Numbered from the stretch's first letter, positions 1 through 64,000 are shown. The stretch: 64,000 nucleotides of DNA from Paraphysomonas bandaiensis (GCA_965644295.1 CBFFRP010000126.1:42726-106725); one strand, 5' to 3'. Notes: generated by a model from the sequence alone, not told the origin. A program made the numbers and translations.

Positions 1-2658
1 AAAATGTTCCATCTCGCCCATATCCTTCATATCAAACCGGGCACACAGTTGAGCTTTAATATCCTTCACTCTGTTGACATCACGACCTAACACTAGGATA
101 TCATCTACATATATCGTTAATAATATCAATTCATCGCCCTTATACTGATAATACAAACACGGGTCTAATACACATGGTTTAAAATGCATAGATCGTATGA
201 ATTTATCCAATGTTTTCCACCACGACCGCGGGGAACTCCGAAGCCCGTATAACGACTTCTTCAACTTAAAGCAGTACCCCTCAGGCAGCTGAAAGTCCGG
301 AGTTGCCTTCATATATACGTCCCCCTCTATATCTGCATATAGAAATGCGTTAGACACATCCAGTTGATGAATTACCATGTTCATCACGAAGGCTATGGCG
401 ATTAACAGTCGCACTGTTACCCCCTTAACAATGGGTGCGAAATGGTTCGCCCAACCACTCGACTGCTGTCCACAACCGATTGCTACAAGACGAGCCTTAT
501 ATCGGCGGACCTCTCCCTCCTTATCGTACTTCTTTCCATAGACGTACTTGGAGTGCAGTGGGATGACTCCGTCCGGTATACGAGTCACCTCCATGGTATC
601 TCGCTTCGCCAAACCCTCTCGCTCTACACGGCGAGCTCGTCTCCACTCCCTGTGCTCGGCACTCTCCAAGGACTCACGATGTGTCTGAGTTTGCTGACTA
701 ATAAGTTCGGATCCTCCATCGGCATGATACTCCACTATACGGTTCCACCCCTCGTACTTCACTAAGTGGACCTCGCACAAGTGTCGTAGACATTTGAACA
801 CCTCCTCTCCGCTTCGAGTCCTCAATCCATATTCCCATATCATCTTTGTTGCTAAGTCCGTAAATAGGAGCACGTACTTATACCCTTGTCTGGATTCACA
901 ATTGAGATAGACGGAGATGTCCGCTGTTACTCTTTCCAGGAACCTGACTGCGCTTAGCTCTTCGTTGTCCCGTGATTTGAACGAATGCCTGGTTATCTTC
1001 GCCTTGGCACACCATTTACACAGGGGTTTCTTGCAACTCTTCTCCTTTGCCTTCGAAAGGTGATGTCGTTGTAGTCCTGATCCTCTGAATAACATGTGTC
1101 GGTGAGCTTCTATTAACTTCGATTTCGAGACATGTCCAGTACGCTCATGTAAGCGATCCAACGCATCTTGTCCTGTATTATCCGACAAATTTACCTCCTC
1201 CATCTGATTGCACATAGACACATTTGGCAGATTTAACACCTCCATCAAGTCCACATACGGCATTCCTCCATGCTCATCGTACTCTCCAGTCAACACCTCG
1301 TTTCCAGAGTCCAATTCCACGATTTTAGGCTTTCGAAGCAGTTGTAATCCGTATCCCATTGATCTCAGCATTCCTCCTGACACAATGTTCTTCACCGCTT
1401 CTTCACTAACTCTGATGTCTCTCCATTCCCCGAATGTACCAGTTCCCTGTGTCTCCAATTGAGAACCCTTTCTAGTTAGTTGGATTGCCCCAAACTCAGG
1501 AGTAAATGACTCCAGTGCAATTTTATCCTTTACTATAAACAGTCTTTTACTTGCACAACTGTCCAGATATACACGAGGTTCTTCCGACGTATCCACCGAT
1601 AGCAAAACCTCTTCTCCAAACATATTCGCTTCATCATCCGACGACTCTCCGTCGTTGACGTATTTCTTCCATTCTGTCTCGAATTTCCTGTTCGATTTTC
1701 GAGGATTCTCATTATCCGGGTTTTTTATGTTCTTCCGTTTTTTCGACTTGCACTGTCGGGCTTTATGACTAAAATCTCCACAGATATGACAACCAGTATA
1801 ATCCTTTGATCCTGGCTGCTGCACACTCTTCGAAGCTTTTTCCTTTGTCTTCCCTTTTCTTTTGAACTTGTCCATTTTTCTTTGTCGTTCCTTAGCATAA
1901 CAATTCGCTGCTACATGTCCCTTCTTCCGACAAAATGAACAAACCACTGGCTCCTTCGACGCCGTAAAATTGATCTCTTCAGATTTGTCTCCCTTTAGTT
2001 TCTTCAGCTGCGTCATAGCCTCGTCATACTCTTCACAAGCCTCTTTCACCGAATCAAATGTAGTTGTTGCTTTAGGCATCATCGCTACCGACATCCATAA
2101 ATCATGTAATTCCTCTATCTGCAGCGCTGCTTTTATCTTTGCTAATTTACTTGCCTCTGTCTGCGGTTGTCCCAATTTTATGAGCTTCTGGATTATACCG
2201 TTCAGTCGATCTACCCCAACAGACACCTTTTCCCCCGGCCTTATTTTGAACGAATGGTATTCTGCCGTAGTCTTCTCCAATACAGTCCCAATCTCGCCTC
2301 TGAACCTATCAACCAGTGTCTGAAGGAGCTCACTGGATAACACCTCCTTAGCAGGATCATCAGCAGGTAAAATTGCCTTCCCCTCCAAATATTGATTGGC
2401 TACCTCCAACACATCAGGGTCATGCTCGCAAGCCTCCCAAATAGTACTAACACAGGTATCATTACGCTCTCTCCATGACTCTAAATTCCTTCCTCCGGCT
2501 GGCGGGTCCTCCAAGCCAAGATGGTTTCGGTTTTTCTTCATTAGATGCATCTTGATTTTTCTCGCTGAATAGTCTGCTTGGTTCTTGTCAAACCGTAGCT
2601 TCTTGTCATCTTCCCCATCCCTACAACTAGCATTCGCTACCATAACAGAAGTTGACAT
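1..2658 (-). CDS. Copia Gag-Pol polyprotein (3'-partial; integrase internally deleted in frame)
   Basis: The frame from ATG 2658 (MSTSVMV...) runs to the window edge. It contains two CCHC knuckles (CSFCRKKGHVAANC, CHICGDFSHKARQC), protease YLDSCAS, the LHERTGH...CKWC zinc-binding region, integrase FTD..HADGG, and RT motifs YKARLVA, HQLDVSNAF, KKSLYGL and IYVDD. Confidence 0.9.
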   Translation of the reverse strand, partial: MSTSVMVANASCRDGEDDKKLRFDKNQADYSARKIKMHLMKKNRNHLGLEDPPAGGRNLESWRERNDTCVSTIWEACEHDPDVLEVANQYLEGKAILPADDPAKEVLSSELLQTLVDRFRGEIGTVLEKTTAEYHSFKIRPGEKVSVGVDRLNGIIQKLIKLGQPQTEASKLAKIKAALQIEELHDLWMSVAMMPKATTTFDSVKEACEEYDEAMTQLKKLKGDKSEEINFTASKEPVVCSFCRKKGHVAANCYAKERQRKMDKFKRKGKTKEKASKSVQQPGSKDYTGCHICGDFSHKARQCKSKKRKNIKNPDNENPRKSNRKFETEWKKYVNDGESSDDEANMFGEEVLLSVDTSEEPRVYLDSCASKRLFIVKDKIALESFTPEFGAIQLTRKGSQLETQGTGTFGEWRDIRVSEEAVKNIVSGGMLRSMGYGLQLLRKPKIVELDSGNEVLTGEYDEHGGMPYVDLMEVLNLPNVSMCNQMEEVNLSDNTGQDALDRLHERTGHVSKSKLIEAHRHMLFRGSGLQRHHLSKAKEKSCKKPLCKWCAKAKITRHSFKSRDNEELSAVRFLERVTADISVYLNCESRQGYKYVLLFTDLATKMIWEYGLRTRSGEEVFKCLRHLCEVHLVKYEGWNRIVEYHADGGSELISQQTQTHRESLESAEHREWRRARRVEREGLAKRDTMEVTRIPDGVIPLHSKYVYGKKYDKEGEVRRYKARLVAIGCGQQSSGWANHFAPIVKGVTVRLLIAIAFVMNMVIHQLDVSNAFLYADIEGDVYMKATPDFQLPEGYCFKLKKSLYGLRSSPRSWWKTLDKFIRSMHFKPCVLDPCLYYQYKGDELILLTIYVDDILVLGRDVNRVKDIKAQLCARFDMKDMGEMEHF

Positions 2659-2935
2659 TATTTGCTAAGGTTTACTATTCTCAACTGATAAGATGAAATT
2701 ATAAACATTACATGATAAAGAACCTAAGTTGTGTTCGATGTGTTCAACACCATTCATTTACTACTATAGTGTACAAACCACACACTCAGTGATCGTATCC
2801 TGTATAGTCACCCACTTCTACTTCAGTTTCATACTACACAATATAATGTACTAATTACATACATATCTTTCGATCCTTGCATCTCACATAATACTGCACT
2901 CAATTGCAAGTATATAGAATCTTCAGATCTCAACA
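1..2935 (-). mobile_element. Ty1/copia LTR retrotransposon, 5' part (putative 5' LTR ~2686-2935), running off the window edge
   Basis: Domains occur in copia order gag-PR-IN-RT (see CDS). The putative LTR reads TGTTG...TTATCA on the minus strand, 28 bp upstream of the gag ATG. The second LTR lies outside the window. Confidence 0.9.
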
Positions 2936-3446
2936 ATTCATAGAACACTTGGATGTTCATCAGTCAGCCAGCCAGCCCCAAATTACCATTAAATCTCATG
3001 TTCGTTATCCATCAGTAATTAGTACAAGGAAGATTCGAAAGCTGAACTATGAATGCCATATACAAAGTTGAGCCTTTGGCTGTTTAGACGCTCTTCACTA
3101 AAATAAACTATACTATAGCCGAAGCTATCTTGAAAATACACTGTGGTTGATTACTCTATTGATTACTCTATTGTATTAGAAAGTTAGAGCGGAAGTATTT
3201 TGCAAACTCATACGCCCTAATACTACATATAACGTATTATTATTAGCAAAAGAAGTTGGCATTGAGATACTAAATTTGAATCAAAATTTAATACACATTA
3301 AGCTCTTCTTCTACGTTTAACACACTTTCCACACCACAAGCAACAAGGTGCAACCATTCTCGCTACCAACCACTCAAATCAAGAGTAGTGAGCAAGCAGA
3401 ATGTTGCCATAACTGACAGCTTGACCTTCAGCAGCCCTAAAACCCT

Positions 3447-3660
3447 GGATGCCCTTGATGGCCCCATTCCCGGATGCCTGTATATTCATCAAGGCTCAGA
3501 GTCTACACAAGTGATAATGAAGTGGCTATGAGTGGGAAGACCATTATCTGCTGTCTATTAATACGGCTCAAGTTAGTTTCCCGGAAAAATCTCTCGTTAC
3601 TTATCCCCCAGAACACCACAAAAAAGATGCAAGTCGACTTTGAGGTGCTCTTACACTAAA
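3447..3660. repeat. Dispersed non-coding repeat, copy 1
   Basis: The blocks cccattcccggatgcctg...ctacacaagtga...ggctatgagtggg...gtttcccgga..ttatcccccagaac recur at ~18945-19165 and partly at ~29478-29600. Confidence 0.75.
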
Positions 3661-4146
3661 ACTCCAATCGAGGTCATTCCTTTTCCCGGAATTTCGCATC
3701 CCAGCACGAACGATACACTCATTTCGTCACTCCTAGAAGTATGGTTCGGGAGAACGAGTTAACTTTGCAGCACAATGTAGTTTGCTCTATCATTTCAGAG
3801 CAGTTTTTGACTGTAGTGAAGAGTGTAAAAAATATCCTTCTTTTTTTGGTGCTTTTTTAGTTTATATCCAGAAGTACGTACAAGAGTAAGAGTTGTTCTT
3901 TCTTGTATCATATCTGTGTGGTATACCACCCACACAACATGCTGCATATACAACAACATAGCTATATATGTATATATGCCTACTTCCGACATCTCATCCT
4001 TGTTAATTCTGTAAGCAGCACACCATATCTACTGACTTCATCTCATCCCGTTATATCGAGTTGAAAGTCGACTAACTTTGTTTATTATTACATATTGATA
4101 TTCCAGGATACTATCAACTATAAGATCTCATTCAAAGAAAGTCGCT

Positions 4147-6640
4147 ATGTCGGCCGCCTCCACTTTTGTTACTTTGGAACATATGCGGTTTGATAACCGT
4201 AATCTAGAGGCATTGCCAGTTGATAAGTCATTAAATCCGAATAGCCGTCAAGTGCCCGGCGCTGTTTTTAGCCTCTGTACTCCTCAGCCAGGTGGCCGAA
4301 TTCCCTACTACAAGGGTCTCTTTTCACATGTTTTGTGTAGTTGTCCGTCCCCGAATTGTAGCTGCGTCGGCTGATGCTCTCAGCTTGTTAGGTCTTGACC
4401 CTGCCATGGACTGGACATCTCCTGAATTTGCTGCATACTTCAGTGGAAGCAACCCGATCCCAGGGTCGATGCCGGCCGCTCATTGCTACTGTGGCCATCA
4501 GTTTGGGTCGTTTGCGGGCCAACTTGGAGATGGTGCTGCAATGTATCTGGGTGAAGTGATAAACCCAGCAACATCGGAGAGATGGGAGCTACAGCTGAAG
4601 GGCTCAGGCCCGACTCCGTTTTCCCGTTCCTCGGACGGACGAAAAGTTCTCAGGAGCTCAATCAGAGAATTTCTTGCGTCTGAGGCCCTCCACAACCTCG
4701 GTCGGTATTTTACAGCACAATGTTCATTACTAATTACGCCGCTGGTACAGGTATCCCAACTACCAGGTCTGCGACAATTGTTACCTCAGACTCAACTGTG
4801 GCGCGAGATATTTTCTACTCCGGAAACGTTATCCAGGAGCGGTGTACTGTCATATCGCGAATCGCGCAAAATTTTTTCAGATTTGGATCGTTCGAGATAT
4901 TTAAGGCGGGGAACCCTGCGTTAGGGGAACGACAAGGTTTAACAAGCAAATTGCTAGCGAAATAAAACTGTGATGTGGCATGCGCAGGACCAAGCGCTGG
5001 TCGAGAAGATCTGAAAAATATTCTAATGGAGCACGTGATTACATACTACCCGGACATAGCAGGCGAGTCTGACGACAGAACTCGATATAGACTGTTCTTT
5101 GAAGAGGTCTTGAAACGGACGGTTGACTTGGTTGTCATGTTAGTCGACAAATAGGCATAGGCTTTGTTGTAAGTATATGTGGAATGCACAGGTGGCAAAC
5201 TCTAGGATTTGTGCATGGTGTTCTCAACACCGATAACATGTCGATAATGGGACTTACCATAGGTATTTTGTCTTTTTTCTTTCTCTCAAGATGTCACATA
5301 CATGCTCTTTAGATTATGGGCCATTCGCGTTCATGGAAGGATTCGACGAAGGTCTGTAGCTAATATATGAAGTATGTTACCAATGGTTGAAGTTTAGATT
5401 TTACTCCTAATGGCTCGGACGGATCGGCCCGATATAGTTACAAGCGTCAAGTGGCTATATGCAAGTAAGTATGTCTTGCTCTCCGCCATATACATACCTC
5501 ATCTAGAAATGAAGGTGGAATCTGGAGCGTCTATCGGAGGCACTCAGTCCACTGTTGGACAGCGGTGATGCAACCCGCGCCCTGACTTGCTATGATGACA
5601 TGTTCAGAGAGCAGTATGCTGTTCGTATGAGAAGGAAACTTGGACTACTTTGTGTGGAGGAAGGTAGGCGCTCCGATAAGTAGCACCCTTTTAATGACGG
5701 TTTGCGTTGTGTGGTGACGCAGGTGACACGACACTTATTGAAGACTATTTTAAAGCCATGGGCGAATGTTGGACAGATTTCACAGGCACAGTTTCCCTAT
5801 CTTTTATTGTAGTTTTTAATTATAGTTGTTGGTACATAGATTCTTTCCAGTGTTTGAATATACTTGTGAGGGAGCTCTGTGTGGAAGACAATGGGACTGA
5901 GGCTAAAATCGAACGCGCAGTACAGAGAATGGTTAGGGCGATGCTAGTACGAGTTTAAAAAAGTTTATGTTTTGCATCACAGGTGTCTCGGTCTCTGTCT
6001 CCGGAAGCAATTGCTTCGGCGCAGACAAGGAAGCTCAAGATTGTTGGTGGCTCTCGGGTGCCCGAGGGACAGTTGCGTATGATCATGGCGTTAATTGAGG
6101 CTGATCCGCAGCAGGCATCTTCTCACTTTGGAGGGATACCTGTAGAGGATTTGAGGGCAGAGATACAAGGGGAGCTCAGTAAATTTGACATGGCATCTGC
6201 TATTAGGAAACAGACGGAGGAGGTGACAGCGATGTCGGAAGAAAGAAAGGTATATGCTTTCGAATTCCTATTGCACATGGTGTTTATGGTTAACACAGAA
6301 AGAGCGGGACGGAAGAGTGTGGCGGGAGTGGTTGAGTCGGTATGTAGTGCGTATTCAGCGGGAAATGTCACCGGGGAGTGCAGACGAAAGAGTAGAGACC
6401 ATGAGAATGTCAAACCCGTCCTTTGTTATTAGAAACTGGATATGTCAGAAGGCAATTGAAGCTGCTGAAGAAGGAGACTACTCCAAAGTTAGAAAAGTTC
6501 TGGAATTGGCACAGCAACCTTTTAACCCTGATCTATCAACTTTTATCAACGAACAAAGTAGGGGGGAGGATGGTTACAATGAATTTCTTGGTACAGCTCC
6601 AGAGTGGGCACCCTCATTGACATGCACTTGCTCGTCGTAG
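4147..6640 (+). CDS. SELENOO: Selenoprotein O / protein adenylyltransferase (UPF0061), Cys-type C-terminus, ~11 introns
   Basis: Motifs [67 protein letters not shown] and NPSFVIRNW. The protein ends CTCSS*. Exons are joined by ~50-nt introns. Confidence 0.95.
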
Positions 6641-6955
6641 TGTGGATGAGTACCAATAGTTATTACTTAACGATAGTATTTTGTCTTGTCTACATCTAAA
6701 ATGTCAAGGGTTTTGGGATATATATTGTATCGCTGACTTCACACCAATATTGCTTGATAGGGATCATCAATACAAATCACACATTACCTTGCACTGATAC
6801 TACGCTGAAGTTAACCTTACCTTATTTAACTTACCTTACACAACTTACTTTCAAGGTAGAATTATAATTATTAATATTTCAAGTGACATGTGGTGAACAT
6901 CTGTTTATTGCTTATCCTGTGCACCAGCCAAACCTATATTTTATATTTTACATAG

Positions 6956-8085
6956 CAGGGCTGCGTATCAATTAATTGACGCATGTCAATTATAATTGCA
7001 ATTATTACTTGCCGTCTCTATTTCAATTATTGCAATATTAATTGAAATTATTTAGTACTAAACTACACTAACTGCCAATATAATTACCTCAACTGTCAAA
7101 TCATTTTTTAAGAGGCGACGAGTAGCTCTTAAAAGTTGAGGAGTCAAGCTCCTGCACAAGCCCGTCATAACAATCGTAGCTCTACTGAACAACCTTTCAA
7201 CCTCAAGTCGTTGTGGCGTGCAAGTGTTTCATGATGCGATAACAAGTTTGCTGATTAAGACGTGCTCGCTTCCGTTGCCTTCTACCATCAATCAAACGTT
7301 GGGCTGCGTCGTCATTCGGAAATATACTCGCACCGTCATAATCTTCTTCCTCATCGAGCAAAACTATTTTAATTTGATCTTCTTCCGTCCGAATTACGGC
7401 TTCGTTGCCACATTGAATCTTCACGACTGCCTTTTTGAAAGCAGCGTTATGAACAATAGCAGCACTGTTGCCCAGATGACGCTCAACAATCGGGTGCCTT
7501 ATGATGAGTTCGTCAAACAATGTACAAACGTCGTGGATGTCAAGCTGGTGTTAACCTTCTGTAATATTGTAAGGACACTAGTTGAAACGATTCCTATTCC
7601 TTCCGTATTGCACGAGCTTGGCATGCTTCTTTTCACTTGACATTAGACTTAACACGTCGGAACCAAACTCGAATGAGTGCATATGATTAGATAGAAGTAA
7701 GTAGCAGTCAATCATGGCTATTGTGGAGCCCCTTTTCCTACAGGACAAATCTCTATTTTGCAGCCTCTTCGTTATTATCATTTACTTTCTCAAATAAAAC
7801 TCGTGCAATGACTTCTGGTGCCAGTTTGTCCCTCATATCGCTAATTAAGTTAAATGAATTACTATGTGAGATGTGAGATAATCCTATGGATATTATCTTT
7901 CACAAATCGAATCGTAAAAATTGGACTTTTCAATAAAAATGCCTTTTAACAACTTTTTAGCATAAAAAGGTGTTTTTCTATGAATTAATTGCAATTAATT
8001 GAAGCGAGATGAAGTCAATTATAATTGCGATTTTGATTTGTTGTCCCAATTTCAATAATTGACAATTAATTGATACGCAATCCTA
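6956..8085 (-). mobile_element. Non-autonomous hAT DNA transposon (internally deleted)
   Basis: TIRs CAGGGCTGCGTATCAATTAATTG / CAATTAATTGATACGCAATCCTA, a perfect 8-bp TSD TTACATAG (6948-6955 and 8086-8093), and a decayed transposase C-terminus on the minus strand (~7100-7560, RLFS). Confidence 0.9.
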
Positions 8086-8538
8086 TTACATAGTCGTACA
8101 CAAGCAACTGAATTTACTTCCTGTGTAACTATATTTGCCCGTCACAACTATATACTGGTTTCACCTCTTGTACACTATAAGCTCACTCAATTGCACAATA
8201 TATATGGTATCATATATCATACTGAGTACAGTAGAACTTTTAATCATTACGAACATTTTCGTAAAATAATTACAGCTACTATAACTACACTTTATAATGT
8301 AATATATGCATTATTTACTTTTAGCTATTGCCAATGCTATTGATCAAACGAAAGTTTTATAATCGAATTTTGCAAACTGTTCTTGTGGATGACGCGCGAA
8401 GTGCTACTGACATAGACCTAATACTGTACTGAGAGCGTGAGATATGACTAAAATGTGAATAGAGTCACCAAAGGTTTAATTACGTAAAATCATGAAATAT
8501 TGCTACTTTTCTTACAAGACAAGACTCAACGAACTTGC

Positions 8539-8804
8539 CTACATTCCGCCAACTATAATGTTGTTGATTGGAATATGAACAAGCTTCACAAAGAACCCAA
8601 TGAATCCCATCATAACGAAACCAATTCCGGTTGCTTTGGCAATTTTTGCGAACTCTGTTGAGTGAATTATTATTGTGTCATTGAGATTATTCAGTTTTCA
8701 TCCATACCTTTCCTGTCAGGCTTAGTGCACTTCTTAACGAGGTAAATAGAGTCCTTCACGAACTTCTTCAAAGGATCAATGATAAGGGAATTGACGTCAG
8801 ACAT
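8539..8804 (-). CDS. SEC61G: Protein transport protein Sec61 subunit gamma (2 exons; missed by the ORF track)
   Basis: Exons 8804-8708 and 8654-8539 give [70 protein letters not shown]. The intron is GT-AG. Confidence 0.96.
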
Positions 8805-9567
8805 TGTAGAGATATACTAACAGACTATCAAGGTGTGGATATGATATATATGACGGTGAGGTAAATATAGAAAAGAGAGTATGAATCATATGCCTGTATA
8901 TAGTACCGTACGTTCATGAGCTATAATATATGTGCCAAATCTGTAGTCCCGTTATGTATGCGAAATTTGATGCAACTTTTTTTTTGCCAATGTGTGGTGA
9001 ACGGTGAAGGATGACTATATTCACAGGATGATCAGTTGCTGTGTGTGATTGTTTTTTGATATGAGCAATATCTTTCAGCGAAATCTATATGATACCTACT
9101 CATTCAACGCTATGGAGGCCTTCATGTGAAAGGAATATCACAATGACTCGATTATGATGCCTCAGCTGTCATGGTAAAGTAAAGTAGCCTTCTTGATGAA
9201 ACAATGAAACGATCTATATATCTAATGCACCGTTAAGTGTTAAACGTCCCTCGACAAAATACAGAATTTTTTGAGTTCCGGTACAAAAAAGGGAACAAAA
9301 TAGTCGCACTTTGTTTTTTTGTGTTGATGCACTGTATTTGAGATGCTCCATGTTGATCTGTCGTTTCACATACATTAAATTATCGAAGTGAAGAGATTGA
9401 TTAAGATGATAATTCAGACTCAGAGAAGTTTATTCTCTTCTACGACACTTCACATACTCGAATACTATTAATATCTAGATATTAGTGTAGTGTTACGACT
9501 ATTCTATGCCTGTGTATTTCTGTTAGTATTATAATTGCAACTCTTCTTCTAGACTATCTTTAGTTCC

Positions 9568-12500
9568 ATGGCAACGGATGCAAAGGTTTCCCCACAGGTG
9601 ACTTCATCGAAGGCTCCCGCCCCTTCTCCGCTACAAAGACGCATGTCATTCGCAAAGGGATCGAAGAGTTTCGATTCCTCATCATTCGCTCATTTAATTG
9701 AGAAAACAGCCAGTAATGACCCAGAGAAAACCCCAATGATGGAAGTGATACGACTTAAAGTAAAGAAGTGGCTCGCAGCTTCATTTTTTGGTCGAATTTA
9801 TGTATATATTCTTCTGATTTTAAGTGTCCTATCCTGTGCGCAATATATTTATCAAACTTACTTAAACGAAAACGATCCTCAGGATAAGGTTCGTTTTTTC
9901 TGCTGGATTCTATGTAGTGTGGTGGTTATGGGGTTTATTGCAGGAGCTGCTGAATATTTTTGCACTTCTTGAGCTCTTTCTTGCTGCGCTTTTCGCGTTT
10001 GATTGGTGCCTGCATCTGTTTCTGGCGGACCACAGATGGGATCACTTCTTCAGGTGTAAAAAATAACGCATGGTGGATCCTTCGCAAGAGTAAATGTTTT
10101 CGTTATGTAGTTTTTTTGCCATGGTGGACTTTACCACTGTGATCCCCATCTGGTTAACTTATTACGTATTCACGAACCCCGTTGAATACCACGATATTCA
10201 TAATGTAGACGACGCGATTAATTACGCCCTCCGTGGTGCATATACATTGCGGATTCTACGAGCATTGCGTGTTCATCGACTACTAGTTCATATTGAGGAT
10301 GAGGTTGAGCGTTTTCTTAGCCAAATGCTTCTCTCTGTGGTGACCATGATTTTGTTTGGTATGTGTCTATATTATTTAGTGTTGCGTATTTCTCATCGTT
10401 TTGTAGATTCGGCCATCATGCAGTATCTCGAGAAACAGCAACATGATGAAAAGTTCCACACGTGGATGTATTTTTTGGTGGTATCCATATCCACTGTTGG
10501 CTACGGTTAGTTTTACCCAATGTGATTTTGCTCGTTTCATTCCCGCGCAGGTGATATTTCACCTGGTAGTACCCTTGGACGATTCATGGCCATGTTCTTC
10601 ATTTGCTTCGCTATCATCTTTGTACCAAAACAAACCAACGAGCTTATAGAAAAGATGAACCAGTCCTCAGTGTGGGCTCGCCACCACTACAAACCGCGGG
10701 GTAATACTAAGCATGTACTTATTTGTGGTGACCTGAGGTCAACCTCTCTATTGGAGTTCTTTAGCGAGCTCTTTCACGAGGACCATGAGAATATGAACCT
10801 CAATGCTGTTATACTACAGCCTGAACCTCCTAGCAGTGATATGCATGCAGTGTTGCGCGACCCTATCTTCTCGATTGTAACGCACTACTTAGAGGGAAGC
10901 CCACTCAATGACTCAGATCTCATGCGCGCGAAAGCTAATCAGGCCATTGCAATATTCCTCATGGGCAATAAGTTCAGTTCGAATCCTGACGAAGAAGATG
11001 CAAAGACAATCTTACAGCAGTTCAGTATCCGGCGTTTCATTACTTCCACGCAGTCATGCGACCCTCTTTTCTGTTTGCAGCTGATTCGTCCGGAGAACCG
11101 TCGGCATCTTGCGACCGAAGACCCCGACAGTGACAAAGAGCTCGTGGTGTGTCTGAATGAGATGAAGATGGGTGTTATTGCAAAAACATGCATGTTCCCG
11201 GGTACTGGCACTATGATCTTCAATCTTCTCACCTCATTCGCAGAGGATGATGATGATGATGATAACGATGCGGGAGATACAGATGGGCCGGGCAGTGATG
11301 AGGATTGCAGTGAGGACGACATGGATGACGGCGGGTCGTGGATGCAGGAGTACCAGCGCGGATGCGACTGGGAAATTTATACAACAGAAATGGCTGAAGT
11401 TTTCGAAGGTGCACGCTTCTGTGTCCTTTCCCAAAACCTATACAGCAAGCTCGGTGTAGTACTTTTCGCCTTGAGAATTCGAGAACTCAAGGGCAAGGGG
11501 CATGTCCGCGTACTGTTGAACCCTGCTGACTACGTTATTCCGTCTAAAGATAAATATTTCGTTGAGGGATTTGTAATCGCCAAGAATAAGGCATCGTCCG
11601 ACCTCTCGTTTCAGGGTATTGCCAGCTCTGATATTCGATCGTCTCAGCTCTCTCTCATTGCCAATGCTATTACGAAGACAGCAGAGGCGGGGACAAGTGC
11701 TTTCAGACGCCAATCTATGGCAGTGGGTATGGGGGCGCGAGGCATGAAACATTCTGACACTTCCGGCGGGCCGGTAAAGCACACCAACGCTGGTTGGCAG
11801 ACTATAATGAGCCAATATGAAAACCAGGATGTGAACCAGAATCAGCAAGAGGCTTTACAGAAGATTGAGGACGAAAATTTACGGAGGAACTATTTTGTTC
11901 GTGACGTTCCGAACGATTTGGCAGAGTCCATTGTTAAGACATCTGTACTTGAGGAATACCCGTACATGAACGGACATATGATTGTGATTGCGAAGGGACT
12001 TAGTAACCTATACGACTTTATTCGCCCCCTCAGAGCCAAGTATCTAGGCAGACTGCGTCATATTGTACTGCTGTACCCGTACGACATTCCACACAGTGTA
12101 TGGAGGCGCATCTCCATATTTGAGGGCATCCTCGTCGTGCGTGGGTCGCCACTTGAAGAGTCAGATATTCGTCGTGCAGGGATATTCAGAGCTCAACAGG
12201 TTGTAGTATTGGCCGATCCAAACTCAGATAATGGAAATCAAGGTATAGACGCACTTGTGGATGCAGATGCAATATTTACCTACCATTGCGTGCGCCGACT
12301 GAATGAGAAGGCTCAGATAATGATAGAGATTGTGCGTCATCAGAACGTAGGCTATTTGGACCCATCAATGAGTGTCAACACACACGATGCTGATTACAAG
12401 TTTACGCCACAGTTTGCAGCCGGAACCCTATTCACATCCAGTATGCTCGACTCTATCGTCTGTCAGGCCTTCTACAATCCACAGATTATTCGAGTTTTGG

Positions 12501-13274
12501 ACAAACTCATCAGCGGAACAGACTGTGTAGAGGACCAGAAGAATAGAAACCCTCTACTTGCCAATAAACGTCCTAAGGTAGGTATACAGGCCGTGACTGG
12601 TAGTGCGCTGTACCAGATTCCTATCCCCGATAACCTTGAGAGCAAGACATATGGTTCACTCTTCAAGCATCTATGTAAAGATGGGATATTGCCTTTAGGA
12701 CTCCTAAGAGGAGTTTTCACTAATATGTCGATGGGTGCAAAATCGAACAAGATGAGCTATGTCTTCACTAACCCGTCAAAGGACACGGAGCTCTTTACGT
12801 GCGACAGGGTTTTTGTGCTCTCTCAAAAGGTTTTGACATCATCGAAGAGTACAGCAAGAGTGAGTAATAAGTTAATTTGTTTAGCTGTGATAGACTGATT
12901 TTTTGTGTCACCAGGAAGTACTAGAGAGTTTTATGCAGGCCACTGCTGGACAGACACAGGGCGGACGCAGGCGCACTGTTGATGACAGTTCTGGGGTGGA
13001 TGTGCTAAAGGAGGAGTTCCAAGATATATCTAACGCCCAGCGGACTCTTGAGCGGGCGATGACTTCGCTAACGTTAGATATGAGCAAGAAGTTTGATGAT
13101 ATGTTGGAGTTAGTAAAGTCAATCAAGCGTACAAACGATGGAGTAGATGGGGCTGTCATTAACCGCTCCAATTCCAGACGCCGTATGTCGCAGTTAGGGT
13201 CAGATAGATCAAATAATCAAGGGTCGCCTAATAAAGTGGTTTCGAAGAGTAGAACAGGACCAGTGGACATATAA
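9568..13274 (+). CDS. Slo/BK-family (KCNMA1-like) potassium channel with RCK domains, 5 introns
   Basis: S4 LRILRALRVHR, pore ISTVGYGD, RCK1 HVLICG...YLEGSPL..DLMRA, YQRGCDWEIY, RCK2 GSPLEESDIRRAGI, DADAI, PQFAAG and QAFYNP. Confidence 0.92.
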
Positions 13275-13740
13275 TCATTGTGATTATGTTGTGTGTGACT
13301 TTTTTTCTGTTGAGATGCCATGCTAGCCCAGTACATCAATGTGTGTAGTTTTGTCTTTATAATTGCCAGGTATTGTTATGGAAGTAGAGCTTCACGGCCG
13401 TTTTCATTTAAAATTTGTAGTCATTTGATATTGATAATAACTTGAAATGCCATTGTTTTTTTATCTAAGTTTGTGCTTGAATCTATTCTACGCTTATTTA
13501 TGGAAAAATATTTTTTGCGTATATTATATATTCAAATTATAAGCCGCCCGTAGTGACCACATGAAATGAGTAACCTCAGTTGAGCTGGTCGTTCATTCTC
13601 TGGACTACAACATTGTCAAGATATGACACAAATGGATGATTTACTAAGTTAACTGGACGTGTATTCACTCATGAATCAAGTTAAGATAAGAGAAGAAGAT
13701 TATAATAAATATAATAAGCGATATATCGCGTTATCTCTGC

Positions 13741-14133
13741 TACCGGGATATATTATTCAACCTAGTCAATTTGGTGGAATTTCCTAGTCATTCCATTTTC
13801 GGTGTAAAAACCTAGTCAAAGCCATAAATGACTCAACCTAGCCAAATATAGTATTAAACCTAGTCGTTCTTATATCCATTGATTACACATTGTGACTGTC
13901 TAAGATACGCGCACACACCACACAACATATTGATGGCTCGGAGAGCATCACAATGCTCCCACGTTTGACTAGGTGAATACCCTATTCCACCTAGTCAACC
14001 TAGTCATTGTAAAGTTAAAAATCTAATTATTTAATGACTAGGTTTTTCGACCTTTTGACTAGGTTTTTACTCCAATTTTGGTGTGACTAGGAAATTCCAC
14101 CAAATTGACTAGGTCGAAAAATAGATCCCACTG
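13741..14133. mobile_element. MITE-like element with ~50-bp TIRs and arrays of CCTAGTCA/TGACTAGG subterminal repeats
   Basis: The left end gggatatattattcaacctagtcaatttggtggaatttcctagtca is the inverted match of the right end tgactaggaaattccaccaaattgactaggtcgaaaaatagatccc. A related copy lies at ~34887-35213. Confidence 0.8.
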
Positions 14134-14159
14134 TATTCTTCGACTAACGGTCATAATTC

Positions 14160-15340
14160 CAACACCTTAGAATTACAGCTTTTAATTGCTCAAACAGCAA
14201 AACTCAACACTCCCTCTCAATTCAAAGCTGTACATTGAATTGTCAAACCACGAGACATAACTGACAGATACGCAACCACCAAGACCTCATGAGCTGTACA
14301 TTGAATCTTCACATCGCAAGACATAACTGACGGATACGCAACCACCGAAACTATATAGGACAAACAGGTGGACGTATGGCTCCGACGTTTCAGCTAGCCT
14401 CACCATAGACAACACATCTGTATGATCTTCTGTCTCTGATCATACGTATGATTTCTGATCCTCCTCAGATCAATCACACCACAATATTCAACGCACTAAG
14501 CTACGTGTGCTCTGGCTGTCAGGAAGAATGGAGTGAGTTCGTACAATCGAAGTCCCAGTTCGACCAACACCCCCCGAAGCCACACCAGTTCTTGCATGCC
14601 AGCAGTCATAGCCTGATACTTACACACTGGAACGAAACAACGCAATTAACGAACTTCGCATATAATATGCCTTGGTCTCTCTACAATTAGACATATATAT
14701 TATGTTAGTTATTAGATACAGTCACTGTCATCACACAGATTGACAATCTCCTCATCATAAAGGTTTACCTCACCCAGGGTGGACACACTAGTCAACACCC
14801 GTACGCTTACCACACAAGTCCCTCTAGACTCAGCAGGTACAGTACCACTGATCTCACTAGACACAAAAGGTACAGTCTCACAGACACGATTCGCACTGAT
14901 CTCACTAGACTTAGTATACACAGTATAACTAGGCAAAGTACGAAGGGACATTCTCTTCCCTGGAATCTCATCCGCCGTATAGACTTATTGGGCGCACCAC
15001 CCGAAGCCGGCGTGTAGATGAAGATCCACCCCTTTTTTTATCACAAAAACGAGGTGTTTATAGTACAGCCGTCTCACTAGATACAGCACCCGCACTACTC
15101 TCTGGCAAAGTACGAAGGGACATTCTCTTCCCTGGAATCTCATCCGCCGTATAGACTTATTGGGTGTTCCCCACGAAGCCGGCGTAGATGAAGATCCACC
15201 TCTCTTGTCGTCACAAGAACGAGGTTTTTACTACAGCCGGCGGTTATACACGTCTATATCGACTATACGATGGCCGAACTCTGCAACAGCTCGAACCAGT
15301 GGGTCACTCTTGACAACAACCGCCTCAAGCTAAACTAAAC
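14160..15340 (-). mobile_element. Degenerate copia remnant (RNase H fragment and duplicated spacer)
   Basis: The minus strand reads GMQELVWLRGVLVELG (~14545-14600), which resembles copia RNase H. There is a ~170-bp direct duplication (14931 vs 15103) and a ~65-bp duplication (14228 vs 14293). Confidence 0.6.
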
Positions 15341-15515
15341 ATCGTATAACTATATAAGTGCCAGAAATAATCCATACACTACTGCTATGTCATGAATATG
15401 TATACTGATGAGCCAATTTGATTTACCAAGCCGTGTCATATGATGGTTATATGATTTGAGGGACGAGGGACCACACCCCTCGTTGGTGATAAATAATTAG
15501 CAGAATCTGAATATA

Positions 15516-17427
15516 TTACATATTAGGGCTAATAAAAGAACAAAAACTCAAAATAGCTTGCGCCATATCTCTAGTTTCTTGGCTATATCCACACAATATC
15601 AACTGCTCTATCATGTCCACAAAGTTTTCGTCGTGTGCAGTATTCTTCATTGCAGATGAAATTCGACTAGGCACTGAGTCTCCAATTTTGCTATATACAT
15701 CAAAAACACGAAGAGTAGAACTTAATACAGCATGTAGGAGGTTCATATCAAGAGTTCTAAGTAGGTTACTAATAACTGCAGGGTAGACCTGTGGAGTAAT
15801 GCTATTAATTCACGTCATTTTATTGATTAAGCTGACCTCACACGTAACGTCCAGGGTAGAACCTGGTGAGGACTTCATTAGCAACTTACAAAGACATAAC
15901 CCAGCTGCACTGGTCACTTCGAAATGGTTACATTGCATCGTCCTCACAAGAAGGGTGTGCAATCTTTTATGCACAAGTTCGTCACTATGATAGGGAAGGG
16001 TTTTAGTGCATGTGACACAGCAAATATCTGACTCACCATTCAGATTCATCCAAAGACTTAGACAGCATCGTACTCAAGGCAGTGCAAATATCAACTTTGA
16101 CCTACGCAAGTGAAAAAAGGAGCATAACGTGTGACCACAGATGCACAGCTCATAAAGCTTACCGCAATCTCTAACCATTCCTCACTCGATTTCCCGACGG
16201 TACTATCGCCCAGTTCCATCAATACAGCATCTATGGCACCGTATTTTTTGCGGAGAACGATAGTTCGGTAAAGCGGCTCTTCTGATTTGACTATCGCACA
16301 GAAAACTGAAACTGCTGCCCAACGCACTGCAGTAATAGAGCATAAATCGTGCAACCTAACCATGACGCCCTTCTCCAGTACGAAAGGCAGCAACTGATCT
16401 CTACATTTACATACCGTAGAAAGAGCATAACAGAGGGAGACCAACACGCTTTCATCCTACGTACAGTCAAACCGCCATATATATCAGCCATAATGAATAT
16501 AGAGTAATGAATATGATCTATACCGGTGACTGCAGTAGCTCGGCGACTATTATTATGACTGACTCCAGAACGCTGTCATGCGGCAAGGGAGCATCTCTCA
16601 CAATGTTCGAGCATATTCTAGCAATTTGCTGCATAGATAAAAGAGATGGTTGTATATTGGTCTGTGAACCAATACATAAAGTTGCCAGTAGATGGTCCAC
16701 CAAACCACATGACAAGAGCAGATCTCGAGTGATTTCTGAATGACCTGACAAGTTGCCAATGGCCCACAGACACTGTTCCCTCAAGAGGTTACTAGCATGG
16801 CCAAGAAGAGCTGTAAGACGCTGGAGTGCCCCATGTTTCACTAGGCAATGAATGTGATGTGGTTCTCCACATGCAATATTAGTAACAGCCCATGCAATTT
16901 TGAATTGTACATCTTCAATGCCACAGTCTAAAAGTTCTACTAGCCGTGGCACTACGCCAGACTCAACAACTGTATCAACATGAGGACAATTTACTGCATT
17001 TCAAATATCAGAGTGAAAATGACAACACCCTCGGAACTAACCGATGGAAAGAATACTCTGAAAATAAGACGCAGCTTTTACTATACTGGCAGAGTCGTCG
17101 GTATGTAGAAGCGACACCATCTCACGAATACCCTCCGTACACAACTGTAGACCGCACGACTCATCAATAAAATGATACTAATATTACATAACTAGCCCAA
17201 ACCTTTGATCGAGGTGTCTGGGAAGACGTCTCTTGAGAGCTGTCCTACACACATTTCCATAAGTAACCTACTGGCCCTCTGTAGGGCATAAATATTACCA
17301 GCTTTCGAAGTAAACTCGCTCTCATTCCCCGTCGATTCTTCTGCCATTTAAAATACTTCTCTTCTCGCTCTCTTCTCGATGAGTTGTTATCTAATCCCAC
17401 AGTTTTGGTTGGTTTCCGCTGTAACAT
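15516..17427 (-). CDS. Importin-alpha-like ARM-repeat protein (divergent), ~7 introns
   Basis: IBB-like SSRREREE..KNRR, then VVESGVVPRLVELL, QFKIAWAVTNIACG and LREQCLWAIGNLSG. The frame is restored across GT-AG introns. Confidence 0.85.
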
Positions 17428-17829
17428 AACAAACTACATCATGATGTATACACTAAATCTATCTATAATAGGCCTTACCCCGATAGGAGGAGAGGGGAAA
17501 CTATCCATCTCGTTAGATTGACTGAACTTATACGAACCTATTTACTCTCATGTATGTGTTAGTTAATAACACGCATATGCAGACCTACAGCATGACCTCA
17601 AAGCAAGTACAACTACTCTTAACGGCTACATCCCCCCGTCCGTGCCCCATTACGGTGATCTTTCAAGTCCAACTTAAATAAACTGAAAAAATAGTATCTT
17701 CAAAAGTCATCATGTGTTAGTGGTTCATATGATGATATATATACATTACCATTCTGTTCGTGTATATTATCTGACCGATTGAGGAGGTAAATAAATATAA
17801 GTTTACGATCAATCAAAGAGATCATCAAC

Positions 17830-18341
17830 ATGTCTCGCGTCTCAGATTCATTAATTTGGCAGGTTGTTAAAAATAACAACAGCTTTCTGCACAAACGTGA
17901 GCAGACTGCTCGCTCAGGAGCTGTTCAGTTCTCTGCTGAGTCTGGAAATCTCATGAATGTTAACTCATTCAAGTATTCTGGTTTGGCGAACTCTAAAACT
18001 GTTGATATTTCTTCCGATGAAGCTAATAGAGTTTACCTGAAGACTAAGGTTAGCTATAGTTATATATAAGTTACTATGTAATTGTTACTGGATTTATTAT
18101 AAAGGCTCCTCGCAAGAGCAACGCTCCTCGCAAGAATGTTGCCACTACCCCGCTCAGAAAGGATCGCACCAGATCCGAGAAGGTAGTTAAGTCACGTGGA
18201 TGCAGCAGCTTTTACCGCTCGGATTTATCTGCTGCGGCTAAGATCAAGTACAATAAGACCCTCCGCGACGCAAGGGTGCGTGCAGGTATCGTCAAGGCTG
18301 CTCGTAGCAAGATTGGTCCCCGCAACAACCGCACCGCTTAA
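17830..18341 (+). CDS. RPL28: 60S ribosomal protein L28 (eL28), 2 exons
   Basis: SDSLIWQVVKNNNSFL...GNLMNVNSFKYSGLANSK. Intron ~18049-18104. Exon 2 contains FYRSDL and ends at TAA 18341. Confidence 0.95.
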
Positions 18342-18944
18342 GTAATGGTTGTCTGTTGGAATGATTTCTTAATAATCGATTGGTCGCCTACTTCTTATTG
18401 TGGTACCTCTGCTTTTCTATGTATTTTAACGTCATAGAGTACCAGTTATCGATTGTATCACCACTAGATGCAGCAAATTTGGGCAATGCAACTATAGAAT
18501 TGTGTATATCGAAACTTATACCCTAGAATAAGTGCAGACATTCTACTCATAAATAAGTTAGTGGAGCTACGTGACAGTTAGTATCAGCTGTCACAGATAA
18601 AAGTATCGCATGGACTAGTTATGCTATCAATAATGATGCTTCGTTTAAAATCTGGTGCAACTCTTGGCACTTTCTGTATAGCTTTGCACAAAGCCCGTCA
18701 CACTATCTAATCGAGATTATATGCCCATATCACCACCAACAATGTTGTCTTCCCCGTTTAGTTTAAAATATCATTTTTACCCGAATTGGGTCAACAGAGC
18801 GAACGCTCTTTTAGACATTCAACTTCAATATTCGGTTAGAAGAGAAAATCACTTCTATCTTAATTATAATATGACACAATTATAGAGAAATTAAAATGAT
18901 GAGCCCACTATCCACTATCAAACGAAAATCATCAATCATCAAAC

Positions 18945-19165
18945 AGATGCCCTTTCCCGGAGGTGGGCCCATTCCCGGATGCCTGTTTATTCGTCAAGGC
19001 TCAAAGACATCTACACAAGTGACACTAATTAGTGTCCCTTGTACAACACAAGCATTAGGCTATGAGTGGGCAGAACAATATCTGCTGGCTACATATTACA
19101 AATGAGGCTCACGTTCGTTTCCCGGAGAAATATCTCCGGTACTTAACACTTATCCCCCAGAACCA
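18945..19165. repeat. Dispersed non-coding repeat, copy 2
   Basis: Colinear similarity to 3447-3660 and 29478-29600. Confidence 0.75.
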
Positions 19166-19934
19166 GAACACCTATTTCTTCTTACAGCAAGCAAGCTACA
19201 ATAGCTATACATTCTAGATATTTGGATTTTACATTATGAGGATACGCTATAATTTAACCGTAATACGTACAGTATTAAGAAAAATAACAAGGATTATTAA
19301 ATAGCTATGTCGCCCTTGTTTCTAAATTTTGAGCGCGAGGTGACACTCCAAGACTACTCGACCCTCCAGATTGCGCAAATATATCACTGACAGGTATTTG
19401 CTTAATAAAAAAATCTCTGGAATGCTTTCATCGTTAGTACGAATAGTCATATCACGCTTGATACTAATTGATGCAGCGTGAGCCATATCAACCCCCTCCG
19501 CACTTAGAGATACTCGCAGCTCACCAAATCGTGACTCGGTCTTGTAAACCATCTGGTTTAAAGAGTCATCTTCCAGGCCACTTCCCTAAGAGTTCAACAC
19601 ACTGAACTGTTCCAACTTAAGGTCAATTGATAGATTGATAGTGCGGTAGCATTCATAGCCGTGTAGCTGAGTACAGAAAGAAGAGTTCCCGAAAAGAGAT
19701 CAAGGGCCGGACTATAGCCTCTTTATTGCTCATGGTTAAATATAACTATGCATCATAAAGCTGCTATTGCTGCAATTAATTTTCGTCAGTAACATCAAAT
19801 ATTTACTTCACTTAACAACAATACGAAAACTCGTTGCTATAACGTTACATCATTCTCAATCGGACACAAATAAGACAGCATAGTAATCAGACGTATGATC
19901 ATTAATGACAATCACGTCAATCCGGCATCATACT

Positions 19935-22900
19935 CTAGCCACTAATTACTGTATGACCACCCTGCATTGTAATGGATATCACAGTGGCAGCTTGAGATTG
20001 AAAGATGGGGTTATGACTAATACAGACGACCTGTTGCGTCGCGCCCAAAGATGTCTGTGGAGTTGAATGATAAGTAAACATACTATTGATTGATACCGCG
20101 ATGGCTTTCTGGTTACCCTCATCCAGTGCAGCATCTACCTCATCCTAGTGGTGCATCAGCATTACATTATAATACACATAAGAAACCTGGACAGATATGT
20201 CAGATTACTAACCAACAGATAGATAGGGGATCGCGTAGTAAGTGCACAAGCAAACATAAACGCAAGTCCCAAAAGGACTTGCTGCCCTCCAGAGAGTTCC
20301 TCCGCTGATCGCTCCTCCCCTTCCCCATCTCTAATCTTGAGCACAATTTTCAGACCCTTTTCTATATCCGAAGCATACACTACATTGCTCTCTGTTGTCC
20401 AAGAGGCTGGGACAAGGTCAACATAGCGCCCCGGCACAAGATCACGAAAGTACTGCTGAAAGCTTTGACGCAGATTGGAGAAGTACGTCAGGTGTCGGGA
20501 ATCCAGCTCGCTCTGCGCTTTTACTACGCCTTCCTTGAGAATTTCCAGTCCAGTTATAATCTGGTCCACCTTGTCCCGAAACGTGTCCAGAACCGCACTC
20601 TTGTGCATTATTTCAGCTCGTCGCTCCACCCTGTCCCTTCTATCCTTAGTGTTATTGGAGCATAACGTTTTCAGTTCAGCGCATTTTCCACACAATTGTC
20701 TCTCTCGCACTTGCAAGGCCGATATCTCATCATATAAACTGACAACACAGCCCTCCGGATCCTGAGTCAAACTTTCCTCCCAATTCATATCAAGTATAGA
20801 ACCTAATCTACAAGCGTCTTATATGATACAATACAAATGTATAGAGAGTCTTTACCTTTCTGCGATGTGTTGCCGCTGTAGCTTCATCCATTCCTCTGAC
20901 ATAGAACACGCTTGAATGCCATCTCGTTGCAAAATACCTCCCTCGATATCTTCAGGTTGAATAAGATGAAACATTTCGTCAGACAACTTCATCTCAACCC
21001 TAGAGGCATAGTTCCTATCTTTGTCTAATACCATACTCAATTGTGCTATCTGCTCCAGGATGTCTTCCTGTTCCTGATCATCTCCTTCACATGTAGTACG
21101 AGGGTCTGAATTCTGTGCACAGGCATGTATGAAATAGCTACATTGTTCTTGTTGCGAATTGCGCACCTCTATATGCTGTACAAGTTCCAAACGTTCAAGG
21201 TCCACTGCTTTTGCCTCTTTTTCGAGTTCCAGTACCCGCTCTCTGTCCACCACTACGCTCTCTCGAAGCTCGGTACACATAGATATCGCAATCTCTTTTT
21301 CAGCACCAAGCTTCGCCGCCTTCTCTTGAAGACCGTTCAGATACCCGTCATCCCCAATCATGTTACAACGAAGGTTATACACAAATGCCTCCAACAGCTC
21401 GACCTCTACCCGAATCGCTTCTAGTCCATTGTCCTCTCCTGATCCGTGAAGCACATCATGAATACTCTGAAGCACTTCCTGCAACTTGCCGTCGACATTT
21501 TGCAGTTCTTCGTTCACTGCTCTAATTTCGCGTTCTCTGGCTTCCTCTTCTTGCAGTCTAAGTCGAACCTCATCCTGCTTTGTACTCAGCTGTGAGACGA
21601 GATGTGTGCTCGATTGGTATTCTTTTAGTCGGCACACTGGTGGAAGGGAAGACTTCACCAATTTCCCTCCGACAAGAACGCTGGAGGGTGTGTGTAGATT
21701 ACCCTCCAGAGTAATGCACCCCCCCACACCACCACATTGTAGCACCGCTGTAGCTGTATCATCATCAGGAACAATCATCCACCTTCCACAGGCTTTGTAA
21801 ATGGCCTTCATTGCAAGGCATGCGGCCTCAGAGTCCTCGGGAACTTGGCTCACCACCTCGAGAAGCTGTACGGGGTCTACACACCCATGCCCCCTCTCCA
21901 ACGCTTTCAGATATGCTGATCCTCGTATCGTTTCCACCTCCATACAGTCTAGTGGCCATATCCTCACGCCACCTCGGGAAACCGTATCCATTTCTTTTTC
22001 ACATTCCCGGGCAATGCGCAAACCTGATGACCGATATCGACACACTCTCGCCCCTAGGGCACTACCCATGATAGTTTGCAATGCCCCCCAGTATGCATCA
22101 CCTACTTCGCAATGGTTACGTAGCTTAGTTGTTGTTATAAGGTCACAGAGACACCCCATATCGTCCTCCCCAAATACTCCCGGGTCCTTGTCCATTACAC
22201 CCATATCAACCCTTAGCTTTACCACACGATCCCTTTCTAAGTCGAGCTGCATTTGCATACCATCTAGTTGCAACCGAAGATCTGTAAGACTTTCACCCAT
22301 CCCTCCACTTCGCAGAACCAGTAGCCGTGACTCCAGAGAGTCTCGAGATACCTGTAGTGCATAGGCCTTGTTTCTCAAATCCTTCAACAGAGTCTGCAGG
22401 TCGTCGCGATGTGAAACTGCTACCTGAAGCTCAACCTCGGCTCTTTGGAGAACTTTGGCGTGCTATTCACGTAGCGATCAGTACTGTATACGTATTACCA
22501 CAGTATTTCTGACCTCTTTTTCTCTTCCTCCAGCCTTTTCCCGCTGTAATTGTTTCACTGCACGAGGAATCTCCCGTTCGACTAGTGTCCTCAGTACCAC
22601 TTCATAGTGCTCGATTTGTTTTTCCAATACAAGCGCTTCTCCTTCCATCTTGTCAGCAGCGTTAGTCAACTGACCCATCTGTGATCTGATATTCTTCAAA
22701 TTAGTCTTGAGGAGCTCTGCCCTATTCTCGGCATGCCGCTTATTTGATAAAGCCTATGCACAACACAATTTCAACATATCATACTAATATGTGGAAAATA
22801 CGTTCACCTTTCCTTCTTGCCACTCTTCTAATTGATTTTCCTTGTGCTTTAACTCCCCTTCGGTTGCATTTATTTCACTCCGCATCGTCGACAATTGAGA

Positions 22901-23813
22901 AGCTAGAACTGCAATGCGACACATACCCGCATACCACTCTACAAACCCCTTGATTTTTTGGTACACACGCAGCTGGGCTCGGCAAGTGTCTAACTCCTTC
23001 TCAGCATCCTCAAGGACGGATATTACCTGGTCATAATCACGCTCTCTCAAAACAGCACGCTCCAGGTCTCCAACAGTGCGTAAAATACTATCTAATGCTT
23101 CCTCCGACTGTGTGATCTACACATTTCCCTATTTATATTAGGCACCTGATAAGACCATAATTAACCTCCTTTTCAGCCTCACAACGGGACTGGAGAAGGG
23201 AGTGCGTTCCAGCCACATCACACAACGCCGAGAACAGCTGTTTCGGAGAATAATTGATCTACCAGTATGATAGATGAATGCGATCACATTACTTAAATAC
23301 ATACAATCTTCTGTGCAGCTTTCTGGTTAATGCTATAACACGACTTCTGTTTTGCGAAACCAAGTACTTGACAGAGAGTATGCTCAAACCTACATTCCAC
23401 AATTACGCTCAATAAACAACGCCCATCAAACTACTCACATTCCCTTCGATACTCTAGCCCCATTATTGTAGTAAGTACGCTGCCCATCCACAACCATCGA
23501 TCCAACTGTCACATATTTGAGTCTCGATTTAAAAGTTAAGCTTACAACAATCCGTTTATTAGAACTCTCTGTCCCAGCCAGTTCTTTGACACTTTTGGCC
23601 CGCAGATTTTGAGGTACTTCCCCTAGTCCGAACAATATTGCCTCTAGTACATTAGACTTTCCGCTCCCACTACATACGAATGATTTATTCAAAGTATTAT
23701 TAAGAAGATTGTTACTTGGGTCCTGTCAGGACAGTAAAGCCTCGTTCTAACCTCAAATTAAGAGACTTTATGGACTTAAAGTTTTCTATTTTGGCTTCTT
23801 CCAGTAGCCACAT
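19935..23813 (-). CDS. SMC-family ATPase (SMC2-like, strongly diverged), ~9 introns, ~1,100-1,150 aa
   Basis: N-terminal ENFKS, Walker A TGPNGSGKSN (split by an intron), coiled coils, hinge (RIWPLD; CITLEG...VGG), signature LSGGQ, Walker B/D-loop YLLDEVDAALD and H-loop VVCISH. Confidence 0.9.
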
Positions 23814-24289
23814 ATCTCAGTTATTATATATATGATGCTGCATATACTATACGCTGAGATACTTCCATCACTTGACCACTTGACAGCAGGTGGTCATATA
23901 GAAGTGTGCACAAGTCGAACACATTATAAGGGATTGGTTTATTTTATCTTCATGAGAAGTACGTGAATTATATTCACTTCCTCACTTGACTTCTGGTGCC
24001 TTCCTCTCACGGATATCTTTCTTTCATCTTGCTTGTTTTCGAGGGTTTCCGCGGAAACCACAGTGTTTACTGCTGTATAGGGTGGAATTTCCCCTTTTTT
24101 TACATAAATATTCGACGCACTCAACAAACAGTATCTATCCCCCTTCTCAGGTCAATTCAGAGCCAAAGGTAGTGTATCAAAAGAAAGGAGTCAATGCGTA
24201 GTGATTTGACCGATATGGTCACAGTATCATCTACCCATTACGCTACCAAAGACTACCTACACCATAGCTAATCACAGTTTTCCTCACAC

Positions 24290-25240
24290 TTGTCCTCTAA
24301 TCATCGGTGACTTGTCATCATTACGACGTTCATTCCAATGAAGTGAAAAAAGATTAGCTGTGCTGAACAGGCGTTCATGTATATGAAAGTACGAACTACA
24401 TGATTCGTGAACCTGTACATTCATATCAACTTTTCGTTTTTTATCTTTCTGGGCTGATTGATTTTCTCCACTCATAGTCAATGTAAACTGCGTCATCCTT
24501 TGCGTCGTTAAATTAGTTGCTATCACTATCAGAAGGGAGATTTTTTAACCTTCTTTCTCATGTCTGCCAAATTAACCTTCTCGCCTGAATAGATTTTCTC
24601 TGAAATTCGGATCATTAACTAGGAGGTGAGGGAAAGTTAGCCTCCAAGACCCTCTATAAGTCTTTAAAGACGTTCCGGCATTCATGGACTAGTGAATTAA
24701 AAGTTCACTGAAGAACGATTTGAGCGAAATCCATAAGTTAGGATCGCACTTGCTCGTTCATACGCACTGAATTTACATTCCACTCCATCTTGGTGCGTTT
24801 TACTGGCATGATTCTGCACATGGCACTGAATGTTTCTTCATAGACATAAGACATCTTGCCGTCCTCCATAGGAATCTTTGCTAAGAGAACTCTCGTGATG
24901 GTAGGGAAGTTTCTACTCGTGAAAGTGTCTATAGTGCCAAGAAAGTCAATGGTGTCCATGTTCGACAGTTCCGTCTCGATGTGTGTGTGGGTCAGAGGTG
25001 ACAGTGCGATGTGTGCATCTCCCGGGATACCGAGATGAGCGCCAGGGTAAGACTGTCATGCACTGCTTAACTGCTACAATCATCATTATATAAGCTTTAG
25101 GCCATCTTGTACTCACTTCTCCAAAGGCACCTTCGCCAATCCTGTGCAAGACTTGATATTTCGTTGACCGCTCGACACTGAGGACTTCTTCAACTATTCC
25201 GATGAGGACAGTATCTTTAAAAAGTGGTGACATCAGGAGC
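24290..25240 (-). mobile_element. Degenerate hAT transposase fragments with an adjacent kinase-like exon fragment
   Basis: ERLFSTA and FPTITRVLLA..EETFSAMCRI..RTKM resemble the hAT C-terminal dimerisation region. KYQVLHRIGEGAFGE followed by GTGAGT lies at ~25110-25165. Confidence 0.5.
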
Positions 25241-25919
25241 CTCCTGTTTGAGATTACAGACTATTCAATAACGAGTAGTTGTTTGCTGTTATCATTGCTC
25301 ATTGCTCTACTAGTACTTATATATCTCATGCATATCAATGCCATGATGAAACTGATTACCCATGTGTAATACTGATATTGATTAAGAAAGTTTTGGTGTG
25401 TAGCAGAAGCTGTATTCTATAATATAGTATTACATTGTATTATTATATTATGAGCTTGCTTAATAATAACAGTATTGGTGGGTTGCTGTAGCTGGTTGAC
25501 CAATCAATATTGTTACTATACACTATACAATACATTCTTCCCTAGTCCTGCCGCAGAGTGGCTCCTGAATCCAAAGAAGTCGTATAATGCTAGAATAACA
25601 GATCTGATTTTTAAACCCATCAGCTGCTTTGTTCTGGCGTTTTATAGCAGACCCAACAAAGTCTAATTAAGTGTTGAGCATCATTGTGGGATTGAATTTG
25701 AGCTCACAGTCGTATAGTAATACAGATATCAAACTTCGTTTGCTTGTTGTGAGAATTATCAATGTTACAGCTCAGTTTGAAGACTATTTCGAGGTATTGT
25801 CGCTTTAAACTTTGAAGAATATATTCTTCGAAACAAATAAAACTCAAATCAAAAATAGTTTTATTTATTCGGTAATATACGATTTGCTACACGTAACAGC
25901 AGAATCCCATTTGTGTGTA

Positions 25920-27320
25920 TTAGCCAGATAAGAGTGGAGTTGACTTAACAGAGCAGTCTGACCCTCCAGAGAAGACTTCCAAAGAGCTACCATCAGAGCT
26001 CTTATTAACAACGTTATTCCATTCTATACACAGCGCTTTTCCATCATGTGCTGCTGTCGAGGTGAGCGGTAATGCGGCTCTCGTATCCCAAACGCGAACC
26101 GCGCCATCATAGTCACTAGTGCAGAAACTGTTAGAGTTAACCGGGCTCCACTTTACCTGAGATACCCAGTGCATATCGTCTCCATTGACAAAAGAATTAA
26201 CACACACGGAACTATCGCGACTACGTGAGTCCCAGAGGCGCACGCGCCCATCAGGATGAGATGTCGCAATGAGGTTATTCTCGCGACAGAAGTTCATGGA
26301 CGTAACAACCTTAGACCCAGCTAAGGTGGCAACGCATTCCTGTTTCTCCAAGTCCCACTCTTTCACAGAGTGGTCCCATGAGGAAGTATACAGTCGCCCA
26401 GTCGACGGGCAGCTCTGGAGATGACTAACGGCCTGAGTGTGAGCATGAAGTGAAAAATCGTGTGGAATAACTGTGGCTCCGTCTACACCAGCATCTACTG
26501 ATGTTGGAGTACTCTCTGATGCGTTGATCTTCTTTTTCTTCCTCTTTCCAGTCGTATCCTGGTCGTCGGTCTGAGAAGGTCTGTCAAGTCCTGAAAGACG
26601 GTATCCAAAGATATGTCCTCCCCAGTCACCAGCTACCAACATATCTGTCCCACTATCTGTCCATCGCTCTACACACTCCACGCTACTAATCGCACTCTCG
26701 AAGCGACCAAGGCATGAGAGTGAGCACCCGCCCTTCTTAGGTTGCGAGACCTCCCAGCACCGAACACTCATATCTTTTGATGCCGTCGCAGCCAGTACCC
26801 GCGCAGAAGAATCTGACCAACAGGCCAATGATCGAATAGGGAGTTCGTGGGCCTGTACAGAAACCTTTTCCTCAAGGGTGGATGAGCAAAGAACCCTTAG
26901 CTGCCCATTGTAACAGCCAGCAAAGACACTCACAGGTGAAGCAAGCTGCAATGCACCCACCCATGCTGGGCACTCCGAAGATTTCGCCTCACCTGAAAAG
27001 CTAGTCACAGGTATGTAATCCACTACTAATACTTCCTCGGTTGATATTCTATTCTGCTGAACAAATTTCCGTAACGAAGTCCGGACCAAGGTATTGTTGA
27101 TTATGAAATCAAATGGAACTGGAGTGGAGTTGTCCAGTAAGTGATTAACAACCTCTGATAGCCCATAGCGCCCAAGTTTAGAAGGCACAGCGACAGCCGC
27201 ATCAGCAACTCTATAATCCTCATATTTCGTAACGAATCGAACACGTATCTGCACATATCGCAGTTAAATTAACATATACTAACAAGGACACACCCTCACC
27301 CGCTCGCCGGTATCCTCCAT
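25920..27320 (-). CDS. WDR12: Ribosome biogenesis protein WDR12/Ytm1 (NLE/UBL domain + WD40)
   Basis: Exon 1 MEDTGER (27320-27300) is spliced to IRVRFVTK..., then LSEVVNHLL, PFDFIIN and ISTEEVL. WD repeats include TSSWDHSVKEWD, HPDGRVRLWD and FSGGSD. Confidence 0.92.
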
Positions 27321-27639
27321 GTCCGAAACACAATTCACAGCACTTCAATGTCTATAATACCAAGTACTAGCCTGCAATGGATTGCATCAACGTCTTGTGC
27401 TATAGTGATGTCGTCTCCTCTATCTGAATGGTCGAAAACAGTCTCACATCCTGCTGTATTCCATGGTATAGAGGACTGTATTTTCTCTCCCCACGTCCTC
27501 ATGGTCGGTATTATCCACTAATACGTATATAGACAGCTGCAGGGTACTACTGGTGTGGAGTTTGCAAGACATATATAAACCCAACCCCCTGTGCTGCGAA
27601 ATAGCTATTCCGTTGCTCGGCAAAAGGTTTCCTTTCAAT

Positions 27640-28305
27640 ATGGGTGAAGACCAGTACGAGGCGCTCTTAATGCGTATCGAAAAGTTGGAGAAAAGAGTTT
27701 CTGATGTTGAAAAGAATTGCATTCCATCATCAGTTGATAAAGTCAAGGTCGCCCTGCGCAGGACTGGCGTATTCAATGCATGTATACGTAGAGTGCCAAG
27801 TGATTATTATGAAAAACCACTCGCATATCGAGCGCTTACGCTACGGTCTCATGTGCCGCACCTGTGCAAAAGCATAATACTGCAGAACAATATGTGTCGA
27901 CACGACGATACAAGCGACCCAACTGATAGCAAATATTATTGTGTTGTTATTCAATATGCAGCGAAATTTAATAGTGAAAAGATGAAGGAGTTCATTCATA
28001 AACTCAGACCCTCTGAAACACGCTTGCCGAAGAAAAGGTTTAATTTTCAGTTAGCTCCAGAAGAAATCAGTGATAAGTTAACTGGATTTAAGCACAATGC
28101 TGTGTGCCCTTATGGGATGGACTCACCAATTCCTGTTGTTATTTGCGACTCAATTTTGAGCCTTTCTCCTCCTTTTATTTGGATGGGAGCTGGTGAAGTC
28201 GATGCCAAGTTAGGTTTGCCCGTATCGGACTTTTTGCGATCAACGAATGCATTAGTGGGAAGTATGTCAGAGCCTAGGGATGAAAATGAGTTAATGTCGA
28301 CTTAG
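27640..28305 (+). CDS. YbaK/aminoacyl-tRNA editing-domain protein (intronless)
   Basis: LCKSIILQN, YYCVVIQY, LTGFKHNAVCPYGM and WMGAGEVDAKL. The first ATG is at 27640; the ORF track start at 27553 is a GTG. Confidence 0.85.
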   Translation: MGEDQYEALLMRIEKLEKRVSDVEKNCIPSSVDKVKVALRRTGVFNACIRRVPSDYYEKPLAYRALTLRSHVPHLCKSIILQNNMCRHDDTSDPTDSKYYCVVIQYAAKFNSEKMKEFIHKLRPSETRLPKKRFNFQLAPEEISDKLTGFKHNAVCPYGMDSPIPVVICDSILSLSPPFIWMGAGEVDAKLGLPVSDFLRSTNALVGSMSEPRDENELMST

Positions 28306-28560
28306 AGTAATTAGTGAAGTATTTTTATGAGGTCATATTGCGCACATTTTTAGGTCTGCTTTACTTTACTTTGGTACTGAGTGTGGAGTCGATTCACTTG
28401 TTCTGTTTCCGGTCAATCCTATCGTGATGTGGTATTAATTAAAGTATCACTAACTAACCACAGATTGAATAATTATATTAAAATCTATAAGCTGTTCATG
28501 ACATGCGATGGTTCCTAACATAATGACAACATGTAAACAATATAGCAATATTGTGTTGTT

Positions 28561-28930
28561 CAGGGATAGGGAACAATATATTGTAAAATATATTGATTGG
28601 TGGACTGGTTAAATATTCCATCAATATTGTTTCTGTTAAAGCTCACAATATATTGCAATGAATATTCCCATAGTCATAATATACAGAAAGCTTCTTAACT
28701 GTAGGGTAAAAATATAAGTCCATGTATATAAATCTCCGTTCAGACAGTGATTATAGCAACAATATAGAATATAGAGGATGGTGAAGCTGAAGTTGGCTAT
28801 GCGGAAAAAATTCTTCAATCAGCTCAAGAATTTAAGAAACGGGGAGTTGAAATATCTAAGTACAGGTGCACGAGTCATGTAGTATGTACACTACCAATAC
28901 ATGTGAACGCCTGTTCAGCGCAGGTGCTAC
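28561..28930 (+). mobile_element. hAT relic (TIR + transposase C-terminal fragment)
   Basis: The end CAGGGATAGGGAACAATATATTG matches the TIR family at 34004/34742. The plus strand reads KYRCTSHVVCT..TNTCERLFSA. Confidence 0.7.
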
Positions 28931-29477
28931 AAGATACGCGTGTGTGTGGTGCTAACGCTCTGTTCAAACGTGTCTTGCTATTATACTATTAGGCTAGTAG
29001 GCCTTGTCCTTCATGTGATGCTTATATAATCAATCTTTATCTCTAATCATACGAAGTGTATCTTTCATTAAATACTAAGACTAGCTCTAAATCTTATTTC
29101 TAGCTATACGCGAAAACATTAATCGCCTCTGATTTAGGAATATAGTATTTATCATTTAACCTCCACAATAGTTGAGTTATATTTCGATAGTGTATATATA
29201 CCCTTACCACTGTATCTTACTAGTGATATGCTATGTGTATGTGTATCATATTTACTTCCATGCTTGTACATGTATATTACACATCATCACTTTACATTCA
29301 GTATGTTACACCTCAGCTAATGCAGCAGTGGTATGAGGCTTACTATAGTAGTGAATGTCTGATTATTATCAATAGGCAGGGGTTTAAGAATCTTTGCTTC
29401 ACTCTGATGTCCTACTATTTAACGCTGCTACTAAAGCTTGACACCTATATTATTGCCCTTGAGTCTCGCAAGCATTC

Positions 29478-29600
29478 GGTTATGAGTGGGCAGAAGAATA
29501 TCTTCTGACTATGTTTGCGGCTCACTTTAGTTTCCCGGAGAAATATCTCCGGTACTTATCCTCCAGAACACCACGAAAAGGTGCGAGTCCAACTTTGTTG
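29478..29600. repeat. Dispersed non-coding repeat, copy 3 (partial)
   Basis: ggttatgagtgggcagaa...gtttcccggagaaatatctccggtacttatcc..agaacaccac matches copies 1 and 2. Confidence 0.7.
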
Positions 29601-29659
29601 TGGGTGCTGAAGTCAAGCATCCCTTTGTTTATACCTTAAGGACTCAAAAATCGTGAAGT

Positions 29660-30200
29660 TAGCAGATGCCAGGTATATTAACATTCTGCTTGTTGCTTTG
29701 AGTGATAGAGCGAATGTTGTTGCAGCAGCCTGTTTCACTGGCTTTGCGGCCCACCGAAGGAACTACAGCAGTTCGAGGTTCATCACTTGTCGCAAGTGTG
29801 TCATCATGTGTTTGATAATCTTGACTCGGTTGAACAACGCTCCATAATGTTAGTTGCACTGAATATTATATGCTTGGTTGATCGATACTTGATGTCAAGC
29901 TGTCGTCTTAACTTCTTGCTTGCTCTGTGGCTCTCTAGTACAGCAGCAACATCTTTTCTTACATTTGCCACTTCGAAGGCCCCATTCAGTGATTCAGCTT
30001 CTTGTGAATCCTTTCTAAATTTTGAAAAACAAAAAACTTCTTGTTGCCTTGCTTCGAGGAAGTAATTCCAACACCTTGTATGTGATAAATATGAAAGAGA
30101 TGACGGTCGAATAGTTTGGAATTGAAATAGAATTTTGGTGTTGTGACCTAAATGGGCGGATATGGCGATCATTTTACTGGCATCTTGCTTATGAACTGTT
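29660..30200 (-). mobile_element. hAT transposase relic
   Basis: KKLRRQLDIKYRSTKHII..ATNIMER resembles the C-terminal fragments at ~7200 and ~28850. Confidence 0.55.
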
Positions 30201-30880
30201 TACACTGGCGTGCTCTTACAGATCGTAAGTCTAAAATTGTACGAGTAGGACAGCACGGTATGAAGTTTACTATTTGGTTAATAGCTTAATAGAAACAGTA
30301 CGAATTTTAATATCGAACAGTATTTATCAGAATTGTTCGATATTAGATATTATAATACTAGACGACTAAACGAGCTACTATGTGATCATAATGCGTAAGA
30401 CTTAATTGTCCTATATAACTTTCTATGAAATTTTAATTTGGCATTAATTCTACATAGGTCTCCTCATCCTTTTATACTAGAAAAGTCTCCGGATATAAAT
30501 TACTTAAACTCTCAAGATCGCTTAGCATAATTATGATTTTTCTGAGATTTGCGTTAGCATAACTCTCAGTTTATTCTAAAGATATTTTACCGATCAAATA
30601 ATTGACCAGATAATAAGAAAAGTGGTTGACCTGGATCTATTAAACAATAGATTTTTAGTTGGCGGTTGACGACACTCTCACCCAAAGATCAAACGGTATA
30701 GAGGTAATGACTTTCAACTTCCACAACAGGAATATTACTCTCCTACGCTACATAGTACACATATATCGTGCTTCATAGTATAATGACAAGCAATGGTGGA
30801 TGTTAAAATCCAGAATACATAACAATATACTTTAACTCTTATATCTATCTATGACACCTAATGTTGCAGTGAACGGAACA

Positions 30881-31839
30881 TTATTTTGTGAGTTCAATGC
30901 GGAACAAAGAAGGCCACCATTTCCCAGTCACCATCAGAGACCCATCTGTAGTGTTGTATGCTATACCATTGAAGCAATCCGCTGATCGTGGACGAGACAT
31001 TTTAGGATATAACTGTCTGAAGTCTAGCTTTCTAACGACGTGGCCAGTGCTCGGGTCGATTATAATTAGGGCGTCAACATACCTGCACCAACTTCTGTAA
31101 TGCACAGGTGACATATATAACTACTTCACGTACCAGATATTCGCATAGATAAATCCGTCAACCATTTCCAGTTCATTTACGTGATGAATGTAATGTCCTA
31201 ATGCTACATCTCTCACCCTAACCTCGCGAACCTGTCATTAATTGAGAGCAGTTCACGTGAATTCGAATCAATAACCTTTGTCAACATTGTACCAGTGGCA
31301 CCAGTAGGAACTTCAAAGAAGGTCAAATGATCAGACCCATCGGATGCAATAAGATGATGCCCATCATAAGTGAGTCCCCATCCTTCTCCACTGTGAGTTT
31401 GGTAGTGGTAAGTTGACAAAAGCTATGCACACTTTTATAACACAGTGTGGTCATCCTATATAATACTCACTTCGAGTGTGTCCGCATCAAACACTAACAT
31501 CACCTTTTCCTTCCAGGTTAGCATATAGACCTTATTTCCCACAATCGTTATTCCCTCCGCTACATAGAATATCAAGACAAGACTAATATCCGGTTTGCAC
31601 TTACCGAAATACTTCTTTTCAATATTACGCTTTTTCAACGTTTCACCTGAATCCGGGTGTAATATTTGAATGGAGGATCGACCGTAGTTTCCTCCGCTTT
31701 CATATAAATATCCTTTGTGATATTCCAGTCCTTGAGTAAATACTTTGGAGTTATGCGGTATTGATAGAGCCACTGTGTAATGAGCTAACGAACGGGCGAA
31801 TTGCACACAGATAAACAGCACGATGGTAGTTAGTTTCAT
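30881..31839 (-). CDS. Glutaminyl-peptide cyclotransferase (plant/bacterial beta-propeller type), secreted, ~4 introns
   Basis: Signal peptide MKLTTIVLFICVQFARSLA, then FTQGLEY, LYESGG, EGITI, LTW, GEGWGLT, SDGSD, NELE, FNGIAY and VTGKWWP. Confidence 0.93.
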
Positions 31840-32367
31840 ATTTATAAGCGATTATTGTCAGGCAGTGCAGCTAGGTGAGTAGGAGTCACTCTCGTGGCCT
31901 GTGGGCATATCTACTTCTGCCTGTTGTCCGCTCTGCAGATCCATGTTCCACAGTGCTGTGTGTGGAAAGTGGCTGTATTCGGTATTTTGTTTGCATATGC
32001 TTTATATAGCTGTATCCTCAATGCAGTATTTCCTGGTATACCGGTATACCCTTTCCTGCGTTCGGAATACGAGCGATAGGGACTTTTGCATCGCCAAAGA
32101 GTCAGATTCTGCATTGATTTCTTGTACACAGTATATTGTATACCGCTCTGTACCGTACCTCTAGACCTTGTATAGTATGTTTACACACAACTCACGCTGC
32201 CTGCAAAATAACACCAAGTAGAACACACGTCAATACGAGCATACGCACCTCCCTCTCACCAGCTGCGCGAGACACCTGGCCTATTGATACCAGTGTTTCC
32301 ACCCAGCATAACTGTTGCACACTATATACAATTCATGCCCTCGGCACCACTTATCTGAGTAGCCCGT

Positions 32368-33925
32368 ATGAGTGGCTGTGTTGATTATGACAATAAAGAT
32401 AAACTTAAGGAGCAGAAGCTGATAGATTTACAATCTCGACTGGAGGATCTCAACCAGGTAAGTATACTGTGTTGTGTTATTGTGTTTACAACAGAGTTTT
32501 TTAGCTGTATGTTCGACTATTTCGTGATTCACAACAGTCCACTTCTATGATCGAAAAATGCCTTAAGGAGCAGGCGGAAATTAATCACCATATTCTGGTT
32601 AGTATGCTATGTATACAGAATATGGTCCCTCACTGTTGCCTGGGATATAGAACACGTTGCTGGATGCTGGAGGTCAACATGATCAGCTGAAGGATGATGA
32701 CACCGGAAGCAGTGGACTTCAATTTAGCTTTGAAGCGATGAAACCACAGTATGTAGAAAATTCTGACGATGATAGTGATACACCACTCAATAAAGAGAAA
32801 AGTGTGGGTGACAAGCCCAAGAGTTACAGCAGATACCGGCACTCCGTCCATACACAAACGAATCTCGCCATTGACCCACAAACGAGCGTGAAGTTGTCTT
32901 TCATCAGTGCTGGTCTTTCATCCTATGGAAGCACCATAGAAGAAAGCTTCGCAGGTCGCACTGCTACAAGAAGTGCGACTTCACAGACGGGATCTCATCG
33001 GCACTTTGTGACGCCATCCACTCGCCACCAGCAACACCAGTTCGACGAGGGAGAGGACGGTGGGGAATTCCACAGAGGTGATCTCCGAAGTGAGGAACGG
33101 GCACCATTATCTCGCCCCCCACCTGTTCCGAGCATATCTAACTCTTCTACTCGTCCGCCAGCACCACCTGTGACCCCTCTGCGGTCAATCCTACGAACCC
33201 CAACCCGAGCCTCTGCGTCAGATTACGAGGATACACCACCTATCAGGAGCGGTCCGTTAAACGCTTTCAGCCCTGCACTCTCCCCGATTCACTCCATTCA
33301 CAGCACCTTAAACTACACAGATGGAACGTTTCAGGCTCATGATGTTTCATGTACTGACCCACATCCTACGCGCCCACAAAGTGAAACGGAGAGGTGGCAA
33401 TCCTCCGCGAGGCCGCAGTACGAGACATCTGTTCCGCGGACTCGGGACTGCGATCAGTCTGAAGCGAGTCTGCAAAGCATTTCTATGTTAGACATGACTG
33501 GGACCACTGCTGCAACACATAGAAGTCTGAGGCCACAAGTTGTTGAACACCAGCAAAATCTCTCGGCGTCCAAGTTTCACAGAACTGGAAGTAGTATTCA
33601 TTTTCAGCCACAGGTAGCTCTCAGCGAAGAGTATAACACTGGAGAGAATAGGATACACCCACTTGAAGCGTATAATGACACTTTTGGTGGAGGTAGCCAC
33701 TACATATATGGTAGTAATACGCCTTTGAGGTCATCTCGCGGTTCTGGGTGGAACTCCCGCAATTCCAAGACTGAAAATTTGGCACCACGACATAGTCAGG
33801 TACTTGGTGATGGTACTGCCACACCACTATCTAAAAAGTCAAGCAAGTTTTGGAGAGATCGATTAGGAAGAAGGGATATGACTTCAATTTTGGGGTCACC
33901 TGTAAGCATGTCTTTGTTTTCTTAG
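32368..33925 (+). CDS. Hypothetical protein: short N-terminal coiled coil + long S/P/T-rich disordered region (3 exons)
   Basis: Exons ~32368-32457, ~32536-32597 and ~32650-33925 with GT-AG introns, including a 422-codon open exon. No recognisable domain. Confidence 0.7.
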
Positions 33926-34003
33926 TGGCAACGTGTTGTAATATTTTAATGTTGATATATATGTAGTAATCCTTGTAATTTTTATTAACACTATACGTAT
34001 TAC

Positions 34004-34742
34004 CCGGGCTAGGGATTGCAATATATTGTAAATATATTGTGCACCGGCCAAATAAAATGATAACATGACTGTGCATAATGTACATCCAAACTTCTGATAA
34101 TGGGTTTGTACCTCTATGATCAGTAGACACACATCTTAGGATGCTATATATAATTTAGCCAGCCAATTAATTGGCAACAATTACCAATAATAATTGAAAT
34201 TATCACTATTAAAACCAATTAATTGTTACGCAAGCCTGATATCACATATATCATACTGATATGAAGAGACGCTTGAACGATGAATGTATGCAAGGGTAGA
34301 GATATTCGCAACTGTTTTCGGTGTCAGGCTTAAGACTTATCTTACTGTCGGTGAGCAAGGAGATGTGACGAATCCTGCCGAAGGTATAAGGCATAAGTCC
34401 TCTCATTCGACAAGCAATGTATCTTGATATCATGATGTTGTTTATGAAAGCTAGTCGACACGTCGACACTAGTGGCCGGATGAATGTTTCAATTAATTTT
34501 GAATGGATGTATGTGATATGTGGTGATAATAACTTACATCGCCAATGATGTTCCAGAGAATGAGTAGGAGGAAAGTTGTGACGTTGTGACTACCTAAGCA
34601 GTAGGCAGTCTTGTCTAGCAGTGTAGTGGGTTTAGTTATTAGTTATCATGCCATATTGTTAAGTCGGCTTTAAAATTCCATCAATATTATTGGTGAGGCA
34701 CTATCTAACAATAGTATTGCAATATATTGTTCCCTAGCCCTG
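34004..34742. mobile_element. hAT-derived non-autonomous element containing a short second TIR piece (34137-34238)
   Basis: TIRs CCGGGCTAGGGATTGCAATATATTG / CAATATATTGTTCCCTAGCCCTG with a degenerate 8-bp TSD (CGTATTAC / TGTATCAC). Confidence 0.75.
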
Positions 34743-34886
34743 TGTATCACGTATTACTGTGCTTCTGGGCATAGGATAGATAGAAGATAAAAAGTCACAC
34801 ACGGTTAACCTATCTCCGCAATAATAGCGAACAATAAAGTAGTAACTCATAACTCAAGAGTGTAACTGAAATAAGTTTAAGCTGAA

Positions 34887-35213
34887 TTGGGGAAATTTCA
34901 ATCTAGTCAAGTTGGTTGAAAAACCTTGTCATACCAAAATTGGTGGAATAGCCTAATCAAAGAAAAAGATGATTCATCCTAGTCAATTTTAGTTATAAAC
35001 CTAATCATATAGTGTACCCGCATATAACTACGCATGTATATAATACCTGCATTCATTAATTGATGACTAGAATATGCTCCATTGTTTGAATGCATGAAAA
35101 ATTTACTTCTGGGTTACCCTGAAAAATCTAGTCATTGTAAACTGAAACTATGAGTTATTAAATGACTAAGGTTTGTCAACCAAATTGACTAGGTTGAATA
35201 ATAGATCCCTATG
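34887..35213. mobile_element. Second copy of the CTAGTCA-repeat MITE
   Basis: The end aaattgactaggttgaataatagatccc matches the 14133 end, and internal ctagtca repeats are present. Confidence 0.7.
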
Positions 35214-35747
35214 CGTATACAATGGTTGTGACAGTTATTGATGGAGCCTGCTATCACTTAAGTCGCTTGCATTCACAGAGTAGAGCGTCTTGGAGATAAT
35301 AATCGATATACCAGTGCCAAATATATTAACTTAAGTAGCAGTAGTCGTCTAAATAGACTACTTTCGGAGTTAGTTTTGAGAAGCATTGGTCTGTGCTCGA
35401 CAACAAGATAGAAGAGTTCCAAAAGTGACTAATTTCAGTCTATATAAAATAGCAATAACTACAAGGAAGAGAACAGAAATTTTATGACATGGAGGTATCT
35501 ACAAGACGTCAATGCACCGTGTCGACTTTTGTGCTCTGTCTGTACGACTGTTACGGCATCTTAAAAGTAAAAATCATCGACAAATCACGATTACCCCGAA
35601 TTAGGAATGAACTATCTCATGGAAGCTGTACATATGGTTATGTCCGCCACTGCATAATGAATGACATTTGGGACGATTGATTTCGATTATTTACACCTTT
35701 CCTGTTTTTTAATCAAGGCAAATGCTGCATTCCATATCCATATACTA

Positions 35748-37743
35748 CGAGTGATGACAATTCGCTGTAGAGAACAAAAATATCACCATATTGCCGACAT
35801 AATCTCTACAGCATATATATAGGTTTTTTGAAGCTCATGACATGAACTTTCCAACCATATATGTAACTTTTTAAAATATTCTATAATTTTAAAGATAATC
35901 AATTTTTTAGGGTTTTTTATGAAAACCCCTGATTTTTATACATGCCCATAAAATTACGAAAAAAACAAAAAAATAAATAAAAAGTAACTGAAGTGCTAGT
36001 AAATGCTCTCTACTATATATATGTAACGTATTATTACGTAAAAACTACTTTAAGTAAGTTTGTTTTAAAAAGTCCTGAGCGACCTCATAAAACGGCTAAA
36101 AACCGAAATAGTTTTAGCAGATAACTAGCTATATTTTCAACTAAACAACTAGTTAGAGTGTTGTATAGTACTTCTAAAGTTGTACTAATAGTATCTAGTT
36201 AGTTTAGGTACTATATGTATCATAAGAAGTTGTAAAACAAAATAAATAGCGTGAAAAATTAAAGCTAATTGAACTGACTAATAGTTACTTTTTATTCCAA
36301 GTAGTCGTCATTATCACCTTGCCACACATCAAACTCATCGTCTCCCTTTACAACTAAATCATCAACTTCTACATCAGTATCATCCTCTTCATACTCAGCT
36401 AAGTGTATAACATCAGAATACACACCCTTCTCACGATATCTAAATTCTTGTTCTAACTCACGATATCTAACTCGGGCATGGACCAACTTGTCCATTATTC
36501 TCCCACATTTGACGTTCAGATATTCTACACTCAATGCGCTTATTACATTCCAAACGACGCTTAAGGTAAATGCGACGCTTATTTGTGATATTTGCACTTT
36601 CACGACAAAGGCACAGCCTACGCATTTTTCCATTTTGGTCATTCGATACCTTAGCTGATAATGTTATGGACATCCTTAAACCACTTCTGTATATCCCGCA
36701 ACTCTACTGCTCTACCTTCCTCACTTCTGATACGCCAAACCTTATGTCAAACTTAGAAGATTAATAACCTTGAAGGGATTCATTACCTCTGCTCGTATAG
36801 GACCTGTCCAATCCGAGTTAATGTATTTATGCGCCCCGGATATATTGATTCATAGCTGCTACGAGGAAGTGTAGTACCCTTGTTATCAACCCATTCTTTC
36901 CATAGGCTGTATAGCGTACTAACGCCAATACCTAAATAGTCGCTAGTGCGATTCATGACGTCAGTAATACTTCTCAGTTGATGGCCGTTATAGAAGTCAT
37001 GACACATGCACCAAATTAACCTCAAAGACATGCTTATATCATCCATAGACAGAGTAGTACCACTGCAGCGACTACTGGGACATATAAATTTCAATGGGTC
37101 CGCCTTTGGCTCAGATGGAGTGAAGATAGGGGCAGCATAGCGATGGGGTCTGCTAGGGGTCTTAACGGCAATCTCGCAGGCAATTTCAGGGTTCAAATCA
37201 CATAAATGATTGCTTCGACGCCCCTCCTTATATATTTTGACCTTATTCTTTGATCCTGGGGGTCTACTATGCTTAATTCGAGGTGTAGTGGTCTCATTTA
37301 CCACTATGTCTCCATCAGCCTCAGAGTGATCTTCAAGGGATCTCTTCCGCATAATAATTTTTTCCTCGACATCTAGGAGCCCCTGAGAGTAACGGAGGGT
37401 ATGGTCAGGTAGCCGAGAGCATGCTCTACAATGTTATGTTATTTGGGGTCGTATGGCTTCAAGCTGAATATACAGTGTATTCTGCAGGTGTGAAGATCGT
37501 CCTCGAGTTTATTTGTTGCTCCGAAAACAACATTCTTGATTTTTGAGTGCCCAAATCTCACGACACAGACAGAGTCACCATAAAGTCCAATATAACGAAA
37601 TGTTCAGCATTTAATGGACTATTTCGTGTTAAAATCACAGTATTTCGATTGCTAAAATGAAAAAGTTATGGAATTAAACGTAAAAGACACTTTTTCATGA
37701 TTTTTTGTCCTTTCTCTTCTCTACAGCGAATTGTCATCACTCG
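35748..37743 (-). mobile_element. Tc1/mariner-superfamily DNA transposon, internally deleted
   Basis: 27-bp perfect TIR CGAGTGATGACAATTCGCTGTAGAGAA flanked by TA on both sides. ORF 37352-36783 has an HTH-like RTSDYLGIGVSTLYSLWKEW, and there is an acidic C-terminal fragment. No DDE core is visible. Confidence 0.85.
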
Positions 37744-38107
37744 TAGATAGTATAGCTACGTATACCAATGTGCGTGCTAGCTGGACCCTTGATTCTACCG
37801 CCTGTCGGTTTTCGTTTTGGGAGTGTTCCCTGTGCTTCTTCAGTCCATATTTTTGTGTGTTGAATTTGTCGTTTCGCTTTTCATTCTATTGTGTTTTTTA
37901 TGGTGTGTAATCAAGTGCAAATAGAAACTCCACATTTTTATCACTATCTCTGCATGCATTAAACGAGGTGACGAAACGAACAGGCATTCAACTTGTCTTT
38001 TGCATACATTCATATGTCGCATGCTGATATGGGCATGTGATCTGTCACATATGACTTATCGATGATTGTATTTACTTGACAAGCTAACTGAAACCCCACT
38101 TCGTAAT

Positions 38108-41100
38108 ATGTCATCCGAGCCGGTGGCGATCGTGATCGTCAAGTTTTTACTGACGTTTTACTACCTATTTTCAATCGTGTTTCGGTTGGCGTTTAGATTC
38201 AAAGTCAAATTTAAGTCACGCCATTGGATTATACTTGCTGTAGATTATGCGGTTGATTTATTTTTCGTAGTAGATTATCTCTGGAAATGGAGGCAGAAAT
38301 ATCGGAAAGCTCTTAATATCGCTCCATATTCGCACGCAGATGTTGACGAGACAATTATAACCAGTGATTATATCAGAGGTACAAAGGTCTCGCCAGAGCC
38401 AGCGTCAAGTGACACAATGAAATCTGTTATTACGAATGACAGAAAGGCGTATGTTGCGTTTGAGAATTTGTTGGCTGCGTATGAAAGAAAACAGATTGCT
38501 GATGCCGCATTGAAGGTTCGGCAGCAACGAACACAGCAGTGGCATGCTGTGTGCTTTTGGACGGAAACGGTACTCGATTTTCTTATGATGTTTCCATTTG
38601 AAGTCGTTGCCTATCTGTGCGGCTATAAATTATATTACTTGCTTCGCACTTTCCGCGTTTCTCGAGTTCTGTATTCGAAAAAGTACTGGGCTGATATAGT
38701 CCGTGCATTAGAGATACGTAATGTCATAGTTGGAGCTTCCGGTCACCGTGTTTTGTTTTTAACTTTTTTCATGGTTATATTTGCCCACCTGGGGGCCTGC
38801 TTTTTCTATGCTCTAGCACTGATGCTGATGGAGAAGCAGGATCCTGTTGGTGATAATTGGATGACAGCTGATGGAATAGCAGTATTTGAACACGATACGA
38901 ATACTTATTATTTCACGAAACCACTACGATATCGATATGTTAGGGCGATGTACTGGTCCGTCGTTACGTCGGTAAGTTGCTATTTACACCACGTTGTGCC
39001 GGAAGTCTGATACTCCTGCGTGTAGCAAACCGTTGGCTTCGGTGATGTCGGTCCGCAGTCGGTGTATGAGACTTCGTTCTGTTTGTGCTACTTTTATATG
39101 TCCCACATTCTTGCCCAATTAGCGATCGGTAACCTGATCCTTCTAGTGAATGTTTACGACTCTGCACGAACCAAATATCGCAATCAGATGGAGAAATTGG
39201 AGAATTACGCAAAGTTCCGTTCGCTTCCTCGTGATTTGACGGACAGAATAAAGTCTTTTTACTACCATCAGTGGAAAGTACTTAATGGGCTGGACGAGGA
39301 ACAGGTAGACGTATTCTTTGCTAATGAAAAATTTGACATGAAGTGTTACAGTTCTTGTCTGAGCTGCCACATAACATCCAAACCAAAGTGAAGCAGGCGA
39401 CAGTTCGAGACTACCTCAAAAATATTTCTATTCTCAAAAACCTTCGCATATCAATTTTGAATGCGTTGGCAGAAGATGTGAAGACTATCATGTATTCTCC
39501 ACATGATGTCATAGTAGCAGGTGGAAGCCAGGCCAAGGGCATGTATATCATATCACGGTAGCAGTATATCATTGGATATGACCCGGTTGATGATTTAGTA
39601 TAGGGGTGAAGCGTTTGTGCACTCTATGAGTGTAACGAACACAGACAAAGATCTTGTTATATCCCAGGCTCTGCGTCAGGGTGAATCCTATGGCTCTAAA
39701 GCCCTTATTCAGAAGTTCCAATACTCCTCAACCTTGTCTTCTGGGGCTGGTGTCTGCGAGGTTTTATTTTTAAGCCGGTCGAGATTCAGGCGGACTCTTC
39801 GGCTTCATATGACTGACGAAGAATTCGCTAGAGCCATACCGTCAAATCCGTTAATAGGTGGTGGAGGCAATGATACTGTCGAGAACTCAGATGAGGGAAA
39901 TATGAGAAAAACAAGAAGAGATAATAAACATCACTCTCATATTAGAGCAGGTAATAACATAGGGCATATGCGATGGAGCTTAATCCTGCTATGACCAGGG
40001 TTTATTCAAGTGGAGTTAAAATCCTGGTGGGTAGATCTCTTTAAACCGCAGTCGCTGTTCCGCAATCACTGGGATATTTTTATCTTTGTGGGCATGCTGT
40101 TCTATTCAGTTACACTTCCGTATCTTCTCTCTAACTCACTTGATCCTGAATTCTTTAGTAGAAATATAGGGGTGCTTGTATCGAGTTTTTTGCTTGATGT
40201 TGTTTTTGCTATTAATCTTTTGCTGAGGAGTAATTTCTTTTCGTTCTATCGGCTGAGCGTCCTGTTTTGTAAACCGGAAGATATACTGGAAAATTTTATG
40301 CGAACAGAGAATATATACCTCGAGATACTGAGTGTGCTGCCGTTGGAGATATTGGCCGTAAAATTTGGTGTAGCCTTCATACCAGTACTACGCCTGATGA
40401 AGATATATCACTTGCGCAACTTCGTTGAATATGCTGACCACACTGAACGAGAGATTTCTAGTCGTTTGGGTGTATCCCTTACTTTTGCGCAGCGAAGATT
40501 TATTCGACTCTACGTTGCACTTTTCGAGGTGAGAATGAGCTTAATATATGCGATGTACATGATAGGATACGTTGCAGCTGTGTCACTGGGTGGGATGTCT
40601 GTGGCAACTAACTGCAGACATCAGTACCGAAATGCTTGGCTACGATATTAACTGGAAGATCCAAGACATGGAGTCAGAATTTCTGCATATGCACTATACC
40701 AGACCGAATAGTGCAAGTGCGTATCGCCGGTCAGTATATTGGTAAGTACTTGACAGGTGTAGGTTTTGTATGTTAGTATATGTACCCAGGGCAATTAATG
40801 GGATGGCAACCTCTGGTGTTGCCGATATGCCTAGCACGAATTTATTGGAAATGATATTTTGTTCCTTGACGCTGGTTTGTGGATGCCAAACTATCAATGC
40901 TCTACTGGGTAGTATTGCGTCTCTTATGGGCAATATTAACATGGGAAAGCGGAAGTTTGAAGCCAAAATAGCTATGGTGAAGAAACTCATTAAATTTAAG
41001 CAACTACCTCGCAAGCTTGGGAAGAGGATTATTTACTTCTTTGAGTATAGCTGGTCCAGAACAAGCGGTGCAAATGAGGTGGAAGTATTAGCTGGATTGC

Positions 41101-44100
41101 CACAACCCCTTCGTGAAGATGTTGTCAAATTTGTTGCGGGGTCTGTGCTTGTGAAAATACCGTTTTTCAATGACTGCATTGAACCCATGTTGGAGATGAC
41201 ATTGGGGTTATTGACCCATCGTCTGTTCCTTGAGGGTGATGATTTGATGGTTGCTGGCGAGCATGGCAAGGAAATGTTCGTAATCGAAAGCGGTGCTATT
41301 GTTGTGACATCCCCGGATAAGCAAATCGTATACGCGGTTCTCACCAGTGGTGATTATATTGGCGAAAGTTGTTTACTAAAAGTACGTAAATGTTGTGCTA
41401 TGCATTAATGATGCTGATGTCATGTGACAGGTAGGGAAGCGAACAGCATCTGCACATGCCAGGGACTACTCCGATACATATGTCTTGAGTAAAGAGGATT
41501 TTCAAAAGGTTTTTTATTTTTCCTTCCAATCGCGTATAATGTATGCCTAGGTTTTGGAAGCATTTCCGGGCGAAGGTGAGATTGTTGTTGCAGGAATAGA
41601 AAAGGTACTCGAGCAAAAGCGTCGGATGAACGAAGAAACTGCAAAAAAGAGAATGCAAATGACCCCCTCGCAGATTTTGGAGGAGAAAAAGGAAAGGGAA
41701 GAGAATACATGCAAGATTACAGATTTGAAGTCATCGCGAGAGAGTTCATTTAGTAGAGTGCATTCTTGGAGGAAAGAACTCGAGCCAGGATCGCGGTCTC
41801 GACGATTGTGGGATTCCTTTTTGTTTTTGATTCTATTGTACAATTTGTTTATGGTGCCCTTTCGTATAGCGTTAAATATATGGCCAAGCCTCTATGCCCT
41901 GGACTACTCTTTCGATGTAGTACTTCTTCTGGACTCGTATTTGAACTGGACTGTGTTTCGTCGCAGCATTGGTGGCAAACATATCACTGACGCGGAAGGT
42001 CTGCGCAGCGCCTACTATCGAGATGGGTTTAAGCATGATATTCTGGCTCGTTTCCCTTATGACTTGTTCGCATTAGTTCTCTTTGGCCGTGACATGCATC
42101 TCGTATTGAAAGTAATGAGCTATTTGCGGATACCAAAGATACTGCTGATTTTGAAGGGCATGGAATGGCTGCTACATTTAGAATCGATTTTGGAAGAGTT
42201 AAAGCTAGCATTCGTGCCTATGCGACTTCTTCAAGTATTGATTTTTTATTTCGTTTCCTCGCGGCTGTAACTTGTATGTTTATAGGTTCTTATTGGATGT
42301 TTGATGGTTGGGCACTGGTTAGGCTGTGGTCTATATTTATTTTCGAAGGTATATTTTAGTAAAATTTTACCACAATAACATGGTACAATTAGGCACACCC
42401 TGAAGATTGTGTTCCAGAGCCAGGCGCTAATTATGGGACGGCGTGTGAATTCAGAAATACCTGGGTCGAATTCCAAATATTAAACATGAAGTTACCGGAG
42501 GATGGTGGAACAGAAATATCTCGTTATATTCGCACGATCAACTGGGCCATCCCAACCATGGTTCTTTATGTCGTTGGAGATGTCTACCCGATGAATGTCA
42601 ACGAAACTAGCTACGTATTTGGCGCTATGTTCTTTGGTATATCAATCAACGCCATGATTATTGGCAGCATTATTGCCCTTGTGTCTACTTTGGATGAAGA
42701 CCTCACCAGTATCACTACCAAATCTGATTTCTTGCGTGATCATTTGAGAGATCATGGAATTGCAGATGGGTTAATTCAGAAGGTATATTAACGACGATAA
42801 TGCTGATTGTTTCTCAGTAGTTCTTATCCAGGTGACGGAGCACATGAAATTTTTACTGACGGACAGTGGGCAGATTATATTGAAGGAATCCGCGATATAT
42901 GATGAATTGCCTCATAGTTTGCAGGTAGGCATAGGAGTAATCTTAACACGGAAATATCACTCGTGTGTTCATAGGTTGCATTTTGTGAGCATACGAAGTT
43001 AGCATACTTCAAACAATGTCCTTTTTTCGACTTTTGTTCTGACGAAGTGTTGAGAAATTTGTGCATGGGTATGAAGCAGCAGCTTTTTTATACTGGTGAT
43101 ATGATCATATCATTTGGTGATTTGGGACAAGAAATGTATTTTATTGATCGTGGTACTGTTGAGGTAATGCAACTGATGGTGGATGACCTAGCAATCTAAT
43201 GGAGCGATACGTTTTAATTAGGTTTTAAGTGCTGATGGCAAGACAGTGTTTACCACACTACAGAGCGGAGGATTTTTTGGTGAAACTGGACTTGTCTTCA
43301 GAAGTCGGCGCACTGCAAATATTCGTGCGTCCAGTCTTTGCGTGTGCTATTCGATCACCAAAGACCAGCTTGACGAAGAACTACGAGACTGTGATTTTGA
43401 TGTGCAAGCCACCATAGCGGTTCTTTGTCGGTATTTGATTTAGTGGATTCGCTTTTATCATAACTTTTATGTTTTGTAGGTTACAAGAAACTAATGCGAA
43501 ACGCAACGATGCTGTTATTCGAAATCTTCAAGAAGCGAAAAGACAAGGCTCCAAGCTCGGTAGAATACTGGGACCGGTAAACAAAAAAAGGCTTGATACG
43601 TTATGGGTAAAACTGTGTCATCCGCATGGACGATTTAAAATATTCGTTGATGTGATGGGGATTTTGTTACTCTTGTACTACGCCTTCAGTGTACCTTTCG
43701 AAGCGACGTTTTTATTTGGAGATGCAATTGATGAGTACAGACGGGGAGGGATGATGGCATGGGACTTCACGGTGGACACTCTGTGCTTTGTTGAACTGTT
43801 ATTACGTATTTTTGCTTTTCCGTTCGGGTTTGAGCAACACAAGCAGAATGTCAGGAGTAGTGCTCGACTTTATGTCTATCCCTTCGATATGGCGTGGGAT
43901 ATTGTTGGCAGTATACCTCTTGAGGCATTTGTTCTTATGAAGTCAGTGAATTTTGGAAGTATATTTGCCCTCCGTTTGATTCATTTATTGCGCCTTAAAA
44001 ATATTTTATCTCGGGTGGCCCAGGTTGAGAAACATATGTACAGAAACGGCTTAAATTTGCATAGGATTACTCTTATGGTCATTAAGAGCATCGCAGCGTA

Positions 44101-46297
44101 TCTGCTGGTCAACCACTGGACGGCGTGTATGTTTTTTTGTGTGCACCGATATTTGGAGTATGACTACGATTTGACATGGGTTATTATGGACGGATACGCT
44201 ACATACGACGAAGAAAAGGGTACACACGACATATGTAGCAGGGGAATCCGCGAATGCTACCAACGCACAATGTACTTTGTGGGAACTGTCCTTACGTCTG
44301 TTGGCTACGGTAACTTGATTATCTTTCGTTTATTAAAGTAATATATTGTGTTTTTAGGGGACATCAATCCATTTACAGATTTTGAAATGTTAATGCAAGT
44401 AATCTTAGCAGTGATTGGTGCATGCATGGGGGCCAATATTTGCGGACAAATGAGTGCATTTCTTCAGATAGGCGACCAGTCGGGCGAAATGTCATTCAAA
44501 GAAAAGATGCGCAGTGTCGAGCACTATATTCGCCTACGAGGACTTCGTATGGAGTTAAGGGCATCAATTTTGACAAATTTTCGCACAATGTGGCGGAAAG
44601 AACGTCGTATTGGCGATAGCAACAGTTCATTTTTAAGCTATTTGACGAAGCCGTTGGCACAAGAAGTTGCGTTTGAGTTAAATAGAGATGTCATCATGTT
44701 TATTCCTATGCTTAAAACTCTACGTACATCTTTGCAGCGCCGAATTGCCTTGGGCATGAAGCCCCAGGTGTTGCTGCCTAACACTCCAGTCTACAGCCAT
44801 GGCGACACTGGATACTGTGTCTTTTTTGTTTTATCCGGGCGAGTTGTTGTTGAGCCAACGAAGGACCGGGATTGGCTTGATCCGGTTGGAGTTGCTACAC
44901 TTAAGATTCTGGACCGAAAGCATCAGTTTATAATGGAGTCTCACACAGTCGGGACCCACTTTGGTGAATTCTGCCTCATGTCGAAGCTAGGAATCAGACC
45001 AGATAATGCCACACCAACTGAAATTACTGAGGTATATTACTATGACAAGGAGGATATCTGGGATTTGTTTGTGGGTATGCCTTTCGTTGAACGATATCGA
45101 TTTGTATTGTCGCTATTTACTGAGGTCGGCGGCATCCCTCACACGAAGGACGTCGTACCGACGTCTAATATTGAGAACCAAGTGGGTAGTACATCTATCA
45201 AGAGTTTGTATAAACTTTGCACATGTGTTGCGAATGATGTCCTAGATGTAATCGAGGGAGAAGACAGTGATCGAGAAGGAGAAAATGATGACGATAGTAG
45301 CTTACTCACAGCAGCGATTAAACCAACCGCACGGGTACGGGGGCTATCGATCGTTTCCGACAATTCTGAAGCGTCTCTTGAGGAGCTGACTGGTGTTTCT
45401 CGTTGGACGGAAGCTTTGAAGGCTTATGATCGGTCTAGACAGAGAAGGGCATCAAGCAAATTGGGATTCTTGGGAGCCAGGTCTGCAGCAATGACAGCTG
45501 TGGTATGTGAGGCTGAAATTGAAAAAGATACTCCTCTGGTGGCCCTTGAAAAACGAATCAGAGCATTATTCGCTTATATCGATAAGGATGGCTCGGGGTC
45601 TATTGACAAAAATGAACTTATGCTCTCTCTACTAGATTTGGGCATAGAGAAGTCATGGGCAGATGTCGACAGCATGATTCGATTCGCAGATAAAGACGGA
45701 GATGAGGAAGTAGATCTGGATGAACTGGTTGCAGCTATAATGAGAGAAATCAAAAAGGAGTCTGGATTTGCGGATGTTGAGTTGGACTCTGAAGACTGTT
45801 TGAGTAGTCGTGGATCACCTCGGGAAGAGATTTCTCCTGAAGTTGATTCAAATGACAATCAAATATTCGAAAACGAACCCACTCCTGATAGTAGACCTGA
45901 GGTAGCAGATGTGACCCAGAATTTGTTGAACCCGGTTTCTCAGCGCAGTTTGACTCGTTCTATTCATGATACTGGTGTAGAAGTGAATACAAATGGCGAA
46001 CCAGAGAGTGAAAGCGAAGTTGCCCCCGATGAAAGAAAACCTGAAACGAATGCTGCGGCCCAGAGTGTATCGAGACCGCCCCCGCAATCGAATGTGGATG
46101 ATGCCATTGAGGCTGCCAATCAGGTTGTGTTTGAAAGTAATTCGATTAGAGATAATAAGCACGAATCCGTAAAACATAAGGTTCTTGGAGATAGTGACAA
46201 TGAAGTTAGCGGTCTGGAAGCTGCAGTGGAAATACATATGGAAATGTCGCCACCAGACGATGAAGCTGCTGATGGATCGCACAGTCAAGAGCTATAG
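38108..46297 (+). CDS. Four-repeat (4x 6TM+CNBD) cyclic-nucleotide-gated channel, CNGK-like architecture, with two C-terminal EF-hands; ~15 introns, ~2,500 aa (start codon uncertain)
   Basis: Four S1-S6/pore/C-linker/CNBD units lie in one spliced frame. S5 motifs are AHLGAC, CHWVGC, GHWLGC and NHWTAC. CNBD motifs include IGE..RTASA, FGE..RTANI and FGE..RPDNA. EF loops are DKDGSGSIDKNE and DKDGDEEVDLDE. Confidence 0.9.
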
Positions 46298-46514
46298 GAA
46301 TATATGCACATAAGTAGCGGTTAAGTGTGAATACTTTACGATAAATGTAGCCGTGATACTATAAACTTGTCCATAGAGAATATCTTTATTTTAGTCTAGA
46401 AATATGACTCAGTCGTAGATGCTGGATTTCTATAATTACATCATTATTTCACTTTATTAGATCGATAATGATATTTATACTAAGTAAGTGGTACTGACGT
46501 AGAAGTATGTATTC

Positions 46515-46658
46515 CAGGGCCTGGTAACTATTAATGGCCCATTAGTGGTAGTCCAGTTCCCGGCAATTATAATGACAACATTATTGAAAAATGTCCAGGC
46601 AATTATAATGGACATTAATACCTCAGTAGATAAAACTGCTCATAATAGATAGTGTAGT
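46515..46658. repeat. Transposon-end repeat also present at 53820-53924
   Basis: cctggtaac...ccattagtggtagtccagttcc..gctcataatagatagtgt is shared by both sites. Confidence 0.7.
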
Positions 46659-49045
46659 GACAGTACATGCAAAGTTTGATGAGTCCATTCCAGAGCGTTC
46701 AAAGGAGTATTTCGACGAAATAGATAATCTACTAATCGACACTTCAGAAACACCAGAGAGTATAAATGATTATCAGTACCTCGTGGGCCTCAGACATCTT
46801 GATGGACATCTGTCTTACGTTACCACCAGAGTGATAGAGAGAAGAGGAGTCATTGTTGCATATAGGAAACTAGATACGGAAGAAAATACTACCGAGGAGC
46901 AAACTCCAATTCATCTCAAAGATGTAGTAAAGATGACTCACTCTACCAGCAGGTGTCAGATCGACAAGTTTAATAATTTGCGAAATGAGTTAGATCAGAG
47001 ATTTGTAATGACAGTGACAATGAGCAAAGGACTCCTGGCCGCTCATATCGGGGCGCATCTTCAACAGGTGGTGCAGATCGAAAATCCCAGAACTGAAAAA
47101 CGACCTCGAAAAAAACGGCACATATTTAACGTTGGTGTCCTTGGCGATGTCTCATTGCTTCTTGATTCCTCCAACAGCACAATTAAAGAGCCACAGACGA
47201 TGGCAGAAGCAAAGAAGACTCCACAGAGAACATACTGGATTGAAGCTACCAGGAAGGAAGTGCACAAGCTTGAACGAAGGACATGAAACCGAAACACCGC
47301 AAAATCATAAAATCTAAGTTGGTATTTAAAGTAAAGCGCGATCATCTTGGAAAAATTAAGAAGTTCAAAGTTCGACTTGTGGCGAAAGGGTTTACTCAAG
47401 AACAAGGAGTCGACTATAATGAGACATTCTCCCCAGTAGCTAAAGATGTATCATTTAGGCTTACACTGGCACTGCTCTGCGATACAATCTGCAACTCCGT
47501 CAACTCGATGTAGAAACTGCATTTCCGTATGCTGATCTGGAAGAAGATGTGTATATGTCTCCACCTGCAAGAATATATATTCCACAGGCAGGGATGTTGT
47601 TTGTAGATTTTGAAGAGTCTGTACGGCCTGAAACAAGCACCAAGAAACTGGCATTCGATGCTGAAGGATAGTATCAAGGCGATGGGGTATAAACAATGCA
47701 CACTTGACCCATGTTTATTTGCACTGAAGGGTACTGATGGTAACCTACATATGATACTTGTGTATGTAGATGATATCGTTGTCCTAAGTCCTGACAACCG
47801 TCATATTGAAGAGGTCATCAGTTCTTTCAAGACTCAGTATACGATGCAAGATATGGGTGATCTTAAACACTATTTAGGTCTTACCATTGAGCGTGATGAT
47901 GGCCAGATTAAACTACATCAGTCTGCATAATATGCTAATGATGTTGTGGCCAGATTCAATCACTTGTTGTCAGAAAAGAAGAGACGGTGCAAGGCAACCA
48001 CACCTCTACCACCTGGCCTAAAGTTGCCCAAGGATGCAAAAGAGGAAGAAACTCGAAAACAGCGAGAATACGCTGGTGCATTTCCCTATCAATTTGTTAT
48101 TGGTGCCCTAATGTACTTGGCAGTGCATACTAGACCAGACATGGCATATACAGTAAATCTTCTCTCCCGGTTCACCACAAGACCCACGTACGCTGCATGT
48201 CAAGCTGCTCTGCATACTTTACAGTATTTAGAAAATACAGTTGATCAAGGTATCATCTTCCCTAATTTTACAGATGAAGACCCTCTATGTGTGTACTCTG
48301 ATGCAGATTGGGCCGGAGATCTGGATACATGCAGATCCACTACAGGGTATATTGTCTACCTGTGGGGTGCTCCAATTGCATGGCAGTCCAGACTGCAGCC
48401 AAGAGTGCCTACGTCGACTATGGAAGCTGAATACATGGCTGCATATGCTGCAATTCAGGAGATTGTATGAATACGAGGGGTGATGACAGAGCTCGGAAGT
48501 CGTGGATTTGAGCTCTGTAAGAATGCGTCTCCAACAATCTTGAATATGGACAGCAATAGTGCGATTGATCTAGCTCAGAACCCGGTAAATCATAAACGTT
48601 CCAAAAACGTTCCAAGCATATTCGAATCAAGTATCATTGGATTCGAGAGCAAGTGGGAGACTGTATCGTCAGGCTGAATCATGTGCCAACGGCAGAGATA
48701 ACAGCTGACGTGATGACAAAAGCCTTGTCAGAGAAGTTGCACACTATGGTATCGCACTAAGTAGACTTGCTCATTACAGTATATTCTGATATGTTCATTG
48801 AGTAGGAGTATTGAACTACAACCAACTCCTACGTGCGTACTTGAAGTTTGGTAAAGCCAATCGCTAGTAGTTATCCTGTATTCTATGTAGCAATGAAATA
48901 CAGAATATACATGACTACACTATAGGAGTAGCTATTACAAGTATACAAAGAAACTGAAAATATAGTAGTTGTTAAAGTTACGATTTGTAGAACAGAATGT
49001 TGATGTTGGTGAATGACGTGGTTCCTAATTCACAGTGACACAACA
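46657..49045 (+). mobile_element. 5'-truncated, decayed Ty1/copia element (IN tail-RT-RNase H; probable 3' LTR ~48810-49045)
   Basis: FKVRLVAKGFTQ..GVDYNETFSPV, KSLYGLKQAPRNW, VYVDD, YSDADWAG, STTGY and STMEAEY, with frameshifts and a stop at 47928. A purine tract gagtaggag lies at ~48800. Confidence 0.92.
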
Positions 49046-49463
49046 TCATAATTTCACTATATCTCCTATCATATCAATCAGTCAATACTGCACTCTTAAA
49101 AGCTTAAATTAATAGGTAAACGTCCATCTAGCTTGACTAGTTTTCTTCTGGCTACTAAACTGGTGCTGATTCTTAACGCCTATTGCTAATAATAAGACTT
49201 TCGATATAAATATGATAACTGTATCCCTGACGGGATAGGCAATTCATGTACACTGCTAAAGCGACTGAAAACTAACACTCCCGGTTTTATGTACAAGATA
49301 ATACTTTTCAAATTATGCATGTGGCAACTATGATATTTAAAAAACAAGTACATAATTATACATCTAAAAATCCTAGATCATTACAAAATTATCTTAAACA
49401 TAAGCTATGAACTTAGTTTATTTTATGTAAAGAAAACAGGCCACATAACATTATTCCCATAAA

Positions 49464-50239
49464 CTATAGCAGTATACAGCATTTCCCACCTCCACTTCCA
49501 CTAGCTTTATCGATAGAATCGGGAATTCTAGATTCGCTTTCTCGAATTTCACGCACCAATTGATGAAAGCAATCAACATTTTTAATTTTGGTTTTAGCAG
49601 AAGTTTCCATGAACGGACAATGCCATAGCTCAGCAAGTTTCTGCCCTGCTTCGTAGGTGACTTGTCGCTGCGATTCCATATCACATTTGTTTCCAACAAG
49701 CACTCTACCAGCAAATATTAAAACGGAAAAGGGCAACGTACACATACATTGGAACCATGTCGGATTCAGAAGCTCTCAGTATTTTCTCTCGGAAAGAAAC
49801 CATTTCGTCAAATGTGGGCATTTCAGTTATGCTGTAAACCAGTAGAAAACCTTTCCCTTCCCTCATCCACTGTAATACAAAGATAATGCTTTAAATTGAA
49901 GAGTTGAATAGAGTCATAGGTATGACCTGATCCTGCATTGATGAGTATTCTTCTTGTCCAGCTGTATCTAGAATGTCGAGTGATACGGGAATATCATCTA
50001 CAACAGCGTTCTTGCGATATGAATCTAAATATAGTGTGAGACACAGGCGCAGTGTATCGAAGTGTATACCTTCTATCGTGGGATCATACTCTTCAAGAAA
50101 ATTGTCAGTAACAAGCCTGAAAGGAAACAGAAGTCAAGTACGTCAACGACGGAGAAACACACCACCTGATAGTAAGAGCACTTTTACCGACCCCACCACC
50201 TCCAAGCACAACAATTTTAAAATTTTCTTCAGTTGACAT
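49464..50239 (-). CDS. RAS: Ras-family small GTPase, 4 introns
   Basis: [16 protein letters not shown], effector loop [32 protein letters not shown] and C-terminal CAAX CCILL*. Confidence 0.95.
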
Positions 50240-50861
50240 TGATTGTCCTGGCAATGGTTTATTGTTCACCTGAGACTGCTGATTTCGGCAATTGATACGA
50301 TGACAGACACGCGAATATTTTAGCTGGATATTTGACAAGTGTTTCGATGGTTTAGTATTGCTATTGGCATTCAGTGAACAATCGCTGAAATTTATGTTTT
50401 GAATCACTGAAATCTGAAATCAATAATATACACTGTCTCACCGACAGTGTCTCGTATGGTATGCACGAGATTAAACATACTCGTATATATGGTATACCGT
50501 ATACTACTGTATATTTCTCGCTCTAGATATCTCGCTTTTTTTTGGTTGGGGTGCAAAATATTACTCCAGTTCGTAGCGGTATGGTGTATGGTACTCTGCT
50601 GTACTGCATGCACAGTCTGCTGCAGTGGATATTCAGATTCCACCACTGCGTTTGTCTCTGCGTGCCTTTCAATTTTTCAATTTCTAGATTTGCGACATGA
50701 TATATTAGCCACCTGGCGAATGTACCCTACCCTCTCGTCGACGAAAGGGTACCATATATTCTTGTTGCGATTGCAGTTGTCGAGCGAAAAGAACTAACTA
50801 GATTGCTTTTAAAAGTAGTGAAAGTGAAGGATCACAAGAAGACTGCGTCAACACACGAACG

Positions 50862-53475
50862 ATGTCGAAAAGTATTCCTTTTTTACATTCACATAAGTTG
50901 GGTGCAGAGTTGGGTAATTACCCCCCCTTCATCATCAGAGAAGCCACAAGAAATATTGACAACAGAAGGGTAATAGTGAAAATCTATTGCAAACTGGGAC
51001 AATCATCAGCGGAGCAAGAGAAAGTACAGACTGAAATGCAGTTTTGGCGCCTGGTAACGCATCCTAGGGTTGTAGAAATATCGGATGTGTTCGACGAAGA
51101 GGGTTTCCTGTATATCGTATTTGATTACCCGGCTGGTGGAGATTTAGCTGCACTTGTCATGGATGCCACGCGAACTTTCACGGAGGGATTTACTCGAAAA
51201 GTTGCATCTGCTGCATTGGATGCTTTGATATTTTTGCATTCAAATGGAATCATACATGGCGGTGTCCTGCCAGCCAATATAATATTTTCGTCTCCTACTG
51301 ATGTCCCAGGGTGGGCAGATTCCTCCAAGCTGACCTTTTTTCGAATTGATGGTTCTCGGATATCATCTATATTCACAGACATACAGGACCTTGCGTATTG
51401 CATAGTGTGTATCATGCGTAAAAAGGCGGGTTTATTGTCAAGAACGTATTTTGACCCTGAAATATTGCAGGTTGGTGATTGTGCTGCGCTATTATTTATT
51501 TAACATTTTACTACCAGGGTAATGATTGGAGTCACCTCACGAATGATTTTGTTGATTTTGTTGACCAGCTTTGGAACTGTGAAGAGAATTATAAGACGGC
51601 CGAAACGTTTCTATCACATCCGTGGCTGGTAGGTGGGAAATCTTATTACGATGGCACGATTGGTAGGAGTTAATTACTTCAATATGCCACTATTAATGAA
51701 GTTTTGTAGCTGATGGCATACCTCCGCCCTTCTTGACGGTTAGTGGCTACGGGAGTCGGAACGTTGTGCAGGGTACTCAGTCGAATGAAGACTTGAATTG
51801 TTACCTGTATATTAAGATGCGTGAAAAGTCATCCATTGGTACTAGGAAGTGGCGTCGCAGATGGGGAGTGGTGGAAGGGTCAGTTCTACTGCTCTACAAA
51901 GATTCAAATGAGGACAAATCCAACAACCAAGACCTGGCACAGGCCATTCACCTCAAAGATAAAGCAGCAGTGGTATTAGCAATGGCTAAACACGACTATA
52001 CATTTGGTCTTCAAGACACAGTTCTGCAGCAAATCGTTTTGTGGATGAGGTTCGACAATGAAACCGATTACTCCAGGTACTGTATACGTGTTCTTTTGTA
52101 AATTTTATTATTCAACTGTCAGGTGGAAACAATTTCTTCTGTCATCTCAGAAAGAACTTTCTGCTGCCAAAACCTACAATGATATGGAGAACCCCGATAA
52201 TGCACTGTCTCCACCTGAACAGAGCTTTGCTTCTACTCTTTTACAATCTCTTCCGTCTGCCCCAGATGCAGGTGTCATGTACGTAGCCTGCTTAAGTATA
52301 ACTCACATCTCTTTCTTGGGTACAGAGTCTCTAGTTCGGGCTGTGGATTTGGCATCTAAAGAATTCACGAGGCAGATTGAAGCACAGGCAGCGTCTTATG
52401 TACGGAAGTCGCAAATGCTTCAGACATTGAAAGGGAATAAGCTGGACAATGCTAACACCAGTCGGGCGTATAATCACTCTCTGTCGCCTTTTCCATCTGA
52501 GCAGAAGACTCGCGTACATCCAGCTATCAAGTGGGACATGCGGGCTCAAGAACTTATGTTGGTCATGTCAACTGGTGAAAATAATTGATAACATATCTTT
52601 ATTTGTAATATTGTGTGCGTTGCTAATGTTCAGGAACGCCTGTCAATATCCCCGTATCTGATGGACAAGAGTGGTTTATAGTTGACGCGACATGGTTTAA
52701 ACATTGGATCTTTTTTGTCTCCAGCAAGCGGAGAGTAGTTCCACCTGGGCCAATAGATAATTTGTGGATGATAAATCCTCTAACTGACCGACCCTATGAG
52801 CATATGAGAGAGGACACAGACGACTCTTCTGGTGATTTCAGGCGTGTGCCTCCACAGGTGCGAATTTCATTCATCTACACTTTATTGTCACAAACAATGC
52901 AGATATGGGAGCTGTTTGAAGTATGGTATGGTGGGGGTCCCGCTATTAGTGTAGTCGGGCCGCCGGTAGAAGATTCACGACGATGGACAGTTCATATTCG
53001 TGAAAAGATATCAGATAATGATGACGGAGAGAGCCTTGTTGACTTAGTCGCAAATTTAGAACACCCAGAGGACGTCATACACAAGGGTGCCAAAAACGTT
53101 GCTGTCAAACTACAAGGCAGAAAACCATCTGTGGCTGAACTCACGTTTCTCTCGAAAACAGGAAACTTTTATGACGGAGAGGGTGACAGAGCAGAGAGAG
53201 CACTTTCTGCTGTTGATTCAGATGAAGAAGCAGAAGAAGATGATGAAGATGATTCGTTCAATGGTAGTGTGCGTATGAGTAATAATGATGACAGTACAAC
53301 GTCCTATGCACCACTTACAGCTGCCCAACTGCAGCTCATTGGTGATGAAGAGAAGTCTTTTAGCGATGTTTCTACTTCATTGGATCCTGATCAGCAGAAC
53401 AAAGATGGAGATATTTCGAACAATGCACCAGCTCAAGCCCAGAAAAAGCGATTAAGTATATTTAATCGTGGTTAA
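50862..53475 (+). CDS. Pseudokinase (CAMK-like fold) + PH domain + unknown C-terminal region, ~7 introns
   Basis: Kinase-fold motifs VIVKI, HPRVVEI, GGDL, FLHSNGIIHGGVLPANII and FLSHPW. PH motif YLYIK...KWRRRWGVVEGSVLLLYKD...WKQFL. Acidic tail. Confidence 0.8.
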
Positions 53476-53819
53476 TATTTGTAGGGATCACAAGAGTTTT
53501 ATCACCGCAGACGAGTATATTCCTGTAGATTAATCACCGTTGCATTGAAATATGAAGATGTAATGATGCAGATAAATTTATTATTTATTGCATATGAATG
53601 GGCAAGAGCAGTGGTTTAAAACATTGGGCTTGTGAAAGCCCACTAAGTAAGGCAATAACAAGATACAAGATGTAAACGATAGTGCCATTAAGTTGTTTTA
53701 TCATAGGATATCTGCGATAATAATAACTTGTACCACTGATTGTATCACAGTATTAAAATATGGATTATATTATACTATAAGTGTGGCACCTGGAGACAAT
53801 GTACGAGAATACAGTGAAG

Positions 53820-53924
53820 CAGGCCTGGTAACCATTAGTGGTAGTCCAGTTCCTGGTAATTATAATGGCCAATAATAATACTAACTTAAAGTAGATAATA
53901 CCGCTCATAATAGATAGTGTGGTG
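53820..53924. repeat. Transposon-end repeat (second copy of 46515-46658)
   Basis: Direct sequence similarity to 46515-46658. Confidence 0.7.
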
Positions 53925-53968
53925 CTCCCTTAATATATACTTCTCGCTCTCCACTGGAACATCAGGAT

Positions 53969-54285
53969 CAAGGCTGCGTAACAATTAATAGCAATTTAAT
54001 TGCAAATGTTTTTTGCAATTAAATATTGCAATTATTAGTTATAGCTCGCGTAATTATAATTGCAATTTAATTGTGCCAATTATTGTCTAATTAGCTTAGT
54101 TACTCATTGCAAGCACGTATAGCATCTTCAACCTTCAACCGTTCTTGCATTCCACAGAAATCTATTGACGCGCAAGAACATAAGGGCCTCTAATCGACGA
54201 GGTGCCATAGATTTGCATAAATACGCTCTCTACTGGTGAAAATACAGTCCAACAAAAAGTTACACCTTTTTAGCTCTAGCTCTAA
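53969..54285 (-). mobile_element. hAT 3' end relic
   Basis: TIR CAAGGCTGCGTAACAATTAAT (same family as 6956) and minus-strand MAPRRLEALMFLRVNRFLWN, a transposase C-terminus. Confidence 0.75.
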
Positions 54286-54289
54286 GAAG

Positions 54290-55385
54290 CTCAATGTCTC
54301 TATTGAGACCGTCGTTGTGTTACATCAGCGGGTTCAGGCTCAGATTGTCCTCTCCTCCCCAAGCATGGCTCCATTTTGTATCACACCACACTGCCGACAA
54401 ATATCTTGTCTTACCATCATGTTGTACATGTTTCCAGTTCCATAACTTGGCCTTGCAACAACCCTCATACCTAACGCCTTCAGTTAAACCACGTGGTGCG
54501 AGTGAAGGAACCATCAGTGAAGATGGCTTGATAGTCGTGTGTGGGTGATCGTCGTACAACAATTGGAGTTGGGATTGTACCCTGTCAATGGTGTCTCGGA
54601 ATTGGGGCGTGGCCGGTGATGGAGGCTGCAGACGGATTCCGAGCTGTTGTCCCCATTATTGGACTATAGGCTAGTGATGTATAGGTCAATGTCGGGTTGG
54701 TTTAGGTCGTGGCGTTGTAGAATGGATAGCGCAGCTTGTTTGGGCTCGCCTCCAAGGGTGATGGCTCTTTGCAGAGTGTGCCACTTTTGGGTCTGAGCAC
54801 AGGTGAAGAACATGCGTAACCCAAGTCCTTTGTACTTCGTTGAAAGGTAGATGAGTGCTGTTGGGTATCCTGGGGGTAGGCGCAGGACTGCCCTTACGGC
54901 GCGTGCAAGTAGTGTGTCTATTTAAAGGAACTTGGCGTACGTCCAGGAGGCTTTAGTGGCTTTGTAGAGGAGTGTCGGGAGTATTAGAGTGTTGAGCACT
55001 AGGAACTTGCATTCTGGGGATGCCCACTTATAACGAAGATATGTTGTGGAAGTGGCGATGTAGTTGACGCACCAGGCATGGGAGTCGGTGTCTTTTGGGG
55101 AGAATGGGAGTAGTACCCCAAGATATTTGGTGGGGAGTGTGGTAGCTCTGATTGGGACGGTGTGCGGGATCCAGTTCCAGTCTCTAAAATGGTGAGGGTT
55201 GGCTCTTTTTCCAGCATGGCCAATAGCGATACATTCCGTTTTGTCTTTGGCGAGTTGCATTCCCGTGAATGCGCAGAAGAATGAAAGCCTGTCTGCCTTC
55301 GTCTGCGTGGTGGCAATGGAGTTTGTAATTTGGGAGAGATCGTCAGCATACGCCTTGTCTTGGCTGTCGCAATAGTCAAAGGTGC
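54290..55385 (-). mobile_element. Non-LTR retrotransposon (LINE) RT fragment, decayed
   Basis: KAYADDL (~55340), KYLGVLL and LILPTLLY, with frameshifts and stops. Confidence 0.85.
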
Positions 55386-55417
55386 TATATAGCTATAACT
55401 GTGAAACTGAAGTATTA

Positions 55418-55880
55418 TGTAACGACTACGGGTGATTGAGCCTCGCTATCATGACTAACATTGCTGGTCTTATCATCCTCTCCATGTGCATAGGTGTAAT
55501 CTTTCTGATGAGAAAGACCGTGTTTACAACGTTTTATGAATTTAAAGTGCTTCCCAAACCGAGAATACACTGTCCAGAACACCAAACCGGTGAAACTGCC
55601 TCCTAACACAAGCAAACCACTAGTATAGAATGAATTAAAATTACGTTAAAACGTGTAAAGAAAGTGAATAACAACGCTATTCAAAGTCACTATAAATCAT
55701 CTACAATCTACTGTATCATACTTGCAGTTATACGGGACGTATATCCCTTCAAGAATACTCAAACAGCATGATGTACAGACAAACTGAAAATGAAAATACA
55801 GTAAAACACCTTACTCCCGAGTACAACCGTATAAGACTGTATAACTCCACGTATAGCAGTAATTACAGGTATGCGTGACA
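55418..55880 (-). repeat. 3' LTR of the gypsy element
   Basis: TGTCAC...GTTACA termini on the minus strand, adjacent to the polypurine tract. Confidence 0.75.
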
Positions 55881-57803
55881 CTACCCCTTCTCCCTCCAGC
55901 TAGAGAAAAGAAATAAGAATACATATCTGGGATAGATAGAAGTAATACTTGTATCAGCCAATAAAGCGTCATTCCAAGCATTAGCAAATAAAAATCCAAT
56001 TCATTAAATAAAAATAATAAACATACGTAGAACAATATGATAATAAGTATAAATAATAATGTGAATATTATAATGTATGTATGGTGATATAATTATGAAA
56101 TACTATATGAATAAATAAAAGTAATAGGTAGTTAGAGGAGAATATTAGGATGTTGTTGGCAGAATGCAGCATCACCAATACCATAGTAGAAGGATCAAAT
56201 GCCGTGACTCGACCATAGCAGTGAACGTCATAGGCACTCCATTCATATGTAGATTGGAACAAAGGGCAATAGAGGTCTATACGTAACTGGCGACGGCCAG
56301 CCCACCGCACATAAGAACATTCGACAACATACATCGTTGTATAACAACTCGGCAGATTAAGCTCATCATAGAAATCTGAACCCCATGCACGCAAATCTAC
56401 ATAAATTGTTTGACCAGGTGACACCCCTTCAATAGGTATACGTTTCAAACGGGCACGTTCAGATTTTGCCATAGCAGCAGAAAACAACAGAGGGAACAAT
56501 TGAGGTTTCTGCTCACAGAACGACTGAAATTGCGAGGTGGAAGCGATATCCTGGGACCATGGAAGCCATAATAACGAACCATCCTCAAACTGAACTTGGA
56601 ATTCCATTCGAGAACAAACCTCCGGATCTCCTCGGTATGCAATCACAGCAACCACAGTATACTGGTTAAAATCAATTTGCGCAACACGATATGCCTGCTC
56701 AGGCGTACCAAAGAACGGTTTGAGCCATGACATGTGCAGCACAACTTCAAAACGCATCACAACATAAATGCATGTGACATCAGCCTTATACGTGGATACC
56801 ACTTCGTAAGGACCTTTGAAACGAGGGTACAATTTACTGGGCTTATGTTGAGTTGGATCCAGCCGCAACAAAACTAAATCACCAGGCTGATATTCGTTCA
56901 AAGTATGTGCAGGCGTGGCAGACTTGCGCTTGTCTTGGAACTTGCGTTGAACATCCATGGCGACCGCTCGAATCTTCTGTAAGTTCTCATTCAAAATAGA
57001 CACATAACCCGCAGCAGAAGACTCATCCATAGTCAGTTCACCCAACCGAAAATATGGAATATCAACGGTACCAAACACATATTGAAAAGGAGAGAGTCCA
57101 GTCTCACTACTGACTTCATCATTCAAAATGAACTCAATCAACATGTAACACTCAATATCCCCCCATGAATCTTGCAACCTCTCATCATGGACTAGACCCT
57201 GTAGAAATCGCAACAGCTCTCGATGAGATCGCTCGACCATGTTGGACTCATGTCGATTAGTTAATGACATTCGAAATCGAACTCCAAACCACTTCAACAA
57301 TAACTGTACCACTTCAGCAGTAATGTTTGACCCAGGGGGTCTGAAATCAGTACTTCTGAAATTCCATAAGTAATAAAGTAATGAAACAACGCTCTAGCAA
57401 CTCCTTCCGCTCTATAGTCCTTAGCTGGGTAGAGTCCTATCAATCGGGCTGGCATTTGCTTCACAACATGTATGCAACAGTGTCCCTGAGCATCAGGAGG
57501 ACTAACTGTAAGTGTATCAAAACCCACAAAATGTCTGCAATGTTCTGCATCCAAAGCTCTGACAGGCGCTTGTAACGAATCCGACATACCACTGTTCAAC
57601 TTCTGACATAAAGCGCACTCGTCAATAAAGTTACGTACAGTCTCTATAGAGATACCATGTCCAGGAAAGACTTTGCATAATTTTAACCATGTTCTACGCA
57701 ATCCGTGGTGTCCCATTCGACCATTGTGTACCATGTCGAAGGCTTCCTTTGCTGAACGGGGCTTTGGGCTCTCCTGAAATACAGACATACACAACATATC
57801 TAT

Positions 57804-60800
57804 TGAAACGACTGGGGTTGTGGGGATAATGGGCATTGGACTATATCTTGACACATCATGCATATACCTTGTTGTCATGTCTGCAGATGTCTTCTTACTA
57901 CGTGCTGTGACGTCTGATCTTATAGAGTGTGTAGCGGGTACTGTTCAACCACACCTCTAGGCCCTGATAATTAATACTTATTATGACTTCATTCCTAGAA
58001 GAAGAAGTGACTTAACATAGCAATCTTGCACTTACAAGCTGGCTCTACACTCATTAGCATCATATCATACTTCTCATATTCTCTAACCGCTCAGACGGTC
58101 CCATACATGCACTACAATCCCTCCCTACGTACTTATATACGTACCATGCGTACTGCAAGGCCCGTACTTATGCACATGTACCACACGAGATGTAGACATA
58201 TACACAGGTACACCACCATATACCTCTCAGTCTAACCTTCTCCTTGACCATATATGGGGTCTAAACGACAACAATAGCATATCTTTCATTATTCTACCTA
58301 CAACTCACATTTTCCAGTCAAATGACGCATATCAGAATCGTCACATTTCCCCCGAATCCACGACCTGAACAGGTCTAAACAACTTAAGCACCTCGTGACC
58401 TGGTTCATGAAGGTAACACTCAGAATTAGAAATATGTCAACCGTATTTGATATTTGATTGCTCTAATAGTCCACACTCCTGTTTCTGAACCGCTCCTATA
58501 CAGTATACTGGTAACTATGTACTGTAGCCTCGATCTGACCACCACCTGGGTCACCTAACCCATTCATCCACCGAAGATTCATAACAACAGCATCATCTAC
58601 GATAATGGTTATAACCCCACCGTCTCGTAGCATCGCTCTCGTCTTTTGCATCTGCCAGGTCCCGTTGAACTTCCTCTCCATACCCTTATGCTCCTCCCGT
58701 GCATGTCTTAGCCGCTGACTTTCTCCAAATCCCGTCCACACACCTCTTCGTAGCACGATACAAACAGATGAAATCTCATGGCACCCTTTTGATTGCTCCT
58801 CTTTGAATAATACGCCTGACCACTTTCCCCTCTCTACTGACGCTTCAGTGTCTGGAACACTGTCCTGCTTATTCCCTAATCCTTCTTGTATGCTTATGTT
58901 TACATTCCCTATATTCTGCTCAACCTCAGTATTTTGCTGAACGACATGATCGGACAAATCATCTTCTTCCTGCCCTACATACTGGACTTCCTCTCTCAGC
59001 TCCGCACTGCTCCCTTCAGTTGTAGCTCTTACGGATACTTCCAACGGCCTACCTTCCTCAATACCGTGACACTGTTTCCTCACTATCGACTGGACTCCAC
59101 GAACTCCTCCCTCTACATCCCGACAGCACTCGGTCTCTATCTGTAACTCATCAGACCTCCCACACAATTCTTCACTTTTCGTTTGTTGAGAACTACACTG
59201 TGAGCCTTCGTTACTTCTACAACCAGGCTCATACGTCCCCCTTTGTTGATACCAACACAACCAACATCGTCGAGCGAAATATGGTGCTGAACCCTGTCGA
59301 AGAATAGCCTGCTGCTGGCAACTGTCGCACTGTCGATCATAAGAGAGAGCTGGAACAACTCTTCCTACTCCCAGTTCTATATACAACTGTTGACTTCTCA
59401 TCCCTATTATATCTACCTGTCGTGAGATAACCCACTCTAGTTGCACATTCCTCGGGGCCTCCTCCGTACTCCAACCCATTGCCTTCATTTCCTCATGAAA
59501 CACACTCTCCTGATATTCCTCCCACTCCTCGGCATTATGCCTAGACCACCTTGATTCTTTATCTTCACTATGCATAACTCCCTCTACATCCTGACGGTGT
59601 TCTGTCTCCATCTGTAACTCATCAGGCCTGCTCCCTATACTCCAGCCCTCCTGTGGTAATATCTCTTCCCCTAAGACTCCCGTGTCCACTGCTGCTAAGT
59701 CCTCCATGACTGGTGTGTTCTGATGGTCTCCTCCCATCTCCTCCCTACTGGACTGCCTTCTTGTTGCTGTCCTTGCTCCTACTACGTACTTCACTGGTGA
59801 CTTCATACCCTCTTCCATGAGCCTCTCCTCTGCCTGACTTCTCCGATACCCGCACACCCAGCACTCCGTAGCATACTTCGGTACAGATCCTGCTTTCATC
59901 ACTGCGGGACAACTCCAACATTTACGATCCAACCCGAGAGTCTCTGTCCGAGAACTTCCCCTCACTTCTATTACCGGCTGGTTCCTCTCCTTCTTATATA
60001 TCTCTGGCGGACCCACACCCGTGATTGTATCTCTGATGGTCTACGCCTCCACTCTCTAATATAGTCCCCCCTCGCTGCCTCCAATCCTGGCCAATCCTCC
60101 CGTTCCACTGTATGGTCCTCTTGGGGCCACACTCCTACTCCTCTGCTGTAGGCTGTCCCTTGGCCAGCCGTACTGAATCTACACCCGTCACCACGAGTGT
60201 AAACTGGTTCCTCAAATGGGACCGTCCCTTGGCCGGCCCCGGTATCCCACCATGCATCCGAGAATGATGATTCGTGTGCACCTTCCACACCATCCCCCCA
60301 TAGTCCGGGCTCATGCGCCTCCCCTCGTTGAGACCGTTGCCATGAATTTTTGCTGCCCCCGCTTCCTCGTGGTTGATCAATCCCCCGGGGTCGCTGAGGC
60401 AGCCCACGTTGTCCACCACATGAAACGACTGGGGTTGTGGGGATAATGGGCATTGGACTATATCTTGACACATCATGCATATACCTTGTTGTCATGTCTG
60501 CAGATGTCTTCTTACTACGTGCTGTGACGTCTGATCTTATAGAGTGTGTAGCGGGTACTGTTCAACCACACCTCTCTAGGCCCTGATAATTAATACTTAT
60601 TATGACTTCATTCCTAGAAGAAGAAGTGACTTAACATAGCAATCTTGCACTTACAAGCTGGCTCTACACTCATTAGCATCATATCATACTTCTCATATTC
60701 TCTAACCGCTCAGACGGTCCCATACATGCACTACAATCCCTCCCTACGTACTTATATACGTACCATGCGTACTGCAAGGCCCGTACTTATGCACATGTAC

Positions 60801-60964
60801 CACACGAGATGTAGACATATACACAGGTACACCACCATATACCTCTCAGTCTAACCTTCTCCTTGACCATATATGGGGTCTAAACGACAACAATAGCATA
60901 TCTTTCATTATTCTACCTACAACTCACATTTTCCAGTCAAATGACGCATATCAGAATCGTCACA
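57804..60964 (-). mobile_element. Young non-autonomous LTR retroelement (LTRs 57804-58345 and 60421-60964)
   Basis: LTRs of 542/544 bp, TG...CA, identical by eye except for a 2-bp indel. TSD CTAT on both sides, PBS TGGTGGACAACGTGGG and PPT GGGGGAAA. No pol motifs inside. Confidence 0.95.
58496..60016 (-). CDS. ORF of unknown function inside the nested LTR element (two C4 zinc-finger-like repeats)
   Basis: 506 open codons with CWSC..CWVC and CDSC..CWLC, each followed downstream by RxDELQxETE..DVEG. The start codon is uncertain (GTG in the ORF track). Confidence 0.6.
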   Translation of the reverse strand: MGPPEIYKKERNQPVIEVRGSSRTETLGLDRKCWSCPAVMKAGSVPKYATECWVCGYRRSQAEERLMEEGMKSPVKYVVGARTATRRQSSREEMGGDHQNTPVMEDLAAVDTGVLGEEILPQEGWSIGSRPDELQMETEHRQDVEGVMHSEDKESRWSRHNAEEWEEYQESVFHEEMKAMGWSTEEAPRNVQLEWVISRQVDIIGMRSQQLYIELGVGRVVPALSYDRQCDSCQQQAILRQGSAPYFARRCWLCWYQQRGTYEPGCRSNEGSQCSSQQTKSEELCGRSDELQIETECCRDVEGGVRGVQSIVRKQCHGIEEGRPLEVSVRATTEGSSAELREEVQYVGQEEDDLSDHVVQQNTEVEQNIGNVNISIQEGLGNKQDSVPDTEASVERGKWSGVLFKEEQSKGCHEISSVCIVLRRGVWTGFGESQRLRHAREEHKGMERKFNGTWQMQKTRAMLRDGGVITIIVDDAVVMNLRWMNGLGDPGGGQIEATVHSYQYTV

Positions 60965-61360
60965 CTATGACATCTGGCTCTGTTGTGCTCTCTATGTTAA
61001 ATATTTCATCATCTGACAATAAGCACCCGTTCTCATATATACAGTTCAGTTCAGGCATTTCACTCTCATCTGCGCAGTGTATACATGAATCCAAAACTGA
61101 AACCAGAGCGACTGTATCATCAGCAGCACCTTGGCGAGACAACCAATCTGCAAATTTATTCAGTTTGCCTTTGAAGTGTAATAAGTCAAACTGAAAATTC
61201 TGCATATATACACACGCATACGTACGATACGATCCACCTCTGATTGACTGATTCCTCCATCCACTTCAGATTAGCATGATCAGTAAGAAGTGTAAAGTAT
61301 TTGCCCCGCAAGTAATACGACAGTTTATAGATGCTATAAAACGCTCCGAAACACTCCTTA

Positions 61361-62211
61361 AAGTCGGTGTGATCATGAAACCTGGTAAAGTGATTTCACC
61401 AGGTTTCATATATGCAAAAATGTTGTATATGTACTTATTTGAAGACTAGGGTGAATGATAATTAAAATTTAGTTGTTTGTATATTTTCAATTATAATATA
61501 TTTTAAAAATATTTTACTAAAATATTGTATTATATTGTTACTTTTCATATAAATCTACTGTATTACTACTTCTGAAAATCTCGCATCAACGTAACTATAT
61601 ATACACATACAACACATGATTAGGTACTATACTACTTTAAATATAATACCATAAATGAAACACAGTGTGGTTTCTAGTCAGTGTGGACTGTCTAACAGGG
61701 TTGCAAATATCATCCACTGTAGTGCTATCAGACATATCAGATCGCAAGATTATGATTGTTTGTGTAATGTACCTAATATTGAATGTAGCCCACTAGGGCA
61801 AGCCTCATATCCCTTCCAGTAATAGTGACAGTACTCCGAGGTGGGGTTATAATGAGAATCCCACTAAAAGGAGTGGTGGGTAGATATAGATGCAGTTGAT
61901 TCTGCATCTATTATTACTAGTGAATGTGCCAGAAGTTCTGTTGATTATCGCTTGATTAGCCATCAGAACTTTGCTATACATAGATACACAGCACTATAGT
62001 ACGCATATATCATGTATAGTGTAACCGTTACATTCTCACATTTTTGGCCTGTAACTAATATAAAACTTATTAAATGTCTTTAAAAACATGTTCCCTTCAC
62101 ACCTACTGCAGTATTTATTGCAAAAAGCATCAAAAACTCAATATAAATCGACATTTTCAAAATTTCACCAGTTTTAGAGCGCTTCTCCAGGTTTCTTCAT
62201 CACATCAACTT
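61361..62211. mobile_element. Non-autonomous TIR DNA transposon inserted in the gypsy RNase H
   Basis: Imperfect TIRs AAGTCGGTGTGATCATGAAACCTGG / CCAGGTTTCTTCATCACATCAACTT. Removing the element plus one TA restores ...IIDKECF.... Confidence 0.85.
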
Positions 62212-64000
62212 TATCAATGATAGACCATTTCATTGCATTGGCGGTAAACTTCTTCGATATCAACGCAATGACCTGAAACAATTCTACACCCTCATCTGAA
62301 ATTGCAATCTGAATTAACACTCCACCACAGGCATAGTCTGAAGCATCAGTCATTAACAACCATCGCAAATTGTAATCCGGGTGATACAAGGTAAGAGACT
62401 TTAGTATGGCCTTTTTGAACGTTTCAAACTCATTCCTATAGTCTACTTTCCAATTTGCTTCTGTCCAATCAAAATCCTTTTTAGTCATATCATTGAGCCG
62501 ATGCGTTAACTGACTGTAGTCCACTATAAATGGTTTGAAATACACTGCAGCTCCCAAAAACCGTTGCATTTGTTTAGTTTTATTTGCACCTTCTGGAAAT
62601 ATAATTGAATTTACAGATTCTTTTCGTTCCTGCGTCAGCGCATAGGTATTATCCTGACACAAATATCCAAAGAACTCCACCGAAGAATATCCGAACTTAC
62701 TCTTAGATAACTTCAACACCACATTGTATTCTTTGCAACGTATTAGAACCAATTCCAATTTGGTGTACGCATCATTTTATAATCGTTCGCTAATATCAGC
62801 ATATTATCAAATATGACAATCATCCATTCGGTATAATCACTGAATATCTCTGACATTACCATCATCAACACCCCACTAGCCGGAGACACTCCTTCTGGCA
62901 AGAACTTCGGCTCAAATTGGCCCCACGGTGTTTGTACAGACAACAATGCTGACGTATTTTCATCCAGAGGTATGCCATGAAATGCATTGCATATGTCTAA
63001 GTCAACAAAAACCTTATATCCTGCAGCCTTGTGCAACTCTTTGATTACATCAGGAATCGGGAAGTGTGGACTCTCCATCTCAAGATTGACAACGCGATAG
63101 TCTCCACATATCCTAATGAAAGGTTTCGTTGCCTTTGGTGCAACTACAATAGGCGAAGCGTATGGACTCATACTCTTCTTGTAGAAATACTTTAACATTC
63201 TTTCAAACTCCTGCTTGGTCCGATCGTACAATTTCGGAGGAACCCTTCGCATATTTTTCGGTTTAATCCGATCTGGAATTGTAGACTTGCATTTGAGTTT
63301 AAGTGGCGTCATCTTGATTCCAGTCCACTTTTTAGGTACAAATACTTCCATTCCAAGTGTCCTCAACAGCTCTAAAACTTTTGTCTGCTTCGCAAATTCA
63401 GGATGAATTCGCTCCTCCAACTTGCTCAAGTACTCTTGCTCAGCCTCTTCCACTGACATCTCCATAAAATTTATAAGTCCACCAAATGAACAAGGTTCTG
63501 GCATCAACTCATCTTCCGGAGCAACCCCTGCATTAGGCTTCCCCCATGGCACTCGTGTAGGAACTTTAGTAATTTTGTTATAGTCAGTTTCGAAATCATC
63601 TATCGAATAGTTAATCTGACACTCCACGCCCGCAAGCAAGTTTAGATGCATTATAGTATCACCCGAATTCGCATTACTTGTAGACTGAACCATTTTACAA
63701 AACAATTCTGCGAAGTGCTCGCATATAGCTGGCAAACCGATTATAACTTCTTTAGTCAATCCATCCAACACATACAGCTTTAGCTTAGCACTGTAGATCT
63801 TTTCGCAATCCTTAAACTGCATTATTGTAACAGGAACATATCCCTTTATCTGAACTTCTTTACCATTGGCTACTCTGACTCGAATTGGCCTTTCCACTAA
63901 ATGCTTTTTTAATTTTTCTCCAACTTCATCCAAATACTCCTTAGAAATAAAATTATCGTTGCTCGATCCCGAGTCAAATAAAGCTACATCCACTACAATT

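What the first reader, a model, noticed from the sequence alone, without database searches (positions are those of the whole stretch)
38108..46297. Single-chain four-repeat CNG channel with an asymmetric selectivity filter
Seen: one spliced ORF encodes four 6TM+CNBD repeats. The pore signatures are I QTVGFGD (~39027), II ATSGVAD (~40806), III VLYVVGD (~42560) and IV TSVGYGD (~44294), so two repeats keep a K+-channel signature and two have lost it. Known: CNG/HCN channels are usually tetramers of single repeats, and the four-repeat CNGK sperm channels keep GYG-type signatures in all repeats. Inference: concatenation let the repeats specialise, as in Nav/Cav channels, possibly giving a non-selective or Ca2+-permeable pore. 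I do not know of a characterised channel with this filter.
Basis: partly seen in the sequence, partly recalled or inferred. Interest (0 to 1): 0.8.

Follow-up and report, generated by a model that had tools for sequence, protein, structure and literature searches.

The report
Four-repeat cyclic-nucleotide channel, lopsided pore
This marine stramenopile gene makes one long protein holding four different cyclic-nucleotide-gated channel subunits, two of which have lost the potassium-selective pore motif; it belongs to a widespread protist family that apparently has not been described and that arose separately from the animal sperm channel CNGK.

Summary
A 16-exon gene (38108-46297, +) encodes a 2485-aa protein with four 6TM + C-linker + CNBD repeats and a C-terminal EF-hand pair. 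One spliced transcript contig removes all 15 short introns exactly as modelled. A 49%-identical relative is a single intronless ORF. The pore motifs are I TVGFGD, II TSGVAD, III LYVVGD and IV SVGYGD.

The odd filters are not decay:
- Two paralogs in this genome keep the same kind of pattern (I and IV canonical; II SAGTAD/TAGAGD; III LYVVGD/LYTVGD).
- Eight full-length public relatives keep the window's motifs; the nine sequences average 58% pairwise identity. The only change is V/T in III, and P-loop III is the best-conserved P-loop.

The gene belongs to a large stramenopile family (Platysulcus, Cantina, Phytophthora, Aureoumbra, centric diatoms). Repeat III lacks GYG in nearly all its members (commonly VVVIGD). 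Loss in repeat II is confined to this clade and its sister.

Per-repeat trees and an AU test show it is not a CNGK orthologue; the four-repeat form arose independently.

Gating by cNMP at CNBD II (and III), Ca2+ modulation and relaxed K+ selectivity are inferred, not shown. I found no description in the searchable literature. Verdict: new variant of a known kind, interest about 0.7. The scan's notes hold only re-reads of this same stretch, none on other DNA.

The parts
38108..46297 (+). Whole coding region (ATG to stop), 16 exons, 2485 aa. Exons: 38108-38971, 39026-39304, 39352-39557, 39604-39950, 39999-40528, 40578-40741, 40790-41381, 41431-41508, 41551-42234, 42286-42348, 42393-42782, 42832-42924, 42975-43163, 43222-43430, 43480-44309, 44358-46297.
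   Evidence: Model. All 15 joints are seen in one spliced contig of run X1, 13 of them also in X4, and the last also in X5. They are absent from DNA run X18.
38108..39950 (+). Repeat I (S1-S6, C-linker, CNBD I), residues about 1-560.
   Evidence: Pfam Ion_trans on exon 1. Colinear alignment with homologues.
39029..39046 (+). Filter I, TVGFGD (K+-type GFG).
   Evidence: Invariant in the window protein and 8 full-length relatives.
39680..39742 (+). Phosphate-binding cassette of CNBD I. It is degenerate: GE...QYSSTLSS, with the conserved Arg-Thr replaced by Tyr-Ser.
   Evidence: Alignment; the same loss is seen in all clade members.
39999..41508 (+). Repeat II (S1-S6, C-linker, CNBD II), residues about 561-1020.
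   Evidence: Pfam cNMP_binding on exon 7. The closest solved chains are CNGA3, CNGA1, SthK and TAX-4.
40809..40826 (+). Filter II, TSGVAD. The Tyr/Phe is replaced by Val and the second Gly by Ala.
   Evidence: Invariant in the window protein and 8 full-length relatives. Paralogs have SAGTAD and TAGAGD.
41361..41460 (+). Phosphate-binding cassette of CNBD II, canonical (GESCLLKVGKRTASAHA). It spans the intron at 41382-41430.
   Evidence: nearly invariant across the clade and its sister.
41551..43430 (+). Repeat III (linker, S1-S6, C-linker, CNBD III), residues about 1021-1562.
   Evidence: Pfam Ion_trans on exons 9 and 11.
42564..42581 (+). Filter III, LYVVGD. Thr is replaced by Leu and the first Gly of GYG by Val.
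   Evidence: The motif is LYVVGD or LYTVGD in all clade members and both paralogs. The 21-aa P-loop III is 91% identical across sequences that average 58%.
43279..43329 (+). Phosphate-binding cassette of CNBD III, canonical (GETGLVFRSRRTANIRA).
   Evidence: Canonical in the window's subclade; degenerate, with an insertion, in the P0003 subclade.
43480..45100 (+). Repeat IV (S1-S6, C-linker, CNBD IV), residues about 1563-2090.
   Evidence: Pfam cNMP_binding on exon 16, residues 138-237.
44297..44362 (+). Filter IV, SVGYGD (K+-type GYG), split by the intron at 44310-44357 after GYG.
   Evidence: The splice is seen in runs X1, X4 and X5.
44963..45022 (+). Phosphate-binding cassette of CNBD IV, atypical (GEFCLMSKLGIRPDNATPTE). 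The Arg is kept, but the Thr/Ser-Ala that follows is lost.
45548..45739 (+). C-terminal EF-hand pair, with canonical 12-residue loops DKDGSGSIDKNE (45581-45616) and DKDGDEEVDLDE (45689-45724).
   Evidence: Pfam EF-hand_7, EF-hand_1 and EF-hand_6. Loop coordinates. Conserved in P0161-P0164 and P0005; absent from the P0003 subclade.

Best explanation
Shown:
- The locus is one expressed gene for a pseudo-tetrameric channel. Four non-identical 6TM + C-linker + CNBD modules, only 21-23% identical to each other, sit on one 2485-aa chain, followed by a pair of canonical EF-hands.
- It belongs to a stramenopile-wide family of four-repeat CNBD channels whose repeats are positionally orthologous (r1 with r1, and so on). 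This family arose independently of the animal and choanoflagellate CNGK.
- In this family the third P-loop has lost the K+ signature. In this gene's clade and its sister the second has lost it too. The new sequences (TSGVAD, LYVVGD) are under strong purifying selection.

Inferred mechanism:
- The four P-loops line one central pore in the fixed order I-II-III-IV. Two adjacent K+-type strands (IV and I) therefore face two adjacent non-K+ strands (II and III).
- Strand III has Val at the first-Gly position and Leu at the Thr position, so it cannot take the canonical filter conformation.
- The four-fold carbonyl cage is therefore incomplete. The pore is expected to be a cation pore with relaxed K+ selectivity, HCN/NaK/CNG-like, rather than a strict K+ pore.
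- Opening is most likely driven by cyclic-nucleotide binding to the intact and near-invariant CNBD II, with CNBD III contributing. CNBD I is ligand-dead, and CNBD IV is atypical.
- The S4 segments carry only 2-3 regularly spaced basic residues, which suggests weak voltage dependence.
- The EF-hand pair gives Ca2+-dependent modulation.
For: One gene, one transcript:
- One spliced 7679-nt contig covers all 15 joints, while the DNA run is unspliced.
- The homologue P0163, 49% identical, is called as one intronless 2551-aa ORF on a 226-kb contig.

Architecture:
- Pfam finds Ion_trans, cNMP_binding and EF-hand on the exons.
- The nearest solved chains are CNGA1/3, SthK, TAX-4 and HCN.
- The repeats are 21-23% identical to each other.

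Conservation of the odd filters:
- Paralogs at C133 and C217 have TVGFGD/SAGTAD/LYVVGD/SVGYGD and TVGYGD/TAGAGD/LYTVGD/SVGYGD.
- P0003, P0157-P0159 and P0161-P0164 (full length), plus the partial P0160 and P0165 over the repeats they hold, have TVGFGD/TSGVAD/LY[VT]VGD/SVGYGD at 45-52% identity to the model.
- Filter identity is 100%, 100%, 91% and 100% for I-IV. P-loop identity is 79-91%, against 58% for the whole protein.

Family:
- The third filter is VVVIGD or VVCFGD in Platysulcus, Aureoumbra, Thalassiosira, Cyclotella and Proboscia, and VTVIGD in Cantina. It is LVGSRE in Phytophthora.

Independent origin:
- In the careful tree all 16 CNGK repeats form one clade (100/100). They group with two-repeat and single-repeat channels (100/98). 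The stramenopile repeats group by position: r1 98/98, r2 99/99, r3 88/77.
- The AU test rejects a joint r3 clade (p 4.5e-39).

CNBD and EF-hand state: alignment; loop sequences.
Against: - No functional datum exists. Selectivity cannot be read from sequence: HCN keeps GYG yet is poorly selective, and Pozdnyakov et al. 2020 make the same caveat.
- Three of the four strands keep a hydroxyl at the Thr position, and three of the four keep each Gly. Some K+ sites could survive, so the channel may still prefer K+.
- A canonical CNBD does not prove cNMP gating. Zebrafish CNGK has four canonical CNBDs but is gated by pH (PMC4749565).
That the transcript contig covers it is inferred from the contig's length.
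- Run X1 is labelled RNA only as a guess. Its spliced state is what shows it derives from RNA.
- The AU group was named after the tree had been seen.
Confidence: 0.6

Rival explanations
1. It is still an essentially K+-selective, cNMP-gated hyperpolarising channel and so works like CNGK. The two canonical strands, plus the retained Thr/Ser-x-Gly of strand II and the Gly-Asp of strand III, are enough to build K+ sites.
For: Filters I and IV are canonical. At each filter position three of the four strands keep the canonical Thr/Ser or Gly. CNGK provides a functional precedent for a four-repeat CNBD K+ channel.
Against: Val at the first-Gly position (III) and Ala at the second-Gly position (II) sit where K+ filters need glycine-type backbone angles; this rests on established K+-channel structural knowledge, not on a test here. 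Related all-canonical four-repeat channels exist, so the substitutions are specific to this lineage and are conserved.
Confidence: 0.2
2. It is a Ca2+-permeable or Ca2+-selective pore. Cyclic nucleotides would then trigger Ca2+ entry directly, with EF-hand feedback.
For: The EF-hand pair on the same chain suggests coupling to Ca2+. Animal CNG channels, the closest solved relatives by sequence, pass Ca2+. The sister clade has Glu inside filter III, as MEVIDD and SESIVD.
Against: Apart from the conserved Asp that ends each filter motif, this clade has no added acidic residue in or just after any filter: the post-filter residues are VGPQS, MPSTN, VYPMN and INPFT. This is unlike the TIGE ring of CNG or the EEEE ring of Cav.
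Confidence: 0.12
3. The central pore does not conduct. The protein would work as a sensor or scaffold, or conduct through another path, as in the HCN-like proton channel HCNL1, whose pore domain is non-conducting.
For: Two of the four filter strands are non-canonical, with hydrophobic residues (LYVV; VVVI in relatives). HCNL1 is a precedent, known to me only from the abstract listed (PMC7306766).
Against: The pore helices and filters are the most conserved parts of the protein, including the canonical I and IV strands. This fits a working pore. The S4 segments are charge-poor, which argues against a voltage-sensor conduction path.
Confidence: 0.06
4. It is an artefact: a mis-assembly, a read-through of four neighbouring single-repeat genes, or a decaying pseudogene.
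For: None found. The tool itself warns that a contig spanning two genes does not prove one transcript.
Against: After splicing there is an uninterrupted 2485-codon frame. Splicing is identical in independent runs. There are two colinear paralogs. More than 10 colinear homologues exist, including an intronless single ORF. Purifying selection acts on all four P-loops.
Confidence: 0.02

Closest known systems
CNGK (four-repeat cyclic-nucleotide-gated K+ channel of animal sperm and choanoflagellates; Bonigk 2009, Fechner 2015)
   Same: Both have four 6TM + C-linker + CNBD repeats on one chain. Both have charge-poor S4 segments. In both the CNBDs are unequal: ApCNGK is opened by one cGMP at CNBD 3, and here CNBD II is the best-conserved intact site.
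   Different: CNGK has GYG/GFG in all four P-loops, and its repeats are described as unspecialised (PMC4749565; PMC6259924). Here II and III are non-canonical. CNGK repeats form their own clade, so the four-repeat state arose separately. CNGK has no C-terminal EF-hand pair in the member seen here; I did not scan it with Pfam.
[quoted passage not shown] 2020, PMC7576140)
   Same: They are tandem CNBD channels of the SAR supergroup whose repeats have co-evolved and specialised. The window's genome also carries two-repeat genes.
   Different: They have two repeats, not four, with TVGYG-like filters in both. In the tree, the two-repeat sequences sampled here, one of which is from a bicosoecid, group with CNGK and single-repeat channels, not with this family. 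That paper reported no tandem CNBD channels in diatoms or labyrinthulomycetes, and no four-repeat ones outside Holozoa.
Heteromeric animal CNG channels (CNGA/CNGB, 3:1)
   Same: They are the closest solved relatives by sequence. Unlike subunits give them an asymmetric pore, and they are ligand-gated non-selective cation channels modulated by Ca2+.
   Different: Their asymmetry comes from assembling separate subunits. Their filter is TIGE-type. Ca2+ regulation works through calmodulin, not built-in EF-hands.
Four-domain Nav/Cav/NALCN channels
   Same: They are single-chain 4x6TM channels in which concatenation fixed the domain order and allowed a different filter residue in each domain.
   Different: They belong to a different superfamily branch, have no C-linker or CNBD, and have DEKA/EEEE-type P-loops. 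This is an analogy of principle, not membership.

Membership tests
CNBD-channel superfamily (HCN/CNG/KCNH/CNGK and protist kin) | 6TM voltage-gated-like ion transport domain | tested here: met
   Pfam Ion_trans on exons 1, 9 and 11. All four repeats match the P-loop/S6 HMM.
CNBD-channel superfamily (HCN/CNG/KCNH/CNGK and protist kin) | C-linker plus cyclic-nucleotide-binding domain directly after S6 | tested here: met
   Pfam cNMP_binding on exons 7 and 16. Exon 7 aligns from S6 through the C-linker into the CNBD of CNGA1/3, SthK, TAX-4 and HCN. PBC motifs are located in all four repeats.
CNBD-channel superfamily (HCN/CNG/KCNH/CNGK and protist kin) | Consensus filter TVGY/FG (Pozdnyakov 2020) | tested here: inconclusive
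   Met in repeats I (TVGFG) and IV (SVGYG). Not met in II (TSGVA) or III (LYVVG). Animal CNG channels also deviate, so this feature does not exclude membership.
CNBD-channel superfamily (HCN/CNG/KCNH/CNGK and protist kin) | Short S4-S5 linker and non-domain-swapped fold | not tested
   No structure was predicted. The full chain (2485 aa) exceeds the 1200-aa limit, and the spliced protein has no reference.
CNGK | Four 6TM-CNBD repeats in one polypeptide | tested here: met
CNGK | GYG or GFG K+ signature in every repeat | tested here: not met
   Repeats II and III lack it. CNGK members seen here have [ST][TV]GYGD in all four repeats. Literature.
CNGK | Repeats fall inside the CNGK clade, repeat by repeat | tested here: not met
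   The CNGK clade (100/100) excludes all repeats of this family. The AU test gives p 4.5e-39 against a joint r3 clade.
CNGK | K+-selective, cGMP-activated current | not testable with these tools
   Needs electrophysiology.
Stramenopile four-repeat CNBD channel family (defined here, not named in the literature I could search) | Positional orthology of repeats r1-r4 with members from Platysulcus, Phytophthora and unnamed relatives | tested here: met
   r1 98/98, r2 99/99 and r3 88/77; r4 falls in two supported groups. The quick tree of 151 repeats gives the same pattern.
Stramenopile four-repeat CNBD channel family (defined here, not named in the literature I could search) | Non-canonical third P-loop ending in GD | tested here: met
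   LYVVGD here. Relatives have VVVIGD, VVCFGD or LVVYGD, and the oomycete branch has LVGSRE.
EF-hand Ca2+-binding pair | Two 12-residue loops with Asp at positions 1 and 3, Ser/Asp at 5 and Glu at 12 | tested here: met
   DKDGSGSIDKNE and DKDGDEEVDLDE. Pfam EF-hand_7 E 2.6e-9 and EF-hand_1 E 8.5e-10. Ca2+ binding itself was not tested.
Four-domain Nav/Cav/NALCN | DEKA/EEEE-type P-loops, no CNBD, characteristic turrets and III-IV linker | tested here: not met
   The P-loops are K+-channel-like and each repeat carries a CNBD. This is an analogy only.

The most novel reading that the evidence does not exclude
Stramenopiles, including diatoms and oomycete pathogens, independently invented a single-chain four-domain channel from CNBD-channel subunits and then specialised its domains. 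One P-loop (III) was rebuilt early, and a second (II) in this clade. The ligand sites are unequal, and a Ca2+ sensor is built in. This would be a second natural case of the Nav/Cav-type route from symmetric tetramer to asymmetric pore. It would give a selectivity filter made of two K+-type and two non-K+-type strands, with a permeation phenotype not seen in any characterised channel.
Probability: 0.45. Interest if true: 0.85.

Novelty: new variant of a known kind. Interest (0 to 1): 0.7.

Why it matters
Pseudo-tetrameric channels are a textbook case of how gene fusion frees subunits to diverge. [quoted passage not shown]

This family gives an independent, ancient and widespread counter-example, with clear and conserved pore asymmetry. 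It also comes in graded forms: all-canonical relatives, relatives with only III changed, and relatives with II and III changed. That series makes it possible to test how many canonical strands a K+ filter needs.

The family occurs in ecologically dominant diatoms and in Phytophthora, where such host-absent channels have been proposed as control targets (PMC7576140). It may link cyclic-nucleotide and Ca2+ signalling in flagellate cells.

Tried and rejected
- Introns. A 37-nt alternative for the intron at 40529 and several alternative splice choices were settled by the read joints.
- Whole-protein searches. The spliced protein has no reference, so none was possible. I searched by exon and then used homologue ids.
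- Window's own protein. The word search with P0003 did not return it.
- Naming the organism failed. A WDR12/Ytm1-like neighbour is 99% identical to an unnamed MMETSP transcript, and the next hit is only 56%. I can say only that it is a marine, isolated stramenopile lineage.
- Flanking ORFs gave no cyclase, phosphodiesterase or other linked function.
- Literature. Searches for the motif strings and for four-repeat CNBD channels in stramenopiles, oomycetes and diatoms found no description. This covers only the open-access library.
- Modelling. Complex prediction and structure prediction were not used. The full chain exceeds the size limit, the tools return no filter geometry, and no binding claim is made.
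- Operators' rules. Read laying was given 5901 letters, within the stated limit.


Full report
**1. What is in the sequence**

Three-frame translation of 37900-46500 shows a chain of open segments on the + strand carrying channel and CNBD motifs. I joined them through GT-AG introns, checking each junction on the DNA. The result is a 16-exon model:
- The ATG is at 38108, directly after an in-frame stop.
- The stop codon ends at 46297.
- There are 15 introns of 42-58 nt.
- The CDS is 7458 nt, giving 2485 aa with no internal stop.

The four P-loops align to each other without gaps, from the pore-helix W/F to a conserved Glu 20 residues on. The filter six-mers are therefore unambiguous:

| Repeat | Filter | Coordinates |
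|---|---|---|
| I | TVGFGD | 39029-39046 |
| II | TSGVAD | 40809-40826 |
| III | LYVVGD | 42564-42581 |
| IV | SVGYGD | 44297-44362, split by an intron after GYG |

Pfam on exon translations finds Ion_trans, cNMP_binding and a C-terminal EF-hand pair. The repeats are only 21-23% identical to each other.

**2. One gene, one transcript**

Twenty public runs hold the stretch or part of it, including polyA marine metatranscriptomes.
- Run X1 has one 7679-nt contig in which all 15 introns are removed exactly as modelled. This settles the ambiguous 49-nt intron at 40529-40577.
- Run X4 shows 13 of the joints.
- PolyA run X5 shows the last joint.
- DNA run X18 carries the unspliced locus in one piece.

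By its length and register, the X1 contig should run from about 37961 to about 46372, that is, the whole CDS with short UTRs. X1 is labelled RNA only as a guess; its fully spliced state is what shows it derives from RNA.

Independent support comes from the homologue P0163. It is 49% identical and colinear over 2538 aligned positions, and it is called as a single intronless 2551-aa ORF on a 226-kb contig. A read-through, mis-assembly or pseudogene is therefore excluded for practical purposes.

**3. The odd filters are conserved, not decayed**

The genome (62.5 Mb, 669 contigs) holds two colinear paralogs:
- C133: TVGFGD/SAGTAD/LYVVGD/SVGYGD.
- C217: TVGYGD/TAGAGD/LYTVGD/SVGYGD.

An exhaustive profile-free search with exon 7 found 5706 relatives. 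Many were proteins of 2000-3000 aa with four matched stretches. I read the filter of every repeat with a P-loop HMM.
- Eight full-length proteins (P0003, P0157-P0159, P0161-P0164) are 45-52% identical to the model and have TVGFGD/TSGVAD/LY[VT]VGD/SVGYGD. Two partial ones (P0160, P0165) have the same motifs over the repeats they hold.
- Across the window protein and those eight, mean pairwise identity is 58% overall. It is 79-91% in the 21-residue P-loops and 100%, 100%, 91% and 100% in filters I-IV.
- The non-canonical P-loop III is the most conserved of all.

**4. The wider family**

- The sister clade (P0005, P0006/P0151) has II SIGF[YP]D and III MEVIDD or SESIVD.
- A large group has I T[VT]G[FL]GD, II TVGYGD, III VVVIGD or VVCFGD, and IV [ST]VGYGD.
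- Named members of that group are Platysulcus tardus, Cantina marsupialis (III VTVIGD), Aureoumbra lagunensis and the centric diatoms Thalassiosira profunda, T. exigua, Thalassiosira sp., Cyclotella cryptica and Proboscia.
- A Phytophthora branch (P. nicotianae PPTG_06812) has LLGYDD/AVGYGD/LVGSRE/TLFYGD.
- All named entries are annotated only as hypothetical or "cyclic nucleotide-binding domain-containing" proteins.

**5. Not a CNGK orthologue**

I cut 22 proteins into 73 repeats and built a careful ML tree (LG+C20+F+G4).
- All 16 repeats of animal-type CNGK form one clade (100/100). These carry STGYGD-type filters, and the group includes the crinoid Anneissia.
- That clade joins two-repeat and single-repeat channels (100/98).
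- The stramenopile repeats group by position: r1 98/98, r2 99/99, r3 88/77, and r4 in two supported groups.
- A quick tree of 151 repeats agrees.
- Forcing CNGK r3 and stramenopile r3 together costs 138.8 log-likelihood units (AU p 4.5e-39). The group was named after the tree had been seen.

The four-repeat form therefore arose at least twice. Within this family a non-canonical third filter is found in nearly every member examined, and probably goes back to the family's origin. The second filter changed only in the window's clade and its sister.

**6. Ligand and Ca2+ sites**

| Site | State |
|---|---|
| CNBD I | Lacks the phosphate-binding Arg-Thr (Tyr-Ser instead) in every clade member |
| CNBD II | Canonical (GESCLLKV..RTASAHA) and almost invariant |
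| CNBD III | Canonical in the window's subclade, broken by an insertion in the P0003 subclade |
| CNBD IV | Keeps the Arg but not the following Thr/Ser-Ala |

- Both EF-hand loops are canonical. They are conserved in P0161-P0164 and P0005 and absent from the P0003 subclade.
- The S4 segments have only 2-3 regularly spaced basic residues.
- This agrees with, and extends, the scan's other note on this stretch (s1-440959).

**7. How it most likely works**

Shown:
- One chain with a fixed order of four unlike pore modules.
- Two K+-type filter strands and two non-K+-type strands, all conserved.
- One clearly intact CNBD (II), one probably intact (III), one dead (I) and one atypical (IV).
- Two canonical EF-hands.

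Inferred:
- In a four-repeat channel the modules sit I-II-III-IV around the pore. The canonical strands IV and I are therefore neighbours, and they face II and III.
- K+ filters need glycine-type backbone angles at both Gly positions. Strand III has Val at the first, plus Leu for the site-4 Thr. Strand II has Ala at the second. This is established K+-channel knowledge, not tested here.
- I therefore expect an incomplete carbonyl cage and relaxed K+ selectivity, as in HCN, NaK or CNG pores. Gating would be by cNMP at CNBD II (with III), and activity would be modulated by Ca2+ through the EF-hands.
- Apart from the Asp that ends each filter motif, this clade has no added acidic residue in the filter or at the outer mouth.

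Selectivity cannot be read from sequence alone, as Pozdnyakov et al. also note. CNBDs can be present without cNMP gating, as in zebrafish CNGK.

**8. Comparison with what is known**

- Fechner et al. 2015 state that CNGK pores carry GYG or GFG and that CNGK occurs in animals and a choanoflagellate.
- Fux et al. 2018 stress that CNGK repeats show no specialisation and that only the Nav/Cav/NALCN lineage became asymmetric.
- Pozdnyakov et al. 2020 found four-repeat CNBD channels only in Holozoa. In SAR they found two-repeat tandems only in oomycetes and dinoflagellates, and none in diatoms or labyrinthulomycetes.
- Searches for the motif strings and for four-repeat CNBD channels in stramenopiles found nothing further.

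Within the open-access library, therefore, this family and its conserved pore asymmetry are undescribed, although the sequences sit in public databases. No solved structure of any four-repeat CNBD channel appeared among the sequence matches.

**9. Verdict**

This is a real, expressed, single-chain four-repeat CNBD channel with a conserved asymmetric filter. However, it is a member of a broad stramenopile family that is independent of CNGK, not a peculiar CNGK, and its ion selectivity is unknown. I rate it a new variant of a known kind, with interest about 0.7. The scan's notebook lists only this same stretch (s1-440797, s1-440959), and not other DNA.

Noticed in passing
window 10586-12898 (+): A 770-aa ORF with Slo/BK-type RCK domains (Slo-like_RCK, BK_channel_a, Slowpoke_C). 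This is a Ca2+-activated K+ channel-like gene 25 kb upstream of the CNBD channel.
   Followed up: no
window 25920-27254 (-): An NLE + WD40 ribosome-biogenesis protein (WDR12/Ytm1-like). It is 99% identical to an unnamed MMETSP transcript, and the next best hit is only 56%. The organism is therefore a cultured but phylogenetically isolated marine stramenopile.
   Followed up: partly
G000:C133 about 209700-218300 (-) and G000:C217 about 195400-203200 (-); loci L011+L016 and L012+L017: Two full-length colinear paralogs of the window gene. Exon-7 identity is 70% and 53%. Their filters are TVGFGD/SAGTAD/LYVVGD/SVGYGD and TVGYGD/TAGAGD/LYTVGD/SVGYGD, and both keep the EF-hand region.
   Followed up: partly
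G000:C146 about 88220-92126 (+) (L013) and G000:C386 about 19266-23436 (-) (L014): Intronless ORFs of 1302 and 1390 aa encode two-repeat tandem CNBD channels with canonical filters SIGYGD and TVGYGD. This is the class Pozdnyakov et al. described from oomycetes and dinoflagellates.
   Followed up: partly
G000:C146:152000-161999 (-) (L015): Three more ORFs, each with a canonical P-loop (TIGFGD, TVGYGD, TVGYGN) and CNBD matches. This is probably another multi-repeat CNBD channel gene.
   Followed up: no
proteins P0167, P0056, P0089, P0106, P0114, P0141: An oomycete branch of the family (Phytophthora nicotianae PPTG_06812, 2744 aa) has asymmetric filters of another kind: LLGYDD/AVGYGD/LVGSRE/TLFYGD. 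It is annotated only as a hypothetical protein.
   Followed up: partly
proteins P0140 and P0082: These are multi-repeat proteins with plant-CNGC-like GQN filters. P0140 (2207 aa) has [SA]LGQ[NT]L in all four P-loops. P0082 (2285 aa) has three GQ[NS] P-loops detected.
   Followed up: no
proteins P0313, P0316, P0318, P0319, P0331: All named diatom members of the VVVIGD group are centric diatoms (Proboscia, Thalassiosira spp., Cyclotella), the diatoms that still make flagellate sperm. No pennate diatom appeared in the list. This may reflect sampling.
   Followed up: no
window 41682: The window has G where runs X1, X4 and X18 all read A. The change is synonymous (GAG to GAA, Glu1064).
   Followed up: yes
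window 50862-51503 (+): An ORF fragment with a protein kinase domain. Other flanking ORFs (32657-33925, 36783-37352, 46657-47286, 47946-48470, 52762-53475) have no Pfam match.
   Followed up: no
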